DNA from: Candidatus Omnitrophota bacterium
Lineage (GTDB): Bacteria; Omnitrophota; Gorgyraeia; Gorgyraeales; Gorgyraeaceae
Direction: 5' to 3'
Assembly: GCA_018902915.1 (NCBI GenBank)
Contig: JAHIPS010000106.1
Coordinates: 5,504-69,503, forward strand
DNA length: 64,000 nucleotides
Shown here: piece by piece, positions 1 through 64,000 of the stretch
How positions within the stretch are numbered: position 1 is the stretch's first letter
Layout: every line of letters begins with the position of its first letter
Notes under the pieces: generated by a model
The model's database searches: none
What the model was told of the DNA's origin: nothing
What the model saw: the letters and a program-made list of their open reading frames with translations, nothing else
Translations under genes and position numbers: made by a program

Positions 1-76
1 TACTGCCTTTAAACTCAAAAATCCCGCCTTTTAATTTCAAATACAGGTTCTTTAATTGCGTTTCTTTTTCCATCAT
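1..76 (-). CDS. Partial ORF running off the window start; only the N-terminus is visible (MMEKETQLKNLYLKLKGGIFEFKGS...).
   Basis: ATG at 76..74 on the minus strand is preceded by a GGGAGA Shine-Dalgarno (plus 86-91) with 9-nt spacing. The frame is open to the window edge. It is divergent from the gene at 199. It is absent from the ORF track only because fewer than 60 codons are visible. Confidence 0.3.
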   Translation of the reverse strand, partial: MMEKETQLKNLYLKLKGGIFEFKGS

Positions 77-152
77 CTTTTTTATTCTCCCATACCGTCT
101 ATTAGAAGTCAAATTAACTTTGCATTTTAACAATGTAGGTATGCAAAGTTAT

Positions 153-181
153 TGACGTATATTTGCGAAGTGTGCTATTCT
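153..181 (+). promoter_or_regulatory. Putative sigma70-type promoter for the 199..1149 gene.
   Basis: TTGACG at 153-158, a 17-bp spacer and TATTCT at 176-181. A GGAGTGA RBS lies at 188-194 before ATG 199. Confidence 0.3.
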
Positions 182-198
182 TAATATGGAGTGATAAG

Positions 199-1149
199 AT
201 GTTTAAGCATATCTCGGAATTAGAATATCATGAACTTGCCGGGCTTTTATATAAAAACTCAAAAGCGCTCGAGCAAAGACGCCAGAAGACCCTTCTAATA
301 AATACCCTCTTATTAAGTCAATTCTTCAAAATCAATAAGGGCTTTCAGGAACACGGAATAACTATTTTACCCATCAAAGGCGTATCGCTTCTTCTATCCA
401 TATATAAAGATATGGCTTCAAGACCAATGAATGATATAGATTTACTGATAGAACAAAAAAATGTTGATCGAGGCGTAGCCATCCTTAAAGACATGGGTTA
501 CAGGCTTGATGAATATGCATTCTCAGAGGACTATTACTATTTAAACTATTGCCACATTCCACTGTTTAAAGAGGCTGATGAAGGCCTCACGTATACTGTC
601 GAGCTACACTGGTCCCTCGCTGTCCCCAGACCTTATAAAATAGCACTACCTCTATTATGGACAAGGATCAGAAGTATTACAGTGGATGATAAAAATGTAA
701 AGCTTCTTTCCCATGAGGATGACATCTTTTCGCTTCTCCTGCACCTAAGGAGGTTTGACAAACCTCTCTCGTTAAAATATATACTTGATATATCCGAGAT
801 TTTAAAGAAATACAGGATTGACTGGGATTACATATATAAGCATTCCAGATCAAACAGGTTGATCTCGCTTGCATATTATGCATTGTTTGCGGCAAAGGTC
901 TTTTTTAACAACGATATAAAAGATGAAACAATTAATAGGTTCTATCCCGGGTTTATAAGAGCATCTTTATTGAAATACCTGGTAAACAGGGCCAGTTCAT
1001 ACGGCGTCTCAAGGCTACAGAGATCTATTGTCTTCAGGAAGATCGCCTATGTATTTTTACGTTTCTTATTATATGACAGGGCATTGGACTTTATAAAATT
1101 TGTACTGATTATGCCTAAAGAAGAATTTTGTCGTTTCTTCACATATTAA
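199..1149 (+). CDS. Nucleotidyltransferase-family protein (PF14907-like, uncharacterised).
   Basis: Contains the motif MNDIDLLIEQKNVDRGVAILKDMGYRL, a GS...D.D-type nucleotidyltransferase fold signature. The track starts at TTG 163; ATG 199 with an RBS is more plausible. It is the only plus-strand gene in the window. Confidence 0.55.
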   Translation: MFKHISELEYHELAGLLYKNSKALEQRRQKTLLINTLLLSQFFKINKGFQEHGITILPIKGVSLLLSIYKDMASRPMNDIDLLIEQKNVDRGVAILKDMGYRLDEYAFSEDYYYLNYCHIPLFKEADEGLTYTVELHWSLAVPRPYKIALPLLWTRIRSITVDDKNVKLLSHEDDIFSLLLHLRRFDKPLSLKYILDISEILKKYRIDWDYIYKHSRSNRLISLAYYALFAAKVFFNNDIKDETINRFYPGFIRASLLKYLVNRASSYGVSRLQRSIVFRKIAYVFLRFLLYDRALDFIKFVLIMPKEEFCRFFTY

Positions 1150-2246
1150 GTGTTTAAAACCTGCTGATATACATCAAATGTCATATCTGTTATCTTATCC
1201 CAATTATGCTTCTCGGCGACCATATTCATCTGCGCTATCTTTTCTTCTTGCTCAACTGGCCTTTTGATGAATTCCTTTATCTTTGCGGCCAATGCCCGCA
1301 CATCACCGGCCTTAAAAAATCTGTCGTCGCCCAGCCCGACATCTTTATTGCCGCGTATATCACTTGCTATACAGGATAAACCGTAACTCATGGCCTCAAG
1401 CAGGACTATAGGGAGCCCCTCATAATATGACGGCAACACAAATAGTCCGGCATGGCTATACAGCTGGCGCAGCGCCTCTCCGGTCAGAAACCCGGTCAAA
1501 ACTATATTTTTATTTTTCTCTGCTTTTTCTTTTAAACCAACGCTGTACCTGTCCGGGTGGTCGGCCCTGCCTGCTATTACCAGCTTCAAGCCCTCTATAT
1601 TATCAAACGCATCGATCAAATCGTGAAATCCTTTTTCCGGAACAAACCGGCCTACAGCCAAAACATACCTCCCTCTGTTCAAGCCATACTTTTTAATGGC
1701 ATTGTCATTTTTTGAAACCTGCGCCGGGGCTACGCCATTGGGAATAACTGCGACATCCTTATTATATTTCCTCTTAATATTATCTCCTATGAATTTAGAA
1801 ACACATATTATTGCATTTGAAAATATAGAACCCAGATATTCACCCAGGACCAGTACAAGCTTCGCCATGTTCCCCCATTTTTTTCTTTCGTAATCTGGGC
1901 CGTGATTAGTCATCACCACTTTTAATCCCAGAATCCTGGCAAGGGGAACAACCAAAGAAGGTCCTATGGCATGGATATGAAGGATATCAGGAGATATCTT
2001 CCTGGCAGCAAAGAGCCCAAGAATCGTATGAAAAATACATTCGAGAAATCTATTCTTCGGGCATGGCAGGGAAACCAGTTTTACGCCCTTGTAGATATAA
2101 TTCGTCCTATCAACATACGGCCTTCTGGTAAAAACTATTACTTCGCAGCCTCTATCGGCGATATGCGAATAGAGATTTTCGCAGTGGGATTCTATTCCGC
2201 CTTGAACATTTGGAAAGCCTCTTGCTCCCAAAACAGCGATCTTCAT
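1146..2246 (-). CDS. Glycosyltransferase family 4 (GT-B fold).
   Basis: N-terminal MKIAVLGARGFP...GGIE and a C-terminal EGLPIVLLEAMSYGLSCIASD motif, both typical of GT4 (E-x7-E). Confidence 0.8.
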   Translation of the reverse strand: MKIAVLGARGFPNVQGGIESHCENLYSHIADRGCEVIVFTRRPYVDRTNYIYKGVKLVSLPCPKNRFLECIFHTILGLFAARKISPDILHIHAIGPSLVVPLARILGLKVVMTNHGPDYERKKWGNMAKLVLVLGEYLGSIFSNAIICVSKFIGDNIKRKYNKDVAVIPNGVAPAQVSKNDNAIKKYGLNRGRYVLAVGRFVPEKGFHDLIDAFDNIEGLKLVIAGRADHPDRYSVGLKEKAEKNKNIVLTGFLTGEALRQLYSHAGLFVLPSYYEGLPIVLLEAMSYGLSCIASDIRGNKDVGLGDDRFFKAGDVRALAAKIKEFIKRPVEQEEKIAQMNMVAEKHNWDKITDMTFDVYQQVLNT

Positions 2247-3208
2247 GACGTATGCCTTATCTTATTCTTTAATACCCACAAAACCGGCTTTACAGGATGG
2301 CGCCAGATAGCAGGCGCAGCGCTCCCTATCATCCAGCAGTTTTTCCTGCAGCCTTTGACCATCTGTCTCACTTCTTTTGCCCGTTCGCCATTCCAGATCT
2401 CATCCCATGACTTGTCTTTTAAATTGCCCATGGACTGTTTCTCATCCATGCCATTACACGCTAAGACATCACCATCCGGATCCAGGAAAAAGCCATCCTC
2501 GCCCATCTCGCAAGGAAGAAGACGATTGTTGCCCTTTATATAATTAATCATACCATAATTAAAATAAGCCCTGAACCATTCTTTTATCTTTTTTGAGCTG
2601 AGCATTAATTCGATCAATCTTTTTAATTCAGAATTTACCTTTTCTATATCCTCGATTTTATTATCAAGCTTGTGAAAATAGTGCGAGTTATGAAGAGTGG
2701 CTGTGGCAAATTCATAGCCTAGATCCCGAGATAATAGATACAATGGGACCAGGTCATCGCAATTCAAATCCTGCACTGTCATCCCAAATCCAATATCTTT
2801 AATCCCCAGACGCCGTAGTTCTAATAGCGTCCTCATAGACTTATCAAATCCATTCGGGATCCCGAGGATCTCATCATTTGTTTTTGCCAGACCTTCGATA
2901 CTTATACGGATACCTATATCGGGATATTTTTTACATAGATTAATAATTTTATCAGTAAAATAGCCGTTTGTGCTGATAACAATACGTTTTGATTTTTTTC
3001 TTAAAATCTCTATGATTTCTGGTAAATCCTGCCGCACAAAAGGTTCCCCACCCGTAATATTAGTAAAAAACATCTGCGGGAGCTTGCCTATGACATCTAT
3101 CCCGATCTCTTCTGAAGGATTAGTAGGATAGCGCCACGCATTGCACATGTTGCATCTCGCGTTGCATCTATATGTTAAGATAATAGAACCGTGTAATCTC
3201 TTATTCAT
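2243..3208 (-). CDS. Radical SAM protein with a C-terminal SPASM-like Cys cluster.
   Basis: CNARCNMC (CxxxCxxC) sits near the N-terminus with GGEP nearby. The C-terminus has LPCEMG...ACNG...GCRKNCW cysteine motifs. Confidence 0.8.
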   Translation of the reverse strand: MNKRLHGSIILTYRCNARCNMCNAWRYPTNPSEEIGIDVIGKLPQMFFTNITGGEPFVRQDLPEIIEILRKKSKRIVISTNGYFTDKIINLCKKYPDIGIRISIEGLAKTNDEILGIPNGFDKSMRTLLELRRLGIKDIGFGMTVQDLNCDDLVPLYLLSRDLGYEFATATLHNSHYFHKLDNKIEDIEKVNSELKRLIELMLSSKKIKEWFRAYFNYGMINYIKGNNRLLPCEMGEDGFFLDPDGDVLACNGMDEKQSMGNLKDKSWDEIWNGERAKEVRQMVKGCRKNCWMIGSAAPAIWRHPVKPVLWVLKNKIRHTS

Positions 3209-4796
3209 CTTTACGCCTCGTTATTTCCATGGCCGTCAGGGAATGCGGCTGGAATGTAAATTCAAAAGGATTATCTATAATCTCAAATCTTTTACGCGTG
3301 ACCTTGACATTATTAGGATTTTTTTCATTCGTTGCGTCAATACTTGGTCCATTCAAAATCCAGGCCTCGCCTTTGCCCGAAGGGTCAAAATCCTTTAAAT
3401 CAATAGTTGCTATAATGCCATGGTCAAGATCTTTGTTGACTACCATCAGATATATCTTGCTCTTATCTTTATTAGTGCTGGTATTTACAGACAGATAGGG
3501 TATGGAAAATCTTTTCGCGCTATAGGAGCTACATTCAACATCTACTTCTATAAGCTCAGAACCAAAGCGCTTATTATACAGCTCAAATACATAATAATTA
3601 GGACGTTTAATATAATCTATAGGGTATCTATAATCATGCTTCATAAAATCTTCCTGCGATCTGATCATTCCCCAGTAACTATTACAATACTGCCAATAGG
3701 TGGCCAGGAGTATCTTGTGTTCTGGTTTCATGAAGATACGCAACAGTTCTGCGTTTATAAGAGCTGTGCCAAGGCAATGCCTGTAGGGAATAGGTTCTTC
3801 CTGGGTAAAGCCGCCATTATATTCTGTAACGACTAGCGGAATATCTTTTCCGGATTCTGCTTTTAAAAGTCTCAGGTTATCCTGAAAATTGATTTCATCT
3901 CTAAAAATAGGCACGCCCAAAGATTCTTTGAAAATCTGTTTGGGTTCCATTAACCGTGACTCCCACTCTGGAGACGCGGGATACGTATGAATAATAGCAA
4001 AATCCAGTCTATCCTTTACTGTGCTTAAAACCCTCTTATTCCAGTTATTCCAGTATATCGGGCATAAAACAACTCCTATTTTAATTTGGGGCTCGACCGC
4101 TTTCATAGCTTCGTAATATCTTAAATATCTCTTTCCATATTCCTCCGGGACCACTCCCTTTATATCCCTGTGATCTCCATGATAGACCTCATTACCTATT
4201 TCAAAATATCTCACATTACGATAGGGCAACGGATGCCCGTTTTTAGCTCTTTCATTTGCCCAATCTGTGCCGCCACCATTGGGATTGGTCCCATCATCTG
4301 GGGAAATAAGATACTCCACCAGATCAGCGGCATCCTGCTCGGTGCCAGTAAAATAACTAACTGTTATAATCGCTTCCGCGTCCATCTCCTCGCAGGTCTT
4401 TAAAAACTCGTCTATACCATATAAAAAATGTTCCCTGTTTTTCCCTATGGCGTTCTTCCAATCATAATGATGCGCCCCGCACCCCCCGGGAAACCTTACA
4501 ACAGACATCCCTGCTTCTCTGGCTAAAACCACCACCTCTTTGACGGATCTCCCACCTTCAGGATCCCATACGCCTGCACCGTAATCAGAATAGCCATAAT
4601 ATTCCCCGGTCGCATCCTCATACGTCATAGGATCATAACCCAAAAAGTTGTTGCCAAACACCTTTTTATTTATCTGGCCTATATTTCTCGCGCTATAAAC
4701 TGTAACATGGGCATCTTTTACAGGCACAGTCTTTAGGCAACCTGATAGCGCGGCTAAAAATATCAAGGCTATTATTTTATTAATAAAACTTTTCAT
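3201..4796 (-). CDS. Lipoprotein glycoside hydrolase, clan GH-A (GH51/GH39-like); candidate EPS-processing hydrolase.
   Basis: Lipobox LAALSGC. VRFPGG...YDW, FEIGNEV (acid/base Glu) and VVTEYNGG (nucleophile Glu) resemble GH51/GH39 signatures. A C-terminal beta-sandwich tail follows. Confidence 0.55.
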   Translation of the reverse strand: MKSFINKIIALIFLAALSGCLKTVPVKDAHVTVYSARNIGQINKKVFGNNFLGYDPMTYEDATGEYYGYSDYGAGVWDPEGGRSVKEVVVLAREAGMSVVRFPGGCGAHHYDWKNAIGKNREHFLYGIDEFLKTCEEMDAEAIITVSYFTGTEQDAADLVEYLISPDDGTNPNGGGTDWANERAKNGHPLPYRNVRYFEIGNEVYHGDHRDIKGVVPEEYGKRYLRYYEAMKAVEPQIKIGVVLCPIYWNNWNKRVLSTVKDRLDFAIIHTYPASPEWESRLMEPKQIFKESLGVPIFRDEINFQDNLRLLKAESGKDIPLVVTEYNGGFTQEEPIPYRHCLGTALINAELLRIFMKPEHKILLATYWQYCNSYWGMIRSQEDFMKHDYRYPIDYIKRPNYYVFELYNKRFGSELIEVDVECSSYSAKRFSIPYLSVNTSTNKDKSKIYLMVVNKDLDHGIIATIDLKDFDPSGKGEAWILNGPSIDATNEKNPNNVKVTRKRFEIIDNPFEFTFQPHSLTAMEITRRKDE

Positions 4797-4799
4797 AAT

Positions 4800-6014
4800 T
4801 TACCTGATTTTATTGTATATCTCCATTAATCCCTGATAATGCTTTTCGGCATTGAATGCTTTCTCAACAAATACGCGCGCGTTTCTTCCCATCTCCATGA
4901 TCCTGTCTGGGCTATTTATAAGGCATTCTATTTTTAGACGCAGGTCATCAGAATCTCCCGCTTCAAAAGTCAATCCGGTCTGGTTGTCTTTAACAAGCTC
5001 GGGAATCCCGCCGATCCTTGAACCAATAACGGGTTTCCCTAGAGAAAATGCCTCTATTATGGATCTTGGATTATTCTCAAAACACGTGGATGGCAGAATA
5101 ACAAACATGGACTTTCTGATTTCATCACTCAGGCCTTCTCCTTTTTTATATCCCAATAATATTACATTGTCAATTTTTTCGATATTGATCTTGACTTTGA
5201 TCTCTTTTTCAAGAGGGCCTTCGCCTATAATCTTGAGTGTTATCCCTTTGATATCCTTTACTGCCTCTATTAGATCAAACAGTCCTTTCTCCATGGATAA
5301 TCTTCCGAAATAAACAATCGATTTCTCATCCCAATCATATCTGGGGATAATTTCCTCGGATTTTATAAAATTCGGGAGATAAGCTATGTTCCCTTTAAAC
5401 CCCATCTCCCTTAATTTATTTTTCAAAAACATGCTCGGTGAAACAAAGATATCCACTGTTTCATAGATATGTAAGATCTTATGGTGCAGGTACATCTCTA
5501 TTGTATTTAACAGACTTTTCATCCGTGAACCCTTGTTGCACCTTTTTAAGAAACAGTGATAATACATCCCGTCTCTGCATGCCTCGCATGTCTTCTTATT
5601 CGATATCATCGAATACGACGGGCACACCATCTTATAATCGTGAAGGGTTAGGACGACAGGGATCTTAAATTTTTTTAGGCTAGTTAAAACTGAGGGAGAG
5701 ATCTGATGGTGGATGTTATGCAGGTGAGCAATATCAGGTCTTTGCTCTTTTATCAATCTTTCTATTTTTTTCTTCGCCTCAAATGAATATAAAACATTTA
5801 AAGACGCCTTTATTTTATCCTTGAATCCACTGGATCCGTAATCTATGTTAGAGACAAAATATCTATCATTTGCTGAACGCAGATTATGGGGGTGCCTCAT
5901 TGAGAAAGATACGATCTCGTGCCCTTTGTCTTCTAAATACTGGGCCGTATCAAAGAAGACATGCTCGGATCCGCCTTTAAGATAAAAAAATTTATTTGCG
6001 AAAAGGATCCTCAT
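4800..6014 (-). CDS. Glycosyltransferase family 4.
   Basis: GT4 C-terminal motif ENNPRSIIEAFSLGKPVIGSRIGGIPELV with the typical N-terminal donor-binding half. Confidence 0.8.
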   Translation of the reverse strand: MRILFANKFFYLKGGSEHVFFDTAQYLEDKGHEIVSFSMRHPHNLRSANDRYFVSNIDYGSSGFKDKIKASLNVLYSFEAKKKIERLIKEQRPDIAHLHNIHHQISPSVLTSLKKFKIPVVLTLHDYKMVCPSYSMISNKKTCEACRDGMYYHCFLKRCNKGSRMKSLLNTIEMYLHHKILHIYETVDIFVSPSMFLKNKLREMGFKGNIAYLPNFIKSEEIIPRYDWDEKSIVYFGRLSMEKGLFDLIEAVKDIKGITLKIIGEGPLEKEIKVKINIEKIDNVILLGYKKGEGLSDEIRKSMFVILPSTCFENNPRSIIEAFSLGKPVIGSRIGGIPELVKDNQTGLTFEAGDSDDLRLKIECLINSPDRIMEMGRNARVFVEKAFNAEKHYQGLMEIYNKIR

Positions 6015-6059
6015 GACACACTCGCTCCTGTTGTTTTAAATCAACGAACTATTCCTAAG

Positions 6060-7514
6060 TTACAGCTGACTGGCAGGATCGGTAAATCCATCCTTAGGAT
6101 CAGGGAACTCAAATGGCGGGGCAGGCGGCTCATATGCCTCTACAACCGGCACACACCTTCCCAGGGCACATATGATATCGTCTTCGGTGAGCATTGTAAC
6201 AGGGGCGTATAATCTGTATTTAGCCTTTACAGGCGAGTTGATCACTGGTATCTTTCCTTTTCTACTATCCCCAAAATGGATACGTGTATAATTTCCCGAA
6301 TCTAATTTGACTAAATAATTCATGCTATCAGAAGAGCTTTCAAATAAGGAATCCTGTTTATCCCACTCTTCATATCTGCCAGTCTCGTCTACATAGATAT
6401 GCAGGTCATATATTATAAAACCAGCGTTATTTAATTCAAAGTTCTGATTTTCCGATCCATTGCTTATCCCGATGACCTCTTCAACAGGACAATCGTAGAG
6501 GATCCTTGCGAGCTCATCACGCGTCAAAAAATCCTCCGGGGACGAACCTATAAATATATTTATACCGTTTTTCGCAAGCACCTCTGTCTGCAGTAGATAT
6601 ATTTCCTTATCGCTAAGGGTCTGGAAACCTTTTGGTAGCTGCCCTGTAAGGCGTCTAATCCTTATAAGAAGGTCGGCAAAGTTTGCCTTTGTTAGAGGCC
6701 TGGACGGATTGTACACATTTTTTATAGATCTATCGACGTCCGGGTTAGACAAGAGCATCGCTATCTCACACTTTGTTACAATCTCGTTTTCCCTGCCGTA
6801 AAACTTGTATACTGCCTTGATCCTTGAGCCAACAGCCGGGATTTTGCCGTTTATGTTGTCTCCGAATGCTATCCTAGCGTCATCGCACGAATCCAGTTTT
6901 GCCATATACTCCCTGATATCTCCCTGGCTTTCCTTCAAGGTCTTTTTTCTTTCCCACAACTGGAAACCATTGCCCTCATCCACATAGAGCTCGACATCAT
7001 ATATAACAAATTCCTCGTTTTTCAGGTCAAATACCTGATCTGCAAGTCCGCTCGAAAAACCCAGGTTTTTCTCTACGGTAACATTCTTCAATACCGCGGC
7101 CAGCTCTTCCCTTGTAAGTGGCGATAAAGGCTCTGTGTCAACAAAGATATCTATACCTTTGCCGCTCAACAACCTGGTCTCTATTATATATCTCTCTTCA
7201 TCATTCAGGTTATCTATGGTTCCTGGCAACTCCCTCTCCAGCCTGAGTATTTGAGCCAATATGTCAACAAATAACAGCTTTGTTGCAGACGTATATTTTG
7301 CTGCGGGATTCTCCCTGCATTCCTTTGCCGCCTTTAGCAAGGCCTCATTATTAGGTTCGCAAGGCCCTCTCTCAAGGCATATAACGCCTTCATCTAATCG
7401 GCATTTGACCTCACACACGTCTCCGCTAGATGACAGTTTTGTCTCTGCTGCTACTGGTCTAACCACAGCCGCTATAGCTGCTATAACTAATATGATATAC
7501 GCTATCTTCTTCAT
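6060..7514 (-). CDS. Secreted protein with an internally duplicated module; each copy begins with an SLH-like segment.
   Basis: Signal peptide present. The pair LLSGKGIDIFVDTEPLSPLTREELAAVL and VLAKNGINIFIGSSPEDFLTRDELARIL, and the pair FVIYDVELYVDEGNGFQLWE and FIIYDLHIYVDETGRYEEWD, show a two-fold repeat. Confidence 0.6.
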   Translation of the reverse strand: MKKIAYIILVIAAIAAVVRPVAAETKLSSSGDVCEVKCRLDEGVICLERGPCEPNNEALLKAAKECRENPAAKYTSATKLLFVDILAQILRLERELPGTIDNLNDEERYIIETRLLSGKGIDIFVDTEPLSPLTREELAAVLKNVTVEKNLGFSSGLADQVFDLKNEEFVIYDVELYVDEGNGFQLWERKKTLKESQGDIREYMAKLDSCDDARIAFGDNINGKIPAVGSRIKAVYKFYGRENEIVTKCEIAMLLSNPDVDRSIKNVYNPSRPLTKANFADLLIRIRRLTGQLPKGFQTLSDKEIYLLQTEVLAKNGINIFIGSSPEDFLTRDELARILYDCPVEEVIGISNGSENQNFELNNAGFIIYDLHIYVDETGRYEEWDKQDSLFESSSDSMNYLVKLDSGNYTRIHFGDSRKGKIPVINSPVKAKYRLYAPVTMLTEDDIICALGRCVPVVEAYEPPAPPFEFPDPKDGFTDPASQL

Positions 7515-7555
7515 CTTTTTCCCCTCCTCGTAAATACTTTTATAATACTTATATA

Positions 7556-7584
7556 ATTATACCAAAATTAAAGGCCTTTGGCAA
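7556..7584 (-). promoter_or_regulatory. Sigma70-like promoter for the 6060..7514 gene.
   Basis: On the minus strand: TTGCCA (7584..7579), a 17-bp spacer, TATAAT (7561..7556), then a GAGGAGGGG RBS before the ATG at 7514. Confidence 0.5.
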
Positions 7585-7595
7585 GCCTTTTTAAC

Positions 7596-8156
7596 CTAAT
7601 CTTTTAAGTGCACATCTGCATATACAGCCAGCATCTCCTGGACTTTTCTAGGCGGCAAGATAACAAAATAGTGGTCTATTATGCAGTGTGCCATTTCGTG
7701 CGCCAGTATGCCTTCCGTTACGGCCCTTTCTGTCGTATATATGGTGTTTGTTTTATATATATAAAACGAGGATGCTGTATTTGGCTCGTTAAAAATCTCT
7801 TCATAGGCCATATCAAGCCCATCCTTGTCCTTATAAATATTAATACTAACATGTATCCTGGAAGGATACATGTCCAGTATATCTTCAACCTTTGCAAAGA
7901 TCGCGTCAAATTTTTCCCCTACAATATTTTCTGTTGAAAAATCTACTTTTTCTCTATACCGCCTTGGGCTATAAAAATCTGAAAATCTAAGATTTATCCG
8001 TCTATTGACCATCTTCAAACTCACTCCCTCTTCATAAAAAATACTGCAGAATCTAGAGGAAAATACATTCCATTCTTCTTCCTGCGAATACGCGCTATCC
8101 GCAAAAGCAAAGATCAAACATAGCATTAATAAAAAAGAAGCTCTTTTTAATCTCAT
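7596..8156 (-). CDS. Small secreted HExxH zinc-metallopeptidase-like protein.
   Basis: Signal peptide, then ILAHEMAHCIIDH near the C-terminus. Confidence 0.5.
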   Translation of the reverse strand: MRLKRASFLLMLCLIFAFADSAYSQEEEWNVFSSRFCSIFYEEGVSLKMVNRRINLRFSDFYSPRRYREKVDFSTENIVGEKFDAIFAKVEDILDMYPSRIHVSINIYKDKDGLDMAYEEIFNEPNTASSFYIYKTNTIYTTERAVTEGILAHEMAHCIIDHYFVILPPRKVQEMLAVYADVHLKD

Positions 8157-8166
8157 CCTGCCTCTA

Positions 8167-8763
8167 TTAACGGTTGATCTTGAAATACGAAAGAGCCTTT
8201 TTGAGGTCCTGCTTATCCTTCTTTAATTCAGAAACTACCTTTTTTATATCGTCTTTTAAAAGCATTTCCCTGTTTGAGCCATCTGAAAGTTCGTCTATTA
8301 AACCATCTAATTTTTCTGAAACAGTAACTACCTTTAAAAGTCCTACGCTTAGCCCCTGCGTCATATTGTTAAAGGCATTAACCAGGTTCTGAAACTGGTC
8401 TTTCTTTCTAATCTTCAAATCCGGCAAAAGCTCGCCATTGCCAACCTTCTGGGCATATTTCTCGAATCTATAGATAGGCCCAGCCACCCTGTGTGTCATA
8501 AGTATTACCACGATAGACGCCGCGAGCGCTGTTACCAGCGAAACGATAGTGCCGCCGAACAGTATAGCGGGCAGTATATAGTCAGCCGTGCTCTTTACGA
8601 CCAATCTGGAATTTTCAAAAGTCGTGGTTAATGTGCGGCTTGACATCATATACAGGATCACCCCGAAGATCACAGAGCTAAGGGCAACCAAACCGCAAAA
8701 TTTCAATATGAACTCTGTCTGAAAACCTCTGTTAATAAAATAATTTCTCCGTCTATACTTCAT
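8167..8763 (-). CDS. Membrane protein with two TM helices and a HAMP domain.
   Basis: Two hydrophobic helices followed by a HAMP-like segment (KKDQFQNLVNAFNNMTQGL). The track start at 8787 is a TTG inside the palindromic repeat; ATG 8763 (MKYRRR) is more likely. Confidence 0.55.
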   Translation of the reverse strand: MKYRRRNYFINRGFQTEFILKFCGLVALSSVIFGVILYMMSSRTLTTTFENSRLVVKSTADYILPAILFGGTIVSLVTALAASIVVILMTHRVAGPIYRFEKYAQKVGNGELLPDLKIRKKDQFQNLVNAFNNMTQGLSVGLLKVVTVSEKLDGLIDELSDGSNREMLLKDDIKKVVSELKKDKQDLKKALSYFKINR

Positions 8764-8780
8764 ACCTGCCTCCTTCAGTA

Positions 8781-8841
8781 TGTTCAAGGCTAAGCCTTGA
8801 ACAGTTACATCTGTTACATGTTCAAGGCTTAGCCTTGAACA
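8781..8841. repeat. Paired 23-bp perfect palindromes TGTTCAAGGC-T(A/T)A-GCCTTGAACA, copies at 8781-8803 and 8819-8841.
   Basis: Read directly from the sequence. The same element recurs at 29607-29660, 44808-44844 and 56023-56074. Copy 2 supplies codons MFKAKP plus the TGA stop of gene 8822..9388. Confidence 0.9.
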
Positions 8842-9388
8842 TGCTGTCGTCCAGCATATCCTTGTTAATACTTACGCAGGATTTGCTCCTCAATTCCTCT
8901 ATCCACGCGTTCATAGCATCTGTTTCTTTTTTTCTCCTTACATCCCTCTCTATATCCCGTCTTACCTTGGAAAAAGGCAATGTCTCGCCAGAGGCGTTAT
9001 AATACTCCTTGACCTCGTCTTCATAGACATGGACCAGGCCTGATATCTCCTTGCTTTTCCTTTCAAGTAAAATCTTTAAAAGCGCCTGTTCCCAGTAATT
9101 CTCGATACTCTTCATAAAATCCTTTTCCCTGTCAAGCCCCTGACGCTGCGCATCCTGAAGCAAGATCTCTTTCTCCAGCAGCCTGTCCAGATATTCCTCC
9201 CTGCCCTCTTGTGTCTCCAAAAGCACCGCATCATCGTAAGGCGTATTATCCAATTCGTATCTCAAGTCCTCGACGCTCATCCTGTAGTCATTCACCTGCG
9301 CGACCACTCGTTTATCGCCTTTGTCGCTGCCGCGCGCGCACCCTGTTAAAAATAAAACCACGAGACCTATAAATAAAACTCTCTTCAT
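8822..9388 (-). CDS. Lipoprotein, possibly a SurA-N-like chaperone domain (weak).
   Basis: MKRVLFIGLVVLFLTGC lipobox. The track starts at TTG 9421, but ATG 9388 with a GGGGGGAGG RBS is preferred. The C-terminal MFKAKP* is encoded by the palindromic repeat. Confidence 0.5.
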   Translation of the reverse strand: MKRVLFIGLVVLFLTGCARGSDKGDKRVVAQVNDYRMSVEDLRYELDNTPYDDAVLLETQEGREEYLDRLLEKEILLQDAQRQGLDREKDFMKSIENYWEQALLKILLERKSKEISGLVHVYEDEVKEYYNASGETLPFSKVRRDIERDVRRKKETDAMNAWIEELRSKSCVSINKDMLDDSMFKAKP

Positions 9389-9409
9389 ATCAACCTCCCC
9401 CCAATTTCT

Positions 9410-9436
9410 GTGAACTGTCAACCGTGAACTGTCAAC
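9410..9436. repeat. Tandem direct repeat, 2 x GTGAACTGTCAAC (13 bp).
   Basis: Copies at 9410-9422 and 9424-9436. On the minus strand each contains TTGACA. It lies just upstream of gene 8822..9388. Confidence 0.7.
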
Positions 9437-9440
9437 TAAA

Positions 9441-10889
9441 TTAGCGCGCCCCCACTGAAAAGAGCACCGCTGGTATTGTTTTTAATAAAATCTTGAAATC
9501 CAACCCTAGCGACCAGTTATCGATGTATTCCAGATCCATCTTTATCCATTTCTCAAAATCAACATTATTCCTGCCATTGGTCTGCCACAGACAGGTAAGT
9601 CCCGGCTTCATGCTAAGACGCCTCCTCTGCCATACCCTGTATTTATCGACCTCTGAAGGAATAGGCGGCCGCGGACCTACAAGAGACATGTCGCCCTTAA
9701 GTATATTAAATAATTGGGGTAATTCATCAAGGCTTGTCCTGCGCAGGAAATTTCCAAATTTCGTAACGCGGGGATCGCTGCGCATCTTAAAGGCAAGGCC
9801 GTGCATTTCATTAAGCGGATCCAATCCCTCTTTTTCCTTCTCAGCACCATTTACCATGGTTCTGAATTTATACATCACAAATTCTCTTCCATTAAGGCCG
9901 CTTCGCACCTGTTTAAATATGGCCTGACCTGGAGAAAGCCATTTTATAATAACAGTTATGGCTATAAAAAGAGGCAGCGCCATAATGATACCTATCACGG
10001 AAGATATTATATCAAACAACCTCTTCAATAACAACTGCCATTCTTCGCCCACTGTTGTCTGAAAACCAAGAAGCGGGATACCCCCTATCTCGCTGGACAT
10101 TGACTGGGCTATTTTCATATTGAAGAAATCTACGGCTATTGTTGTTTTCACGCCCTGCGTCTCGCACGCAAGAAGGCTATCTTCAATAAGAGACAGCCAT
10201 TTTCGCGGCACTATGAATATAACCTCATCAATAACTTTTTTACTTAGTATCGTCGGTATATCCTCCAGGAGCCCTATAACCTTTTTCCCGTAAACGCTGT
10301 TTCCGAGCCTTTCCTTTTCAGCATCTATCAGACCTATTATCCTTAATCCCCACTCATCGTGTCTTTGCACAAGCTTTATGAAATCTTCTGCCCTCGGACC
10401 AGTGCCCACCAATAATATATCCTTATGATTATATCCTTTTTTTCTTAAAAACCTCAAAAATGAAACGACAACCCATCTCTCTAATATCAATAACAGGCTT
10501 GTTATAAAAAGCGACATCACGATAAAGCTCCTGCTTATAAAGGCCAATTTAAAAATAAACGCTATCGCGCCAAAGACAACCATAACAAAAAATACACTCT
10601 TTGCAATGCTCCATACGATCTCGAAGAAACTCTTTTTTCTAAAGGATCCATATAATCCGCAGGAATTAAGGGCCATCCACCATATAAAAAGTATTACCGG
10701 AAGCATATTTAAATATCTGGAAAAGCCGACCAGGTCATCCATGACCTGTCTTTGCGGGAAAAAATCAAAGGCGTATATTGTATGGATATTGTCCCTGATG
10801 AGGAAGGCAAGCAAAAACGAGACAAACACTACAAATATATCTACCAGTTTTAATAATCTTCTTAGAAGTTGTTCTTTTTCTTTTATCAT
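9441..10889 (-). CDS. wbaP: Polyprenyl-phosphate sugar phosphotransferase (WbaP/EpsB family priming glycosyltransferase).
   Basis: KRLFDIISSVIGII...VRSGLNGREFVMYKFRTM...DELPQLFNILKGDMSLVGPRPP is the hallmark of bacterial sugar transferases. The N-terminus is multi-TM. Confidence 0.85.
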   Translation of the reverse strand: MIKEKEQLLRRLLKLVDIFVVFVSFLLAFLIRDNIHTIYAFDFFPQRQVMDDLVGFSRYLNMLPVILFIWWMALNSCGLYGSFRKKSFFEIVWSIAKSVFFVMVVFGAIAFIFKLAFISRSFIVMSLFITSLLLILERWVVVSFLRFLRKKGYNHKDILLVGTGPRAEDFIKLVQRHDEWGLRIIGLIDAEKERLGNSVYGKKVIGLLEDIPTILSKKVIDEVIFIVPRKWLSLIEDSLLACETQGVKTTIAVDFFNMKIAQSMSSEIGGIPLLGFQTTVGEEWQLLLKRLFDIISSVIGIIMALPLFIAITVIIKWLSPGQAIFKQVRSGLNGREFVMYKFRTMVNGAEKEKEGLDPLNEMHGLAFKMRSDPRVTKFGNFLRRTSLDELPQLFNILKGDMSLVGPRPPIPSEVDKYRVWQRRRLSMKPGLTCLWQTNGRNNVDFEKWIKMDLEYIDNWSLGLDFKILLKTIPAVLFSVGAR

Positions 10890-10908
10890 GACATTATTTC
10901 CCCGAATT

Positions 10909-12336
10909 TCATATGCAGGCCTCTATCGAATTCTTCCATCCGTAATGCGGTCTAAAGGCCAGGCACCTGCCCTTAATGGCATCCAGAGGTTTGTTCCAAT
11001 CATTTACGTTCGATACACAATTTATTTTTTTGAAATCACAATCACAAAGCCTATCCAGATTCACCTTTGATATCTTTTTAAACTTGGGTATCTTTATAGG
11101 GTCAAAGCCCATAAGCCTGCTTGTGACTACATCTACTAAAAAATCATTGGATCCGGCTACCAATACACCGCAGCGTTTAGATCGAGGATTAATAGGGCCG
11201 TCCCCTTCGCCGGCTATAATACCGTCTACGATAACAAACATCTTACGCTGTCTTTTTTCTCGCATAACACCCTTTTTATCAGCATAGGAAACTATATATG
11301 CAAGGTCTAAAATAGTCCTCCACATAACATCATTACCTGGCCAGTCCCCCCTGCTTACACACACATCTGTAACGCCTTTAAATTGCCTAAGATTATCTAT
11401 AATCGGTATAATAATTCTTCCGAGATATCTCTTTAATAAGCCTACTGCTGTCTTTTTTATCCCGGCTGACGAATCCCTTGAAGCACTGCAGGAAGGCGCA
11501 TTCGTGTGCGGCAACCAGTCTCTCTCTCCGGTAACACCTATCATATTTTTAAGGGCCAGGGTAACACCTGAGCGTTTATGCGTTTTCATCTTTGGAAGGT
11601 TCAATATTACGTCTGCCTGTAACAGCGTATTGGATATTGAATATTCGCTGTTATCTTTATTGTGGTGTAAGCGCAGTATTTCCGGCTTGAAGTCAGGGCC
11701 GCTTAAAGATCCGCAATCTATGCCGCCTATCTTAAATTCACTGCTCGAGCCCAGGTCCACCCTTGTGTAACCAGCAGGATCCCCCTTCAGTCTGATCCTT
11801 TTAACTATATCGTTATTTTTCCTTATAACCATCTCCTGCCTTAAATCATATATATCTAATTCAAAACCGGCGTTCTTCCTGTAAAATTCCCTGACCTCCT
11901 CCAGACCTGAAAGTCTGACTATCTTATCGAAATCGCCGTCGTCCACGGGCCCATCTGCGATTATGATCCTGCCCTTACCTTTTAAGGCAATATAGGCATA
12001 ATCCGTGACTGCCCTGATCAAAGAACCGTGCGTGATCAAGGCCTTTATCCCTCCGGGCCTTCCGCTAAAATGCCTCATAAAATTCGGTTTTATCAGCACC
12101 TTCTGGCCCGGCAATATAAATGAACCTAACGGATTCCAGTCCACTGTGCCGAAATTATCCAGGTCCAGTTCCATAAGCTTAAACAATTCCCTCAAAGACG
12201 CGTAGATCTCATTCCCCCTGTCTGTGATCCTGCTTTCCTTGAAAGGATACTCCTTGAATATAAAAGGAGGGTTATGAGGAGCCCTTTTAGAATAATCCGT
12301 CTTCTTCTGTTTGTAGATACCGACTTTATCTTTCAT
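10909..12336 (-). CDS. DUF362-like domain protein (uncharacterised, often in EPS loci).
   Basis: VLIKPNF..., LNLPKMKTHKRSGVTLALKNMIGV and IVDGIIAGEGDGP resemble the DUF362 family pattern. The assignment is from memory of the family consensus. Confidence 0.4.
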   Translation of the reverse strand: MKDKVGIYKQKKTDYSKRAPHNPPFIFKEYPFKESRITDRGNEIYASLRELFKLMELDLDNFGTVDWNPLGSFILPGQKVLIKPNFMRHFSGRPGGIKALITHGSLIRAVTDYAYIALKGKGRIIIADGPVDDGDFDKIVRLSGLEEVREFYRKNAGFELDIYDLRQEMVIRKNNDIVKRIRLKGDPAGYTRVDLGSSSEFKIGGIDCGSLSGPDFKPEILRLHHNKDNSEYSISNTLLQADVILNLPKMKTHKRSGVTLALKNMIGVTGERDWLPHTNAPSCSASRDSSAGIKKTAVGLLKRYLGRIIIPIIDNLRQFKGVTDVCVSRGDWPGNDVMWRTILDLAYIVSYADKKGVMREKRQRKMFVIVDGIIAGEGDGPINPRSKRCGVLVAGSNDFLVDVVTSRLMGFDPIKIPKFKKISKVNLDRLCDCDFKKINCVSNVNDWNKPLDAIKGRCLAFRPHYGWKNSIEACI

Positions 12337-12346
12337 CGATCCTCCG

Positions 12347-13297
12347 TCAACGTCCCAGCGAATAAAAAGAAACCGAGCTTGAAAAAAGGGTTTTATTTAA
12401 AAGAAAACTCGCGTCTATTGATCTTAACGAAAATCTATCAGTGTCTCTGGAATTAGACCCTTTTATGCATGTCCTGGCATAATCAAACCCCGCATCCCTG
12501 AGGATACCCCTGACCCTGTCATCATGTTTTCCGAACGGGTAGCAGAAGCCGATTTGTTCTGGCCCCAGCTTTCCCTGCAGTTCCAGCCTGGAATCCATGA
12601 GCTCCTTTTGCATCTCATTATCCCCCATAAGGCACAGGTTCCTGTGTGTCTTTGTATGCGAACCAAAGTCTAAGCCTGATCCGGCCATTTCATTGATCTC
12701 TTTCCACCCGAGCATCCGGTGAGGAGTCATATCCTTGCTTATTTGATATCGGTCCTTTAATCTATCCACGTGATTCCTTATCTCGGATTCTTTCTTATCC
12801 ATAAGAAAACTGTTTATCCGGTTGGCCTTATACGCGTCCTTAAGGATGTCCCCGGTCCTATTTTTTCCATAACGCCGTATTATCTGAAAGACCTCGTCCC
12901 ACCAGAAAAGATGGTCTTTGCCTATAAGATCCGTTGTAAGAAATATCGTCGCAGACAGGCCGTATTTCTTGATGATAGGAAAGGCGTGCGTATAGTTATC
13001 CATGTAGCCGTCATCCAGATTTATAGAGACATAAACTCCCCTGCGTCCTTTATCTGAAAGTAAGCTTAGCCCATCGGTCATTGTCACGACCTCGAAATTA
13101 TCCTTTATAAATCTCATATGAGATTCAAAAACATCAGCCGGCACACCCATATATTCGTACGAATCCATAGACGGGCACACCCTGTGATAAACTATGGTCA
13201 GTAAAAGAGGTCTTCTCGAGTTACGTAAAAACCAAAACATGCATCTCTCCATCCCTGAATAATGATATATATATTTCGCTAGATCCCTGGCCCTCAT
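12347..13297 (-). CDS. Polysaccharide deacetylase (CE4, NodB homology domain).
   Basis: VSINLDDGYMDNYTHAFPIIKKYGLSATIFLTTDLIG matches the NodB motif 1/2 region (D-D, H-x4-H context). Confidence 0.75.
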   Translation of the reverse strand: MRARDLAKYIYHYSGMERCMFWFLRNSRRPLLLTIVYHRVCPSMDSYEYMGVPADVFESHMRFIKDNFEVVTMTDGLSLLSDKGRRGVYVSINLDDGYMDNYTHAFPIIKKYGLSATIFLTTDLIGKDHLFWWDEVFQIIRRYGKNRTGDILKDAYKANRINSFLMDKKESEIRNHVDRLKDRYQISKDMTPHRMLGWKEINEMAGSGLDFGSHTKTHRNLCLMGDNEMQKELMDSRLELQGKLGPEQIGFCYPFGKHDDRVRGILRDAGFDYARTCIKGSNSRDTDRFSLRSIDASFLLNKTLFSSSVSFYSLGR

Positions 13298-14415
13298 ATA
13301 AACACCTGCTTTATCTTTCTCAATATTCCATAGATGATCCTGTGCCTTTTTATGCGTTTGATCGCCGAGTATAACAGGTAAAGGCCTTTGCCATAAAAGT
13401 TGTCATTAAAGATCCTTACCTTTTCCTGCATCCTGAAATCCTGCGTCAACCTCGTCTTCCACTCCTCTTCTCCTCTGCCAAAATCTATTTCCTTTATGCC
13501 TTTTGAAATGGCATTTTCTATGCTCCACAGCATCAGCATGGTGCCGGGAGACATATGTGAATATCTGGAATCGAATTCTATGCTGTAATTGGACAGCCTG
13601 CCGTTGTATAAAAAATTATATATATACGCGATAGGCGTGTCTCCCATCTTGAGGATGGATATATCCAGGCATCCGGAATTTGCGAATCCGAGGAATATAT
13701 CTTTATGGAAATCCCTGATACCATGTTTCAAAAAGACACTTTTATGCCCTGTCCCTTTCCAGCTCCTGCTCGCTATAAACTGTATTTCGTCAAGCAGGGC
13801 CTCTTTCACTTCATTATGCCTGTAACGCCTGAATTCCAGGTTAGCCCTGACCTCTTTATTTAACTTCTTGGTCTTTCTATGGAACTTTTTGGAAACCTTC
13901 TTTAAAATAAAATCTACATTGTCGTTTAATTTAATAAAAAAGGACCTATCCCAGGGGCCTGACACAGACTTAAGATCCCGGAGCTTAACCCATTTTTTTA
14001 TGGTCTCTGCGGTCCCGGAGAATCTTACAATTTCATGAAAATCCAGAAAATCCCAATCCCTGCCAATACCTATAAGGTAATCCATTATGGACAGGACGCA
14101 TTTTTCTCTAGGCCCGTCGAGAATAAAATCCATCCTGTCCGATGCCGTGGTCCCTATAAAACAGACAGACCTTGCATAAAGTCCCATAACACCGTGTCTT
14201 CTGACCATAAGTGGGGCTATGCCGACCATTGCATCATCATCAAAAACTGTTAATATAATGAGCCTGTTGCCATTACAGCAATTCTTTATATAAGAGTTCA
14301 TCCAGTCGTAGGTAAGGAACACGTTGTCCGCTTTACTCCTCGTGATCAAATCACCCCACGCTTCTTTCATGCCCCTGAACTCTTCATAACTGGAAAGCTC
14401 TTTTATTCTTATCAT
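13294..14415 (-). CDS. GNAT/FemAB-like acyltransferase (PF13480, Acetyltransf_6 / CelD-like).
   Basis: Length about 370 aa. N-terminal EFRGMKEAWGDL...NVFLTYDW and overall architecture match the PF13480 proteins found next to CE4 deacetylases in EPS loci. Confidence 0.5.
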   Translation of the reverse strand: MIRIKELSSYEEFRGMKEAWGDLITRSKADNVFLTYDWMNSYIKNCCNGNRLIILTVFDDDAMVGIAPLMVRRHGVMGLYARSVCFIGTTASDRMDFILDGPREKCVLSIMDYLIGIGRDWDFLDFHEIVRFSGTAETIKKWVKLRDLKSVSGPWDRSFFIKLNDNVDFILKKVSKKFHRKTKKLNKEVRANLEFRRYRHNEVKEALLDEIQFIASRSWKGTGHKSVFLKHGIRDFHKDIFLGFANSGCLDISILKMGDTPIAYIYNFLYNGRLSNYSIEFDSRYSHMSPGTMLMLWSIENAISKGIKEIDFGRGEEEWKTRLTQDFRMQEKVRIFNDNFYGKGLYLLYSAIKRIKRHRIIYGILRKIKQVFI

Positions 14416-14419
14416 AGGT

Positions 14420-16978
14420 TTATAAGGCCCTCAGGCTGATGCCATCTATATAAAGATTCCTGTCCTTCATGGATCCCTCGTCATAGTAATCATTGTCAAA
14501 AACTATCCCGAATCTATTGCTGGAGCTATCTACGATTATAATCCCGGAATATTCCTTCCAATCATCGCTAACATATATATCCATGGCATCTTTATTATTA
14601 AACTTTACTATCATGTGCGGCCAGGTGTCGGAGGAGTCCTCGCCCCTTGCCTTAACCTTAAATTCATACATCCCTGCGGGTAAAAACATATCTATGCCAA
14701 ACTCCCCCTTCTCACACATATCCTTTTTTATGTCAAACCTCAGTTCAAAGCCTCCGGTTTTCAAATCCGATGTTACAGGAATGCGGTTAAAATCCAGTAT
14801 CCTGTAAATCTCGCTGTCATGATCGTGAGCCCTGACTATTTTCTTTGATATCTTATATGCCAGCTGGTATACTTCAGGGTTTCGAGGATCCACGACTCGT
14901 GATTTTTCTAAAAATCTCTCTGCCGTCCCGACGTATCCCTTATTCAGATAATATTCCCCCAACGATGTAAACAATAGGGATTTTCTTCTTGCGGAAAACC
15001 TGAGCTTCCTGTATTTGAGTAAAGCGTCTTTTATCAGAAACCTCTTTAGATAGCATCTGACCTGGCCCAGCTTGGCGTTTTCATTGTCTTCCCTGATCGC
15101 CTCTGCCATCTCGTAATATGCCATGGCCTTATTTATGTCCCGGGCGGCAAAGGCCAGGTCCGCCATGTCTTCATAAGATCCTTCGTCCATGAACGTCTCT
15201 GCTATGGATAAGCGCCCTTCTGACTCAGACATTGCGGCCGAGACCCTTTTGTACACCTCACTCGATAAACGGGCATTTCCTGTATTCAACAAGAACCCGG
15301 CATGCCTTTTTAAATAATACCAATTTGACGGGTCAAGCTCTATCGCCTCTTTATAGGCGCTATCCGCTAATTTTAGAAACTTGACGTTTGTAAGCGAAGA
15401 TCTGGAAAGCTGATAATAACTGTCAGCCAGCTCGATCCATGACCATGCATCTACAGGATTTAAATCCAATGATTTCTTGTATCCTTCCACTGACTTGTTA
15501 ATATATTCCCTGCCATCAGCCATGGTCTGAGCTTTTTTAGTATAGATATTTGCAAGTCTATACGGGTATGAATGATTAAAACGGCATAACCTTGTCGCGG
15601 CTATGGACAGGCGTTCTGCCTCTGCCAGGTCATTCCTGATAATAGCCCTGTCAGACGCCGTTGAACAGATCTCCGCAGCGAGCGCAGCGCTTATAAAAAC
15701 GATCGATGTAATTATAACTACGGCTGCAAGGGGTTTAAAAAATCTACGTACTGGAGGATCGATCCTTAACACAAGCTGAGGAAGATCCTTTTCTTTTTTA
15801 GAGGATATGTTAAATACAAGTCCGGAAAAAACAACAAATATAATAACATTTGCTGGTATGTAAAAATTAAAATCCCCCAGGCCGTGAATGGACATGCTCA
15901 AAATCCCTGCGGCCAGTGAAAGAGAGATCCAACTCTTAAAAGAGCTCCTGGCTATCCTGTGTGTCGTGAGGGCCTTTTTAACTATCACTGATATAATAAA
16001 GAGCATCAGGCACAGGGCAAATATGCCCATCTCGGAAGCTATCTGCAGATAATCATTATGCGCGTAATTCGCGAACACATTAAAACCCGCGGGCCTGTAT
16101 CTTGGAAAATTATAGATGAATGTCCCGGGGCCTGTGCCTAACAGCCAGTTATTCTTTATGACTCCCAGGGTGCCTTTCCAGATCTCAAGCCTTCCTTCGA
16201 AATCCAATTCGCCATAGCTCGACAGTCTTCTTAACAAAGACTCGAGATAGGTCGTGTTCAATACGAAAACTCCGAAGATCACGGCAAGCAAAACAAACAT
16301 GAAGAGAATAGATCTGTTCCTGTTCTTTTTAAAGATCATGACCGTCATAAACCCCATGGCTGCCGCTAAAGAGATCCACCCGCCCCTTGACATGGAAAGA
16401 AGGAATGCGATGCATAAGACCAAAAAACAATAGATATAGAGGGATTTCTTACCCATGTCCTTCTCTGACAGGGCCATGCCTATAGATAAAGGTATGACAA
16501 GCCCCGTTAAACCGGCAAAATGATTATGGTTCACATATGTCGCGGAAAGAAATAACGGCTTATCCCACCACGATTTATCCAGAACCCCTAAATATTGCAA
16601 TATCCCGAACATGGCGATCCCCGTACCCGTTACTAAAATTAAATTTAAAATTCTTTTTATCTGTTTTTCTATCGTGATGCAGTTCACGACCAGATAAAAG
16701 ACAAGGCCCAGGATTATAAACCTTGCAATCTCCATGACCGAGCCATAGATATAATCCGACCTGAAGACCGCTATAAGGGAAAGGATGAAAAACAATAATA
16801 TGGGCGCGTCTAAAGGTGTTCTTTTTATTCTTATCTCTCCATATGTAAGCTGTTTAAATATATATATAAGAAATGCGGCCAATATAATAATATATACAGA
16901 GGCGTAAGCCCATATCCTCACCGCGCCTCTGGCTATGGGAGCGAATATCAAAATTGAGTTAAGTAGCAATTCTATCAT
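14420..16978 (-). CDS. O-antigen ligase/polymerase-like (Wzy_C) membrane protein fused to TPR repeats and a C-terminal beta-rich domain.
   Basis: More than 10 TM helices with the YAHNDYLQIASEMGIFAL Wzy_C motif. TPR-like repeats follow (AYKEAIELDP, AMAYYEMAEAIRED). The about 130-aa C-terminal domain is unassigned. Confidence 0.7.
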   Translation of the reverse strand: MIELLLNSILIFAPIARGAVRIWAYASVYIIILAAFLIYIFKQLTYGEIRIKRTPLDAPILLFFILSLIAVFRSDYIYGSVMEIARFIILGLVFYLVVNCITIEKQIKRILNLILVTGTGIAMFGILQYLGVLDKSWWDKPLFLSATYVNHNHFAGLTGLVIPLSIGMALSEKDMGKKSLYIYCFLVLCIAFLLSMSRGGWISLAAAMGFMTVMIFKKNRNRSILFMFVLLAVIFGVFVLNTTYLESLLRRLSSYGELDFEGRLEIWKGTLGVIKNNWLLGTGPGTFIYNFPRYRPAGFNVFANYAHNDYLQIASEMGIFALCLMLFIISVIVKKALTTHRIARSSFKSWISLSLAAGILSMSIHGLGDFNFYIPANVIIFVVFSGLVFNISSKKEKDLPQLVLRIDPPVRRFFKPLAAVVIITSIVFISAALAAEICSTASDRAIIRNDLAEAERLSIAATRLCRFNHSYPYRLANIYTKKAQTMADGREYINKSVEGYKKSLDLNPVDAWSWIELADSYYQLSRSSLTNVKFLKLADSAYKEAIELDPSNWYYLKRHAGFLLNTGNARLSSEVYKRVSAAMSESEGRLSIAETFMDEGSYEDMADLAFAARDINKAMAYYEMAEAIREDNENAKLGQVRCYLKRFLIKDALLKYRKLRFSARRKSLLFTSLGEYYLNKGYVGTAERFLEKSRVVDPRNPEVYQLAYKISKKIVRAHDHDSEIYRILDFNRIPVTSDLKTGGFELRFDIKKDMCEKGEFGIDMFLPAGMYEFKVKARGEDSSDTWPHMIVKFNNKDAMDIYVSDDWKEYSGIIIVDSSSNRFGIVFDNDYYDEGSMKDRNLYIDGISLRAL

Positions 16979-17742
16979 ATGGTTTTGGTGAAAATCTTTA
17001 CAATGTCCCTGTCAAACTGGGTCCCGCTATGCCGCGCGAGCTCAGACATGGCCGCCTCTTTCGAGACAGACCTTTTGTAGGAATGCGGGGAAATCATGGA
17101 ATCGTATGCCTCTGCGATTGCAATTATACGGGCGGCCTTTTTGATCTTTTCTCCGCTAAAACCCCTTGGATAGCCTTTGCCATCCAGCCTCTCGTGATGC
17201 TGCAATACAACACCCGAGATCTCTTTTAACCCCTCTATCGAGCTCAATATCTCTTCCCCTGCTATAGGGTGATTTTTTATCGACCTATACTCTTGGGGTG
17301 TCAGGCCTTCTGATTTTAAAAGTATGTGCTTCTCTATGGCCATATGGCCTATATCATGAACAAGACCCGCTATCTCTATATATTTTATATCCGCCTCGCT
17401 CATGGCCATTGCCCTTGCGATCTTGCCGGACAGCATGGACACGTTTTTCGCGTGCATTATCAATGAATTACCTGCAGGACCAAGCGTCTTAAAAACAGGC
17501 AGCATGGCAGTGCATAATCTGAACATCAAAGAAAACTTATCTTCATCGCCTCTTAGCACGACCCTGTCGCCTAATGTAGCCAAGAGTTCGCTCTTACGAA
17601 TCCTGTGATGGCCGCCAGGCGTCTTGAGTGTATTTAATTTGCTGGCATAGATATAATTCTTTATCGTAGAAAGACTCAGATTAAAATGCTCTGCTGCCTG
17701 CTTCGGCGTGAAATAGATGTCTCCGTCGAATTTCTTTTTCAT
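16975..17742 (-). CDS. HTH (excisionase/MerR-like) + HD-GYP domain protein; putative c-di-GMP phosphodiesterase/regulator.
   Basis: N-terminal YFTPKQAAEHFNLSLSTIKNYIY HTH. HDIGHMAI...HHERLDGKGYPRG is the HD-GYP signature. Confidence 0.8.
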   Translation of the reverse strand: MKKKFDGDIYFTPKQAAEHFNLSLSTIKNYIYASKLNTLKTPGGHHRIRKSELLATLGDRVVLRGDEDKFSLMFRLCTAMLPVFKTLGPAGNSLIMHAKNVSMLSGKIARAMAMSEADIKYIEIAGLVHDIGHMAIEKHILLKSEGLTPQEYRSIKNHPIAGEEILSSIEGLKEISGVVLQHHERLDGKGYPRGFSGEKIKKAARIIAIAEAYDSMISPHSYKRSVSKEAAMSELARHSGTQFDRDIVKIFTKTI

Positions 17743-17832
17743 GATTCCCCCTGTTCGATATTAGTTAGTTTTAACTTTTTTTAAGCGCTTTATATTAAGA
17801 CGGTCCTTGAGTTTTTGTGTCAAAAAACGGGA

Positions 17833-19908
17833 TTAAGCAGTATTATAGTATTTTCTGTAATAGTAATGCGGGTAGGAATAAGAGTCGTTGGTAAGCGAGA
17901 TATTATTTACAATAATCCCTAAAATCCTTGCGTCCACCTTTTCCAGTAAATCCTTTGAGCGGTTTAAAAGATCTCTTGTTGCCTTGCCGCCTTCAGCTAT
18001 CAAAACCACGCCCGTACAGATAGTGGATAAGATCTGCGCATCTGTAACAAGCGCTATAGGAGGCGAGTCGAATATTATCTTTGAAAATTCTGAAGTGGCA
18101 TTTTCCAGGAAAAGCTTCATCCTCTCCGACGAGAGTAGTTCTGCCGGTCTGTGCGTAGCCTTTCCGGCTGTAACCACATACAGGTTATCATTGCCTGAAT
18201 GTCTTACGACACTATTAAAATCATTTTTTCCTGAAAGAAATTCGGACAGGCCTGATTCATTTTTGTCGTTAAATATCGTATGCACCCTGGGCTTACGCAT
18301 ATCAGCGTCCACCAGGAGGACCCTTTCGCCGCTATTCGCTATCATCATTGCAAGATTTACCGCGGTCAGAGTCTTGCCCTCGCGCGGTACAGAACTGGTG
18401 ATGACAAGACTCTTTGCAGAGCTGGAATGATTTAAGGAAAAGAGTAGATTTGTCCTTATAGAACGATATGCCTCGGCAGCCAACGAATGTGAGTCTTTCT
18501 CTACAATGCGGTCAATATCTAATTTTTTCTTTATGTTCTTGCCGTCGGTCCTTACCCTGGGCACAGAACCTAATACAGGTATTTGAAGCAAGGCCGCTAT
18601 CTCAGCAGGATCTCTGAGTGTGGTATCCATATAATCCCTGAAAAACGCTAATCCTATCCCGCCTGCGAAACCCAGTATCATAGAAAAAATTATATTAAGT
18701 TTCTTCCTGGGTTTGATAGGTTTCCTGGGCACTTCTGCCATATCCTGTATACGTATATTATTTGCCTGTACCTGACTCGAGATAGATGTCTCCTTTAACC
18801 TGTTAAGCACGATCTCTAACATGCGCTCATTTGTGTCCACCTCTCTCTGCAGGGCATTATAATCTATTATCTTTCTATCCAGTTCGAGCGCCTTCTTTTT
18901 CTCCCCATCTAACGCTATCTTCAGTTTCCTTTCTTCTTCGAGCGCGCTCTTGTAATCGTTTCCAACTTCGTCTTTTATGCGCGACGCGAGATAGGCTATA
19001 TTGTCCAAAAGGCGTATCATCTTAGGATGCTTGTGCTTGTATACCTTTTTATAATCGGTCAACAGCGCCTCCTGCTTCAAATAGTCATTTTTTAATTGCA
19101 GCAGCGTCTCATTGTCTGCCAGAAGCGCGGGTAGATTCTCCAATAGCATCTCGCCTTCTTTATCCAGCAGGCTTTTGTAAGTAGTCTCGGCCTTTACCCT
19201 TCTCTTCTGGGCATCGACATAACCTGCATTCAGTCTTTCCAGCGAGTCATTGGTAATATTCTCCTGATTTTTTATTGAAACAACATTGTTTTCCTCTTTA
19301 TATACCTGCAGATTGAGCTCTGACTCTGTGACCCTTCTCTTTTGTTTCTCGACTTCCTGCCTCAACCACTCCTGGGCCTCGCCTGATATCTTTATCTTTA
19401 ATGCAAGGTTGGAATATACATAACTCCTGGCAAATTCATTTGCCAGGCGGGCGGCCTGTTTAGGATTTTTATCGTCGATCTGTATCCCTATCATCCTGGT
19501 GTCTCTTATCGACTTGACCTCTAATTTTTTAAGAAGCACCTCTATCGGGTCCTTTGCCTTTTTAAAATCTTCTTGATTAAAAAGCTTGAGCTTTTTAATA
19601 ACAGCGTATGCCAGGCGTCTGCTCTTGATTATCTCGTACTGTGTCTCCATGTAATCCCTGTATCCCCAATAATTGTTTTCGCCTAACTCGACGACATCTC
19701 TCACGTCGCGGCCTGATAAAACCTCCGGACTCCTGGCGTCGACGATCACTGTTGCGGTAGCGCGATAGATCTTCTGCTGTTTAAAGGTACCTATCGCAAT
19801 GGTAGTAACGGTTATCAGGAAGAAACTTATAAAGATCCACTTCCTGCGCCGCAATACCGCAAGATAATCCTTTATATGTATTGTTTTGTTAATATCGCCT
19901 ATATTCAT
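17833..19908 (-). CDS. wzc: Polysaccharide biosynthesis tyrosine autokinase (Wzc/GumC-like polysaccharide co-polymerase + BY-kinase).
   Basis: N-terminal Wzz-like TM/coiled-coil region. Walker A SSVPREGKTLTAVNLAMMIA, then VLLVDADMRKP. C-terminal Tyr cluster YSYPHYYYRKYY. The probable start is ATG 19908 (MNIGD...) with a GAGGAAGG RBS; the track starts at 19959. Confidence 0.85.
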   Translation of the reverse strand: MNIGDINKTIHIKDYLAVLRRRKWIFISFFLITVTTIAIGTFKQQKIYRATATVIVDARSPEVLSGRDVRDVVELGENNYWGYRDYMETQYEIIKSRRLAYAVIKKLKLFNQEDFKKAKDPIEVLLKKLEVKSIRDTRMIGIQIDDKNPKQAARLANEFARSYVYSNLALKIKISGEAQEWLRQEVEKQKRRVTESELNLQVYKEENNVVSIKNQENITNDSLERLNAGYVDAQKRRVKAETTYKSLLDKEGEMLLENLPALLADNETLLQLKNDYLKQEALLTDYKKVYKHKHPKMIRLLDNIAYLASRIKDEVGNDYKSALEEERKLKIALDGEKKKALELDRKIIDYNALQREVDTNERMLEIVLNRLKETSISSQVQANNIRIQDMAEVPRKPIKPRKKLNIIFSMILGFAGGIGLAFFRDYMDTTLRDPAEIAALLQIPVLGSVPRVRTDGKNIKKKLDIDRIVEKDSHSLAAEAYRSIRTNLLFSLNHSSSAKSLVITSSVPREGKTLTAVNLAMMIANSGERVLLVDADMRKPRVHTIFNDKNESGLSEFLSGKNDFNSVVRHSGNDNLYVVTAGKATHRPAELLSSERMKLFLENATSEFSKIIFDSPPIALVTDAQILSTICTGVVLIAEGGKATRDLLNRSKDLLEKVDARILGIIVNNISLTNDSYSYPHYYYRKYYNTA

Positions 19909-19924
19909 ATGCCTTCCTCTGGTT

Positions 19925-20509
19925 TTAAAAGAAACTCTCCGGCACGACAATGATGTCACCGGGATTAATAGTTATATCCTTTGCCTTGTCGCCTTTCTTC
20001 GTAATGTCTGTTATCCTTATAGGTATGGTTACCTGATTGCCATCTTCGACCCTTATCACCTTGGTCCCGTTCTGGGCTGCGCCTTCTTTAAAACCACCGG
20101 CCATGGTAATCGCCTCTAAAACAGTGGTAGGTCTGTCTTTAAAAAGCTCGTATTCGCCGGGCTCGTTTACAAAACCCATGACGAACACTTTTTCTGCGCG
20201 GTAATCCTCAATAAAAACAGTTACCTGCGGATCGACCAGGTAATCCTTTTCCAGCAATTCTCTTATTGTGTCTTCAACCTCATCTACTGTAAGGCCCTTG
20301 ATCTGGACATTACCTAAAAGAGGGAATGTGATCTCGCCTTTTGAATTCACCCTTGCCTTAGTGATAAGATCAGGCTGTTCATATACTGTTATAAGGATCA
20401 CATCGCCTGCGTCTATCTTGTATTCTGCGGAATACAAAAGACCTGGCATTATGACTAAAATCAGCGAGAGGATTATTATTTTTGATCTTTTTTTAACCTG
20501 TGTGATCAT
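19925..20509 (-). CDS. Periplasmic polysaccharide export protein (Wza N-terminal/SLBB type, EpsE-like).
   Basis: YKIDAGDVILITVYEQPDL Poly_export motif plus an SLBB-like segment. It lacks the Wza C-terminal helix. A signal peptide starts at MITQVKKRSKIIILSL, so the start is likely 20509 rather than the track start 20560. Confidence 0.7.
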   Translation of the reverse strand: MITQVKKRSKIIILSLILVIMPGLLYSAEYKIDAGDVILITVYEQPDLITKARVNSKGEITFPLLGNVQIKGLTVDEVEDTIRELLEKDYLVDPQVTVFIEDYRAEKVFVMGFVNEPGEYELFKDRPTTVLEAITMAGGFKEGAAQNGTKVIRVEDGNQVTIPIRITDITKKGDKAKDITINPGDIIVVPESFF

Positions 20510-20510
20510 A

Positions 20511-21692
20511 TTAAAATTCAGCCCGCGCTGACAATGTAACCACGTTTTGATCATAGTCAAATATGCCGAAATTAGAATCCCTTACTATATGATCGATCCT
20601 GAAGGTCATGGTCAACCATTCCTTCATATAATAGTTTAGTCCCGCGCCGAGCGAAGAATAGCTATCTTCTCTCTTTTTGGTCTCGCCACCCTCTGTGGTC
20701 TCTGTAGGATAAGAATTTATCTGGTATAGACCTGTAAGAAAACCGAGCAGCTTAGGCGTGAAGTAATGGTCGTATGTGGCGGAAACATTTTCAGCCTTGT
20801 AAAAATTATTAGTGCTATATGTCGACTCATGTGCTGTGCGCGAGGCTGAGAGCTTTAGCGCATCCTTGTCTGAAAACTTATGCATAACCTCTGCGTATAA
20901 GACGCCGGAATCAAAATCTGTGGAACCCGCATCCTCGTAATCCCGTAACATTAAACCTGTCTTTATAGTAGCGGTGGTCTTTGGTGTCAATTCCCCTATT
21001 GCGCCGACCAGGAACTGATGGTAATCCGAATCAGAGCGCACTGAATTATCGTCATATCTCACCTGGGCAAAATCATATTCAAATAGAAGATCTGTCTTTG
21101 GAAATGTCCGGTGGGTAACCATAAATGAATAGATGTGTTCTTTTCTGTCATAAACGTCATAGGTATCTTCGGATCTATAATCACGGATAAAATTCTCATA
21201 ACCAAGATGTATGCCGAGCCTCTCTCTCTGGAGCTTGGCCTTGATGCCTGCCCTGTTGTCAGCCCTTTTTACCCTGTCTGTGTCTTCTGTAGAGGGCCTT
21301 TCATAGGTATACGAGAACTCATCATATATTGTAAAGTCAACATCGCGCCAGTCCAGGTCCAGATCACCGGAAAGGTAATGGCTGGTGGCGTCCTGAGAAG
21401 AGTTATCCATGTATTTGGAGTAACCTATATGATAATCTAACCTGAAAAGATGATCACTGAATGGCCATTCAAGGGCAATACCCGGGGTAAGCGTTACTAT
21501 GAAATCATCCTTTTCATCGCTTGAGTCCAGAAACACATTATCATCGTATTGTAGCTGGATTTCACCCCACGGGATAATCTCTATATCAGTATCCCCGAAT
21601 TTAAGGCCTTCTGCAGCATGTAATGGTGAGCTAAAAAACAAGGAAATACTAAGGAAGGTGATGAATATTAAAATCTGGTATACTCTTTTCAT
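20511..21692 (-). CDS. Outer-membrane beta-barrel protein associated with EPS export (PEP-CTERM/EpsL-like porin).
   Basis: Signal peptide, alternating-hydrophobic beta-strand pattern rich in Y/D/S, C-terminal ...LSARAEF aromatic terminus. The position next to Wza/Wzc supports the call. Confidence 0.5.
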   Translation of the reverse strand: MKRVYQILIFITFLSISLFFSSPLHAAEGLKFGDTDIEIIPWGEIQLQYDDNVFLDSSDEKDDFIVTLTPGIALEWPFSDHLFRLDYHIGYSKYMDNSSQDATSHYLSGDLDLDWRDVDFTIYDEFSYTYERPSTEDTDRVKRADNRAGIKAKLQRERLGIHLGYENFIRDYRSEDTYDVYDRKEHIYSFMVTHRTFPKTDLLFEYDFAQVRYDDNSVRSDSDYHQFLVGAIGELTPKTTATIKTGLMLRDYEDAGSTDFDSGVLYAEVMHKFSDKDALKLSASRTAHESTYSTNNFYKAENVSATYDHYFTPKLLGFLTGLYQINSYPTETTEGGETKKREDSYSSLGAGLNYYMKEWLTMTFRIDHIVRDSNFGIFDYDQNVVTLSARAEF

Positions 21693-21741
21693 GTCTTACC
21701 TCTCTTTTTAAAATGTGCGATTTTATGCGAATTTAACTAAA

Positions 21742-21770
21742 AGTATACCGGATTATAAAAGTTTTGTCAA
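21742..21770 (-). promoter_or_regulatory. Sigma70-like promoter for the OM barrel / Wza / Wzc operon.
   Basis: Minus strand: TTGACA (21770..21765), 17-bp spacer, TATACT (21747..21742). An AGAGAGGTAAG RBS precedes the ATG at 21692. Confidence 0.5.
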
Positions 21771-21786
21771 GAGTTTTTTTAAGTTT

Positions 21787-22980
21787 TTATCTATGCCTCC
21801 TTTTCTGCTTTTGGCTCTGAAGCTTCCCTGATTGCTCAATAAAGCTTAATAAATTACCTGATTGTTTATGCCATGTAAAGCCCTGTTTAACAATCTCGAT
21901 ACCCTCCCTGCCCCATTCCTTTAGATATTCCCTGTTCTCATAACAATGATTTATGGCCTTTGCGATGGTCTCTGGGTCATTCTGCTTTATATAGTATAAA
22001 CATTTTCTATCACCCGCTACATTTCTGAAGGTCCATATATCAGAACATATAACAGGCTTTCCCATAGCAAGGTATTCTAATAATTTTATAGGATTGTTAT
22101 TATTCCAGTATTCTATATCAGGATAGGCCATGATAGCACAATCACAATAACTGATATAAAGCGGCACCTCAGGATAAGGTACTGCATTCAAAAAATACAC
22201 CCTTTTTTCCAGGCCAAGGGCCTTGGCCTTCTCGAGTATTTCATTTTTTGCCCCGCCATCCCCGATGAAAACCAGGACTATATCCTTATTATTCACTCTT
22301 TTTACAGCCTCTACGGTCTCAAGCGCCCCCCGGTTGTATCCGATCTCGCCATGCTGCATTAAGACAAATTTATCCCTGAGAAAATCAGGCCTGCGGCAGC
22401 CCCTGGTCTTATCCGGAGAAAACATGTCTATATCAGCTCCTGACCCCCAGACACCTATAAAAGAGGGTTTAAACCCGAAACGGTCGCATACGCACTGCTT
22501 ATAATGATCGGTTATAACAGTCATACCATCCAAAAAGCTCTTACAATACCTATAAGACAACGTGGTGTAAAACTCTAGTATCTTGTCATTTAATGTCGGC
22601 TTATGCGGCTGTATATTATAGAAAGGCGCCCTGTTATCAACAATGATCAGCGTCCTTCTCCCTGGTAAGATTGCAAATGGCACGCTGAACCAGACAGTAA
22701 ATACATCTAAAATAACTACATCCGGCTTAAATATTAAGTAGTGATATATAAACTTTGCAAAGCCAACGATCCAAAAAGTCAATAATCTAAGAAATCTTTT
22801 TCTTATTATAAAAACAGGTATATAACCCCTGCTAAATATGTTACCGGAGGGCGAGCCTGCTATAGCGATCCTGACATCGCACCTCCAACTTTCTTCCAAC
22901 TCTCTACACATCTCGCGCCATGTCGTTATGTGCAGTTTATCTATATCAAACTGGAGTCTTGGAAACCATAATATTTTCAT
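21787..22980 (-). CDS. Glycosyltransferase family 4.
   Basis: C-terminal EYLAMGKPVICSDI GT4 motif; GT-B architecture. Confidence 0.7.
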   Translation of the reverse strand: MKILWFPRLQFDIDKLHITTWREMCRELEESWRCDVRIAIAGSPSGNIFSRGYIPVFIIRKRFLRLLTFWIVGFAKFIYHYLIFKPDVVILDVFTVWFSVPFAILPGRRTLIIVDNRAPFYNIQPHKPTLNDKILEFYTTLSYRYCKSFLDGMTVITDHYKQCVCDRFGFKPSFIGVWGSGADIDMFSPDKTRGCRRPDFLRDKFVLMQHGEIGYNRGALETVEAVKRVNNKDIVLVFIGDGGAKNEILEKAKALGLEKRVYFLNAVPYPEVPLYISYCDCAIMAYPDIEYWNNNNPIKLLEYLAMGKPVICSDIWTFRNVAGDRKCLYYIKQNDPETIAKAINHCYENREYLKEWGREGIEIVKQGFTWHKQSGNLLSFIEQSGKLQSQKQKRRHR

Positions 22981-24382
22981 TATTTTCCCTGCTTTGTTTT
23001 ATGGAGATATTCAGCAAGCCGTATATCAACCAGGCAAATTGAATGGTATGCCCATACCTTAGATATTCTATCTTTATACCATCTATTAATATTAATATGA
23101 CGCTGACAAACAAAAAAAACAGCACGTACCAGTTGTCGTTTTTATTCTTCGCTACTAAAATACGCCAGCTTTCAAACAGCATCTTTAACCAGAAGGCTAA
23201 ATGAATTAGTAGCCCCAGAATCCCGATTTTATACAATATTGTCAGATATAAAGAATGAAAAGAATCTGCTGAATAATAAAGCGAGCTTACATTGTACAGT
23301 CCTTTCCCGAAGATTGTCGGCTCTCTGAGAAAGATACGAAACGCATCCTGCCAGATCTTCCCGCGATTAATCGCTTCCGGGCTCAACAAATCCGAGTAGC
23401 GAAAATAGACCTCTAATCGTCTTGTCAGGCTATCTATCTGCTTAGGGAAAACCCCGAATAGAATGATACACGTTAAAAAAAGCAATAGGACGATTTTTAT
23501 AGTGCTCCACTTGCTGTCCTTTTTTAGTATATTTACCAGCGTAAGGATCAGGGCCAATCCAAAGATCAGGAGGAAAAAAGCGGATCTTGTCACCGTGAAA
23601 ATAATACCTGCCAGGCAGCAAAATAAAGAAAAAATGTAAACATTCTTTTTAAAATGGTAGAAAAGGCCTATGGATAATATGCTTCCCACCAGAAACCATT
23701 CTGCCAGAAGTTCATAGTCCCATACAGTGCCTATAGATCTGTGCATCCCTTCATATACAGAGACCTCTGATACAGGTACCCTGGGACTAAAGACTGCCAG
23801 GTACTCTGTCGCGGTTGGGAATTTATACACCAAAAGCACGATCCCTGACTGTACGACAAGAGTAAACAGGATCACCTTGATGACCGTTCTCACATCTGAA
23901 TGGTCCCTGATAGTAGCGAGTATTATAAAATACAGCAAAATACCGCTTATATTGGCAATATAATATCTGATTGATTGGCCCATGAAAGACGGGTTAAGAA
24001 TCAGTGATACTGTCATAGAAGTAAAGATCAATATAGGCAGTATAAATATGAATTTTGGCTCCATGGTCAGGCTTTTTCTCTCGAAGAGATGACGCAGGAT
24101 CGTAATTATAAACAGAAAATATATCATTATAGTTGTGACTGTCAACGCGTCCCTTCCTGAAAATTGCAATAAATATGGGAACGGGATACTTAATACCACA
24201 AAATACAACATATATTTATCTATTTTCTCAAGGCCGAACCTGTAAACCATGCCTCCTAATAGTAATGCTAAAAATATTAAGCTAATAATTCCAAATGCAG
24301 TCCTGCTCCCGCTAAGGGTCAAAAGTCCTAAAATTATCGCTATAAGGCATGAGGCGCACAGAAACCAGATATGTTTTCGCAT
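22946..24382 (-). CDS. wzy: Wzy-like polysaccharide polymerase / O-antigen ligase-family membrane protein.
   Basis: About 12 predicted TM helices with a larger periplasmic loop near the C-terminal third. It lies inside the Wzx/Wzy locus. Confidence 0.55.
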   Translation of the reverse strand: MRKHIWFLCASCLIAIILGLLTLSGSRTAFGIISLIFLALLLGGMVYRFGLEKIDKYMLYFVVLSIPFPYLLQFSGRDALTVTTIMIYFLFIITILRHLFERKSLTMEPKFIFILPILIFTSMTVSLILNPSFMGQSIRYYIANISGILLYFIILATIRDHSDVRTVIKVILFTLVVQSGIVLLVYKFPTATEYLAVFSPRVPVSEVSVYEGMHRSIGTVWDYELLAEWFLVGSILSIGLFYHFKKNVYIFSLFCCLAGIIFTVTRSAFFLLIFGLALILTLVNILKKDSKWSTIKIVLLLFLTCIILFGVFPKQIDSLTRRLEVYFRYSDLLSPEAINRGKIWQDAFRIFLREPTIFGKGLYNVSSLYYSADSFHSLYLTILYKIGILGLLIHLAFWLKMLFESWRILVAKNKNDNWYVLFFLFVSVILILIDGIKIEYLRYGHTIQFAWLIYGLLNISIKQSRENNENIMVSKTPV

Positions 24383-24394
24383 TTTTATGTCTTT

Positions 24395-25180
24395 TTAATG
24401 TTTAAATGGTTTACCCATATATCGTTCTAGTTTCTTTATCCTGTTCTCTCTTTTAATAAGGGAAGGGTCTTTGATTATCTCGATTATTGTCTGGGCCTTT
24501 TTGATAATGTAGCAGGGGCGTCCGATATCACTTACGCAAGGGGGATCCCCGTATTTACCATAGATATACAGTCCCGGCTGGCTAAACTTTTCAAAATACC
24601 GCCTGGATAAAAAGCTCTCAGGGTTTATATCCACAGGGATATCTGCAAATCGCTTTATAACCGAAGTCCTGGCAACATGAGGGTTTAAGGACCAGATATT
24701 TGATTTTATAAGATCTAACCCATCAATATATATCTCTTCGCCCGGGAGCAGGTATAGCTCATTTCTTCTGGCAAGATTTTTTTTCATCCTGTTGCTGGGT
24801 CTTTTGATCTCTTGCTTGCTGAATCTGATATTATGGATATTCTCATTGTCCTTCATGACTCGTATTATGGCAGTAAGATCTATGGGCTTAAGAAACACCC
24901 AATCATCTTCTAAATGAAAATAGTATTCCGACTGTAAGTTTTTAAATAAATGGTTGACTGCGTTAGCAAAGGTATGTCTCTCTTTATTTATGTTAATGTC
25001 GCTGATTCTATTATACTTCAAAAATTCAAGCAATCGGGGTAAATAGCTTTTATTTTTTTCCAAAACATCTATATGTATAATGAATCTAAAACCTTTGTCG
25101 TATCTTACATTTTTCATAAAACTTGCGTAGGTTGTTTCAAATTGCTTTCTGCATATTGAAGTCACGATCACGTCTATCAT
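24395..25180 (-). CDS. Hypothetical protein, possibly a GT-A-like glycosyltransferase.
   Basis: Soluble, with an HLEDDWVF (DxD-like) segment. No confident family match from sequence alone. Confidence 0.35.
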   Translation of the reverse strand: MIDVIVTSICRKQFETTYASFMKNVRYDKGFRFIIHIDVLEKNKSYLPRLLEFLKYNRISDININKERHTFANAVNHLFKNLQSEYYFHLEDDWVFLKPIDLTAIIRVMKDNENIHNIRFSKQEIKRPSNRMKKNLARRNELYLLPGEEIYIDGLDLIKSNIWSLNPHVARTSVIKRFADIPVDINPESFLSRRYFEKFSQPGLYIYGKYGDPPCVSDIGRPCYIIKKAQTIIEIIKDPSLIKRENRIKKLERYMGKPFKH

Positions 25181-25182
25181 TT

Positions 25183-26325
25183 TTATCCCTTTAAGGCCTT
25201 GGAACAGACATCAAGATAACTCTCTCCGACCTTTTCTGCTCTATGATTATCCTGAAATCTCTTATATCCCCCGATAGCAATTTTTTCATAGTAGCTAGTG
25301 TCATTATAAAGACGGTTGATGCGTTCGACTATGCTTTCATCGTTTGCGACTATTGAATCAATGTCATCGTTAAACTCATAATGATTGCATGTCGTGACGA
25401 GCGGCGTTTTCATGGCCCAGGCATCTCCTATAAAACCCCACCCGCCCCGGACTGCCGGGGAATAGCAAAAATAACTGCTTTTGATCAGCCTTAGGCACTC
25501 ATCCCGTGGCATGGTTTTTACGTATTTTATTCTATTCGAAAATGTTTTTCGCAATTCATCGACGATATATGAATAATATCCAGTGCCGACAAAATAAAAT
25601 TCTTTTACAGGCGTCCTGGAAAATAGTTCAGGCAAAACCTTCTTGAATTCATGAAAATTTTTATGCGCATCAAATGATCCGATAAAAAGAGCCCTGCCCT
25701 GATGGCGCTCTATCTTTTCCCCGGATACCAGCTCTTTTCCCGGCCAGGGGATATAAATAGCCTGCCTTGGGTGTCTTGATGATCCAATGGCCTTGTTTCG
25801 ATCGCCAGGATAATGACTTATGATCTCGTCTGAATGGCGGAGCAGCCATCTCCAGCATAAAAAACCTATTATCTTCCCCAGGGCGTCGCCTGTAATCTTA
25901 TTCTTTATAAATCTCTGGTGGCCGATAATACCATACGGGCTGTCCCAATCAAACAGAAATTCTAACCTTAACACAATAGGGATATGAAAATCCTTTTTTA
26001 TCCTGACGGCTACAGGCATGTTGATGCTATTTTCACAAAAAATAATATCTGGATCGAATTTTTTTACAATTTTTTTTATTACATTATATTTTTTAATCGC
26101 CGGATAGCATGACCTTTGCTCTTTTAGTGTTTTAAAGACTCTGTGGATAGAAATATTGCCATCGAACTCTACTTCTGGTGAAGGTTCAACCCCTGCCCCC
26201 TTCAATATATTTTCTATATTGGATATTGCGAGTATTCTGTGATTCTTTTCCGCGATGTATTTATAGGCATAATAATTATCGTTGAATTCCTTATTTATCC
26301 CAGGGGTCAGCAATAGGATATTCAT
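25183..26325 (-). CDS. Glycosyltransferase (GT-B fold, GT4-like).
   Basis: Two Rossmann-like halves. C-terminal region GGWGFIGDAWAMKTPLVTT resembles the GT4 donor-binding region. Confidence 0.5.
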   Translation of the reverse strand: MNILLLTPGINKEFNDNYYAYKYIAEKNHRILAISNIENILKGAGVEPSPEVEFDGNISIHRVFKTLKEQRSCYPAIKKYNVIKKIVKKFDPDIIFCENSINMPVAVRIKKDFHIPIVLRLEFLFDWDSPYGIIGHQRFIKNKITGDALGKIIGFLCWRWLLRHSDEIISHYPGDRNKAIGSSRHPRQAIYIPWPGKELVSGEKIERHQGRALFIGSFDAHKNFHEFKKVLPELFSRTPVKEFYFVGTGYYSYIVDELRKTFSNRIKYVKTMPRDECLRLIKSSYFCYSPAVRGGWGFIGDAWAMKTPLVTTCNHYEFNDDIDSIVANDESIVERINRLYNDTSYYEKIAIGGYKRFQDNHRAEKVGESYLDVCSKALKG

Positions 26326-26331
26326 ATCAAT

Positions 26332-27618
26332 TTATCTAAATGCTATCAGGCGCTTCTCTCTCAAATAAAAAAACATAATAGCTGTAATAAAAGACTCTGT
26401 AAACAATACAGCTATAGAGATGCCTATGTGTTTATAGATCGGTGTTAACACTAATGCCAGAGCTATATTAATAATGCCTGCGGAAATAAATATTTTTGAA
26501 AGCGCGGCCTTCAGATTAAAAGGGATCATCGTCTGGGTGCCGAACATGGTGTTTAAACTGGTTAAAAATGGCAGGAAGGCTAAAATCCTCAATACGATTA
26601 TTGATTTTTGATATTGTGGTCCTAATATAGTATTTGTTATAAACGCGGCGAATACAAAAATCCCCAGAGAAACAATGAAACTCCCGCCGCCTACAAGGAT
26701 AGTCAGCTTTCCTATAAAGCCCAGGGCCTTTTCCCTGGATTCGTTAGCAAGTTTGCTTATATAAGGATAGACTGCGTTCGATAAAGGAGATAATAGTTTT
26801 TGCACTGCCCTGATCAGCCTCTCTCCTGCCGAATAATATCCCACAATCGTATTATTAGTGAAGAGGCCCAGAATAAATGTGTTGCTTGTCGTATATAGAC
26901 TAACCGAAACCCCCGAGATAAATATATACCAACCTTCTTTTAACTGGTGTTTTATGCTTTTAAGATCAGGACGGGAAAATCTTATTTTAAAACTCCTGCG
27001 CACGATCCACAGGCCTGAAATCCCGGCTATTAAAAACCCCAGAGAATTTATTAAAGGCACATAGATATAATCCTCCGCCTTTCTGATAAACACAAAGATC
27101 GAGATCGTAAAAATAAGCTTACTAGCGATATTTAAAAATGTGATATATTTCATCCTTTCCATTCCCTGAAAAAACCAGATCGGAAGGAGCGCATTGCCTA
27201 TAACCACCCCGAAGGTAAAAAGATAGATAAGCCAGTCGTTTCTAAACTTTGGCACGGAAGAGACTAAACCTATCAGGACTAAAAAACTAAGGGCCAGGAA
27301 ACATAATTTAATTAATAACACCGAGCTGAAGATCTTTGTTATTTCCTTTTTGTCTCCCCTGTTTATAGATATCTCTCTCGTTGCCGACATATGGAATCCG
27401 TAATTTGTTAAAATAACAAAATACTGAGCAAATGCCTGCGCAAATGCGACTAACCCGAATTTCGCTGGCCCTAAAACTCTGACCAGATAAGGGAGGGTGA
27501 TAAGAGGAAGGATGTAATCTGCCGCCTGTAGAAAGGAGAGCGAGAAAAAATTCCCTACCACTACCTTTTTTTCAGGAGTGGAAGTCGCCCTCTTAAAAAG
27601 ATTCCTGATAAATGACAT
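26332..27618 (-). CDS. wzx: Oligosaccharide flippase Wzx (MOP superfamily polysaccharide biosynthesis protein).
   Basis: About 12-14 TM helices. N-terminal VVGNFFSLSFLQAADYILPLITLPYLVRVLGPAKFG is the Wzx/RfbX hallmark. Confidence 0.8.
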   Translation of the reverse strand: MSFIRNLFKRATSTPEKKVVVGNFFSLSFLQAADYILPLITLPYLVRVLGPAKFGLVAFAQAFAQYFVILTNYGFHMSATREISINRGDKKEITKIFSSVLLIKLCFLALSFLVLIGLVSSVPKFRNDWLIYLFTFGVVIGNALLPIWFFQGMERMKYITFLNIASKLIFTISIFVFIRKAEDYIYVPLINSLGFLIAGISGLWIVRRSFKIRFSRPDLKSIKHQLKEGWYIFISGVSVSLYTTSNTFILGLFTNNTIVGYYSAGERLIRAVQKLLSPLSNAVYPYISKLANESREKALGFIGKLTILVGGGSFIVSLGIFVFAAFITNTILGPQYQKSIIVLRILAFLPFLTSLNTMFGTQTMIPFNLKAALSKIFISAGIINIALALVLTPIYKHIGISIAVLFTESFITAIMFFYLREKRLIAFR

Positions 27619-27633
27619 AACTCCTGATTGGGA

Positions 27634-28191
27634 CTAACCTTTTATTAGGGCCATTGTTTCTGCCCGGGTTTTGGAATTTTCCTTAAAGACGCCTCTTACA
27701 GCGCTTGTAACTGTCATAACGCCTGCTTTTTTCACTCCCCTCATGCTTAGGCACAAATGTTCTGCCTCAATAATCACCATGACGCCGCGCGGTTTCAGCT
27801 TTTTCATCAAGACTTCAGCTATCTCTGTAGTCAATCTCTCCTGGACCTGCAGCCTCTTGGAAAGGGTTTCCACTACACGAACCAGCTTGCTTAATCCTGT
27901 AACTCTATTGTTTTTAGGCACATACGCGATATGGGCCCTGCCTATAAAAGGCAAAAGGTGATGCTCGCACATTGAATATAAAGGTATGCCTTTTAAAAGC
28001 ACGATTTCATCATGCTTCTCTGACAGGAGTACTTCCAACTCCATGGAAGGATCAGCTGCAATACCACTGAATATCTCCTCGTACATATCAGCGACCCTCT
28101 CGGGCGTCTTCTTTAAATCAGGTCTTTCCGGATTTTCGCCTATCGCCTCTAAAATCATCCTAACTGCCTTGTTTATCTTCGCCTTATCCAC
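27634..28191 (-). CDS. folE: GTP cyclohydrolase I.
   Basis: [19 protein letters not shown] and [15 protein letters not shown] are FolE signature segments. Length 185 aa. Confidence 0.9.
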
Positions 28192-28201
28192 TTATCCCCC
28201 T

Positions 28202-29596
28202 CTATTTTCCTATACAAAACTCGGAAAATATCCTGTCTAAAGTTTCTTCGGTTATACTATGACCTGTTATCGCGCCCAGATTTTCAATGGACGAACGCAC
28301 GTACACGCCTATGCAATCCATTGGGATTTTCCCATTAAAAGAATCTATCGCCGCATTTATATCTCCGAGAGAATGCCGCAACATAGCCAATTGTCTTTCA
28401 TTGGAAACGCTCACCAAATCCGCAGATGGCGCCTTGCCTTTAAATATTATATCACAAATAACGCGTTCTAATCCTTCAATTCCTGATAAATCAATCGCTG
28501 ATGTGTAGACCACGCTGTTCTTAGGAAACGCCTTTCTGACAACTTTAAGATCTATGCGTTTTTTTAAATCTTTCTTATTTATCACTATTATTATATTTTC
28601 TTTGTTTTTTAAATTACGCATTATAGCCTGGTCATTTTTATTTATCCTTCTAGAATAATCCAGGACAAGAAGGATCAAATCTGCCGCCTCTATGGAAGAA
28701 TGGCTTCTTCTCACGCCTTCTTTATCTACCGGGTGCCTGGTATCTATTATGCCTGCAGTATCTACAAGCACCAAAGGTATGCCTTTAATACTTACAATTT
28801 CCTCTATTGTATCCCTGGTTGTGCCAGGTATATCCGTTACAATAGCCCTGGATTCCTTGATCAATGCGTTCATAAGGCTGGACTTGCCAACATTAGGGCT
28901 TCCGCATATAACCGTCTTTATGCCCTGCCGCAAAACCCTGCCATCGCTGGCGCTGGATATAATTTTTTCTATATCTTTTTTAATCCCTTTGAGCCCCTTT
29001 AGCACATCCTTCTTTTTAGCCTTGTCTACATCTTCCTCATATGAAAAGTCTATTGAGGCCTCAATATTTGAAAATATACTCAGCAATCTATTTCTTACAT
29101 CTTCTATCTTTTTTGAAAAAGTGCCTTTAAGGCTGTTTATAGCAGCTCTCAAACTCAGGTCTGTCTTTGCTCTGATTACATCTAATACTGCCTCAGCCTG
29201 GGCAATATCAATCCTGCCATTCAGAAATGCCCTCTTTGTAAACTCCCCTGGCTCAGCCAGCCGTGCGCCATTCTCTAAAACAATGCCTAAAATTTTTCGC
29301 AGCGGCACTATACCGCTATGGCAATTTATCTCAACCACATCCTCTTTTGTGTAACTTTTTGGAGCTCGCATCACTGTCAATATCACTTCATCAACGATTC
29401 TTTTGTCTTCCCTTATATGCCCATAGTGCACTGTATAAGTTTTGACACCTGACGGCCTTTTGCCGTTTCTCGACATAAAAATCCTGTCCGCGATCTTAAG
29501 CGCATCACTGCCGCTTAATCGCACAATACCTATGCCGCCCTCACCCACAGGCGTCGAAATGGCTACTATCGTATCATCCAATCCAAACCTACTCAT
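28202..29596 (-). CDS. mnmE: tRNA modification GTPase MnmE (TrmE).
   Basis: N-terminal DTIVAISTP, G-domain GSPNVGKSSLMNAL / DTAG, C-terminal ...CIGK. The track start at 29644 lies inside the palindromic repeat (translated CSRLSLEQ); ATG 29596 (MSRFGLDD) is preferred. Confidence 0.9.
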   Translation of the reverse strand: MSRFGLDDTIVAISTPVGEGGIGIVRLSGSDALKIADRIFMSRNGKRPSGVKTYTVHYGHIREDKRIVDEVILTVMRAPKSYTKEDVVEINCHSGIVPLRKILGIVLENGARLAEPGEFTKRAFLNGRIDIAQAEAVLDVIRAKTDLSLRAAINSLKGTFSKKIEDVRNRLLSIFSNIEASIDFSYEEDVDKAKKKDVLKGLKGIKKDIEKIISSASDGRVLRQGIKTVICGSPNVGKSSLMNALIKESRAIVTDIPGTTRDTIEEIVSIKGIPLVLVDTAGIIDTRHPVDKEGVRRSHSSIEAADLILLVLDYSRRINKNDQAIMRNLKNKENIIIVINKKDLKKRIDLKVVRKAFPKNSVVYTSAIDLSGIEGLERVICDIIFKGKAPSADLVSVSNERQLAMLRHSLGDINAAIDSFNGKIPMDCIGVYVRSSIENLGAITGHSITEETLDRIFSEFCIGK

Positions 29597-29606
29597 CCCT
29601 ATCCCT

Positions 29607-29660
29607 TGTTCAAGGCTAAGCCTTGAACATAAGTAGATGTTCAAGGCTTAGCCTTGAACA
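29607..29660. repeat. Paired 23-bp palindromes (copy 1 at 29607-29629, copy 2 at 29638-29660) between folC and mnmE.
   Basis: Same element as at 8781. Copy 1 provides MFKA plus the TAG stop of folC. Confidence 0.9.
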
Positions 29661-30908
29661 AGACATGGCATCGCCAACGACGTATAAAGAGCCGGTAACT
29701 AGTATCAGATCTTCCTTGTCCGCAGCGCTAAAACTTAATTTAAGCGCCTCTTCTACGTCATTAGCTATCTCAGCCTTGGTCCTTGAAAAATTCTCTTTTA
29801 AATAAAAAGGCTCTTTTGCGCGACTATTACTAGATTTGGTTAAAATCACCAAATCACTGGTCTTGTCTAACTCCGTGCTCACGCCTTTTATATCCTTGTC
29901 TCTCGATATGCCGAATACAGATATTAATCTTTTATACCTGAAAATCTCTTTTATCGACGACAAAACCGCCTTTATGCTGGCTACATTCTGCGCCCCATCC
30001 AGGATTACATATGGCTCTTTCCTGACTACCTGTAACCTGCCAGGCCATGAGACATTTTTTAAGCCTTTTCTTATAGCCTCTTCCTTTATATTTATGTGAT
30101 TTAACATACTTACAGCAAGCGCTGCATTCTCAACCTGATGCCTTCCTATTAAATTTATCTCTAAATCTTTATCCATTTCCCTGCCAGCTTCATATAACTT
30201 AGCATTTCTTTCTCGGCATGCTTCTCTTATAACACCCATTATCTTTTCATCCTGTGGAGCAGAAAACACTATGCCTTGAGGTTTAATAATCCCTGCCTTC
30301 TCCCTGGCAATTTCTTCTAAAGAAGCGCCGAGCTTGTCAGTATGTTCCAGGCTAATACTCGTTATGCCGCAAATAAGCGGCTCTGTAACATTTGTCGCGT
30401 CAAGCCGCCCGCCAAGACCTGTTTCCAGCACAGCAAAATCTACTTTTCTTTCTTTAAAATATAAAAATGCGCAGGCTGTAAGTATTTCAAAGAACGACAA
30501 GCTGCCTAATTCGTCGCGATTTCTGAATTTCTCAGCAACAGGCCTTATTTTCTCAATTAACGCGACAAATTCTTTTATATCAATAACCCCTTCGAAACCT
30601 TCACCCTTCACCCTACACCCTTCACCTAAAATTCTAATCCTCTCCCTTACATCCAAAAGATGCGGAGAGGTATATAGCCCCACGCTATACCCTGCTTCCT
30701 TTAATATAGAAGCTATGATAGCGCAGGTTGAACCTTTGCCTTTAGACCCTGCTATATGTATTGTATTAAGTCCAAGGTGAGGATTACCTAATTCCCGCAG
30801 AAACTCATGCATCCTCTCAAGCCTAAAGCTCGATGCATAAGCGTATCTTGGTAGCTTTTCAAAATCTATAAAGGAATCGATGTAGTCGAGCGTCTTGCAA
30901 TAATCCAT
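29616..30908 (-). CDS. folC: Bifunctional folylpolyglutamate synthase / dihydrofolate synthase.
   Basis: Mur-ligase P-loop IHIAGSKGKGST, central domain LETGLGGRLDATNV. The C-terminal tail ...CSRLSLEHLLMFKA* is encoded by the palindromic repeat. Confidence 0.85.
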   Translation of the reverse strand: MDYCKTLDYIDSFIDFEKLPRYAYASSFRLERMHEFLRELGNPHLGLNTIHIAGSKGKGSTCAIIASILKEAGYSVGLYTSPHLLDVRERIRILGEGCRVKGEGFEGVIDIKEFVALIEKIRPVAEKFRNRDELGSLSFFEILTACAFLYFKERKVDFAVLETGLGGRLDATNVTEPLICGITSISLEHTDKLGASLEEIAREKAGIIKPQGIVFSAPQDEKIMGVIREACRERNAKLYEAGREMDKDLEINLIGRHQVENAALAVSMLNHINIKEEAIRKGLKNVSWPGRLQVVRKEPYVILDGAQNVASIKAVLSSIKEIFRYKRLISVFGISRDKDIKGVSTELDKTSDLVILTKSSNSRAKEPFYLKENFSRTKAEIANDVEEALKLSFSAADKEDLILVTGSLYVVGDAMSCSRLSLEHLLMFKA

Positions 30909-30934
30909 GCTACCTTTAAAGTTAAGGCAGTCTT

Positions 30935-32500
30935 TTAGTGCTTGAAGTGACGGGCGCCTGTAAAGACCATGCTTATGCCAGCCTCGTCGCAGGCCTTTAT
31001 GACATGCTCGTCGCGTATAGAGCCGCCAGGCTGGACAATGCTGGTTATGCCTGCCTTTTTCGCTTCCTGTATGGCATCCTCTTTAGGAAAGAACGCGTCA
31101 CTCGCGCATGTGGCGCCTTTGCATCGACCGTTTGATTTTCTTATGGCTATGATCATCGAGTCTACCCTCGACATCTGGCCTGCGCCAACACCGACTGTCT
31201 TGGTACCATTACATAATACTATCGCGTTCGAGCGGACATGCTTTACTATCTTCCAGCCAAAAAGTAAAGATTTCAGCTCGTCCTGTGTTGGCTTTTTCTT
31301 AGTAACCGCCTTTAAATCCTTCTCGTTGATCTCCAGGACATCCCTGTCCTGGATCAAAACCCCGCCTAGCACCTTTTTCAGATCATAATCATTTTCCACG
31401 CCTCTTAATTTACCCACCTCTATAAGCCTGAGGTTCTTCTTTTGTTTTAAAAGCTCCAGCGCATCGCTATCGTATTCCGGCGCAATAATACATTCTGTAA
31501 AATCTGCTGATAAAATTGCCTGAGCCGCAGCCTTATCAACCTTTCTATTTAATCCGACAATACTGCCAAATGCCGACACCCTGTCGCAATCCAATGCATC
31601 AAGATACGCCTTATCCAATGTCTCTCTCTGCGCTGCGCCGCAGGGATTGGTGTGTTTTATGACGCTTGCTGCCGGTTCCTTAAACTGCTTGACTATCTCA
31701 AGCGCTGCGTCAAGATCAATAATATTATTAAACGAAAGCTCCTTGCCGTGCAGCTGCCTGGCATTGCTTATACCGACGACATTCACGTTTTTATCTTTGT
31801 AAAAAGCGGCTTTCTGGTGCGGGTTCTCACCATATCTCAAGCTCTGCACCTTTCCAAAGCTTAAGCTTAAATCATCAGGAAATGCCGCATCTTTACCTTT
31901 CTCTCCATTTAACTGGGCCTTTAAATAATTGTATATCGCTGTATCGTACTTTGACGTCTTCTCAAAGACCTCGACACCCAATTCAAAATGCAATTTATCT
32001 GAAATCGAGCCATTGTTCTTTTTTAATTCTCCCAACACATCCTTGTACCTGTCCGGGCTACAGACGATCGCCACGTCCTTAAAGTTCTTTGCCGCTGAAC
32101 GCAGCATGCTTGGCCCGCCTATATCTATATTCTCAATGGCCTCTTCCTGCTTCACGCCCTCCTTGGCCACTGTCTTCTCAAATGGATAGAGGTTCACGAC
32201 CACCATATCGATCAATTCTATGTTGTGTTTTTTTACCTGCTCCATGTGATCCTTATTTTCACGGAGAGACAAAAGCCCGCCGTGGATCTTCGGGTGTAAT
32301 GTCTTTACCCTGCCGTTAAGCATCTCTGGAAAACCTGTATAGTCAGATACAGACCTTACCTTTATACCCAAACCGCTTATGAGCTTTGCGGTCCCGCCAG
32401 TGGACAATATCTCCACACCTAACTCATTCAGGCCTTTCGCGAATTCCTCCAGCCCGCTCTTGTCTGACACGCTGATAAGCGCCTTCTTTACCTTCCGCAT
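30935..32500 (-). CDS. purH: Bifunctional AICAR transformylase / IMP cyclohydrolase.
   Basis: N-terminal MGS-like ALISVSDKSGLEEFAKGL...ILSTGGTAK and C-terminal ...FTGARHFKH are classic PurH. Confidence 0.9.
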   Translation of the reverse strand: MRKVKKALISVSDKSGLEEFAKGLNELGVEILSTGGTAKLISGLGIKVRSVSDYTGFPEMLNGRVKTLHPKIHGGLLSLRENKDHMEQVKKHNIELIDMVVVNLYPFEKTVAKEGVKQEEAIENIDIGGPSMLRSAAKNFKDVAIVCSPDRYKDVLGELKKNNGSISDKLHFELGVEVFEKTSKYDTAIYNYLKAQLNGEKGKDAAFPDDLSLSFGKVQSLRYGENPHQKAAFYKDKNVNVVGISNARQLHGKELSFNNIIDLDAALEIVKQFKEPAASVIKHTNPCGAAQRETLDKAYLDALDCDRVSAFGSIVGLNRKVDKAAAQAILSADFTECIIAPEYDSDALELLKQKKNLRLIEVGKLRGVENDYDLKKVLGGVLIQDRDVLEINEKDLKAVTKKKPTQDELKSLLFGWKIVKHVRSNAIVLCNGTKTVGVGAGQMSRVDSMIIAIRKSNGRCKGATCASDAFFPKEDAIQEAKKAGITSIVQPGGSIRDEHVIKACDEAGISMVFTGARHFKH

Positions 32501-32511
32501 CTTTCCCTCCT

Positions 32512-33498
32512 CTATATGTTGAAACGGATGTTGATGATGTCCCCGTCTCTTACGATATACTCCTTGCCCTCAACCTTTAATACACCTCTCTCGCGCGCCT
32601 TATGCATGGAGCCGCACTTTATGAAATCCCCGTAATTCACGACCTCTGCCCTTATAAAGCCCCGCTTCATGTCAGAATGTATTTTACCTGCTGCCTCGAT
32701 TGCTGGCAAGCCGGATTTTAGATACCAGCCTTTTGTCTCTTTATCGCCTGTTGTAAAAAATGTGATGAGGTCCAGCTTTTTTGATATCAATTTCGACAGC
32801 TCTTCCCTCAAATCATGCCCGATCCCCATCTCCTTCAAAAATTTATTTCTCTCTTGAGGTTCTAATTCCAGCACCTCTGATTCTATTTTTCCACAAAAGT
32901 AAATATGTTGTATACCTAAAGACTTGGCATATTCTTCGAGAGGCCCTGTCTTATTCGAATTATCTGAAATATTTATCGCCAATATCAAGGGTTTCAAGCT
33001 TAAAAATACCATGCCGGAAAGAAACCTTATCTCGTCCTCGTCAAGTCCGGCTTTATACAAAACCTTCCCTTCTGAAAGCGTATTCTGATACCTTTCTAAT
33101 ATCTTCGACTCTCTTTCCTTGTCAGGCCTTGATTCCTTTTTTAGCCTTTCGATCCTGTTCTGTACGACCTCAAGATCTGTAACAATAATATCAGTTATAA
33201 GTTTCTCAAAATCCTTTTTGGGATCCTGACTAAAAACCGCGCCTATCACGCATATAAATAGATCTATATCCTGTAATTTCGAAAGGTCTTTTTTTGCAAA
33301 AGAAGATAGAGCGCCCAGATCTATAAAAGTAGTCTCCGGATAAGTCCTTTTCTTTGAAGAAAAAATCTCAAAAATCCCGTCAACGCGAGGATCCGCGGAT
33401 TTAAACACGCCTATGTCGCCTGATACGCCTGCCTGCAACAATACCTTTAATAGAGTGCTCTTTCCGCTCTGTGAAGGGCCAATTATACCGATCTTCAT
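32512..33498 (-). CDS. YchF/OLA1-like GTPase-family protein with a C-terminal TGS domain (divergent).
   Basis: P-loop GIIGPSQSGKSTLLKVL. The C-terminus AAGKIHSDMKRGFIRAEVVNYGDFI...EGKEYIVRDGDIINIRFNI closely parallels the E. coli YchF TGS tail. It is shorter than canonical YchF. Confidence 0.55.
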   Translation of the reverse strand: MKIGIIGPSQSGKSTLLKVLLQAGVSGDIGVFKSADPRVDGIFEIFSSKKRTYPETTFIDLGALSSFAKKDLSKLQDIDLFICVIGAVFSQDPKKDFEKLITDIIVTDLEVVQNRIERLKKESRPDKERESKILERYQNTLSEGKVLYKAGLDEDEIRFLSGMVFLSLKPLILAINISDNSNKTGPLEEYAKSLGIQHIYFCGKIESEVLELEPQERNKFLKEMGIGHDLREELSKLISKKLDLITFFTTGDKETKGWYLKSGLPAIEAAGKIHSDMKRGFIRAEVVNYGDFIKCGSMHKARERGVLKVEGKEYIVRDGDIINIRFNI

Positions 33499-34064
33499 GA
33501 TGTCTTAAGGTGGGATACTACTTCGAACTCCTCGCTTTCCTTGCCTTTTTTATCCTCTAATTTTATCCTTATCTTCACTGCCTTTGGCAGCACTGAATCT
33601 GAATCCCAGGTGTCGCTCCAGTCCACGCCATCGTAATACGAAAATCCTAGCTCGGAGATGTTGTCGGCCAGGATATCGCTCTGGTCCTGTGTTGAAAAAT
33701 CATAGTCAGGCTCAATATCCTCGTTGCGTAAGAGAAACTTCCGCTCTTTATCCAACCAGTATTCTATCTCTGCCGCCTCGAATACGCCTGACGAGCTTGA
33801 AACAAAAGAGACAAACTTGACTTCGTCTTTTTCTCCGATAAATCTGCAAAGCCCGTCCTCCCTTATCACTGCCTGAGAAAGCTCCATGCTTATCTTTCCT
33901 ATTGCAGCTCTAGCATTGTGGTAGCGCTCGCTTCTCGCCTCGCCTTTCTGCCAGGATTTAGAGGAACTACTGAATATCGTAAAGGTAGAGGCCACGATCA
34001 TGGCCAGTATAGCCAGGGATATAAGCATCTCTACCAGAGTAAACCCTGTTCTATCGCGTAACAT
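33495..34064 (-). CDS. Type II secretion / type IV pilus-like minor pseudopilin (GspJ-like).
   Basis: Prepilin-type N-terminus GFTLVEMLISLAILAMIV (methylation motif); about 190 aa. Confidence 0.65.
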   Translation of the reverse strand: MLRDRTGFTLVEMLISLAILAMIVASTFTIFSSSSKSWQKGEARSERYHNARAAIGKISMELSQAVIREDGLCRFIGEKDEVKFVSFVSSSSGVFEAAEIEYWLDKERKFLLRNEDIEPDYDFSTQDQSDILADNISELGFSYYDGVDWSDTWDSDSVLPKAVKIRIKLEDKKGKESEEFEVVSHLKTS

Positions 34065-34431
34065 ATGTCACGAAATCCTTTGAACGCGTCCTGTTCCGCT
34101 CAGGCCAGTTCACAGTCACTGTAATCTGCCTTATATCGTCGTCGGACTCCAGGCCTTCTAAATCAACCTCGTCTATTGCTATCTCCCATTCAAAATCTCC
34201 TTCGCTTCCTGAAAGGGGTATCTTAGGAGGGAGTTCTGTTATGGCGTCAAAACCTGATATCTTTATTTCTTCAATCTTATTCTGCGCCAAAAATGCCGCC
34301 TTAGTCACCATGCCTGCGCGATACGAAGCCCTCAGCCCAACAGGAAATATCTGCAGTATGCCTACCAGCCCGATCGCAAGCACTGCCACAGCAATGATCA
34401 GCTCTAAAAGCGAAAATCCTTTTTTATTCAT
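34051..34431 (-). CDS. Minor pseudopilin (GspI-like).
   Basis: KGFSLLELIIAVAVLAIGLVGIL prepilin N-terminus; 126 aa. Confidence 0.65.
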   Translation of the reverse strand: MNKKGFSLLELIIAVAVLAIGLVGILQIFPVGLRASYRAGMVTKAAFLAQNKIEEIKISGFDAITELPPKIPLSGSEGDFEWEIAIDEVDLEGLESDDDIRQITVTVNWPERNRTRSKDFVTYVTR

Positions 34432-34435
34432 TCTT

Positions 34436-35512
34436 TTACTCTATAAGTCTGGCAAGTGAAAATAGCGGCATGAACATCGAGACGACAATAAAACCCACGA
34501 CCAAACCCATCGCCACTATAAGTATAGGCTCCAGCAAAGACGTGAGCCCGCTTATTGCCACATCCACTTCTTCCTCAAAATTATCAGCGATCTGTATGAG
34601 CATCTTGTCAAGCTGGCCTGTCTCCTCGCCGATATTTATCATTTTTACGACAAGCATCGGAAAGGCCCTGCTCGCCTCCATTGGCTTGGACACGCTCTCG
34701 CCTTCTTTTATGCTATCGCGAATATGCAGGACCGCGCGGCCGACAAACTCGTTGCCCACTGTATCCTTGACCGTATCCAGCGCGCTCAATATCGGCACGC
34801 CGCTCGAAAGCAGTGTACCCAGCGTCCTGGAAAACCTGGCTACGCTGATCTGCTGCACGAGCAACCCCACCACAGGTATATGCAGCTTCACCCTATCGAT
34901 CACGTAACGCCTGTTAGCGCTTTTTATAAGAAACTTATAGAATGCCGCGAGCGCGATCGGCAAGAGCGGAATAAGATACCATGCATTTCTTACTATATCG
35001 CTTGTCGCAATAAGAAGCTTTGTGGGAAGCGGAAGCGCCTCGCCTAATTCTGAAAACATATTCGTAAATGTTGGGATCACGAATATCATGAGCATGATGA
35101 GTATCAAGACCGCCACCATCATGACAAACGCAGGATACATCAGGGCAGACTTTACCCTCTCTCTCAATTTTTGACTCTTGTCCAAAAATTCAGAGAGCCT
35201 CCTGAGTATGCCGTCAAGCATACCGCCGAGTTCGCCTGCCTTTATCATATTGATATAAAATTCGGGGAAGACCTTTGGAAAACGCGAAAGCGCTTCTGAA
35301 AATTTCGTGCCGCTCTCTACTTCATTGGCCAGATTTTGTATGACGTCTTTTAGCGCGCCTGACTCTAATTGATCACAGAGAGTCCTGAGCGCCTTTACAA
35401 GAGGCAGGCCTGCCGCAATAAGCGTGGAAAGCTGTCTCGTGAATACGACGAGGGACTTCGTGGTGACCCTTTTTTTGAAAATAAGACTTGCTAGGTGTTT
35501 GAAAAAATCCAT
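34436..35512 (-). CDS. gspF: Type II secretion system F-family inner-membrane platform protein (GspF/PilC).
   Basis: Two repeated T2SSF domains, each with three TM helices. Motif FSRTLGTLLSSGVPILSAL. Confidence 0.8.
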   Translation of the reverse strand: MDFFKHLASLIFKKRVTTKSLVVFTRQLSTLIAAGLPLVKALRTLCDQLESGALKDVIQNLANEVESGTKFSEALSRFPKVFPEFYINMIKAGELGGMLDGILRRLSEFLDKSQKLRERVKSALMYPAFVMMVAVLILIMLMIFVIPTFTNMFSELGEALPLPTKLLIATSDIVRNAWYLIPLLPIALAAFYKFLIKSANRRYVIDRVKLHIPVVGLLVQQISVARFSRTLGTLLSSGVPILSALDTVKDTVGNEFVGRAVLHIRDSIKEGESVSKPMEASRAFPMLVVKMINIGEETGQLDKMLIQIADNFEEEVDVAISGLTSLLEPILIVAMGLVVGFIVVSMFMPLFSLARLIE

Positions 35513-35515
35513 CGG

Positions 35516-36718
35516 TCATCGCTTTATAGCTACGTCATTTGTCTCTATATAAAAACCTTCTTCAGCGTCGATTATATCAGCGGCAGCAATCCTTTCCCTG
35601 GCCTGTATTACCTCTATAGAGCCTACTAATGTCTCTCCTCTATAGACCTTAAAACTATCCATTATGCCAACGCCGTCCTGTTTGCCCACATCTATGACAA
35701 CAAAATTATGGTCCCTGTTTACAGTAACAACTCTTCCCCTCAACCCGCCTTCCAATGTCGATTCCTTTGCGATGCGCTCAAGGGACGGAGTGGTAAGCCT
35801 GGCGCTCGCCCCATAGTCATCGCTTTGCAAAACAATCGGCGGTAGCTCCACCTCTCCTGGCGCGTGATAGGCCTCGGCCCTGTACTCTCCGTCTCTCTTT
35901 CTATCCTCAAAGGCGGTCTTCCATTTGCCTATTTCGCTATCTTTGTATCTTAACTCATTTTCCAAACCTGCGATCTTAAGCCGCAGGTCCTCGCGCTCGG
36001 CAAACAACCTGTTAAATTCAGCTGAGACATCTCCCAATTCTTCTATCCTCGCCTTTAAAACACGGTTTTCTATCTTGGCGCCATCGACATCCTTTTTATT
36101 TATCGCGATCTTATCCTTTTCTCTCAACAGGTCCCTTGTCAAGACCTCTGCGACATCTGTAGAATCCTTGAGCTTCTGCGCCAGGAAATCATTCTCGTCC
36201 TTGAGCCTTGAGAGGTTGATATCTAAATCCATATTTTCTGTTTTTAATCTATTTATTTCCAGATCCTTTGGCGTATCTGAATCCTTTAATCTAGCCAGCT
36301 CTACCTCGAGCGAGGCCTTTTCTTTTAAAAGCCTCGTGACAAACATGTCTGATTCTACATCCTTCAGCTGTTTCTCCAGGAAGAATTTGCCTTTTTTGAC
36401 CCTGGCAAGTTCCCTATCCAGATCATCCCTCTCGCCTAAAAGCGCCTCGTATCTGGACCTCAAGTCTTTGCTCCTGGTCTCCAATGTAGACAATTCCCTC
36501 CCGACCACTTCCAGTTTTGATTTTAATTCTGTATTTTCCTTGTTTACGGAGGCAATTTCCCTGTTTAGACCGTCGACGGTAGTCTTGAATAAATTCTCCA
36601 AGCTCAGATAGTCAGTGTAAAGCCGCTCTTTTGCTACAAAAAACCATCCTGTACTGAAACTACTTAACACCACCAACCCTACTAGTATCCACAATATAGA
36701 CCTGAGGGTCTTATCCAT
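35516..36718 (-). CDS. Membrane-anchored long coiled-coil protein with a C-terminal beta domain (unknown function).
   Basis: N-terminal TM helix; about 250 aa of heptad-like E/K/L/R-rich sequence. C-terminal GRVVTVNRDHNFVVIDVGKQDGVGIMDSFKVYRGETLVGSIEV resembles an SAF/PilZ-like beta module. Confidence 0.5.
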   Translation of the reverse strand: MDKTLRSILWILVGLVVLSSFSTGWFFVAKERLYTDYLSLENLFKTTVDGLNREIASVNKENTELKSKLEVVGRELSTLETRSKDLRSRYEALLGERDDLDRELARVKKGKFFLEKQLKDVESDMFVTRLLKEKASLEVELARLKDSDTPKDLEINRLKTENMDLDINLSRLKDENDFLAQKLKDSTDVAEVLTRDLLREKDKIAINKKDVDGAKIENRVLKARIEELGDVSAEFNRLFAEREDLRLKIAGLENELRYKDSEIGKWKTAFEDRKRDGEYRAEAYHAPGEVELPPIVLQSDDYGASARLTTPSLERIAKESTLEGGLRGRVVTVNRDHNFVVIDVGKQDGVGIMDSFKVYRGETLVGSIEVIQARERIAAADIIDAEEGFYIETNDVAIKR

Positions 36719-36737
36719 TACGTTATAGCTCCCTTTC

Positions 36738-39700
36738 TTAATTTATTATACCATAGATCCTGTTGCGCACAACTATAAATAATTCCTTTGGCTTTAAAAT
36801 CAGCGCTTTCAGATCCTCGAAAATAAGATAAAGGCTCGGCACTAAGAACAAAGTCAGTATTGTCGAGGACGCCATACCGCCTATAACAGTGATCGCGAGC
36901 GGCGACCAGAGATTCGATGATTCGCTCCTGTCAAACGCCATTGGCATAAGCCCGAGAATAGTCGTGGATGTCGTCATAGCGATCGGCCTGAGCCTGTCCT
37001 CGCCCGCCTCTATCAATGATTTCAATAAATTCGTTGATTTTTGCCGCCGCAAAAAGTTTATCCTGTCAACCAAAACGATCGCGTTATTTACAACAATGCC
37101 CGCGAGCATGATAGCGCCTATTATCACGCCGCGGCTTATAGGCTTGTGTGTGATCTTTAATGCAATGATTATCCCTATGACTGCCAGGGGAACCGATATC
37201 ATTATAATAAACGGCTGGGTGTATGATTCAAAAAGAGACGCGAGCACGAGGTAAACTAAAAATATGGTTATCCACAATACACCTGTTGGAAATGCCCATA
37301 GTTCCCTTTCGTTCTCTAAATTCCTTTCGTAATTACCTCCGATCCTGTAGTAATAGTCTCTTGGAAATTCCATATCTGAAAGATTGGCTCTGATTCTCTT
37401 TACTGCCGCTATAAGGGAGTATTTCGTAACCATAGCTGTTATGTGCACGACCCTCATCTTGTTCTTTCTTACTATCTCGCTAGAGCCGATCTGCGGCGTA
37501 AAATTCGCAACCTGTTCCAATAATATAGGATAGCCGTCTTCTGAAAAAAGCACGAGTTTTCTTAAATCATCCAGGCGCTCCCTGTCTTCTTTTCTCAAAC
37601 GCGACACAGTCTCTATCTCTCTTGCCTCTGTATGATATAATGTCGCGCGCAAACCCCTGATCTCGGAATGCAGGGTTTCCGATATATCCTTTGTGGTCAA
37701 GCCATACATGCCGGCTCTTTCCTTATCGACGGTAATACCCCATTCAGGCCTGCCGCTGATCCTGGACATCCTTATGTCTTCAAAGCCTTCTATTGTCCCG
37801 AGCCTTGTCGCGATTGAAACAGCCAGTTCCTTTAATATAGCGTAATCATATCCATAAAGATCCAGCACGATCTCCTTTAAACCCTTTTCCTCTATCTCTG
37901 AAAAGTATATAAACCCTCCTTTATACTTTTGCTCGACAGTCTTGGCCTGTGCGCGTATATCATCTATGATAACCTTGGTGGAGCGCTCTCTCTGAGCAAG
38001 CGCCACGAGCTTGACATACGCCTTGCTGGACCACGGCTCAACGCGCGAGGTAAATGTCTTTATCTCTGGTATCTTGGAAAGCAAAAGTTCTATCTCTTTT
38101 ACCATCTGGTCTGTTACATCCAGCTTTGCGCCCGGCTCCAGTTCTATAAATATAGTAAACCTTCCTTCCTCTGTGCCTGCCATGAATTCTCTATCGATCT
38201 TTGACCCCATTAATAGCGCAAGCACCAGTATCCCAAACGCCGCCACCACGAATAGATACCTTAACTTTAATCCAGTCCCAAGAAATCTCCTGTAATATGC
38301 CTGTATATTTAAAAATATATTCTTTTGGAATAATTTCTTTTTTGGTCTTGGCGCAGCCGGTATCTTTTTCATGCGGTCTGTGAGCATGGGGACAAGCGTC
38401 AACGCGACAAAAAGCGAAGAGAGAAGCGAATACGTTACAGTCAGCGAAAGTCCGCTCCACAACATACGCGTGGCCTTGTTTACAAAAACAAAAGGTAAAA
38501 ACACTATTATCGTGGTTATGGTGGACGCGACTATCGCAAGTCCCATTTCTGAAGCGCCGCTCACAGCCGCCTGCGTGTATTTTTCTCTCCATCCTGCTGT
38601 CCAAGGCGAAGCCTCGGACAAACCTGTCCGAGGCTTCGCCTTGAACAGGATGGCTTTTTTCTTTTTATCAATATTATCGAGCACGACGATAGAATTATCT
38701 ACGAGCATACCTATGCCCAGCGCAAGCCCGCTCAGCGTCATTACATTTATCGATATCTTATTAAAAAACATCAATATGAACGTGGCCATGACTGATATCG
38801 GGATCGTGGCAGCGATTATAGATGTGGGCCCGGCATCGCGCAAAAACAAAATCAGTATCATGACAGCCAGGATCGCACCATAGATAAGAGAAGTCTTCAC
38901 AGCGTTTATTGCCTCCTGTATTGTCTCTGCCTGGTTCAACGTGGCCTTTATAAATATCCTTTTATCCAGCTTTCTCTTCAAGCGCCTGAGTTCCTTTTGC
39001 ACGTTGGAGACAACCTTTATGGTATTGGCCGTGGATTCCTTTTGTATGTAGAGGGAAACAACTGGCTCGATATCTGTCCTCGCGTAACTAACTGGCTCTA
39101 AAAATGAATCCCTTATCCTCGCGACTTCTTTAAGCTTTATAACAGAACCCTGCGGCGTGGTAGAGACTCCGATATCTTCTATATCCTGAAGCGATTCAAA
39201 CTCGCCCATTATCCTTACAAGATATTTATTCTTCCGTCGCTCAATATCGCCTGCAAGTAGATTTAAATTATTCGCGCCCAGGGAATTTACAACATGCTCC
39301 ATTGGTATGTGATACTTGTAAAGTTTATTCTGGTCCACCTCGACCAGTATCTTGCGCTCCCTGCCGCCGTACACGTCCACATTCGCTACGCCGTTCACGC
39401 GAAGTATGTACTCCTTCATCTCCTCGTCAACTACCTTGCGCAGCATCTCAGGGGTATAGCCCTCTCCTGTTACTGCTAATAGAAGCACTGGCGTGTCAGA
39501 TTCTTTATACTGCGCTATTATTGGCTTTTCTATCTCGCGCGGGAGCTTGTCCCGGATTTTTGAAAACTTTTCTCTTACCTCGAGCGCGGCAAAATTCATA
39601 TTCGTGCCTGGCTCAAACTCGAGCCATATCCTGGACTCGCCTGCCTTTGACGTGGAATAAAGATTCTCTAAATAATTGACACTAGATACTACCTCTTCGA

Positions 39701-39902
39701 TAGGCCGCGTGACAAGCGTCTCTACCTCCTGCGGTGGCATACCTCCTCTTACAGCAACGATTATGCTTATATCACCATACACGACATTGGGCTTGAGCTC
39801 GACTGGCAGGCGCTGCAACGACACAAACCCCACCAGCACTACTCCGATGAATAGCATGAATATCGTTATCGGACGTTTGACTGAAAATTCAGACAAATTC
39901 AT
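36738..39902 (-). CDS. RND efflux permease (AcrB/HAE1 family), second of a tandem pair.
   Basis: 1054 aa with a 12-TM RND topology, large periplasmic loops and the typical N-terminus MNLSEFSVKRPITIFMLFIGVVLVG. Confidence 0.9.
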   Translation of the reverse strand: MNLSEFSVKRPITIFMLFIGVVLVGFVSLQRLPVELKPNVVYGDISIIVAVRGGMPPQEVETLVTRPIEEVVSSVNYLENLYSTSKAGESRIWLEFEPGTNMNFAALEVREKFSKIRDKLPREIEKPIIAQYKESDTPVLLLAVTGEGYTPEMLRKVVDEEMKEYILRVNGVANVDVYGGRERKILVEVDQNKLYKYHIPMEHVVNSLGANNLNLLAGDIERRKNKYLVRIMGEFESLQDIEDIGVSTTPQGSVIKLKEVARIRDSFLEPVSYARTDIEPVVSLYIQKESTANTIKVVSNVQKELRRLKRKLDKRIFIKATLNQAETIQEAINAVKTSLIYGAILAVMILILFLRDAGPTSIIAATIPISVMATFILMFFNKISINVMTLSGLALGIGMLVDNSIVVLDNIDKKKKAILFKAKPRTGLSEASPWTAGWREKYTQAAVSGASEMGLAIVASTITTIIVFLPFVFVNKATRMLWSGLSLTVTYSLLSSLFVALTLVPMLTDRMKKIPAAPRPKKKLFQKNIFLNIQAYYRRFLGTGLKLRYLFVVAAFGILVLALLMGSKIDREFMAGTEEGRFTIFIELEPGAKLDVTDQMVKEIELLLSKIPEIKTFTSRVEPWSSKAYVKLVALAQRERSTKVIIDDIRAQAKTVEQKYKGGFIYFSEIEEKGLKEIVLDLYGYDYAILKELAVSIATRLGTIEGFEDIRMSRISGRPEWGITVDKERAGMYGLTTKDISETLHSEIRGLRATLYHTEAREIETVSRLRKEDRERLDDLRKLVLFSEDGYPILLEQVANFTPQIGSSEIVRKNKMRVVHITAMVTKYSLIAAVKRIRANLSDMEFPRDYYYRIGGNYERNLENERELWAFPTGVLWITIFLVYLVLASLFESYTQPFIIMISVPLAVIGIIIALKITHKPISRGVIIGAIMLAGIVVNNAIVLVDRINFLRRQKSTNLLKSLIEAGEDRLRPIAMTTSTTILGLMPMAFDRSESSNLWSPLAITVIGGMASSTILTLFLVPSLYLIFEDLKALILKPKELFIVVRNRIYGIIN

Positions 39903-40066
39903 AATATTCTAGTATTCTAGAGACGTCTACCAACTCAATCGGGAACCTGCCCTTTTTCCAAGAAGGAAGCTGTCTTTTACATCTACATCTTTAAAGACAC
40001 GTTCCCGAACAAACTCAAGACAGCTTCCCGAACAGATTGGTAGACGTCTCTCCTTGTTACTCCTTG
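39903..40066 (-). other. Structured intergenic element between the two RND genes: 15-bp perfect inverted repeats flank about 105 bp that contain nested inverted and direct repeats (MITE-like or RNA structure).
   Basis: AGAGACGTCTACCAA at 39919-39933 matches TTGGTAGACGTCTCT at 40037-40051; each arm contains the palindrome AGACGTCT. Inner stems are GGGAAC (39941-46) with GTTCCC (40001-06), and GGAAGCTGTCTT (39965-76) with AAGACAGCTTCC (40017-28). Direct repeats: TATTCTAG x2 at 39905-39918 (39905-12, 39911-18, overlapping by 2 nt) and TTCCCGAACA x2 (40002-11, 40025-34). Confidence 0.7.
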
Positions 40067-43000
40067 TTATTCCTTTAATTCGTACCAGCGGCCTGGGCCG
40101 AGCGGGCCGTGGGCAGTCAAAAATCCTTTATCCAGCATCTCCTTTAAGTCCCTGGCCGCTGTTGGCACAGATACCTTAAAAAGCTCTGCGTATTCCTTGC
40201 GCGTAATCTTACCTGTCTTCTTTAAATGTTCCAATAATTGCTCCTGGCGACTGTTTAGTTTTGACACCACTGGCTTTTCAGGCACAGCAGGCGGCTCTGG
40301 CTCTGGCGGCGGCACTAACTTAATAACCTTTTTCTCTTTGACCTGTGGTTTTAAGATAGGTTCGACCTTTGGCGCAGTTGACACTGGTTTAATTACAGGC
40401 GCAACTTTTGCCCTTTCGCTGATAATCCCTGCAACAATCGTATAAACGCATGGAATAACAAAAAGCGTGAGCAAGGTTGAAACAACAAGTCCGCCCATAA
40501 CTGTTATTGCCATCGGACTCTGCAGGGCTGAACCTTCTGACAACCCCAGCGCCAATGGAAAAAGGCCCAGCACAGTAGTCATCGTGGTCATAAATATAGG
40601 CCTGAGCCTGGTTTTTCCTGATTCAATAACAGCTTCTACGAGCTCCACGCCTCTGGAGCGCATTCTATTTATAGAATCGATCAGTATGATGCCGTTATTT
40701 ACGACAATACCGCCGAGTATTATTACACCGAGCATGACCACGACACTTATAGGAGTATTTGTCAAAAACAATGCCAGAAACACGCCCATTAAAGAAAGCG
40801 GCACTGTAAACATGATGACAAAAGGCTGCCATAACGACTCAAACTGCGCAGCCATTATCATGTAGACCAGAAGTATTGATAGAAGAAGCGCGAATCTCAA
40901 AGAGTCAAAAGACTCTGCCATCTGCTGGCTCTCGCCTGATAGCGCTATATCGATATCTTTTTCCGCGTCACTCATATTCCTGGCGTTACCTATTATATTT
41001 TGCTCAACCCCCCTTATCATCGCTTCTACATCCATTATGACCTTGTTCAATGCCCTGTCTTTAATATTCGCTGTCACCAAAACCACTCTCTGCTGATCGA
41101 GCCTCCTTATCTCGGTCGGCCCTAACCCTTGCGCAATGTAAGCGACCTCGGAGAGCGGCACCTCTATATCAAGCGGCGAGTGAATAAGAATATTCCTGAT
41201 CTGCGAGAGTCGCGAGCGCCCCTCTTTTCTCAACCTGACCCTTATATCTATCTCCCTTCCTTCTTCCTTAAACCTGGTAGCCACCACTCCTTTTATAGCA
41301 GTATGAGCTGCCTGCGAAATCACGCCGCTCGAAAGATTATAAAGCGCTGCCTTGTCCTTGATGACATTCACCTTTGTTTCAGGCGAAGGCTGACTAAGAC
41401 TTGTCCGTATGCCGTAAATGCCCTTTATCTCGGAAAGCCTGTCTTTAATGTTTTTAGAAATGTCCTCTATCTTTTTCAGGTCCTTTCCTTTTATCTCAAG
41501 CACTATAGGGGCTGACCCCTGCATGGCAGTCTTAAAAACACTTTCCTGCAATATAAACTCTATGTTCGCGCCCTCTAAATTCATCCTGTCCAGCTTGACC
41601 TTTAGTCTCCCTACTACGCTGGAAGTCGAAGGCCATTTTCTTCCTTTTTTTAGACTCACTATGATCTGCGATTGATGCGAACTCATTGTCTCGAGCCCCT
41701 GGGCATAATCCTTTTTTTTGCTCGAACCTATGCTTACAGCTGCGCCCTCGACCTCTTTCATTTCAAAAAGCGCCTTCTCTATCTTTTCGACAACGCTGTT
41801 CGTGACATCCAGCTTTGTGCCGCTCTGCATGGTGACCTTCATAATAAATTCGCGCTGGTCTATCTTGGGCATAAATTCCTTGTCTATCAGGAAAAAAAGA
41901 CCCAGGCTCATAACAAAAATAACGAGCACGACTATCAGAAACGGCCATCTTAATTTCAATACCTTCGGGATTATCGCGGAATAAAGCGGACCTAATCCAA
42001 AAACAGAACTGGCGCTGGGGTTAGTTTGTGTTTTTTTCGTATGGCGCGTCCTTATCGCGGTCAGGCGCGGGATCAATGAAAGCGCTACTATAAGCGATGC
42101 CAAGAGCGAAAAAGTCACAGTAAAAGCCAGCTCCTTAAATAGCTGGCCTGCCACGCCGACCACAAATACCATTGGCAAAAATACCGCCACTGTGGTAAGC
42201 GTTGAAGAAAATATCGAGGCCGCGACCTCGCTCGCGCCGGCCTTACTGGCCTCTTTTATATCAATTTTTTTCTGCAGCTGATTGTAGATATTTTCAATGA
42301 CCACTATGGCATTATCCACGAGCATTCCTATGCCAAGGGCCAGACCTCCCAGCGAAAGCATGTTGAGAGTTATACCGTTGAAATACATCAAGCTGAACGC
42401 AACCATAATGGATATAGGCATGGAGCCCGCGACTATTAAAGACGCCTTTACATTCCTCAAAAAGACAAAAAGCACCAGGAACGCCAAAACTCCTCCCTGG
42501 ATCGCCGCGTCCATAACCCCGCGTATGGACTGTTTTATAAATATAGACTGGTCATAGATTATATTCGCGTCCATGCCGCCGGGCAGATCCCTTTTTATAA
42601 TATCCAGTCTCTCTCTTACCTTTTGCGCGATGCGTATAGTATTGGTGCCTGCCTGCTTCTGCACTGATATCGAGATGTTTTCCTTGCCATTATAACGGGA
42701 TATGCTCGTCCGCTCCTGAAAGGTGTCCTTTATCTGGGCAATATCCTTCAGATATATAAGGCGCGATTCTTTTGGGGTCGCTTGTCGCTGTTGTAAATTC
42801 GACGGCGTCTCTTCCTCTATCTTATCCTTTCCCACCACCGTCTCTCTTATCTCAGGCACTACCTTGAATTCGCCCATTGTCCTTATGAGATATTCATAAA
42901 AATGTTCTTCTATCGTGCCGGCAGGATAATTTAGATTGGAGGATTTTAATGCGTCAACGATCTTTGTTATGGAAATCTTGGAAGCGGCCAGCCTTCCTTC

Positions 43001-43564
43001 ATCCACTGCGACGAGTATCTCCCTTTCCAGGCCGCCGCTGACATTACAGGAAGCTACGCCTTCCACCTTTTCAAGCTCGTCCTTTATGAATTTTCTTGAA
43101 AGCCTTAAAAGCTCGGCAGGTGTTTTATTGCCTGTGATGCTAAGCGTAAGAACAGGGAGCTCGAAAGGATTAAATTTCATTACTATGGGGTCGGCGGACC
43201 CGAGGGGCAGCCTCTCCTTTATAAGGTCTATTTTCTCGCGCACGCCCAGCGACGCGAAATCCATATTGGCGCCCCAGCCGAATTCAGCAGTGACTATAGA
43301 AACGCCTTCCTTTGATATAGAGCTTATGCGCTTGAGGTTAGAGACTGTGCCGACCGCTTCTTCTACTATCTTTGTGATAAGCGTTTCTACTTCTTCAGGC
43401 GCGGCGTTTTCATAGGTTGTAACTATTGTGAGCTGCGGGTAGGTAATGGAGGGAAACAGTTCTTGCGGCAGGCGCGTCAGGGATATGAGGCCCAGCATCA
43501 ATATCCCTATAAAGAACATGGATGTTGTAACGGGCCGGTTTACTGAAAATTCCGGAAGTCTCAT
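40067..43564 (-). CDS. RND efflux permease (first of the tandem pair) with a C-terminal cytoplasmic Pro-rich linker and winged-helix DNA-binding-like domain.
   Basis: RND core from MRLPEFSVNRPVTTSMFFIG to about aa 1030. Then VKEKKVIKLVPPPEPEPPAVPEKP, then NSRQEQLLEHLKKTGKITRKEYAELFKVSVPTAARDLKEMLDKGFLTAHGPLGPGRWYELKE. The last segment matches the Fic/AlbA-associated wHTH pattern (ITxKEYxELxxVSxxTAxRDLxxLxxKGxL...GRxxxYxL). Confidence 0.85.
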   Translation of the reverse strand: MRLPEFSVNRPVTTSMFFIGILMLGLISLTRLPQELFPSITYPQLTIVTTYENAAPEEVETLITKIVEEAVGTVSNLKRISSISKEGVSIVTAEFGWGANMDFASLGVREKIDLIKERLPLGSADPIVMKFNPFELPVLTLSITGNKTPAELLRLSRKFIKDELEKVEGVASCNVSGGLEREILVAVDEGRLAASKISITKIVDALKSSNLNYPAGTIEEHFYEYLIRTMGEFKVVPEIRETVVGKDKIEEETPSNLQQRQATPKESRLIYLKDIAQIKDTFQERTSISRYNGKENISISVQKQAGTNTIRIAQKVRERLDIIKRDLPGGMDANIIYDQSIFIKQSIRGVMDAAIQGGVLAFLVLFVFLRNVKASLIVAGSMPISIMVAFSLMYFNGITLNMLSLGGLALGIGMLVDNAIVVIENIYNQLQKKIDIKEASKAGASEVAASIFSSTLTTVAVFLPMVFVVGVAGQLFKELAFTVTFSLLASLIVALSLIPRLTAIRTRHTKKTQTNPSASSVFGLGPLYSAIIPKVLKLRWPFLIVVLVIFVMSLGLFFLIDKEFMPKIDQREFIMKVTMQSGTKLDVTNSVVEKIEKALFEMKEVEGAAVSIGSSKKKDYAQGLETMSSHQSQIIVSLKKGRKWPSTSSVVGRLKVKLDRMNLEGANIEFILQESVFKTAMQGSAPIVLEIKGKDLKKIEDISKNIKDRLSEIKGIYGIRTSLSQPSPETKVNVIKDKAALYNLSSGVISQAAHTAIKGVVATRFKEEGREIDIRVRLRKEGRSRLSQIRNILIHSPLDIEVPLSEVAYIAQGLGPTEIRRLDQQRVVLVTANIKDRALNKVIMDVEAMIRGVEQNIIGNARNMSDAEKDIDIALSGESQQMAESFDSLRFALLLSILLVYMIMAAQFESLWQPFVIMFTVPLSLMGVFLALFLTNTPISVVVMLGVIILGGIVVNNGIILIDSINRMRSRGVELVEAVIESGKTRLRPIFMTTMTTVLGLFPLALGLSEGSALQSPMAITVMGGLVVSTLLTLFVIPCVYTIVAGIISERAKVAPVIKPVSTAPKVEPILKPQVKEKKVIKLVPPPEPEPPAVPEKPVVSKLNSRQEQLLEHLKKTGKITRKEYAELFKVSVPTAARDLKEMLDKGFLTAHGPLGPGRWYELKE

Positions 43565-44784
43565 TCTTCTTCCTCGACACCACTCTCCTGTATCTCTATG
43601 ACATCGACGGGCAAACCGTCTTTGAGTTCCTGCGGCGTGTCTGTAACTACTATCTCACCTTCATAAAGACCGGAGGCAATCACAGTGTAATCAGTGGTAA
43701 CATAGGCAACCTCTACAGGCCTTGCGTGAACAGTATTGTTATCATCGATACTAAAAACAGTGTACTCGCCCTCTTCTTTATTCAAACTCATGCTCGGCAC
43801 GACTATCGCGTCCTCAAATTCAGCGACAGTAATCATGGCCCTTGCAAACATGCCAGGTAAAAGCATCGCGTTTTCATTCGCTATCCTCACTCTTACAGTA
43901 AGCGTCCTGGACTTGCCCTCGATTATCGGGAAGACATTGTTCACCGTGCCTGCAAACTTCATACCTGGATACGCATCCACTGTAACTTTAACAGCCTGGC
44001 CAAGCGCGATCTTATCGATATCTTTTTCTACAATACCCAATTCTACAAAGACATCCATGATATCGTATAGAGTAGCGACCTTGCCATTAGGCGTGACAAA
44101 TTCGCCCACCTCAGCATCCCTTGAACCCAGGACCCCATCGCGCGGGGCATAGAGATGTGTTTTATCGAGTTCCGCCTTTGCTGATTCAAGCTCAACCATA
44201 GCTGATTCAACCTGCAGTTCCGCGCCCCTGGCCTCCAGCTCCACCTCTTCTAATTTTGCCTTTATAATACCGCCTATCTCGTAAAGATTTTTGTGTATCT
44301 CGAGCTTTTTCTGCGCAGCAAGAGACTGTACCTTTGCAGACTCTAACTTGCTTTTAGAATAATCTACTTTTAGCTGCGCGTCCTTCTGGTTAAGCGCAGC
44401 TATTAAGTCTTTTTTATAAATAATATCGCCTTCTCTGAAATTCATGGATTCTATCGTGCCGTTTATCTCAAATTTAAGTTCTATCTCTAACGCGCCTTTT
44501 ACAGTGCCCATTACAGGTAGATCATCTTTGAAATCCATTAAACTTATCCTGTACGCGCGCACAGACACTGCTTCATTTCCCTGACCAGGGCCAGCTTCAC
44601 CAAACTCCGGCATACCTTCCATGCCCATGTCTCTTGCTGCCTGTCCTTTGTCTCTTGAAAGAAATCCTGGCAATTTCATCTTCCCAATCGGCATCTTCTT
44701 GGAAAGCGTAATGCCCCAGACTACAGCAAACCCCACTACCCACAACAGTATAAACCCTACCAATAATTTCTTTGATTTTTTCAT
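43561..44784 (-). CDS. RND efflux periplasmic adaptor (membrane fusion protein, HlyD family).
   Basis: N-terminal TM anchor, coiled-coil hairpin (AKVQSLAAQKKLEIHKNLYE...ELESAKAELDK), and beta-barrel/MP domains. Its 3' end overlaps the RND gene by 4 nt. Confidence 0.85.
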   Translation of the reverse strand: MKKSKKLLVGFILLWVVGFAVVWGITLSKKMPIGKMKLPGFLSRDKGQAARDMGMEGMPEFGEAGPGQGNEAVSVRAYRISLMDFKDDLPVMGTVKGALEIELKFEINGTIESMNFREGDIIYKKDLIAALNQKDAQLKVDYSKSKLESAKVQSLAAQKKLEIHKNLYEIGGIIKAKLEEVELEARGAELQVESAMVELESAKAELDKTHLYAPRDGVLGSRDAEVGEFVTPNGKVATLYDIMDVFVELGIVEKDIDKIALGQAVKVTVDAYPGMKFAGTVNNVFPIIEGKSRTLTVRVRIANENAMLLPGMFARAMITVAEFEDAIVVPSMSLNKEEGEYTVFSIDDNNTVHARPVEVAYVTTDYTVIASGLYEGEIVVTDTPQELKDGLPVDVIEIQESGVEEEE

Positions 44785-44807
44785 ATCGTCATCCCTTATG
44801 TATTACG

Positions 44808-44844
44808 ATGTTCAAGGCCGATGTTCAAGGCTTAGCCTTGAACA
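44808..44844. repeat. Palindromic repeat locus: a half copy at 44808-44819 plus a full 23-bp copy at 44822-44844.
   Basis: Same element as at 8781. It supplies MFKAKP plus the TGA stop of the OMF gene (stop at 44827..44825). Confidence 0.85.
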
Positions 44845-46660
44845 TCGGTCTTGCGTTGGCGATTCTGAAGGTGTCGTTGTCTAAAAACAAGGTGTAGCCC
44901 GAGGCCTTGTTCAGCCTGGCCAGGGATTGATACAGGCTCCCCAGCGCCTCTATATAATATGACTTTTCATCAGTAAGTTCCATGTGCGCCTTTAATAATT
45001 CTGATGACGGTATCTCGTTTAACCCTGCGCGGGCCTTTGCGATCTTTAGCTCCTCTTCCTTGTGTCTTATCTTGTTAAAATTGGTCTTTGCCTGGATAAG
45101 GCCTTTTTTGTAATTCAGGTATGATTCTTTGACCTCTTTAAAAATAGCGTCTTTGGCGGCATCCAATTCCTGCATGGCCTTTTTCAATGCTATTGAAGCT
45201 GACTTCTTTTCAGAAAAACTCTGGAGATTATCAAGTATCCCTAATTCCAGGGATTTACTAACTGATTCTGTCCTGGAGCTCTGCCCATGCTTTTGGCTTG
45301 TCTCTTCTTTCGTATAAGAAGCTGCCAGCGTGTTCCCTCCCAGGGGCTTTGACACCTTTAACCCGACATACCAGTCTTTATCCATGTTTAAAGGCTCGAA
45401 TTCATATGCGCCGCCTGATTTACCATATGTGCCTGTAAGGTCTACCTTGAACTGGTCTTTGGACAGGGCGATCTTGCGCTCGTAGTCATTAAAATCCAGC
45501 ATGTGCTCTTTTATCTTTAGATCAGGCCTGTTCCTGTAAGCCAGCTCCACGCAATCCTCCAGTGAAATATCTATGTCCACTGGCATCAGCATATCCAGAG
45601 ATTCCAGGTCTGTATCGACATCCACCAGCCCCTCTATGTCCTTCACATTCATGGCCTGCGTCAGGACCAGTTTCGCGATCTCCATATCGTTCTCGCTGGA
45701 TAGGACCTGATAACTGATCTGCTTCATCTGGGACTCCACCTGCAAAAATTCAGCCTTTGTGCTCAACTCAAGGTCAAACCTCTTCTTCGCGCCCTCAAAG
45801 ACCCCTTTCACGTCTTTCAAAAGGGCCTCCTGCAATTTAACGTTTGCCTTTGTAGCCAGATACGAATAAAACGCTATTTCAACCTCCATCCTCAAATCCT
45901 GCTGGACCTTATCATAGTTATAAGTAGACGCCTTCATATTCGAGATCGCCTGTTCCACCGCATATTTCAAGCGCCAGCCATAATACAGCGGGTACTCGAA
46001 CTTCATCTTATACTCTTTGTCCGTAAAATCCTGGGTATAGGCAGTGGTCTTGCCTGTGGTCTCCATTATATTAAGGCTTGCCGCTGGATAAAGCCCCCTG
46101 CGCGCCTCTCTTATCTTGAGCCTTGAAAGGCTTATTTCCTCTTCCGCAATCCTTGACGCCATATCATTCTCCATCGCGATATCCACTGCATCATCTATGC
46201 CCACCCCAACAAAAAACTCAGGCTGGGGCATGTCCTCTTTAACGGATTTAGCTCCGCTTTCGGGAAACCATGGCTTAGTCTTTTCAAATATAATCGGGAC
46301 ATCTATCCAGCGATCTTCATCCCCTAATTCCTCAGGAAACGGCTGATACCTGTCATACACCCATACTGCCTTTAAGCAGATGTTGTCCAGCTCTTTACTT
46401 CCTGAAGATTCAGAGACTTTAGCGTCTTTTAATTCCCCCCATGGAGAAAGAAAAAGACTTAACCTCAGCTCGCCTCTTGAACCTGACAGCATAGAATCCA
46501 CAGGTCTTTCTATAGAGCCATATATATCATTTGATAGATTAATTATATACTGGGATATTACTTCTTCTTTAGGCAGATTCGAAAGTGATACGGTAGGGTT
46601 TGCTGCTGTAACTGCAGCAACTACAAAAAGATATAATAACATGATACGCTTGATACGCAT
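44825..46660 (-). CDS. Outer-membrane efflux protein (TolC/OMF family) with an extra N-terminal TonB_C-like domain.
   Basis: aa about 150-611 is the OMF two-repeat coiled-coil/beta architecture. aa about 30-130 (GELRLSLFLSPWGELKDAKVSESSGSKELDNICLKAVWVYDRYQPFPEELGDEDRWIDVPIIF) matches the TonB/TolA C-terminal fold pattern (G.v.v.f.v...G.v..v.v..SsG...LD.aal.Av....f.P........v.vPi.F). Confidence 0.75.
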   Translation of the reverse strand: MRIKRIMLLYLFVVAAVTAANPTVSLSNLPKEEVISQYIINLSNDIYGSIERPVDSMLSGSRGELRLSLFLSPWGELKDAKVSESSGSKELDNICLKAVWVYDRYQPFPEELGDEDRWIDVPIIFEKTKPWFPESGAKSVKEDMPQPEFFVGVGIDDAVDIAMENDMASRIAEEEISLSRLKIREARRGLYPAASLNIMETTGKTTAYTQDFTDKEYKMKFEYPLYYGWRLKYAVEQAISNMKASTYNYDKVQQDLRMEVEIAFYSYLATKANVKLQEALLKDVKGVFEGAKKRFDLELSTKAEFLQVESQMKQISYQVLSSENDMEIAKLVLTQAMNVKDIEGLVDVDTDLESLDMLMPVDIDISLEDCVELAYRNRPDLKIKEHMLDFNDYERKIALSKDQFKVDLTGTYGKSGGAYEFEPLNMDKDWYVGLKVSKPLGGNTLAASYTKEETSQKHGQSSRTESVSKSLELGILDNLQSFSEKKSASIALKKAMQELDAAKDAIFKEVKESYLNYKKGLIQAKTNFNKIRHKEEELKIAKARAGLNEIPSSELLKAHMELTDEKSYYIEALGSLYQSLARLNKASGYTLFLDNDTFRIANARPMFKAKP

Positions 46661-46680
46661 TTTTTCTCCTTGTAAGCGAG

Positions 46681-46740
46681 AAGTATATCATATTATTATT
46701 ATTTTGTCAATAGTAGGACCCGTGATACGGTCTTGATACG
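46681..46740 (-). promoter_or_regulatory. Sigma70-like promoter for the efflux operon plus an array of CCGTATCA direct repeats (candidate operator).
   Basis: Minus strand: TTGACA (46709..46704), 17-bp spacer, TATACT (46686..46681), AAGGAG RBS. CCGTATCA x2 with 11-bp periodicity lies at 46740..46722 upstream of the -35. Two more GCGTATCA copies overlap the start codon (46658..46642). Confidence 0.5.
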
Positions 46741-46741
46741 G

Positions 46742-47980
46742 TTACGCCTTTATAAATACGTCCTTTATAACCACGCTTGCAGCGCCTAAAGCAGCAGAGT
46801 CTTTACCAAGATGCGCGGGTATTATCTTTACCGCATTAGCAGGCTCCTCAAATGCCCATTTCCTGACTGTCCTTCTCAATGGCTCCAGGAATAAACTGCC
46901 TGATTTCTCGATCCCGCCGCCTATTATAACTATCTCTGGGTTAAAAAGGTTTATTAGATACGCGACCCTCACGCCCATGTTAACAGCCGCGTCCTCTAAA
47001 AGCTCTATGGCAAGCGTGTCTCCGGATTTTGCCGATTCTATTATACCTTCAACTGTTATCTTATTGAGATCTTTTGCTGAAGACCCTGCTATGTTTGACT
47101 TAACGCTTTCTTCTTTTATAAGTTTCTTTGCCTGGCTTACCAATCCCAGGTCCAGTCCCAGTGGCAGTAAAAACGAAAGGTTTTTTGAAAGCCTTAGATA
47201 CTCTCCATTTCGCGGATAATTAATGCGGATCTCGCCTGCTGAGCCGCTCGCCCCGCAATAGATGCCGCCTTTTATTATAATACCACTACCTACGTCAGAA
47301 TACATATATACAACATCCTCTATGTCCATAGGGAGCGCGTACATCTTTTCTCCGAATGCTGCAAACGTTGCGTCATTTCCTAAAAACGATGGCATTCCAA
47401 ATCTCTGCTCGATCAAACCCTTTATGGATATATAACTCGTGCGTATCCCGTCCTTGGAGGAATCCCTCACTGTGCCAAGATTATCATCTATAACGCCTCC
47501 TACAGCTATACCGACACCCTTGACCCTATCCTTGCTAACGCCCTTTTTATTCATTAATTCTTCTATAAGGTCCAGGGATTTGTCGATGATCCTGTCCATA
47601 GAGTCTTTTTCTCTTGGCTTTTCAATCCTGGCGATTATCCTTCCTGAAAGGTCTGTAACTAATCCCACCATGGTAGCGCCCTGCGCGCCTGTGTGGCCAA
47701 GGTCAAGCCCCATAGCATGGCCATGGTCCTCCCTTAATTTTACAAGGGTCGGTTTTCTACCGCCAGAAGAGGCCTCCATGCCGCCTTCAGCAACCAGGCC
47801 CTCATTTATATAGGTATTTATATAATTAGAGACTGTCACTATATTAAGGTCTGTTATTTTTGAAATATCAGCCCTGGTAATAGGTCCGTTCCTGCGGACC
47901 AATTCCAGTATAGAAAAATTCTTTTTCTCGTGGTCTGACAATGAATGCGACTCAAAAAACCTGTTCTTCTTGATTGCCAT
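46742..47980 (-). CDS. ROK-family transcriptional regulator (NagC/XylR-like: N-terminal wHTH + sugar-kinase-like domain).
   Basis: HTH ILELVRRNGPITRADISKITDLNIVTVSNYI; ROK core GLDLGHTG...GIAVGGVID...C-x-C-G region. ATG 47980 has a GGAGGTAGAT RBS; the track start at 48040 has none. Confidence 0.8.
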   Translation of the reverse strand: MAIKKNRFFESHSLSDHEKKNFSILELVRRNGPITRADISKITDLNIVTVSNYINTYINEGLVAEGGMEASSGGRKPTLVKLREDHGHAMGLDLGHTGAQGATMVGLVTDLSGRIIARIEKPREKDSMDRIIDKSLDLIEELMNKKGVSKDRVKGVGIAVGGVIDDNLGTVRDSSKDGIRTSYISIKGLIEQRFGMPSFLGNDATFAAFGEKMYALPMDIEDVVYMYSDVGSGIIIKGGIYCGASGSAGEIRINYPRNGEYLRLSKNLSFLLPLGLDLGLVSQAKKLIKEESVKSNIAGSSAKDLNKITVEGIIESAKSGDTLAIELLEDAAVNMGVRVAYLINLFNPEIVIIGGGIEKSGSLFLEPLRRTVRKWAFEEPANAVKIIPAHLGKDSAALGAASVVIKDVFIKA

Positions 47981-48063
47981 ATCTACCTCCCTGTTTTTCG
48001 CTCCCCTTATTTGACAAATCCGACACGTACGTTTTGTCAAATAAGGCTCGCGCGACTAAATTC

Positions 48064-50856
48064 TCAAAATCTCCCGTTATAATAGATACGCAATATGTGT
48101 TGCGTATCTAGCGTGGGATAAAAATCCCCGTAAGGGCTTGCTGTAGCGCCTAATGCCGGAGAAACAACATTGCCCTCACCAAATTGTATAACCAGAAGTC
48201 CATATTCGGTTACGCTATAATTCAACTCCGCAAATATATTATGATGGTTCTCGTATTTCAAATCCCCGCTCGTATTCAACCTGTAGAGATTATACGCCTT
48301 TGAAAAAGTATATTTTAAAAATCCCGTGAGTTTATTAGTAAATCTGTATTTAAGGGTAGTGCCAAAATGGTTCATGTTGCTGTCTATGCTCTGCGCAAAC
48401 TTAAAATCATTCTTGGTATAGTCAAAATCTATTCCCAGGCTCTCTGATGGTTTTAGCGAAACACCGGCCCTGTAGATATTAAAGCGGTCGTAAGGCGGCA
48501 GATCAAAAAATCCCTGCGAATACAGGAAAGGGTTCTTATTTCTATATATATCGCCGTCTATGGTCTCAGTGACAAAACTATAATTCTCTAAAAGATCCCT
48601 GGGGTGATTGTCTGTGGCAAAGGTAGAGTCATTTGTATTTTCATATATACCGAAGATGCTTATCCATTCAGATGGCTCAAATTCAAGGCCGACAGAATAA
48701 GTAGACACGGAAGGATCCTCGTTGTCTTCAATAGTTGAATTCACGTAAAAGTCTCCTGTGTCTGAATCATACTTTATAGGATCTATCCCCCCTTTTGTCT
48801 CGGGAAGGTCGTGATATATCATTAAAAATTTCGAGGTCCACTCGGGATTTATCCTGAAGGTATTTTCATCCCTGAAAACGCCTTCGACATACTTATTGTC
48901 AGAATCCCTCACATATCTATAGTCTATCAAATTATCCATTCTGCCGCCAAACGCCTCTTCTGTATCCAGTCTAAAGTTAACCACCTTCCTGCCCGCGTCT
49001 ATACCGTCACCTATCTTAAAAGGCTCCATATCATGATATGTAAGTGGGTCTTCCCCCCATGTGGTCCACTCTAGCGGCTCGTCAAAATGTATATGCCGGC
49101 CCCAGTATTGATCCCTTCTTGTCTCTTTGTAATTTGAAAGGCCTGCCTCAAACTCCTCATCCATGTGCGTGAAGGCGATCCTCGCATCTCCAAAACCAGT
49201 CTGCCTTTTAAGCGCGATGTGAGTTGACGCGCCATCCTTTTCTGTTTTGTAAGTAGCGTCTATCTTGTCATCCTCGCTTTTACTAATAGCGACTTCAGCG
49301 ACTATATTTGTCAAAGGATTGATGTCATAACTTACATCGATGCCTGAGGTGTAGTTATAGGAATCTGTCTTGCCGTCATTATATCCGAATCTGAACGTGT
49401 CTGTAAAACCGAGCATAAACTCATCATTAATCCATGTCTTGGTCCTTACCGCGCCTGGTAATGAAGTCACGCTCCCGTAATCCTGCCATAGTCCTTTTGG
49501 CGTTGCTATAGTCGCAGAAAGTCCTGTATTGCCAAAGAGTTCCCCTGCTTCAAAGGAAACGCCTCTTAGCGCAGTAAGTCTTTTCAGATCACTGTCTCTT
49601 GTAAAAAACGAAAGGTCATCTGACCACCTGCCGCGCCAGAAGTCATCTGGATTAAATCCTGTATTTAGATGTCCTGGTACCCAGTCATCAAGCCATGGAC
49701 TTGGCTCCCAATAAATGTGATGATTGGAAAGACCCAATGGATCATCAGAAGAAAGCGCCTGGTCTTCCAACGCAAACGGAAATATTTTCAATTTATAATC
49801 ATCTTTGTTACAATCAAACCACAACTCTCTAATCGGCTGAAACGTAAAATCCACATCCTGCTCAGGTATGGAATAGGTACTAAGCACAAAGTCCTTCTCG
49901 TCTTTGCTGGCAGCTGTAAAGGCAGGTATCTTACCGTCTGTAACCTTATACTCCAAGGTGTCAAACTTGTAATTATAATCAGATGTGTAAAATGTCTCGT
50001 TAATCGTGCTTCGAGTTCCAGACCAGTATTTTAATTCTAATTCAATCCTGTCTACAGCCACATTATCTACAATGGTAAATTTGTCTGTCTTACCAACAAA
50101 ACTCCACGGGTCCACTGTAATATCAGAATGAAAATTTAAACCTTCTTCATCTTTATTTGTATCAAACACCACCTTAAACCTATCAAACACCCTTGTATCA
50201 AACGTGTTTATCTTTGGAAAATTATGATCGATCATCCTGAAGTTGCGCTCATTATAGTCGCCGTTGGAGTCCTTCCAGATCAGGTCTTCGCTCGTCGCGC
50301 CAAAGGCCATTTTGTATTCTCCGCGTATCTCGGCAGGAGAAATATTTTCATTCAATGAATCCGCTATGGCCTTTATTTTATCCTCGCTATATACTGGATA
50401 TTCAGGTCCTACTTCTGGTTCAAAATAATCATCCTCGTACTCTTCTTCGTATTCCGGCTCGTAATAGCTATATTCGTATTCCTCTTCAAACTCTGATTTA
50501 TCATAATATTCCGGGTCGTCGCTGACTTCTCCTGAATAATCAAAGGATTCACTTTCCCTTTCTAATTCATCCGCCCTTTGATAGTAATCAAATCGGCCCC
50601 TTGCCCGCAACCTGAGCTCTGCATTCACGAGATCCAGGTACCCCTGGGCCTCGTCATTGCGCGGGTCAAGCTCAACAGCCCTCTCGAGAATCTCTTTTGC
50701 CTCGTAGAGGTTTCCAGCGTGATAATAATCTATACCTTTACTATACAGGCCAAAGCTCTCGGCCACGTACTGTTCCTGGGCATAGCAAGGCAGACCCCAA
50801 CATAAAATTGCGCATACCAATAACACATTAATTATGTAGGATCTTTCTATCTCCAT
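48064..50856 (-). CDS. Large outer-membrane protein: signal peptide, a TPR-like segment, an acidic E/Y/D-rich low-complexity region, and a C-terminal beta-barrel-like domain ending in Phe.
   Basis: Signal peptide ...LPCYAQ. EYEYSYYEPEYEEEYEDDYFEPEV acidic tract. Abundant amphipathic beta-strand pattern. C-terminus ...RIYYNGRF (OMP-type aromatic terminus). Confidence 0.5.
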   Translation of the reverse strand: MEIERSYIINVLLVCAILCWGLPCYAQEQYVAESFGLYSKGIDYYHAGNLYEAKEILERAVELDPRNDEAQGYLDLVNAELRLRARGRFDYYQRADELERESESFDYSGEVSDDPEYYDKSEFEEEYEYSYYEPEYEEEYEDDYFEPEVGPEYPVYSEDKIKAIADSLNENISPAEIRGEYKMAFGATSEDLIWKDSNGDYNERNFRMIDHNFPKINTFDTRVFDRFKVVFDTNKDEEGLNFHSDITVDPWSFVGKTDKFTIVDNVAVDRIELELKYWSGTRSTINETFYTSDYNYKFDTLEYKVTDGKIPAFTAASKDEKDFVLSTYSIPEQDVDFTFQPIRELWFDCNKDDYKLKIFPFALEDQALSSDDPLGLSNHHIYWEPSPWLDDWVPGHLNTGFNPDDFWRGRWSDDLSFFTRDSDLKRLTALRGVSFEAGELFGNTGLSATIATPKGLWQDYGSVTSLPGAVRTKTWINDEFMLGFTDTFRFGYNDGKTDSYNYTSGIDVSYDINPLTNIVAEVAISKSEDDKIDATYKTEKDGASTHIALKRQTGFGDARIAFTHMDEEFEAGLSNYKETRRDQYWGRHIHFDEPLEWTTWGEDPLTYHDMEPFKIGDGIDAGRKVVNFRLDTEEAFGGRMDNLIDYRYVRDSDNKYVEGVFRDENTFRINPEWTSKFLMIYHDLPETKGGIDPIKYDSDTGDFYVNSTIEDNEDPSVSTYSVGLEFEPSEWISIFGIYENTNDSTFATDNHPRDLLENYSFVTETIDGDIYRNKNPFLYSQGFFDLPPYDRFNIYRAGVSLKPSESLGIDFDYTKNDFKFAQSIDSNMNHFGTTLKYRFTNKLTGFLKYTFSKAYNLYRLNTSGDLKYENHHNIFAELNYSVTEYGLLVIQFGEGNVVSPALGATASPYGDFYPTLDTQHILRIYYNGRF

Positions 50857-52049
50857 AGCTCCTTTAACTTAAAGTATGCCTTAGTGGGCTTGCGTTCGTC
50901 AAGCCCCTTGTGTTTTTCTAAAGCGCAAACGCCCCACCATTCCTCATTTATATTCAAATTCTGGGGCGCCTTTATGTCAAAATAATAGGCCCCATTGGAC
51001 CAGCTCGCAGCTGTATCGTGCATATTCCAACCAGGCCTGTTCTCTTCATTGAATTTCCACCATTCGTCTGTCCACTCGAAAACAAAACCTCCGAGGCAAT
51101 TCCCAATACCGCTGCCTTCAAATGTATTCTTCGCTATCTCTTTCCATTCCGCCTCTATAAATTCCGCCTGGATGCCCTCGTCTTCTTCCTTCAGAAACGA
51201 ATTATACCTATCGCAGCCAAATTCTATTATAAGTATAGGTCTTTTGAATTTCATCGCGACTTCCCTGAAAAAACTTCCAAATGCCTTACCTCTATATATA
51301 GAGCACCCCAGTATATCGACATCCTGCGTGACCTTACTAGCCACATCTATATCAGTAAGCTCTGCATTGGCCAGGACAACCGGATGGTCAGGGTCTATCT
51401 TGTGAATCTCGCGACTGATCTCATTTACAAAAGAATAATAGATCTTTGCCCTTGCTTGTCTCTTTAAATAAGGATCGTCCAATGCCTCTATCTCATCGGT
51501 TGTCCAGAGATTCAATGTCTGCGGACCGTAGGAAAAAGATACATTGTTCTCGTTCCCCAGTATCCAGCACAGGATCCCTTTCTCATCTTTATAGGTACTT
51601 ACCATCAGGAGCACATCTTTTTTTACTTTTTCGCGAAAACCTATATCCGCATAGTTCGGGTCATCCCAGAAACCAAGCCAATGCCCCATCATTACTCGAA
51701 TCCCAAACTTACTGTAAAAATCCTTCATCACCTGTTTCGTCTTCTCTGGATCTTCGCTTGGCTGATATACCCTTATGGTATTTACACCTATTGCTTTCAT
51801 AAGCTTACCATCATAAAGATGCGGTTTCTGTGGATCCGCCCAAAAATCATAGGCATGGTCCTGCCCTATAGGCGTAGGACTGTACACCATGCCTTTGACT
51901 ATATATGGGCTGCCATTTACTATTAACTGAAAGCGGTTACTTTCAAGGGTTTTTATATAAACCCTCTGCGGTCCCATCTTATTCAAAACTCCCAATAGCG
52001 CTGCCGTTAATAGTACTATGCAAACTGCTGCTATAATTATTTTTTTCAT
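50847..52049 (-). CDS. Glycoside hydrolase, clan GH-A TIM-barrel (GH5-like); paralogue of the C-terminal domain of 52864..55167.
   Basis: Signal peptide. ILGNENNV (acid/base Glu), IIEFGCDRY (nucleophile Glu), FVFEWTDEWWK. Clear paralogy to the 767-aa protein (PYIVKGMVYSP vs PYIVKGIAYSP, and others). Confidence 0.65.
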   Translation of the reverse strand: MKKIIIAAVCIVLLTAALLGVLNKMGPQRVYIKTLESNRFQLIVNGSPYIVKGMVYSPTPIGQDHAYDFWADPQKPHLYDGKLMKAIGVNTIRVYQPSEDPEKTKQVMKDFYSKFGIRVMMGHWLGFWDDPNYADIGFREKVKKDVLLMVSTYKDEKGILCWILGNENNVSFSYGPQTLNLWTTDEIEALDDPYLKRQARAKIYYSFVNEISREIHKIDPDHPVVLANAELTDIDVASKVTQDVDILGCSIYRGKAFGSFFREVAMKFKRPILIIEFGCDRYNSFLKEEDEGIQAEFIEAEWKEIAKNTFEGSGIGNCLGGFVFEWTDEWWKFNEENRPGWNMHDTAASWSNGAYYFDIKAPQNLNINEEWWGVCALEKHKGLDERKPTKAYFKLKELWR

Positions 52050-52051
52050 CG

Positions 52052-52741
52052 TTATTCGTAGCGGATATCATCCAGGTAAAAGATAGCGCCTTCTGGATTG
52101 ACGTCCAGATTAGTCGCCAAGGCAAATCCTCCGCTGATATAGCTAAGATCCTTGCCTCTTAAATCTATCTCGTATTGTTTCCACTCGTCACTCAAAAGCA
52201 CCGGCCCTATGCCGGCTATGTCTGAATCAGGATAAAGTCCGGTTATGCCACCGACCTTGAACTCCTCTACCCTCTCGCCGCCATTCTCGCCTTTTGCCCA
52301 GAACGAGAGTTTGGTAGCGCCAGTGAGATCAAACCCGCCTTTTCTGTCACCCCAGTTATTGGCTGGATTCTGCCAGTAGAGACCGACCCATCTTGCGCCC
52401 TGGCTTGAAGCATTGGTATAGACTATCTTTATACATGTAGAACCACTGTGAGGATTTTCAAAACTGGATGCATCGATAGCCATATCAGAATAATCTCCCA
52501 TATATCCTGAAGGTATGTAATGATTATCAGGTGACCTGCCATCAGTATAAATAGGAAATGCCTTAAAACTGGTTACAACGCTTTCTGTCTCTTCATATGT
52601 ATCATATGCATCTTCTTCATAGTCATAAGAGTAGTCTGTCTGTGCATACTGCTCTCTATCACTAGAACCGCCACAACTTGCTATGCTAAAAAGCATCAAT
52701 CCCGCTATTACCAAAAATGTCAAACTTAAACTCTTTCTCAT
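52052..52741 (-). CDS. Lipoprotein with a carbohydrate-binding-module-like beta-sandwich domain (putative).
   Basis: Lipobox FSIASCGG. C-terminal region IKIVYTNASSQGARWVGLYWQNPANNWGD...FYLDDIRYE is typical of CBM/galactose-binding-like folds. Confidence 0.4.
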   Translation of the reverse strand: MRKSLSLTFLVIAGLMLFSIASCGGSSDREQYAQTDYSYDYEEDAYDTYEETESVVTSFKAFPIYTDGRSPDNHYIPSGYMGDYSDMAIDASSFENPHSGSTCIKIVYTNASSQGARWVGLYWQNPANNWGDRKGGFDLTGATKLSFWAKGENGGERVEEFKVGGITGLYPDSDIAGIGPVLLSDEWKQYEIDLRGKDLSYISGGFALATNLDVNPEGAIFYLDDIRYE

Positions 52742-52775
52742 GTCCTACCTCCTTGTTATTTTTATAGTCTTACTC

Positions 52776-52827
52776 TTCTCGACTCGTTTCACTCGCTCGA
52801 AGAATATTGTTCGAGCGAAGTCGAGAA
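52776..52827 (-). other. Extended RNA hairpin in the intergenic region upstream of the lipoprotein gene and downstream of the TPR-GH gene.
   Basis: TTCTCGACT (52776-84) pairs with AGTCGAGAA (52819-27). CGCTCGAA (52794-801) pairs with TTCGAGCG (52810-17); loop GAATATTG. No T-tract follows on the transcribed strand, so it is not a canonical intrinsic terminator. Confidence 0.5.
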
Positions 52828-52863
52828 CAACTGTTTTACACTCTCTCCACACCTCCTTCCTTA

Positions 52864-55167
52864 CTATTCCGTCCACATCTCCTGATAGACAAAATATGCC
52901 TTTTTAAGCTGTCTCAAGAATGGACTGCTTTTGCCATCCCCCTGGCCAGCCACGCCAAGCCACTCCTCGTAATTCCATCCATCTGGAAACGGGCCTGACC
53001 AGTTTCTTGTAGTATCGTGCAGGCCTGGCTCGTACGCCTTCCACCACTCATCCAGCCACTCGAAATGCACTCCTCCTATTGCATTCCCGATACCCCTTCG
53101 GCCTGCTGAATTATAGACTATATCCTTCCAGTTGCCCTCCAGATACTCGGCCTGTTTAGCCTCTACGAATTCCTTTGACTTTTCCTGCATGTAGCTCGGA
53201 CAGCCATACTCTGTAATTATGACAGGCTTATCGCATACATCCTTTACATTCTCCCAGAAACTCCTGCCAAAACCATGCTCACCCCTGTAAGCATTGGAAC
53301 CGTAAATATCAACGTCAGGACACCTCTCGCCAAACACATCCAGAAATAACAGATCGCCGCTCGAGACAGCCACTGGATGATCCCTGTCAACCGTCTTTAT
53401 CATCTGCGCGACCTCGTTGACAAACTTGTAATATGCGTCGGGTTTTTCCTTAGCATTATTCGCGACCCCGTAATTATTTTCATTCCCGAGCATCCAGAAT
53501 AACACATACGGCTCGTCCTTGTGTTTTTCTACCATCTTGCGGACGCTGTCCATCATATTCTTTCTCTGGTCTGGATTTTCATAATCAGTGCCCTCGTACC
53601 AGTTCGCGCCAGACCCAACCGTATACGCTCCCAAGAGATCACCCATGATAACCATTATCCCGAACCTGTTATACAGGTCCCGCATGAGTTCCTTATTAGA
53701 CGCATTGTGATAAACGCGCAGGGTATTGCAGCCCATGCGCCTAAATAACTCAAAATCGCCCACAGGACTCTCGCCAGGATCCTGCGTGTTGTTAAAATTC
53801 TCGTCTACCCACGCGTCGTACGGGCCGTCTATCCTTCCATTATTATTGTAATCTGCCTGCATCCAGTCATCCAGCGTGCCGTCGTCAGGACTCTGGCCTA
53901 TCTTTGCCGGCGAGTACGCAATGCCTTTAACTATATATGGTTCCCCCTCGACCCTGAGCTCCCAGTGCCCGTTTTTATATCTCACGAGGTCCACCTTGCC
54001 GTCGCCAACCTGCCTCACCACCATGCCTTTTTTCACGCCTTCATTCTTAAACAAAATCCTTTTTATCTTGTCAAAAAAGCCTAGCTTTACAATGCTGCCG
54101 GGCCTGATAATAAATTTGTCATTCGTAATACTGTTGTCAAAACCGTTTTTAACAAATATCCTCGCCCCGCGCAATTCCATATCAAGCTCTGGATTGTGCT
54201 TTATCAAATACTCTATCCTGTCAATCGCGACCTGACCGATATACCATGGCGTGTGGAAATATGTCCAGCCCGCTGATTTTGGAAAATGCACCACTATTGC
54301 ATAATACGCCTTTATCGCTTGCTGCACCAGCCCAGAACGCTCAAGCGCAAGTGCTGTATAAAAAAGTCTCACGCCCATTGGTTCTGGCGCCTGTGACCAT
54401 TTATAAAAATTCGCCTCCAGATCCTCTGTATTTACAAACTCCCAGTGGTTGCCCTTTAACCTGCCTTCTTCCTTGACTTCGCGGTAACGCGGATCCCAGA
54501 CAACGCCTGATGTATTCGGGTAAATACCCTCGCCTGCTGCCAGGGCCAGACCTTCAGGATCTTTCACAACATACCTGTACTTATCTGTCCCTACACCTTT
54601 AAAATAACCGTATTTTTTATATTCTATTATCTCTTCCTTGCCGGGGTCATAGAGAGTGATTTTTGTCTTTGGCCTTATCTTTTTGGGCTCGATATCTTCT
54701 TCAACGACTTCGACTTTTTCTTCTGTAAGCTTCTGGAGACTGGCCTGCGCCTTTTCCTTTACGCTCCAGAACCAGCCGCGCGGGTCCCAGTTCTGTGAGT
54801 AGCCATACTTTTCTGTCACTACCAAAAACGCAGACCTTGCCTCATCGATCCTGCCCTGTGAAAGATACACCTCTCCCTGTATAAAAAAACTCGCGCCGAC
54901 TGCGTTCAGCGCTCCATAAAGGTCCACGGCCTCTGTTGCGGGAAAACCTGTAAGTGACGCCTGCTGCTCCTTTGCTTGGTCAGCGTACAGTTCTATGCAT
55001 TCCCCTGTATAATAAAAGGTCCTGTCTATATCCTTTGCGCCCCACGCTTCCCACGCCCGCAATATGTATTCCTTTGCAGACAAAACCCCTTCATCCTGAG
55101 CGCATAACGGATAACTTATAGCAGATACTAATAAAATTATCGATATAATCGCGGCTATTCTTCTCAT
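52864..55167 (-). CDS. Secreted TPR-domain + clan GH-A glycoside hydrolase fusion protein.
   Basis: Signal peptide. N-terminal TPR-like about 120 aa. C-terminal domain with MLGNENNYG, ITEYGCPSYM and VHFEWLDEWWKA. Paralogous to 50847..52049. Confidence 0.65.
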   Translation of the reverse strand: MRRIAAIISIILLVSAISYPLCAQDEGVLSAKEYILRAWEAWGAKDIDRTFYYTGECIELYADQAKEQQASLTGFPATEAVDLYGALNAVGASFFIQGEVYLSQGRIDEARSAFLVVTEKYGYSQNWDPRGWFWSVKEKAQASLQKLTEEKVEVVEEDIEPKKIRPKTKITLYDPGKEEIIEYKKYGYFKGVGTDKYRYVVKDPEGLALAAGEGIYPNTSGVVWDPRYREVKEEGRLKGNHWEFVNTEDLEANFYKWSQAPEPMGVRLFYTALALERSGLVQQAIKAYYAIVVHFPKSAGWTYFHTPWYIGQVAIDRIEYLIKHNPELDMELRGARIFVKNGFDNSITNDKFIIRPGSIVKLGFFDKIKRILFKNEGVKKGMVVRQVGDGKVDLVRYKNGHWELRVEGEPYIVKGIAYSPAKIGQSPDDGTLDDWMQADYNNNGRIDGPYDAWVDENFNNTQDPGESPVGDFELFRRMGCNTLRVYHNASNKELMRDLYNRFGIMVIMGDLLGAYTVGSGANWYEGTDYENPDQRKNMMDSVRKMVEKHKDEPYVLFWMLGNENNYGVANNAKEKPDAYYKFVNEVAQMIKTVDRDHPVAVSSGDLLFLDVFGERCPDVDIYGSNAYRGEHGFGRSFWENVKDVCDKPVIITEYGCPSYMQEKSKEFVEAKQAEYLEGNWKDIVYNSAGRRGIGNAIGGVHFEWLDEWWKAYEPGLHDTTRNWSGPFPDGWNYEEWLGVAGQGDGKSSPFLRQLKKAYFVYQEMWTE

Positions 55168-56012
55168 CCTACAATCGTTCCTGCTGTGATACCTTTAATA
55201 ATATGCTTCTGCATTAATAGATAAACCAGTATTATTGGAAGTGTCGTTATAGCCATGCCTGCCATTAAAAGCGGGTATTCTGTTATGTGTGTGCCCTGGA
55301 ATATCATAAGCCCCCTCTGCAGAGGCATCAAAGACTTTGAGGAAAAAATAAGCGTCGCCAGTATATACTCGTTCCAGACATTCAGCGAATTAAATATCAC
55401 GATCACCGCTATTGCGGGCCGCGCGAGCGGCAGGGCCACGTGCCACCATATACCGAGCTTTGAGCAGCCGTCTATGCGGCTGGCGTCTTCGAGCGCGTGT
55501 GGCATCTTGTCAAAAAATGTCTTCAAAAGATATATGCTGAATGACAGCCCCACATTTATCATGCACAATATATAACCTATCCGCGTATTCACCAGGTGCA
55601 GCTTTGTCATCAATACATAGAGCGGCACAAAACTTCCCGGAAGTGGTATCATCATCGCGATAAGAAACATGTAAAAAATTACGTTCTTGCCTGGAAACTG
55701 GAGCCGCGAAAACGCAAACGCGGCAAGCGACGAGACCACGACTATGCCAAAGACAACTGTAACTGTATAAAATATGCTGTTCAAGAAATATATCCCAAAA
55801 TTTCCCTTGGTCCACGCATGGTAAAAATTACTCCAAAGGGGGTGCCTCGGGATTATGCTCATGTCTGAAAAAACCGTCTGCTGCGTCTTGAGCGCTGATC
55901 CCACCATCCACAACAAAGGAAATATGCACGTCACTGCCACAGCTATCAGGAATAGATGGAGCAGCGAATCCTTGCAAAACCTCTCGATTTTATATTTCGT
56001 ACCTTCGTGCAT
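55164..56012 (-). CDS. Carbohydrate ABC transporter permease (MalG/UgpE-like).
   Basis: Six TM helices with the EAA loop EDASRIDGCSKLGIWWHVALPLARPA. Confidence 0.85.
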   Translation of the reverse strand: MHEGTKYKIERFCKDSLLHLFLIAVAVTCIFPLLWMVGSALKTQQTVFSDMSIIPRHPLWSNFYHAWTKGNFGIYFLNSIFYTVTVVFGIVVVSSLAAFAFSRLQFPGKNVIFYMFLIAMMIPLPGSFVPLYVLMTKLHLVNTRIGYILCMINVGLSFSIYLLKTFFDKMPHALEDASRIDGCSKLGIWWHVALPLARPAIAVIVIFNSLNVWNEYILATLIFSSKSLMPLQRGLMIFQGTHITEYPLLMAGMAITTLPIILVYLLMQKHIIKGITAGTIVG

Positions 56013-56022
56013 ATCTCTCTCC

Positions 56023-56074
56023 TGTTCAAGGCTTAGCCTTGAACATTTAAATGTTCAAGGCTAAGCCTTGAACA
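56023..56074. repeat. Paired 23-bp palindromes (copy 1 at 56023-56045, copy 2 at 56052-56074) between the two ABC permease genes.
   Basis: Same element as at 8781; the centre is TTA in copy 1 and TAA in copy 2. Confidence 0.9.
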
Positions 56075-56084
56075 GAGGAGCAAA

Positions 56085-56972
56085 CTACGCTTGCCTCATG
56101 TACTTTGACAGGCGAATCTGGATGAACGACACTGCCATGAGTATTGCGCCAAATATAATACTCTGGCTGCACGCGTATCCAAACCTGGACGAACCCACCA
56201 TCGAGGCAAGTATCCTTGTTACAGGCACCTCTGTATGATACCCGGGTCCGCCTCCTGTCATTGAAAGTATCAGAACAAACACCTGCATCGTGCCTAGTAT
56301 TGTAAGAATCGACACAAGAATAAACACAGGTACCATCAAAGGTATCGTGACCTTCTTGAACATCTGCCACGAATTCGCGCCGTCCACCTTGGCAGCCTCA
56401 TACAGCTGCCTCGGTATAGTCTGAAGCCCTGCTAAAAATATAATAAATCCCCACCCAAAACCCTTCCAGCAATGGATCACGGCAACCGAGGTGAGCGCTG
56501 TCTTTGGATTGGAAAGCCAGTCTGTTATTAAATGCGATAATCCTATATTCTGGAGCCAGTAATTTAAAAGCCCGTAATTGCCGTCATATATCCATCTCCA
56601 CACGAGCCCCACCACCACCCCGGAAAGAACAGGCGGTATATAAAATATCACCCTGTAAATATTCGCGCCTTTTATATCCCTGTCGCACGCCAGCGCGAGT
56701 GCCAGCGCGAGAGCATTCTGAAACGTAAGCGCAATAAGCGTGATGTACCCTGCCTGCGTCATTGCCTGCCACCAGACACGGTCCTGCATCAGAAGTTCCT
56801 TGAAATTCCTCAAGCCTATAAAACTTTTGGCAAAACTAAACTGCGCGATACCATCCCATTGACACAGGGCAAGCGTAAAGACCTTATAGAATGGGTATAT
56901 GTAAAAGATGGAAAATATCAATACTGCGGGCAATACAAACAGGTAATTCTCAATTGTGGATTTAGTTCTCAT
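56085..56972 (-). CDS. Carbohydrate ABC transporter permease (MalF/UgpA-like).
   Basis: Six TM helices with EAA loop YEAAKVDGANSWQMFKKVTIPLMVPV. Confidence 0.85.
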   Translation of the reverse strand: MRTKSTIENYLFVLPAVLIFSIFYIYPFYKVFTLALCQWDGIAQFSFAKSFIGLRNFKELLMQDRVWWQAMTQAGYITLIALTFQNALALALALACDRDIKGANIYRVIFYIPPVLSGVVVGLVWRWIYDGNYGLLNYWLQNIGLSHLITDWLSNPKTALTSVAVIHCWKGFGWGFIIFLAGLQTIPRQLYEAAKVDGANSWQMFKKVTIPLMVPVFILVSILTILGTMQVFVLILSMTGGGPGYHTEVPVTRILASMVGSSRFGYACSQSIIFGAILMAVSFIQIRLSKYMRQA

Positions 56973-58290
56973 ATAACTTCATCAGTTCGCGCTCTTTTAT
57001 GGCCTGGATCTCAATGGCCAGCTGTTGCGGCGTCTTCTCGCCTATGATTATGGACTGGATGCCCTTCTTGAAAGTCTCTTTTACAACCGGAAATTCCTCA
57101 ACGCCCCAGATATTCGGATGGGTGGTATTGTCCATATCATCCGCAAACTGCGACAATACTTCCGGTATATCTTCTAAGCTATGCTTATTTGCCGGCAGGT
57201 TATTCGTCTCTTTTGCCAAAAACACCTGCTGCTCTTTATCAGTAAGCCATTTTAAAAACGCGGCGGCCTTTTCTATTCTTTCAGAATTCGCATTTACCAT
57301 AAAACTCGAGCCTGCGCCGCCCCATATCATCATCGGGTATTTCCCCGAGGCCCTTGGCGGAAGCATAACCCCGTAATCCATATCCGGGTTCATGCCTTTA
57401 TAAACATTCACGCACCACGACCCATTAAATGCAAATGCCGCTCTGTTATTCGCGAATAGCTGCTCTGCAGTCTTATTAACCATTGTCACAACACCACTCG
57501 CAAGAAGTTTCTCATCTCGCATCTGGCGGAACAGATCAAAAACCTTTATCCAATCCGGATCCGTATACGGGACCTTGCCGCGTATAGTATCCAGCACCTT
57601 TCTCTCGCCCATTATATTAAACGCGTAGTTAGACGCCAGGCAATCTATTATCCATATGTCTGCCCACCCGCTAACAAGCCCCTGGATACCATTTTCTCTA
57701 AGCAGTCGATTCGCTTCTAAAAATTCGTCCCATGTCTGCGGAGGATTAGAAGGATCCCAGCCAACCTTTGCCAGCAGATCCTTATTGTAAATCATCTGGA
57801 TATTCATTACATCTATTGGCACGCCATATATGCCTGGCTCGACTCCAAAGTCACTCCCTATCCTAAATTCATTTACGGCAAGCGCTTTACTAAACAAGCG
57901 CCTCTTCCATATTTTCTCGTCCTGGTTCATTTCATCGGTAAGATTGTAAACGTGGCCGGCTTTTATAAAACTCGCAAGGTCTCTTTTTTCTCCGAGGACT
58001 CCGAATATATCAGGTAGGGTAGCTGTCTGCGCGGCTGCTCTGATCTTTTGCGCGTAGGCTTCAGATGGGGCGTAAAGTTCAAAATTTACTTTTATTCCAG
58101 TTTCATCTTCGTATCTTTTGGCAAGCTCTAAAAAGGTCTCTTCTCTATCGCTCATCCAGTGCCATACATTTATTCTTTCAGCGCTGGGCGCACTGCCTTC
58201 AAAAGCGCATCCTGTTAAAAAAACACTTAAAAAAACAATGAACGAACAAGACATAAAAAAAAGATAAACTTTCCGATTAAGACAATTCAC
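56962..58290 (-). CDS. ABC transporter extracellular solute-binding lipoprotein (family 1, sugar-binding).
   Basis: Lipobox LTGCAFEG. INVWHWMS...ETF N-lobe motif typical of SBP_bac_1. Confidence 0.8.
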   Translation of the reverse strand: MNCLNRKVYLFFMSCSFIVFLSVFLTGCAFEGSAPSAERINVWHWMSDREETFLELAKRYEDETGIKVNFELYAPSEAYAQKIRAAAQTATLPDIFGVLGEKRDLASFIKAGHVYNLTDEMNQDEKIWKRRLFSKALAVNEFRIGSDFGVEPGIYGVPIDVMNIQMIYNKDLLAKVGWDPSNPPQTWDEFLEANRLLRENGIQGLVSGWADIWIIDCLASNYAFNIMGERKVLDTIRGKVPYTDPDWIKVFDLFRQMRDEKLLASGVVTMVNKTAEQLFANNRAAFAFNGSWCVNVYKGMNPDMDYGVMLPPRASGKYPMMIWGGAGSSFMVNANSERIEKAAAFLKWLTDKEQQVFLAKETNNLPANKHSLEDIPEVLSQFADDMDNTTHPNIWGVEEFPVVKETFKKGIQSIIIGEKTPQQLAIEIQAIKERELMKLYEN

Positions 58291-58325
58291 CCTTCCTCAC
58301 CTCTCCGTTTTTGGAAACGCTTACA

Positions 58326-58661
58326 TTAGTTCGCAACAAAAAGCCGGTTTATATCCTCGCTGAACTCAAGCGCAATCGCATCTTTTTCAACCCTCGCCAC
58401 CATGGCCTTGCCTGTAACACGGGAAAAAGGAAAGTCTCTTGCATCATCCCTGGGCACTGAAAGAGATATCCTCAACGTATCCTGGGGCTTTATATTCTTT
58501 ATTTCTATATCTGCTACATATGCCCCATTATAACTTACGTTAAGAGTAACTCCTTCCTGCTCATTATCTTTCCCGCTGGCTGAAACACGCCTGAGTATCA
58601 TTGGAAGAGATAGGTCCAACCTCTTAAACTGCCTCTTCTCTGAAAATTCGCCTGCCCTCAT
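58326..58661 (-). CDS. PilZ domain protein (c-di-GMP receptor-like).
   Basis: 111 aa. RxxxR-like ...KRQFKRLDLSLPMILRR and D/NxSxxG-like GVTLNVSYNGAYV segments. Confidence 0.65.
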   Translation of the reverse strand: MRAGEFSEKRQFKRLDLSLPMILRRVSASGKDNEQEGVTLNVSYNGAYVADIEIKNIKPQDTLRISLSVPRDDARDFPFSRVTGKAMVARVEKDAIALEFSEDINRLFVAN

Positions 58662-58687
58662 CTACACCCCTCCTTGGCGTTACTATA

Positions 58688-58716
58688 ATTATACTAATCA
58701 TACCATATATTGTCAA
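58688..58716 (-). promoter_or_regulatory. Consensus sigma70 promoter for the PilZ gene.
   Basis: Minus strand: TTGACA (58716..58711), exactly 17 bp, TATAAT (58693..58688). AAGGAGG RBS (58674..58668) lies 7 nt before ATG 58661. Confidence 0.65.
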
Positions 58717-58813
58717 ATTATAAAAGCTTTTTTTTAAGTTTTTTTAAATGAGGCCACAGCTTATTCACAGCCCCCCTGTCATTGCGATCCGCCACAGGCG
58801 GAGAAGCATCTCA

Positions 58814-61800
58814 TTAGAGGCTCATCCATGCCTTTCTGAACCCCTTTGACCTTAACACCTTAAATAAACTCTCCTCACCCATCTCCTCTCTAATCTCTAG
58901 AGCCCCAGCATTATCACTAGTAACAATACTGCCTATTCCTATGCCACATTGAGCAACTGCAATAGTTAAAGAAATTTCTGACAAAATATCGCACCCTGTT
59001 AAAGATAAAAGCTTATAACCTATTAAAAACAGAGGGAAAATAATAAAAATCTGTGTTAAAGGAGCAATAATTACCACGGCTAATCTTTCAAGTTTAAACC
59101 GAGAATCTTGCGACGGCATGGTTATATTTTTCTTCTCATTTTGTTTATAAAATCTAAAAGCGGAAAATATATGGATTAATACGTGAGTTAGGCTTGCAAA
59201 AAACATAGCTAAAACACCTATCGGTATAAATAATATTGCATTATATCCTTGTGGCGCACTAAAAAATCCCAGCAACGCTCCTACAGCTAAGTGCAAAAAC
59301 AAAACTTCTGTCAATATTTCACCCTTTTCTGACCAATATGAACGTATATAGCCCGCATTGACTAATTGATCTAAAGCCGCTCGCACTGCTGCGATATGTT
59401 CGGATATCCTGTGAAAGATATTTTTCATCGACACCAGAATCCTCTCTACCGTCTTATTCGAAGCAAGGGCTTTTTCAACTTCTTTTTTTTCTCTACTAAT
59501 GAGCCACTTTATCCCTTTATACACACCCTTCCCAAACTCAATCCATTCCTTCGGATTAAGTATGCCAAGTGAGTAAAGTGTTGTGCTTTTTTGAGAAGGG
59601 GTTATGGATAGATCTGCTACTTCAATCCCGAAGGCCTTTTCCCCTGTCTCATAAGGTCTATATAAAATTGAAAATTTTCTGTTTCTTGACTTGCCAAATT
59701 GAAAACGCCTTAATCCATAAGAACCAAAACCCTTAAATCCCAAATCAATCAATTCCCTTTCACTCAATGGCTCAATCCTATAGGGATCTTTAATCAATCT
59801 ACTAAAATGGTTCAAAAAGTTCTTTTTGTATTTTCTTGGCATCTTGCGTATTTTAATCTTTAATGCCCATATATAGAGCCAGCTGGCTCCTGAGAAGGGT
59901 CTAATATCACGTGGAAATGGCCATGGTAATTCTTCTTTTATAAAATCCTCCTTCTTCTTTAATAGCTTGTTCACAAATGCTTTAATAAACTTTCCGTCTT
60001 CGACTTTAGCCACCCTATTAGGCGAGAATGCTATTGACCCATCCACGACACCAAAATGGGCGCGATCTCCTGTCGGATCCCATATTGCAAAGACCCTGCC
60101 TTTAAACTTATGAACATCTCTTAATTGAAGCCCTTCCTCAATAACAAAACTTGCAACTCTTTCCATAGACGGCGGTATTAAAATGAATGGCCTACGAGCC
60201 TCTTTTCTAAATGTAACAGAAGGGTTCTCTTTTGCAAAATTCTTCAGAACAGGGATACTATTGATCCCCTCTTTCTTCTTTACTACGCCTGGCGGTTTTT
60301 TATAAGCATGGGCAAATACGTAAAAACTTGAACCTATCGAGAGTACGCCGGAAACGTTTGTCAAGTATGCCATAGGGATATATTGACCTTTAAACAATAA
60401 ACCAAGGCCGCCTAAGAACATAATCGATGAAAAAAGCTTATTTTTCTTTCTAAACCTGAGCAATAAGGAACCCGCGAAAACAGAGCATAATCCCACAAAC
60501 CCAGGCGTAAACCTGAATCCTGCAAGAACCGGCCCTGCTTCCGGCATCTGGGCAATGGCCAATACAGGGAATAGAACAAAAGGAATGGTCAAAAGCAGTA
60601 TCTTTGTAATATTAACCGGTTTCTTTTTAATACGAACTACTATGGACTTGTTAGAGGCAAGATTGTCACGTTCAGAAAAACGGTCGCTGGCGCTATTTGA
60701 CTGCGGATTTGTAATCCCTTCCGTTATTGTAAGATTTTGCTTCGGTACTGTAGCCCCCAGTATCCTTTTCTTATCTATATAAAATTTCAATTTTTCGATC
60801 GCGCTTCTGCTCATTTTTTCAAACGTAGTTACTAAATCCTCCTTTGCACGGTCAAACTTCCCAATGTTCTTCTCAGGCTGCCAGAAAGATAGTTCAATGT
60901 TCGAAATAAATAAGGCCTTTTGCTTTAATCCGCGCCATTCCTTATCAGAAAAAACCATGCCGTTTTTATAAAAACCTCTTCTTAGTTCCTTGAAAAACTT
61001 TTCTGATTCTTTTTTTACATATTCAGACCTGACTGCCTCTATAAGATAGAAGCATACGCTATTGTCAATATGGTTTTTGTATTCTTTTCGCTTTTGTTCA
61101 CTATCTACCAGTATCCCCATCGCAGATAACTGCCTTGAATAGGCCCTTGCCTCTGCAAGGCATCGCTCTGATGCATTAGGATGGCTTTTAAGCTTACCCT
61201 CTTTCCATTCCAGAAAGTGTTCTAATTCATGTATAACTATGGATGCTACCATCTCCGCGCCTTCATGAGAAAACGAGACTTCAAATCCTTTTGCTGAAAA
61301 ACGATAACCACCATTTGGGCTCTCATGCCTTTTAAAATTTAATGGAGTGTATATATTTAACCCTTCTTCAACCATATACTTATATTCTAAGGGCATTCTT
61401 TCTCTTATTAACTTAAGAGCTGAATTAAGAATTTCTCTTTTTTCCGAATTTACACCAATAATGTATGGCGGTCCATATTTTTTGTTTTTAGAAAAATTAT
61501 AGAGCTCTACATATTTGATTACAAAATTATTTGAAATTACATTCCCGGCTTTTCTGCTTAACATATAATCAACTGTACCTAACCCAATAGGCATCATTAT
61601 GAAAAAAATAAGCATAATAAACAAGATTTTGTAGTGTTGTATGGTTGATTTCTTTAAATACCTTTTCATCCCGGGTTTGTCGAGGTTGGAAACATTATGG
61701 CCTACACCTTCGTCTCCAGCAATATTTCTGCCTTTTCCTTTGAGATTATTATTAGATGAAAGCCTGGATGAATTTTGTCTGGATGTTTCTATTAAAACAT

Positions 61801-64000
61801 TGACAATTTTTTCGGCCCATATTTTTCCATCTTTTCCATATACTATCCTGTAACCATTATTTTCGTAAAATCTACGTGCTGATTTTAGCGGTATTGTGTA
61901 AATTTTCAAAACATGTTTTTCTCTAGCAATCTCCTCTACTTTATCTAAAAACAATGCACCTATACCATTATTTCTATATTTCTTATTAAGTGCTAAATTA
62001 CAAATAAAAATGCTTCTACCATTAATTCCACTGTCTATCTTATACTGTAACCCACCCATAACCTTATTTTTATCCAAAGCTATAAGCGTCTCTGCTTCAT
62101 CCTTAAAATACCTCGACATACGACCTTTGGATCCTAAGAAGCCTATCTTAATAAAATGTAGTAATTCTTTATAAGCTTTGATTTTTGTAGGATCACTAAC
62201 CCGTTGTATTTCTATCCGCATCAGTAGGTCAGAACTAGATATGTTTTTATGCAACCATTTTAACTGTAACAAATTAGCTATTGAAGTTGCTGCAATAGAT
62301 AGCAAACCCTTGATCCTTGCTATTAAAAGGTCTGGCTTAAGCATGCCTAATATAACTGCACCAACACTAATTCTAATGAGGGCCTTAAGGTCGATGACTC
62401 CAAAAAGGTGTAAGGATATAGCAAGGAGAGCGATTGCCGCACCAGCTACTGCTAGTTTTCTAAGTATCCTTACCTGTAATGAATACTTTTTTCCTCCGGC
62501 TGCTATTCTGTCTTTCTCTGCTATTTTGCCCTGTTTATCTGCTACAAAACTGAACATTAAAAGTAGCATGCTTGAAATTACCATTACATCCGCTAAATTC
62601 CAAACAATACCTATCGCTGGCGCATAAATATAATCAACCGCTCCTCCTAAACGTATTCCATCAAGTAAATTGCTCATCGCGCCGCCAAGCAGAAATGCAG
62701 CAACAAAAGGTAATATCTTGAACCAAAACCGTGACAATGCCTTTTGTAAAGGTTTTGTAGATTCACTCTTGGATATATATTCATGGTCAGCAGTAATCCA
62801 AAAGTACAAAAAACTAGGTAATGCGAAAAATAAAATTAAACTACTCACCGGAATATCACCAATAAATTCCTCTAATATTCTCTCAGTATGCAATGTATTA
62901 ACTAAATTAAGAGGCCTTGTCAGCGATTTCAGTTCTTCAAAACTCTGTAAAGGAAGATGGCTGTGGACATATAGTTTTACACCCTGATCAATTATAAATC
63001 CCCCTAAAGCAACAAAACCAATAGTCTTTATTCTCTTTAAAGAAAAGGCCTCTATCTTCTGTCCTAACCGCGTTTTGATAAGCCTGTTTGTCCATATCAT
63101 CTTTCCAATGCACCAAATAGAAAGGCTTAAGCAAACCGCATTCACAAAAGAGAAGATAGTTGCCTCTGGACTAATGAATGAACCAGAACCTAGAATATGT
63201 GGATTAAAGAACTCGACTAAGCTTATGGAAAACAGAGCGGAAAGAAAAACTGGTTTTATCTTCATTTTCTCCTCAACCCGCATCTTTGATGGCAAGGTCT
63301 TCAGAACGCCTTTGATTAAATAAACCAACATAGTTATAGGCGCAAATATTGCCTGAATTGTGCATGCTATGAATTCTTCCGCGCTTTCATTGAGATTGAA
63401 TGGCTGTAAGATAAAGTGTATCAGTTCATGCGGGAGCACAAAGAGTTTGTCGGACAGAGTGGCCTTTTCGTGAAAGCGGATCTTTCCGTTGGAGAACCAT
63501 GCAAGTATATCTTTTCCAGGCCCTGCCCTTTCAGGCACAGCCTTTAGTTCTGCTTCTCGCTTTGCTAAAATTCCTGCCTGATATTTCAGTATCCATGCTA
63601 TAAGCCTGAAAGCAAGAGCTGCAGGGATTAATATAATACTTGCATACAACCGTTTATTCTTGGACCATTTATTGTATTTTTCATAGGCTTTTTGGGTATA
63701 ATGGGAAGATATGTTTTTAGACTGTTCAGTATCGGTTTTAACTATAATCTTTGCTTCCTCGATTATTTCAACTCCTGGAGCGCCATATTTCAGAGCAAGT
63801 CTTTCTTCGTTGGTTGCATATCTACCAAACCAATCGTTTAGAAAATGACTTCGAGTTTCGTTTTCTCCTGCAAGTTCATATTCTTTCAGCTCCTTTTCTG
63901 TAAAACGGTCTATGATGCCCCTGGCAATCCTCGCGGCCTCTGGATTACTAGCCACACCTGTGAGTAACCGTATGAGAGCCTGCTTGGAGGCCTTATTGAT
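58814..64000 (-). CDS. Giant polytopic multi-domain protein (at least 1713 aa; the 5' end is probably outside the window). Order: HExxH module 1, LspA-like signal peptidase II domain, GNAT acetyltransferase, HExxH module 2, C-terminal TM bundle.
   Basis: A single uninterrupted frame of more than 5.1 kb. HELIH at 63416-63430. LspA-like region about 62546-63028 (LGGAMSNLLDGIRLGGAVDYIY...VWNLADVMVISSMLLL; both catalytic-Asp positions of LspA are conserved). GNAT about 61826-62233 (YRNNGIGALFLDKV). HELEH at about 61217-61231. More than 15 predicted TM helices. The frame has no stop between 63956 and 64000; the track start at 63955 is a GTG. Confidence 0.85.
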   Translation of the reverse strand: MNKASKQALIRLLTGVASNPEAARIARGIIDRFTEKELKEYELAGENETRSHFLNDWFGRYATNEERLALKYGAPGVEIIEEAKIIVKTDTEQSKNISSHYTQKAYEKYNKWSKNKRLYASIILIPAALAFRLIAWILKYQAGILAKREAELKAVPERAGPGKDILAWFSNGKIRFHEKATLSDKLFVLPHELIHFILQPFNLNESAEEFIACTIQAIFAPITMLVYLIKGVLKTLPSKMRVEEKMKIKPVFLSALFSISLVEFFNPHILGSGSFISPEATIFSFVNAVCLSLSIWCIGKMIWTNRLIKTRLGQKIEAFSLKRIKTIGFVALGGFIIDQGVKLYVHSHLPLQSFEELKSLTRPLNLVNTLHTERILEEFIGDIPVSSLILFFALPSFLYFWITADHEYISKSESTKPLQKALSRFWFKILPFVAAFLLGGAMSNLLDGIRLGGAVDYIYAPAIGIVWNLADVMVISSMLLLMFSFVADKQGKIAEKDRIAAGGKKYSLQVRILRKLAVAGAAIALLAISLHLFGVIDLKALIRISVGAVILGMLKPDLLIARIKGLLSIAATSIANLLQLKWLHKNISSSDLLMRIEIQRVSDPTKIKAYKELLHFIKIGFLGSKGRMSRYFKDEAETLIALDKNKVMGGLQYKIDSGINGRSIFICNLALNKKYRNNGIGALFLDKVEEIAREKHVLKIYTIPLKSARRFYENNGYRIVYGKDGKIWAEKIVNVLIETSRQNSSRLSSNNNLKGKGRNIAGDEGVGHNVSNLDKPGMKRYLKKSTIQHYKILFIMLIFFIMMPIGLGTVDYMLSRKAGNVISNNFVIKYVELYNFSKNKKYGPPYIIGVNSEKREILNSALKLIRERMPLEYKYMVEEGLNIYTPLNFKRHESPNGGYRFSAKGFEVSFSHEGAEMVASIVIHELEHFLEWKEGKLKSHPNASERCLAEARAYSRQLSAMGILVDSEQKRKEYKNHIDNSVCFYLIEAVRSEYVKKESEKFFKELRRGFYKNGMVFSDKEWRGLKQKALFISNIELSFWQPEKNIGKFDRAKEDLVTTFEKMSRSAIEKLKFYIDKKRILGATVPKQNLTITEGITNPQSNSASDRFSERDNLASNKSIVVRIKKKPVNITKILLLTIPFVLFPVLAIAQMPEAGPVLAGFRFTPGFVGLCSVFAGSLLLRFRKKNKLFSSIMFLGGLGLLFKGQYIPMAYLTNVSGVLSIGSSFYVFAHAYKKPPGVVKKKEGINSIPVLKNFAKENPSVTFRKEARRPFILIPPSMERVASFVIEEGLQLRDVHKFKGRVFAIWDPTGDRAHFGVVDGSIAFSPNRVAKVEDGKFIKAFVNKLLKKKEDFIKEELPWPFPRDIRPFSGASWLYIWALKIKIRKMPRKYKKNFLNHFSRLIKDPYRIEPLSERELIDLGFKGFGSYGLRRFQFGKSRNRKFSILYRPYETGEKAFGIEVADLSITPSQKSTTLYSLGILNPKEWIEFGKGVYKGIKWLISREKKEVEKALASNKTVERILVSMKNIFHRISEHIAAVRAALDQLVNAGYIRSYWSEKGEILTEVLFLHLAVGALLGFFSAPQGYNAILFIPIGVLAMFFASLTHVLIHIFSAFRFYKQNEKKNITMPSQDSRFKLERLAVVIIAPLTQIFIIFPLFLIGYKLLSLTGCDILSEISLTIAVAQCGIGIGSIVTSDNAGALEIREEMGEESLFKVLRSKGFRKAWMSL

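What the first reader, a model, noticed from the sequence alone, without database searches (positions are those of the whole stretch)
8781..8841. Recurrent 23-bp perfect palindrome (REP/MITE-like) in pairs at four loci, donating C-terminal codons and stop codons to three genes
TGTTCAAGGC-T(A/T)A-GCCTTGAACA occurs as two closely spaced copies at 8781-8841, 29607-29660 and 56023-56074, and as 1.5 copies at 44808-44844. Each unit contains ATG TTC AAG GCT AAG CCT TGA in one frame. The TTA-centred variant reads ATG TTC AAG GCT TAG.

Three unrelated minus-strand genes run into the element and terminate with its codons: the lipoprotein at 8822-9388 (...MFKAKP*), folC (...MFKA*) and the OMF gene (...MFKAKP*). 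The same sequence also creates spurious CSRLSLEH/Q peptides in the six-frame track.

This looks like a lineage-specific REP-like element family. The elements likely form stable hairpins that act as mRNA 3' stabilisers or terminators. They have been domesticated as gene ends.
Basis: seen in the sequence. Interest (0 to 1): 0.6.

Follow-up and report, generated by a model that had tools for sequence, protein, structure and literature searches.

The report
Palindromic repeat family in Omnitrophota operons
A 23-base perfect palindrome, usually present as an inverted pair that folds into one long hairpin, is a multi-copy repeat element of a small clade of uncultivated Omnitrophota. It sits between operon genes, rewrites the last codons of some genes and is inserted in frame inside others, so it resembles REP/REPIN elements and is not a terminator.

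Summary
The window holds seven perfect copies and one half copy of TGTTCAAGGC-TWA-GCCTTGAACA at four junctions, where chance predicts none. I found a fifth, variant pair in frame inside an RND pump gene.

The window is a Candidatus Omnitrophota MAG (GCA_018896715.1). The same unit occurs at 20 or more loci of a related MAG (FolC 86% identical), in two other Omnitrophota genomes and in 18 metagenome contigs. It is absent from viral contigs.

Pairs are inverted in 24 of 28 cases and fold as one 23-32 bp hairpin of about -47 kcal/mol with no U-tract. Half of them extend 3-5 bp into locus-specific flanks.

Strains about 98-99% identical differ by a flipped spacer, a symmetric spacer change (TTTAAA/TCGCGA), 12-13 bp arm duplications, and presence or absence of the RND copy.

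The MFKAKP/MFKA tails of the lipoprotein, FolC and the outer-membrane factor are lineage-specific, because orthologues end differently. In relatives the pair sits in frame inside MtnA, TsaB-like and glycosyltransferase genes, with the arm's TGA mutated.

Verdict: a REPIN/RPE-like palindromic repeat family with no transposase found. It is not a terminator. Effects on mRNA are plausible but untested.

The parts
8781..8841 (.). Family A1 inverted pair: unit 8781-8803 (TAA on the + strand), 15-nt spacer, unit 8819-8841 (TTA). It fills the lipoprotein/HAMP-protein junction. The downstream RBS GGAGG and ATG (8766) follow 14 nt after the element.
   Evidence: (one hairpin, -47.1 kcal/mol, z -12.3)
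8822..8839 (-). Element-encoded last codons (MFKAKP) and TGA stop (8822-8824) of the SurA-like lipoprotein. They replace the native ...AFSTN* end seen in orthologues.
29607..29660 (.). Family A1 inverted pair with an 8-nt spacer at the folC/mnmE junction. FolC reads through unit 1 (CSRLSLEH) and stops at the TAG in the loop of unit 2 (29616-29618). The mnmE ATG is at 29596.
   Evidence: -47.5 kcal/mol
44806..44844 (.). Single A1 unit (44822-44844) preceded by a 13-bp tandem duplication of arm plus 3 flank nt (44806-44818 = 44819-31). The OMF ORF ends in it (MFKAKP*, TGA at 44825-44827). The MFP ATG is at 44784.
56023..56074 (.). Family A1 inverted pair (TTA then TAA) with the palindromic spacer TTTAAA, making a 52-bp perfect palindrome between two ABC permease genes. 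The RBS GGAGAG abuts it and pairs with the upstream CTCCTC.
   Evidence: (-49.1 kcal/mol)
38598..38647 (.). Variant inverted pair (GAA/TTC loops, with arm changes compensated between the two units) inserted in frame in RND pump ORF 36738-39902. It encodes ...LFKAKPRTGLSEASPWT... just after the TM4 equivalent. It is absent from 99.7-100% identical strains and from the L051 outgroup.

Best explanation
The 23-bp palindrome is one arm of an inverted doublet of about 50-60 bp. This doublet is a non-coding, non-autonomous repeat element (REPIN-like) specific to a clade of Candidatus Omnitrophota.

Shown:
- The family is multi-copy and is shared by several related genomes.
- Doublets are the dominant form, and they are inverted.
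- Units are invariant while spacers are hypervariable.
- Sub-families differ by compensated stem changes.
- Copies differ in structure, and in presence or absence, between near-identical strains.
- Copies occur in frame inside conserved enzymes, but only as stop-free versions whose length is a multiple of three.

Inferred:
- Copies are laid down by a hairpin- or ssDNA-directed process. This could be an unidentified trans-acting enzyme of the RAYT kind, or replication template switching.
- That process replaces a few tens of bases at the target and copies 3-5 flank bases in reverse complement.
- Template switching then keeps the palindrome perfect, flips spacers and duplicates arms.

The unit carries stops in two of three frames: TAA or TAG in the loop and TGA in the right arm. 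An ORF whose own stop was displaced therefore terminates inside the element, which produces the ...FKAKP*, ...MFKA* and CSRLSLEH tails.

On the polycistronic mRNA the doublet would fold into a 23-32 bp perfect helix without a U-tract. It would therefore not terminate transcription. It is expected to block 3' exonucleases, to be an RNase III substrate, and to interfere with termination and re-initiation at the junction. All of these RNA effects are inferred.
For: Abundance: 7 perfect units against 0 expected. The same unit occurs at 20 or more loci in MAG CAZBAQ01, whose FolC (P0002) is 86% identical, and in Omnitrophota SAG AM-311-J02 and MM_PC mb.37. It also occurs in 18 JGI contigs. Several contigs end at the element, as expected of a repeat.

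Architecture: there are 38 unique clusters, 28 doublets and 10 singles. 24 of 28 doublets are inverted, and 12 of 22 even-length spacers are perfect palindromes (AGCT x5, GGCC x4). Doublets fold as one hairpin of -47 to -49 kcal/mol, z about -12.

Flanks: 12 of 25 doublets extend 3 or more bp into the flanks, against 0.9 expected and a maximum of 6 in 5000 permutations. At the RND site the left flank CCATCCTG is the reverse complement of the native right flank, and it is absent from the empty allele.

Sub-families: the A2 sub-family TGGTCGAGGC-GAA-ACCTCGACCA occurs at 6 or more loci. Three stem positions covary.

Strain polymorphism at about 98-99% identity:
- spacer inversion TCTACTTA/TAAGTAGA plus a 13-bp duplication;
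- TTTAAA/TCGCGA and a loop flip;
- a 12-bp duplication;
- the RND copy present or absent.

In-frame copies: MtnA (13-aa gap against PDB 2yrf), a TsaB-like protein and a GT9 glycosyltransferase carry the pair, with TGA changed to TGG or TGC and a 5-nt spacer.

Tails: they are not conserved in orthologues.

Other families: no Rfam family matches and there is no terminator-like tail.
Against: No transposase of any kind was found. Pfam scans of 37 window ORFs, plus the precomputed Pfam hits reported for genes in the strain loci, cover essentially all window genes. A low-sensitivity phmmer search with E. coli RayT over 341 kb of related loci also found nothing. The copying mechanism is therefore unproven.

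There is no simple empty-site/filled-site pair with clean boundaries. Both informative cases (the RND gene and the lipoprotein junction) are replacements. The RND patch also carries extra substitutions, so it may have arrived by recombination with a divergent allele rather than by fresh insertion.

Hairpins persist at all three orthologous junctions examined in relatives (7 of 7 comparisons). Only about 6-7 of 45 gene ends in the window have an exceptional hairpin. This pattern fits a selected RNA function at least as well as it fits selfish spread.

Confidence: 0.7

Rival explanations
1. The hairpins are primarily selected RNA elements, a form of operon punctuation. They would be intercistronic helices that set the relative expression of neighbouring cistrons through exonuclease protection, RNase III cleavage or translational coupling. 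Under this view the repeat family is only the currently favoured sequence solution.
For: Relatives carry a strong hairpin at the same three junctions, although often with a different sequence.
- OMF/MFP: a CAG-loop unit in L051.
- folC/mnmE: an A2 doublet, a degenerate doublet, a CCG-loop single unit and an unrelated 18-bp-stem palindrome.
- Lipoprotein/HAMP: the family B hairpin.

Only about 6-7 of 45 gene 3' ends in the window have an exceptional hairpin, so this recurrence is not a generic property. Stems show compensated changes. Stem extensions reach the downstream RBS or start codon at locus 4 and in L093.
Against: The same element sits in frame inside MtnA, TsaB-like, GT9 and RND genes, where an intercistronic function makes no sense. 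Two single copies appear to lie between divergent ORFs, though that rests on my own crude ORF calls.

The exact 23-mer is identical across genomes whose proteins are only about 80-86% identical. That is sequence conservation, not merely structure conservation. Compensated changes and spacer flips are also what template switching produces without selection (PMC8794818). No expression data exist.
Confidence: 0.3
2. They are intrinsic (Rho-independent) transcription terminators, possibly of a U-tract-less type.
For: They are very stable GC-containing hairpins that start at or just after stop codons.
Against: No T-run follows any copy, and the terminator scan does not call them. The next gene's RBS and ATG follow within 10-25 nt with no promoter space. 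In the loci where flanking ORFs could be called, the neighbours were co-directional in all but two cases (divergent), and no copy lay between convergent genes. Copies also lie inside essential-looking ORFs.
Confidence: 0.04
3. They are binding sites for a dimeric DNA-binding protein (an operator, parS-like or nucleoid site) or DNA-uptake sequences that accumulate in situ.
For: The unit is a perfect 10-3-10 dyad with TGTTC...GAACA ends. Its sequence, not only its structure, is conserved across species. Uptake sequences in Neisseria are often found as inverted pairs at gene ends (own knowledge).
Against: The half-site is not enriched outside the palindromes: the 8-mer occurs 5 times elsewhere against 2.85 expected. 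The flanking genes have no functional coherence. Sub-families with compensated stem changes argue for pairing rather than a fixed protein contact. In-frame coding copies exist. Copy number is far above that of typical operators or parS sites.
Confidence: 0.05
4. It is an assembly or sequencing artefact, such as chimeric hairpin reads.
For: Long perfect palindromes can arise from library artefacts, and several contigs break at the element.
Against: The same loci were recovered in independent NCBI, ENA, Logan and JGI assemblies with consistent flanks. Reading frames are maintained through intragenic copies.
Confidence: 0.01

Closest known systems
REPINs / REP sequences with RAYT transposases (Pseudomonas, Enterobacteria; Bertels & Rainey 2011, PMC3116915)
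   Same: Both are short palindromic repeats, mostly extragenic. Doublets are over-represented and arranged as inverted repeats. Together with a variable spacer they form one long hairpin. Compensatory changes occur across the hairpin, several sub-families coexist in one genome, and singlets look like remnants (for the published definition).
   Different: The unit here is a perfect 10-3-10 palindrome with no conserved GTAG-type head. Spacers are only 3-15 nt, so the whole element is about 50-60 bp. No RAYT was found in the sequence available. Flanks are copied in inverted orientation, which is not a described REPIN feature as far as I know. In-frame coding copies exist. The phylum is Omnitrophota, where no such family has been described.
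Rickettsia palindromic elements (RPE)
   Same: Both are palindromic repeats inserted in frame into unrelated housekeeping genes, adding a conserved peptide without destroying the protein, and no transposase is known (quoting PMC10969869).
   Different: RPEs are about 100-150 bp and mostly intragenic. Here the element is about 51 bp (17 codons), most copies are intercistronic, and intragenic ones need a stop-killing mutation (TGA to TGG, TGC or CGG).
Correia/nemis elements of Neisseria and ERIC elements (MITEs co-transcribed with genes)
   Same: Both are inverted-repeat elements inside operons whose RNA hairpins are cleaved by RNase III or alter mRNA decay. This is the best functional analogy for a helix of 23 bp or more.
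   Different: Those are 100-150 bp MITEs with TIRs, direct target-site duplications and IHF sites. Here no direct duplication is seen, in 33 of 36 flanks, and no RNase data exist.
E. coli REP/BIME between malE and malF, and REPs within 15 nt of stop codons (Newbury 1987; Liang, Rudd & Deutscher 2015; own knowledge, not verified with the tools)
   Same: Both are intercistronic palindromes that stabilise the upstream mRNA segment. REPs very close to a stop codon lower translation and trigger tmRNA tagging. Three stops here lie inside the helix.
   Different: This is functional analogy only and nothing was measured here. The helices here are much longer and perfect.
Template-switch mutation in quasi-palindromes (Mönttinen & Löytynoja 2022, PMC8794818)
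   Same: A single event can create loop inversion, multi-base compensatory change, stem extension and perfect stems. This matches the spacer flip, the TTTAAA/TCGCGA change, the flank extension and the perfect arms.
   Different: That work describes a mutational process and not an element family. It explains maintenance and local growth, but not dispersal to new loci.

Membership tests
REP/REPIN-RAYT system | Short palindromic repeat, many copies per genome, predominantly extragenic | tested here: met
   There are 9 units at 5 loci in 64 kb and 20 or more loci in MAG CAZBAQ01. Most lie in gaps of 6-30 nt between ORFs.
REP/REPIN-RAYT system | Doublets over-represented, inverted, forming one hairpin with a less conserved spacer | tested here: met
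   There are 28 doublets against 10 singles, and 24 of 28 doublets are inverted. Units are invariant while spacers vary even between strains. The single hairpin has an energy of about -47 kcal/mol.
REP/REPIN-RAYT system | Cognate single-copy RAYT (Y1/HUH transposase) gene, typically flanked by the repeats | not testable with these tools
   None appears in the window (Pfam, plus precomputed hits). None was found by phmmer with E. coli RayT in 341 kb of related loci.
REP/REPIN-RAYT system | Conserved tetranucleotide head (GTAG-like) next to an imperfect palindrome | tested here: not met
   The unit is a perfect palindrome. Its flanks are locus-specific and contain no conserved GTAG.
MITE (including Correia, ERIC) | Terminal inverted repeats plus a direct target-site duplication, and a related autonomous IS with the same ends | tested here: not met
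   33 of 36 flanks have no direct repeat. The two 4-bp cases are themselves palindromes. Flanks are instead inverted complements. No IS with these ends occurs in any locus.
Rickettsia palindromic elements | Palindromic repeat inserted in frame in unrelated ORFs | tested here: met
   The hosts are the RND pump (window), MtnA (L075/L023), a TsaB-like protein (L058) and a GT9 glycosyltransferase (L031). Pfam domains span the insert, and the PDB alignment shows a 13-aa gap.
Rickettsia palindromic elements | Sequence relationship to the RPE families, ~100-150 bp, Rickettsiales | tested here: not met
   The element is 50-60 bp and comes from Omnitrophota. No Rfam family reached its gathering score anywhere in the window, and the unit sequence appears in no paper in the searchable library. 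The size and host figures for RPEs are from the literature; sequences were not aligned directly.
Intrinsic terminator | GC-rich stem-loop immediately followed by a U-tract at the end of a transcription unit | tested here: not met
   No T-run follows any copy, the scanner does not call them, and the next start codon is 10-25 nt away.
DNA uptake sequence (DUS/USS) | Short motif over-represented genome-wide, including as single copies in coding DNA | tested here: not met
   TTCAAGGC occurs 20 times, and 15 of these are inside the palindromes. The remaining 5 compare with 2.85 expected.

The most novel reading that the evidence does not exclude
The family spreads without any dedicated transposase. 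Under this reading, stalled replication at an existing intercistronic hairpin switches template to another copy of the palindrome and back. This replaces the old hairpin, copies a few flank bases in reverse complement, and thereafter keeps the palindrome perfect. Hairpin sites in Omnitrophota operons would then be permanent and probably functional, while the sequence occupying them turns over between competing palindrome families (A1, A2, B and others).
Probability: 0.15. Interest if true: 0.7.

Novelty: new variant of a known kind. Interest (0 to 1): 0.45.

Why it matters
REP/REPIN-type elements have been studied almost only in Proteobacteria. This is a clean, very small example from an uncultivated phylum.

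The natural strain variation here shows the element's dynamics directly: a spacer flip, symmetric spacer replacement, arm duplications and in-frame coding copies. The inverted flank copying hints at a mechanism of spread other than classical transposition.

There are practical consequences too:
- The element breaks metagenome assemblies.
- It creates lineage-specific C-terminal tails and 13-21-residue inserts that annotation pipelines will treat as genuine protein sequence.
- The exact 23-mer is a convenient marker for this clade.

If the junction hairpins prove functional, they would be a handle on operon-level regulation in Omnitrophota.

Tried and rejected
- Exact-protein look-ups for FolC, the HAMP protein and the MFP of the window found nothing. 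The sister strains were reached through neighbouring proteins instead.
- A database search for the element-encoded peptide failed. A 52-aa concatenated query gave no hit at E<=10, so one of the three protein searches was wasted.
- The RAYT hunt was negative but weak. Pfam on window ORFs, phmmer with E. coli RayT and a crude HUH/Y motif regex over 341 kb all found nothing.
- Rfam gave no family in the window.
- Viral contigs contain neither the A1 nor the A2 unit.
- Literature: the unit sequence and 'Omnitrophota + palindromic repeat' returned nothing relevant.
- A covariance model of the unit found no further diverged copies in the window. The only other hit is a marginal intragenic palindrome at 22211-22229, E 0.02.
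- Considered and rejected: an integron attC site (no GTTRRRY core, housekeeping context); a LexA/Cheo box (wrong spacing); and a minimal IS made of two TG...CA ends (no target duplication, no parent IS).

Full report
**1. The observation**

The pattern GTTCAAGGCTWAGCCTTGAAC occurs seven times with no mismatch in the 64-kb window. None is expected in 100 dinucleotide-preserving shuffles. The full unit is the 23-bp perfect palindrome TGTTCAAGGC-TWA-GCCTTGAACA.

Units lie at 8781-8803 and 8819-8841, 29607-29629 and 29638-29660, 44822-44844, and 56023-56045 and 56052-56074. The '1.5 copies' at locus 3 are a 13-bp tandem duplication of three flank bases plus one arm, CGATGTTCAAGGC at 44806-44818 and 44819-44831.

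TAA- and TTA-centred units are reverse complements of each other, so every pair is an inverted repeat. It is a variant pair at 38598-38647 inside the RND pump ORF. Neither search found any other copy.

**2. Context**

All but one of the genes in the window lie on the minus strand. The four canonical loci fill the short gaps between co-directional genes:
- SurA-like lipoprotein / HAMP protein;
- FolC / MnmE;
- TonB_C-OEP outer-membrane factor / HlyD-type membrane fusion protein;
- two ABC permeases.

The downstream RBS and ATG follow within 10-25 nt.

Three upstream ORFs end inside the element...DDSMFKAKP*...SCSRLSLEHLLMFKA* and ...ARPMFKAKP*. The fourth keeps its own TAG 10 nt before the element. 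Read directly from the sequence, the unit has stops in two of three frames (TAA or TAG in the loop, TGA in the right arm) and is open in the third frame (CSRLSLEH).

**3. Source and distribution**

The window is 100% identical to JAHILR010000163.1 of GCA_018896715.1. Its proteins have Candidatus Omnitrophota best hits.

An exact scan of one genome per species found the same TWA-loop unit in these places:
- at 20 or more loci of MAG CAZBAQ01 (GCA_964489855.1);
- in Omnitrophota SAG AM-311-J02;
- in MAG MM_PC mb.37.

The remaining hits have other loops and longer, unrelated stems, and look like chance hairpins. CAZBAQ01 is labelled 'Planctomycetia', but its FolC is 86% and its lipoprotein 80% identical to the window's proteins.

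The JGI metagenome collection holds 18 contigs with the unit. Viral contigs hold none. Several contigs end at the element. The family is therefore real, dispersed and confined to a narrow lineage.

**4. Architecture**

Over 38 non-redundant clusters there are 28 doublets and 10 singles. 24 of 28 doublets are inverted: 19 TAA-then-TTA, 4 TTA-then-TAA, and 1 GAA-then-TTC. Spacers are 3-15 nt, most often 4. 12 of 22 even-length spacers are themselves perfect palindromes (AGCT x5, GGCC x4, TAATTA, TTTAAA, TCGCGA).

Recurrence of the same two 4-nt spacers at different loci suggests that the doublet, not the unit, is what gets copied.

As RNA the doublets fold into one 23-32 bp helix of -47 to -49 kcal/mol (z about -12). 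The alternative of two -13.5 kcal/mol hairpins is much less stable.

In 12 of 25 doublets the palindrome continues 3-5 bp into locus-specific flanks. Permutation of flanks gives 0.9 expected and a maximum of 6 in 5000 trials. Singles show much less extension. There are no direct target-site duplications.

A second sub-family, A2 (TGGTCGAGGC-GAA-ACCTCGACCA), also occurs as inverted doublets, at 6 or more CAZBAQ01 loci. Across unit variants, three stem positions change on both sides (UA/GC, UA/CG, AU/GC), and 95.8% of cells are paired.

**5. Strain-level dynamics**

The comparator assemblies are about 98-99% identical overall, and up to 100% in some segments. They differ from the window in the following ways:
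- At folC/mnmE the 8-nt spacer is inverted (TCTACTTA versus TAAGTAGA). An extra 13-bp arm-plus-flank duplication changes the FolC tail to ...CSRLLFKAKP*.
- At the permease junction the spacer is TCGCGA instead of TTTAAA. Four of six bases differ, yet both versions keep a 52-bp perfect palindrome. One assembly has a flipped loop.
- At the lipoprotein junction a Logan assembly has an extra 12-bp duplication.

Similar 12-14 bp arm-plus-flank duplications recur at other loci. Units stay identical throughout. Loop inversion, multi-base symmetric change, stem extension and perfect stems are the published signatures of replication template switching in hairpins (PMC8794818).

**6. Element-derived protein ends**

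- FolC orthologues are alignable up to GSLYVVGEA and then have unrelated tails.
- The lipoprotein family ends ...AFSTN* or ...FSxK*. MFKAKP occurs only in the same species.
- The syntenic outer-membrane factor in L051 (74% nucleotide identity) ends ...FRLARARE*, 8 nt before its own palindrome. The window protein continues ...FRIANARP-MFKAKP*.

The tails are therefore lineage-specific and come from the element. The second refutation test, a conserved tail without the palindrome, also fails.

**7. In-frame copies**

The window's RND pump has 21 residues (AILFKAKPRTGLSEASPWTAG) where the 99.7-100% identical strains and the L051 outgroup have 8 residues ((R/Q)I(R/K)FSE(K/S)D). The site is directly after the AcrB TM4 equivalent.

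In this copy the canonical TGA is CGG and the loops are GAA/TTC. The arm changes are compensated between the two units, so the long helix survives. The new left flank CCATCCTG is the reverse complement of the native right flank. Extra substitutions just downstream mean the patch could have entered by recombination with a divergent allele.

In related genomes the doublet lies in frame inside three other genes:
- MtnA (LFKAKPCT..VQGLALNR; a 13-residue gap against PDB 2yrf);
- a TsaB-like protein;
- a GT9 glycosyltransferase.

In each of these, TGA is changed to TGG or TGC. In the MtnA and TsaB-like copies the spacer is 5 nt, which makes 51 nt, or 17 codons. Pfam domains span the inserts. MurD and a ParA-like protein have element-derived C-termini. 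This is the Rickettsia-palindromic-element pattern and is hard to reconcile with a purely regulatory origin.

**8. Persistence at orthologous junctions**

Relatives carry a strong hairpin at all three junctions that could be compared:
- OMF/MFP: a CAG-loop unit.
- folC/mnmE: an A2 doublet in CAZBAQ01, a degenerate doublet, a CCG-loop single, and an unrelated 18-bp-stem palindrome in GCA_964445715.1.
- Lipoprotein/HAMP: a different hairpin, family B (CCTTATYTGAYAAA-N14-TTTRTCARATAAGG). Family B also occurs in the window at 48005-48046 and in L089.

Only about 6-7 of 45 gene 3' ends in the window have an exceptional hairpin. These junctions are therefore stable hairpin sites whose occupant turns over. 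Either the hairpin is selected, or new palindromes preferentially replace old ones. I cannot separate the two.

**9. What it is not**

- It is not an intrinsic terminator. There is no U-tract, there is no room for a downstream promoter, and the scanner does not call it.
- It is not a known RNA family.
- It is not an uptake sequence or operator. The half-site is not enriched outside the palindromes, the neighbouring genes have no functional coherence, and the stems show compensated changes.
- It is not a classical MITE, because there is no direct target-site duplication.
- No transposase was seen in the window or in 341 kb of related loci. That search is weak, and whole genomes could not be scanned.

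**10. Verdict**

The best-supported reading (about 0.7) is a REPIN-like palindromic repeat family of a narrow Omnitrophota clade. The following steps are shown:
- copy number;
- inverted-doublet architecture;
- sub-families;
- strain polymorphism;
- element-derived tails;
- in-frame copies.

The following steps are inferred:
- the agent of spread;
- template switching as the maintenance process;
- all RNA-level effects (exonuclease barrier, RNase III target, interference with termination and re-initiation when the stop lies in the helix). These last rest on analogy with E. coli REPs and Neisseria Correia elements (Newbury 1987 and Liang et al. 2015 from my own knowledge).

It passes the structural criteria for REPINs but lacks the GTAG-type head and a demonstrated RAYT. 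I therefore file it as a new variant of a known kind, of moderate interest.

Noticed in passing
window 48005-48046: A second palindromic family (B), CCTTATTTGACAAA-N14-TTTGTCAAATAAGG, lies between the stop of ORF 48064-50856 and the ATG (47980) of the ROK gene. The same element occupies the junction orthologous to window locus 1 in L099 (735-776) and L100 (641-682), and also occurs in L089 (789-830). Its arms contain TTGACA.
   Followed up: partly
L017 6745-6806, L023 2030-2052, L052 2196-2246, L054 2453-2475, L058 1057-1079, L093 1341-1401: Sub-family A2 (TGGTCGAGGC-GAA-ACCTCGACCA) forms inverted doublets in MAG CAZBAQ01. It differs from A1 by compensated stem changes. At folC/mnmE it occupies the site that A1 occupies in the window.
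   Followed up: partly
L094 2748-2788: An unrelated 18-bp-stem perfect palindrome, CTTAAGTTTACACTTTAA-CATTG-TTAAAGTGTAAACTTAAG, overlaps the FolC stop at the folC/mnmE junction of GCA_964445715.1. It may be another species-specific repeat family.
   Followed up: no
window 44806-44831; L065 ~11249-11274; L097 ~1825-1850; L006, L017, L077, L081 flanks: Tandem duplications of 12-14 bp, made of one arm plus 3-4 flank bases, recur next to units and are polymorphic between strains. The mechanism is unexplained; hairpin-associated slippage is one possibility.
   Followed up: partly
window 52790-52830: A unique nested hairpin (TTCTCGAC..TCGCTCGAA-loop-TTCGAGCGA..GTCGAGAA) lies in the 122-nt gap between the GH2 gene and the 229-aa ORF.
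   Followed up: no
window 22211-22229: An intragenic palindrome, AGGCCAAGGGCCTTGGCCT, lies inside a glycosyltransferase gene. It is a weak hit to the unit model (15 bits, E 0.02) and is probably chance.
   Followed up: partly
window ~19800-24500 versus L065 16588-21281: The polysaccharide-synthesis segment (Wzy, glycosyltransferases, Wzz/GNVR) is only 93% identical between strains, against 98-100% elsewhere. This suggests recombination or diversifying selection at a surface-polysaccharide locus.
   Followed up: no
window 32530-32675 versus L065 8080-8409: Around ychF the ENA strains L065-L067 differ in structure from the window and from L068. No ychF gene is called there, and a 133-aa ORF is called on the opposite strand instead.
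   Followed up: no
window 58814-63955 (runs off the window): This is the C-terminal part of a giant ORF. The orthologue is called as 5665 aa in L069 and 5649 aa in L071. All but one of the window's genes are on the minus strand.
   Followed up: no

What the first reader, a model, noticed from the sequence alone, without database searches (positions are those of the whole stretch)
40067..40460. RND permease with a cytoplasmic C-terminal winged-HTH domain
After the last TM helix of an otherwise ordinary RND permease, the ORF continues for about 130 aa. First comes a Pro/Glu/Lys-rich linker (VPPPEPEPPAVPEKP). Then comes a segment whose pattern, KITRKEYAELFKVSVPTAARDLKEMLDKGFL...GRWYEL, matches the small wHTH module found at the C-termini of Fic, AlbA_2 and Schlafen-like proteins. 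The RND C-terminus is cytoplasmic, so the domain would be positioned to bind DNA or another partner at the membrane. A transporter-tethered one-component regulator is unusual for RND pumps. It could couple pump occupancy to transcription of the operon. The structured element and repeat arrays flanking this operon are candidate targets.
Basis: partly seen in the sequence, partly recalled or inferred. Interest (0 to 1): 0.7.

Follow-up and report, generated by a model that had tools for sequence, protein, structure and literature searches.

The report
Efflux pump subunit carrying a DNA-binding tail
In the uncultivated phylum Omnitrophota, one inner-membrane subunit of a two-permease RND efflux pump always ends in a flexible tether carrying a small, basic winged-helix domain. 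A conserved 11-bp DNA box clustered at the pump's own outer-membrane-channel promoter suggests, without proving, that the pump regulates its own genes directly.

Summary
ORF 40067-43564 (-) encodes a 1165-aa RND permease. After TM12 comes a disordered Pro/Glu/Lys-rich linker of about 50 aa, then a 60-aa winged helix-turn-helix (wHTH) that passes Pfam's HTH_DeoR threshold.

It is not a read-through artefact. 112 of the 120 closest homologues and all 80 loci from species-representative genomes carry the module, all in Omnitrophota where named. It lies in the same ORF in 76 of 77 loci and always precedes a second, tail-less RND gene. The module is more conserved than the pump body, and its nearest relatives are the C-terminal wHTHs of Fic and AlbA_2 proteins.

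New lead: an 11-bp box, (T/A)AACCGTATCAT, clusters at the promoter and 5' end of the outer-membrane-factor gene. Counts are 2-8 boxes, at least 3 in ten of eleven loci where that region is readable, across all three gene orders. The window has five (46586-46741). The tail is the only DNA-binding domain always encoded nearby.

Best reading (about 0.5): a pump-tethered DNA-binding domain that binds these boxes and feeds back on transcription. DNA binding is inferred, not shown. The 39903-40066 hairpin is not a conserved target. I found no literature on this fusion.

The parts
40067..43564 (-). RND1-HTH gene: RND permease with a C-terminal linker and wHTH (1165 aa plus stop)
   Evidence: ORF list. 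Pfam ACR_tran aa 5-1044 and HTH_DeoR aa 1106-1150. 100% identical to the public protein P0027. Best solved relative of the body is E. coli MdtB, 9lyq_B, E 1.7e-95.
40253..40408 (-). Disordered Pro/Glu/Lys-rich tether (aa 1053-1104) between TM12 and the wHTH
   Evidence: AF2 of the last 170 aa gives no secondary structure and pLDDT 40-55 here. In homologues the tether is 20% P, 15% E and 14% K with net charge near 0, and its sequence is not conserved. By the measure (end of the RND profile match to the start of the module) it is 25-323 aa long, median 72. Some homologues have a coiled coil here (P0170).
40070..40252 (-). Winged helix-turn-helix domain (aa 1105-1165), basic
   Evidence: AF2 pLDDT is about 90, with H1-S1-H2-H3-S2-S3 order. 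14 columns are invariant across 73 distinct modules: R11 R27 S37 T40 A41 A42 R43 D44 G58 P59 G61 G63 R64 Y66. Net charge averages +6.4 and pI about 10. Best PDB sequence hit is the CbFic2 wHTH.
36738..39902 (-). RND2: second, tail-less RND permease
   Evidence: Pfam ACR_tran. It is about 35-37% identical to RND1, and an RND2-type gene follows the HTH wherever the held sequence extends past it, in about 75 of 80 species-representative loci. The stop and start overlap by 4 nt in 18 loci.
43561..44784 (-). Membrane-fusion (periplasmic adaptor) protein
   Evidence: Pfam HlyD_D23 and HlyD_3. Syntenic in related loci.
44825..46660 (-). Outer-membrane factor with an N-terminal TonB_C domain; first gene of the operon
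   Evidence: Pfam OEP plus TonB_C aa 56-126. The same fusion is seen in L082-L085, L211 and L212.
46682..46710 (-). Sigma-70-type promoter of the operon (TTGACA-17-TGnTATACT)
   Evidence: 11 of 12 consensus matches with an extended -10. Conserved in L082-L085.
46723..46741 (-). Tandem pair of CCGTATCA boxes (11-bp period), just upstream of the -35
   Evidence: Unique in the window as a tandem, with 0.05 expected by chance. The same pair is at the same place in L082-L085 and L212, and in inverted orientation in L086, L087 and L208.
46642..46658 (-). Two GCGTATCA boxes at the OMF start codon
   Evidence: Box scan. One or two boxes sit at +2/+11 in L082 and L085 as well.
46586..46593 (-). Fifth box (exact CCGTATCA) at +67 inside the OMF ORF
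   Evidence: Exact match. A box is also at +67 in L082 and L085 and at +61 in L083. Five boxes within 250 nt was reached by 0 of 200 shuffles.
35516..36718 (-). Membrane-anchored coiled-coil protein (CC400), a conserved companion gene after RND2
   Evidence: Pfam gives only coiled-coil-type matches. It follows RND2 in gene orders A and C.

Best explanation
The gene encodes the first of two paralogous RND permeases of a tripartite efflux pump. Its cytoplasmic C-terminus carries a disordered Pro/Glu/Lys-rich tether of about 50 aa (25-323 aa in relatives), ending in a basic 60-aa winged helix-turn-helix.

I propose that this domain stays attached to the pump and binds double-stranded DNA. Its proposed targets are the 11-bp boxes (T/A)AACCGTATCAT. 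These cluster around the promoter and the first ~150 bp of the outer-membrane-factor gene, which heads the operon here. Each wHTH would bind one box as a monomer. An RND trimer offers up to three tails, so tandem boxes with a 10-11-bp period would be bound with avidity. The promoter would thereby be held at the membrane, next to the pumps it encodes. Pump abundance or assembly state would then feed back on transcription. Repression is the more likely direction, because in several lineages the boxes abut or overlap the -35/-10 region or lie just downstream of the start.

Shown: the fusion, its topology by homology, the fold, its conservation, and the box clusters with their co-occurrence.

Inferred: DNA binding, box specificity, the sign of regulation, and what modulates it.
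For: 1. The fusion is real and under selection. 112 of 120 homologues carry it. All 80 loci from species-representative genomes carry it, in the same ORF in 76 of 77. The module is more conserved than the pump body in 60 of 74 loci; distant orthologues are 52% identical in the body and 63% in the module. The linker is hypervariable.

2. The fold and chemistry suit DNA binding.
- The AF2 model is a wHTH.
- Top Foldseek hits are DNA-bound or DNA-binding wHTHs: AspA-DNA, ArsR/CadC and MarR.
- Net charge is +6.4 and pI about 10.
- In the profile alignment to CRP, invariant R27, S37, T40, R43 and near-invariant K46 fall on CRP R169, S179, T182, R185 and K188. From my memory of the CAP-DNA structures, these are DNA contacts.
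- The closest solved relative is the CbFic2 wHTH (E 7e-4). CbFic2 binds dsDNA at about 220 nM, and the authors attribute this to the HTH, which is required for DNA-induced dimerisation (PMC10628234). Deleting the HTH did not lower measured affinity, however (see evidence against).

3. A conserved candidate operator exists.
- CCGTATCA boxes (at most 1 mismatch) cluster at the OMF promoter and 5' ORF in 11 of 11 loci where that region could be read: the window, L082-L087, L208-L210 and L212. These cover gene orders A, B and C and 51-100% RND1 identity.
- Counts are 2-8 boxes, at least 3 in ten of the eleven loci.
- Clusters of 4 or more per 250 nt occur nowhere else in about 1 Mb of related loci.
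- In the window, 3 of the 4 exact copies lie within 156 nt, and 0 of 200 shuffles reach 5 per 250 nt.
- Flanking positions outside the search pattern are also conserved: AA on the 5' side and T on the 3' side.

4. Site format.
- The half-site is conserved while number, spacing and orientation vary; pairs are often tandem with an 11-bp period.
- That format fits monomeric wHTHs on flexible tethers, and resembles Pho-box 11-bp direct repeats (from memory). It does not fit a fixed dimer.

5. Guilt by association.
- The tail is the only Pfam-detectable DNA-binding domain encoded in every box-bearing locus (the hypothetical genes next to the OMF promoter in three loci were scanned directly).
- The ROK regulator is adjacent in only 6 of 11 loci, lies about 9 kb away in 3, and is absent within 10 kb in L210 and L212.

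6. Rosetta-stone case. In L211 a more divergent copy of the wHTH sits on a separate protein (TM helix + coiled coil + wHTH) encoded between an RND gene and the OMF-MFP genes. Five boxes with a 10-11-bp period lie nearby.

7. Precedent. Membrane-integrated transcription factors bind chromosomal sites while anchored: CadC (PMC7888679, PMC6320335) and transmembrane regulators of Vibrio (PMC11856585, PMC9977878).
Against: - No experiment or physical model links the tail to DNA or to the boxes. The assignment rests on co-occurrence.
- Both the recognition helix and the box are essentially invariant, so there is no covariation to exploit.
- The residues aligned with the CRP base-contact positions R180 and E181 are V/I and P/A, and A41-A42 are invariant alanines. 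That leaves few side chains for base-specific reading of an 8-bp core.
- In CbFic2, deleting the HTH did not lower measured DNA affinity, and only random DNA was tested.
- wHTH folds also mediate protein-protein contacts. ESCRT-II, eS25 and FeoC are among the Foldseek hits.
- In gene order B, RND1-HTH has its own box-free promoter with a different conserved leader. Any control there would act on the OMF gene, not on RND1 itself.
- An unlinked regulator, or the ROK protein, could own the boxes.
- Only 11 promoter regions could be read.
Confidence: 0.5

Rival explanations
1. The tail binds DNA without sequence specificity. It tethers the nucleoid to the envelope-spanning pump, or positions the pump relative to the nucleoid. 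The CCGTATCA boxes belong to some other regulator.
For: - The closest solved relative, CbFic2, bound random dsDNA, and its authors suggest it may be non-specific.
- The module is strongly basic.
- The recognition helix carries two invariant alanines and few base-reading side chains.
- Long tethers, sometimes containing a coiled coil, suit reaching into the nucleoid.
- The module is as conserved in gene order B, where the RND1 promoter has no boxes.
Against: - Fourteen invariant positions, including the whole N-terminal half of helix 3 and the wing tip, are more than backbone binding usually demands.
- An equally invariant box is present in every locus examined, and no other DNA-binding protein is constantly linked to it.
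- In L211 the separately encoded wHTH again lies inside an efflux locus.
Confidence: 0.2
2. The wHTH is a protein-binding or otherwise non-DNA module. It might recruit a cytoplasmic partner, dock on the pump's cytoplasmic face to gate activity, or mediate pump-pump or RND1-RND2 assembly.
For: - Winged helices that bind proteins or sit in ribonucleoprotein complexes appear among the structural matches: ESCRT-II, ribosomal eS25, and FeoC, which binds the FeoB transporter.
- In CbFic2 the HTH is needed for dimerisation.
- Only one of the two permease paralogues carries the tail.
Against: - Positions that contact DNA in CRP are the invariant ones.
- pI is about 10.
- Sequence family membership is with the DeoR, Fic and AlbA_2 DNA-associated wHTHs.
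- A hypervariable tether of 25-323 aa argues against docking at a fixed site on the pump.
- The box clusters would remain unexplained.
Confidence: 0.15
3. The tail is a pro-form. The linker is cleaved, constitutively or on a signal, and the released soluble wHTH acts as an ordinary transcription factor on the boxes.
For: - A disordered, protease-accessible linker.
- Proteolytic activation has been reported for the membrane regulator CadC (PMC11484849; title and abstract as listed).
- Split versions exist. L081 encodes RND1 followed by a separate 114-aa linker+HTH gene, and L061 has a stop codon between the body and the module.
Against: - No conserved cleavage motif is visible in the linkers.
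- In L211 the separately encoded version has its own TM anchor, suggesting that membrane attachment matters.
- The split cases are rare (1 of 77) and may be errors or pseudogenes.
Confidence: 0.1
4. Artefact: a sequencing or assembly error removed a stop codon and fused a separate small regulator gene to the pump gene.
For: None beyond the a-priori possibility. One locus (L061) has a stop between body and module, and one (L081) is split.
Against: The reading frame is continuous in the window, in 76 of 77 independent species-representative genomes, and in 112 of 120 independent homologues.
Confidence: 0.01

Closest known systems
Membrane-integrated one-component transcription regulators (ToxR-like receptors CadC and ToxR/TcpP; Vibrio transmembrane regulators)
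   Same: A cytoplasmic winged-helix DNA-binding domain is covalently joined through an unstructured linker to an integral membrane part. These regulators are documented to find and bind chromosomal promoters while still anchored (PMC7888679, PMC6320335, PMC11856585). Their targets are often genes for membrane proteins.
   Different: In those proteins an OmpR/PhoB-type wHTH sits at the N-terminus, followed by a single TM helix and a periplasmic sensor domain. Here a DeoR/Fic-type wHTH sits at the C-terminus of a 12-TM secondary transporter, which is itself the product being regulated. No sensor domain is evident other than the pump.
C-terminal wHTH module of Fic and SLFN_AlbA_2/HATPase_c_4 proteins (e.g. 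Coxiella burnetii Fic2, PDB 8cil)
   Same: This is the closest sequence relative. The whole 66-residue module aligns, including the LNxRQ start, the S..T..R(D/E)L helix and the G.GR..Y wing. AlbA_2 proteins are retrieved at E of about 1e-11 to 1e-12. The module is C-terminal and acts as an appendage to a larger catalytic body. CbFic2 binds dsDNA.
   Different: The host protein is a soluble enzyme, not a membrane transporter, and there is no long disordered tether. The Omnitrophota modules form a tight subgroup at 50% identity or more, with the wing GP(L)GPGRWY.
DeoR-family transcription regulators
   Same: The Pfam HTH_DeoR profile matches above threshold. Several DeoR regulators bind arrays of direct repeats (from memory).
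   Different: The family's C-terminal sugar-phosphate-binding/oligomerisation domain (DeoR_C) is absent. The HTH here is C-terminal, not N-terminal. NCBIfam DeoR-type equivalogs score far below their cut-offs.
Paired RND permeases MdtBC / MuxBC (heteromeric HAE1 pumps)
   Same: There are two adjacent paralogous permease genes in one operon with an adaptor and an outer-membrane factor. The best solved relative of RND1 is E. coli MdtB, and the best NCBIfam equivalog-level matches are MdtB/MuxB and MdtC.
   Different: Scores are far below the equivalog cut-offs (374 vs 1584 bits). TM4 reads VDN rather than VDD. Neither MdtB nor MdtC has a cytoplasmic domain. Heteromer formation is untested here.
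RND proteins with cytoplasmic C-terminal extensions (mycobacterial MmpL3/MmpL11; from memory)
   Same: An RND-superfamily transporter whose C-terminus continues into a long, largely disordered cytoplasmic tail with a non-transport role.
   Different: Those tails carry no DNA-binding fold and are implicated in localisation and protein interactions. They belong to a different RND family.

Membership tests
RND permease, AcrB/AcrD/AcrF family (Pfam PF00873) | Full-length match to the ACR_tran profile above the gathering score | tested here: met
   803.5 bits against a cut-off of 28, covering profile positions 3-1020 of 1021 and aa 5-1044.
RND permease, AcrB/AcrD/AcrF family (Pfam PF00873) | TM4 proton-relay acidic pair (AcrB D407/D408) | tested here: inconclusive
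   The alignment to MdtB shows VDNAIVVIEN against VDDAIVVIEN. The first Asp is kept and the second is Asn. Other relay residues were not examined.
NCBIfam 'multidrug efflux RND transporter permease subunit' subfamilies (NF033617, NF000282) and the MdtB/MdtC equivalogs | Score at or above the curated cut-off | tested here: not met
   634 bits against 1250, 506 against 1250, 374 against 1584 (MdtB) and 364 against 1774 (MdtC). This is a divergent RND, not a member of those curated groups.
HTH_DeoR domain (Pfam PF08220) | Profile match above the gathering score | tested here: met
   31.0 bits in the whole protein and 34.9 bits in the tail alone, against a cut-off of 21.
DeoR-family transcription regulator | N-terminal HTH followed by a DeoR_C effector-binding/oligomerisation domain | tested here: not met
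   No DeoR_C match. The HTH is C-terminal and ends the protein. DeoR-type NCBIfam equivalogs score 14-20 bits against cut-offs of 244-351.
Winged helix-turn-helix fold | H1-S1-H2-H3-S2-wing-S3 topology | tested here: met
   The AF2 model has pLDDT 86.9 with H10-22, E24-26, H27-33, H38-50, E54-57 and E65-68. It was reproduced in the 170-aa model. Foldseek TM-scores are 0.7-0.8 to ArsR, MarR, AspA and CbFic2.
Fic / AlbA_2-type C-terminal wHTH module | Sequence similarity across the whole module to the C-terminal wHTH of Fic and SLFN_AlbA_2+HATPase_c_4 proteins | tested here: met
   8cil_A aa 297-368 aligns to profile positions 2-67, E 7e-4. P0241 and P0270, which carry AlbA_2 and HATPase_c_4 domains, are hit at E 2.6e-12 and 2.5e-11 with the module at their C-termini.
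Membrane-integrated one-component regulator (ToxR-like) | Cytoplasmic DNA-binding domain covalently linked to a membrane-embedded part | tested here: met
   Same ORF, and the tail follows TM12. The cytoplasmic location of the RND C-terminus rests on established AcrB-type topology and was not tested here.
Membrane-integrated one-component regulator (ToxR-like) | N-terminal OmpR/PhoB-type wHTH, a single TM helix and a periplasmic sensor domain | tested here: not met
   The wHTH is C-terminal and DeoR/Fic-like, and the membrane part is a 12-TM RND transporter.
Membrane-integrated one-component regulator (ToxR-like) | Sequence-specific binding to target promoters while membrane-anchored | not testable with these tools
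   Only indirect evidence: conserved AACCGTATCAT box clusters at the OMF promoter in 11 of 11 loci.
Heteromeric paired RND pump (MdtBC-like) | Two adjacent paralogous permease genes in one operon | tested here: met
   An RND2-type gene follows RND1-HTH in about 75 of 80 loci, wherever the held sequence extends past the HTH. The start and stop codons overlap in 18 loci.
Heteromeric paired RND pump (MdtBC-like) | The two permeases form one heterotrimer | not testable with these tools
   No computation run here addresses oligomer composition.

The most novel reading that the evidence does not exclude
A secondary transporter acts as its own transcription factor. The inner-membrane RND subunit carries tethered monomeric wHTH domains. 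The trimeric pump presents these multivalently to an array of AACCGTATCAT boxes at the promoter of its outer-membrane partner gene. This would hold the gene at the membrane and set expression according to how many pumps are present, assembled, or possibly substrate-engaged. It would be a covalent 'trigger transporter', conserved across the phylum Omnitrophota. In at least one lineage the same function is split off as a separate TM-coiled-coil-wHTH protein.
Probability: 0.4. Interest if true: 0.85.

Novelty: new variant of a known kind. Interest (0 to 1): 0.7.

Why it matters
RND pumps are normally controlled by separate soluble repressors (TetR, MarR and others) or by two-component systems. 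I know of no RND permease that carries a DNA-binding domain, and three full-text searches found no paper on one.

If the tail binds the box array, the system would be an unusually direct regulatory loop: the pump itself touches the promoter of its outer-membrane partner. It would also be a natural test bed for several open questions. These include how membrane-anchored regulators find DNA, whether membrane-protein genes are held at the membrane while being expressed (transertion), and how the parts of a three-component envelope machine are kept in stoichiometric balance.

The case is directly testable, because both the protein module (about 60 aa) and the candidate site (11 bp) are small and defined.

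It also adds a phylum-wide molecular signature and a candidate regulon marker for Omnitrophota, an uncultivated group reported to consist largely of very small cells (from memory, not checked here). Public annotation currently calls these proteins simply 'efflux RND transporter permease subunit', or in at least one case 'DeoR family transcriptional regulator'.

Tried and rejected
1. The hairpin 39903-40066 as the tail's target: rejected.
- It is a strong, near-perfect hairpin (-66.9 kcal/mol, z -7.2).
- RND1 and RND2 overlap or nearly abut in most loci.
- Orthologous intergenic hairpins share no sequence.

2. A second copy of the module in the window: none found (tblastn).

3. Metagenome-wide scan for the tandem box CCRTATCANNNCCGTATCA. 

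4. Gene order B appeared at first to lack boxes. I tested whether the large ORF upstream of RND1 there was a divergent outer-membrane factor. It was not. The question was resolved when a 10-kb flank (L212) showed the OMF gene 6.5 kb upstream, with four exact boxes at its promoter.

5. The conserved leader upstream of RND1 in gene order B as a known riboswitch: no Rfam family at gathering score or at E up to 1. As a site for the tail: unlikely, because it is absent from orders A and C.

6. The ROK regulator as owner of the boxes: not excluded, but weakened.
- It is adjacent in only 6 of 11 loci.
- It sits with sugar genes about 9 kb away in order C.
- It is absent within 10 kb in L210 and L212.
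- The direct-repeat format is atypical for ROK operators (from memory).

7. Fur-box similarity of the TGATA-containing boxes: considered and dropped. Both the period (10-11 bp rather than 6) and the sequence differ.

8. A homologue search with the TM-coiled-coil-wHTH protein P0201 returned only itself.
Full report
**1. What is at the coordinates**

The minus strand holds one uninterrupted ORF, 40067-43564, of 1165 aa. Pfam's AcrB/AcrD/AcrF profile covers aa 5-1044 end to end (E 3e-241). A second, independent match to HTH_DeoR (PF08220) covers aa 1106-1150 at 31 bits against a gathering score of 21; the last 130 aa alone score 34.9 bits. NCBIfam gives only sub-threshold RND subfamily and DeoR-type hits.

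An AlphaFold2 model of the last 170 aa shows three parts:
- TM12 as a helix, aa 1018-1052.
- An unstructured stretch with pLDDT 40-55, aa 1053-1104.
- A confident wHTH, aa 1105-1163.

The module modelled alone, with a 73-sequence alignment, has pLDDT 86.9 and the order H1-S1-H2-H3-S2-wing-S3.

**2. It is not an artefact, and it is a fixed feature of a phylum**

- The identical protein is in NCBI, ENA and Logan on four contigs.
- Of the 120 best homologues (51-100% identity), 112 end in ...ITRKEY..F.IS.PTAARDLKEL.DKG.L.A.GPLGPGRWYEL. Most of the other eight are visibly truncated within or before the module, and one simply extends past the 30-residue test window.
- A pattern scan of one genome per species (185,579 species) gave 106 confirmed loci. 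The 80 kept are Omnitrophota wherever a meaningful name exists (taxonomy).
- In every one of the 80 where the upstream sequence is held, the module follows an RND1-type body. Wherever the downstream sequence is held (about 75 of 80), a second, tail-less RND2-type permease follows.
- Body and module share a frame without a stop in 76 of 77 loci.
- From the end of the RND profile match to the start of the module, the linker measures 25-323 aa (median 72). It has no conserved sequence and is 20% Pro, 15% Glu and 14% Lys. Some versions contain a coiled coil.
- The module has 14 invariant columns. It is more conserved than the transporter in 60 of 74 loci.

Selection therefore acts on the domain and on its being tethered, not on the tether's sequence.

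**3. What the module is related to**

A profile of the module against all PDB sequences finds first the C-terminal wHTH of Coxiella burnetii Fic2 (8cil, E 7e-4, whole module aligned). CRP, eS25, Lrs14 and MarR/SlyA helices follow. Foldseek against the PDB gives DNA-bound AspA, ArsR/CadC, MarR and CbFic2. It also gives protein-binding winged helices such as ESCRT-II and FeoC.

An exhaustive profile search of 1.84 billion cluster representatives finds 3220 proteins at E up to 1e-3 and 171 at E up to 1e-10.
- The tight group consists of RND1 proteins and C-terminal fragments, plus a few non-RND oddities such as P0149.
- The looser group, at about 40% identity, includes SLFN_AlbA_2+HATPase_c_4 proteins, small stand-alone wHTHs and multi-wHTH arrays.
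- It also includes ~350-aa proteins with the module at a CbFic2-like C-terminal position. The two I scanned showed no Pfam Fic domain.

For CbFic2, the paper reports binding of random dsDNA at about 220 nM, no Z-DNA induction, and a requirement of the HTH for DNA-induced dimerisation. Deleting the HTH did not lower the measured affinity (PMC10628234).

**4. Features that bear on DNA binding**

The 62-aa core has a mean net charge of +6.4 and pI about 10. In the HMM alignment to CRP, module position p corresponds to CRP residue p+142. Invariant R27, S37, T40, R43 and near-invariant K46 therefore fall on CRP R169, S179, T182, R185 and K188. From my memory of the CAP-DNA structures, these are phosphate or base contacts. 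The positions of CRP R180 and E181 are V/I and P/A here, and A41-A42 are invariant. The geometry is that of a DNA-binding wHTH, but few side chains are left for base reading. This is the main intrinsic argument against high specificity.

**5. The gene neighbourhood**

In the window the order on the minus strand is as follows:
- TPR protein.
- ROK regulator (46742-48040).
- Outer-membrane factor with an N-terminal TonB_C domain (44825-46660).
- Adaptor protein (43561-44784).
- RND1-HTH.
- A 164-nt hairpin.
- RND2 (36738-39902).
- A membrane-anchored coiled-coil protein (35516-36718).
- T2SS/T4P-like genes.

Related contigs show three gene orders:
- Order A is as in the window (L082-L085; L209 is similar but lacks the coiled-coil gene).
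- Order C keeps the core OMF-MFP-RND1HTH-RND2-coiled-coil. In L086, L087 and L208 the ROK gene lies about 9 kb downstream beside sugar genes. L210 has no ROK within 10 kb.
- Order B, seen in full in L212, is OMF, then a c-di-GMP riboswitch-like sequence plus a 1353-aa gene, then a separate promoter and leader, then RND1HTH-RND2-MFP.

The best solved relative of the RND1 body is E. coli MdtB, a subunit of a heteromeric pair.

**6. A conserved box array at the outer-membrane-factor promoter (new)**

Aligning the region upstream of the OMF gene in the window and three relatives showed a tandem repeat, CCGTATCA-N3-CCGTATCA. It lies upstream of a near-consensus promoter, TTGACA-17-TGnTATACT.

Distribution across loci:
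- The same tandem abuts the -35 in L085.
- It lies in inverted orientation between the OMF start codon and a TTGACA hexamer about 35-40 nt upstream of it, over or just downstream of the core promoter, in L086, L087 and L208.
- It occurs in several copies and orientations in L209 and L210.
- It occurs as two pairs upstream of the OMF gene of the order-B locus L212.

Counting single boxes with at most one mismatch:
- Each of the 11 loci whose OMF upstream region could be read holds 2-8 boxes around the promoter and the first ~150 bp of the ORF. Ten of the eleven hold at least 3.
- Clusters of 4 or more per 250 nt occur nowhere else in about 1 Mb of related sequence. The background is 0.67 boxes per kb.

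In the window:
- The boxes lie at 46734-46741, 46723-46730, 46651-46658, 46642-46649 and 46586-46593, all on the minus strand.
- Three of the four exact copies in 64 kb are here.
- No shuffle out of 200 reaches five per 250 nt.

Fifty-two boxes give the consensus (T/A)AACCGTATCAT. The flanking A, A and T lie outside the search pattern, so their conservation shows the motif is real. Further clusters lie at the end of RND2 in L065, after lnt in L068, and in L211.

**7. Who binds the boxes?**

The tail is the only Pfam-detectable DNA-binding domain encoded in every box-bearing locus. I scanned directly the hypothetical genes next to the OMF promoter in three loci and found none. For the other loci I relied on the precomputed domain lists.

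The ROK regulator is adjacent in six loci, about 9 kb away in three, and absent within 10 kb in L210 and L212.

The site format is a strongly conserved half-site with variable number, orientation and spacing, often in tandem with a 10-11-bp period. That is what independent wHTH monomers on flexible tethers would tolerate. It resembles the 11-bp direct repeats bound by PhoB-type winged helices (from memory). A fixed dimer such as a ROK protein would be expected to need a palindrome (from memory).

L211 offers a Rosetta-stone case. There, an RND gene without a tail is followed by a separate 316-aa protein made of a TM helix, about 200 aa of coiled coil and a more divergent copy of the wHTH. The OMF and adaptor genes come next. 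Five boxes with a 10-11-bp period lie 2 kb downstream. In L081 the linker+HTH is a separate 114-aa gene between RND1 and RND2.

These points make the tail the leading candidate, but the link rests on association only.

**8. Proposed mechanism and its status**

*Shown:* a conserved covalent fusion of an RND permease to a basic wHTH through a disordered tether. A conserved box array also sits at the promoter of the pump's outer-membrane partner, which is the first gene of the operon in orders A and C.

*Inferred:*
- The tail remains on the pump and binds these boxes.
- The trimer's several tails give avidity on box arrays.
- The promoter is held at the membrane.
- Transcription is tuned to pump abundance or state, probably by repression, given box positions over and just downstream of core promoter elements in several lineages.

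Membrane-anchored regulators that bind chromosomal targets are documented for CadC and the Vibrio transmembrane regulators. What signal, if any, is transmitted from the transporter to the tail is unknown.

I put this reading at about 0.5. The rivals are non-specific nucleoid tethering (0.2), a protein-binding role (0.15), a cleaved soluble factor (0.1) and artefact (0.01).

**9.

The hairpin 39903-40066 folds very strongly, but it is not a conserved part of the system. Eighteen loci have a 4-nt overlap between the two permease genes. Other loci carry unrelated repeat-hairpins. The 46641-46740 region, in contrast, contains four of the five boxes.

**10. Novelty**

Three full-text searches found no paper on an RND-HTH fusion or on efflux regulation in Omnitrophota. 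Public annotation calls these proteins plain RND permeases. Membrane-integrated one-component regulators and RND pumps are both well known, so I file this as a new variant of a known kind. It is a DeoR/Fic-type wHTH tethered to the C-terminus of a transporter, with a candidate operator now defined.

**Limits**
- Only 11 promoter regions could be read.
- All look-ups were exhausted.
- The metagenome scan for the box was swamped by unrelated matches.
- No physical evidence of DNA binding exists.

Noticed in passing
window 39903-40066: The 164-nt spacer between the two permease genes folds into a near-perfect hairpin of about 130 nt (-66.9 kcal/mol, z -7.2). Orthologous spacers, when present, carry other very stable hairpins built from short tandem repeats and their complements (e.g. 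L011, L013, L021, L058, L069). These are unrelated in sequence. They look like a general Omnitrophota intergenic element (terminator, RNA stabiliser or small mobile repeat) rather than part of the pump system.
   Followed up: partly
window 44825-46660 (aa 56-126 of the product): The TolC-like outer-membrane factor has an N-terminal TonB_C domain. The fusion is conserved in L082-L085, L211 and L212. L209 has an AMIN domain in its place. This is an unusual architecture for an efflux outer-membrane factor.
   Followed up: partly
L030 1560-1666; L032, L034, L036, L039, L045, L047, L048, L055, L064, L074; L212 9900-10000: In gene order B a conserved leader lies between a sigma-70-like promoter and RND1-HTH: AAGGGATAGGGRCTGGCA, an 8-25-nt A/U-rich spacer, AGGGGGTAA, a hairpin, then CCCC plus a U-tract. 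No Rfam family matches at gathering score or at E up to 1. It is a candidate unannotated attenuator or riboswitch controlling an efflux pump.
   Followed up: partly
window 35516-36718: A 400-aa protein with an N-terminal TM helix, a long coiled coil and a small C-terminal beta-rich domain follows RND2 in gene orders A and C. It is probably a further component of the system. It has the same overall build as the TM-coiled-coil-wHTH protein P0201 of L211.
   Followed up: partly
L039 128-253; L212 5500-5620; L211 about 6290-6400: L039 has a c-di-GMP-I-type riboswitch that reaches the Rfam gathering score. By eye, L212 and L211 have similar sequences close to these efflux loci. In L212 it precedes a 1353-aa gene of unknown function between the OMF gene and RND1. 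In L211 it lies just downstream of a five-box array.
   Followed up: no
L065 10859-10877; L068 10779-10850: Additional AACCGTATCA box clusters lie outside the OMF promoter. One straddles the RND2 stop codon (L065). Another is a three-box cluster after an lnt gene (L068). No obvious gene lies downstream. They may be relics or further regulon members.
   Followed up: partly
L212 3040-3454: The spacer upstream of the OMF gene also holds three copies of TTAGGGACGGTTCTGAAG and three copies of its complement, forming hairpins that are interleaved with the CCGTATCA boxes. The repeat shares AACCGT with the box.
   Followed up: no
window 33495-35512: Directly downstream of the pump genes lie T2SS/T4P-type genes: a T2SSF platform protein (34436-35512) and a pseudopilin with N_methyl and T2SSJ domains (33495-34064). 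The adjacency is conserved in L082, L083 and L085.
   Followed up: no
P0149 (185 aa; from the representative search): One protein joins about 105 N-terminal residues, which by eye look like an endonuclease III (HhH-GPD) fragment, to the Omnitrophota-type wHTH module. This could be an assembly chimera or a rare second fusion partner.
   Followed up: no
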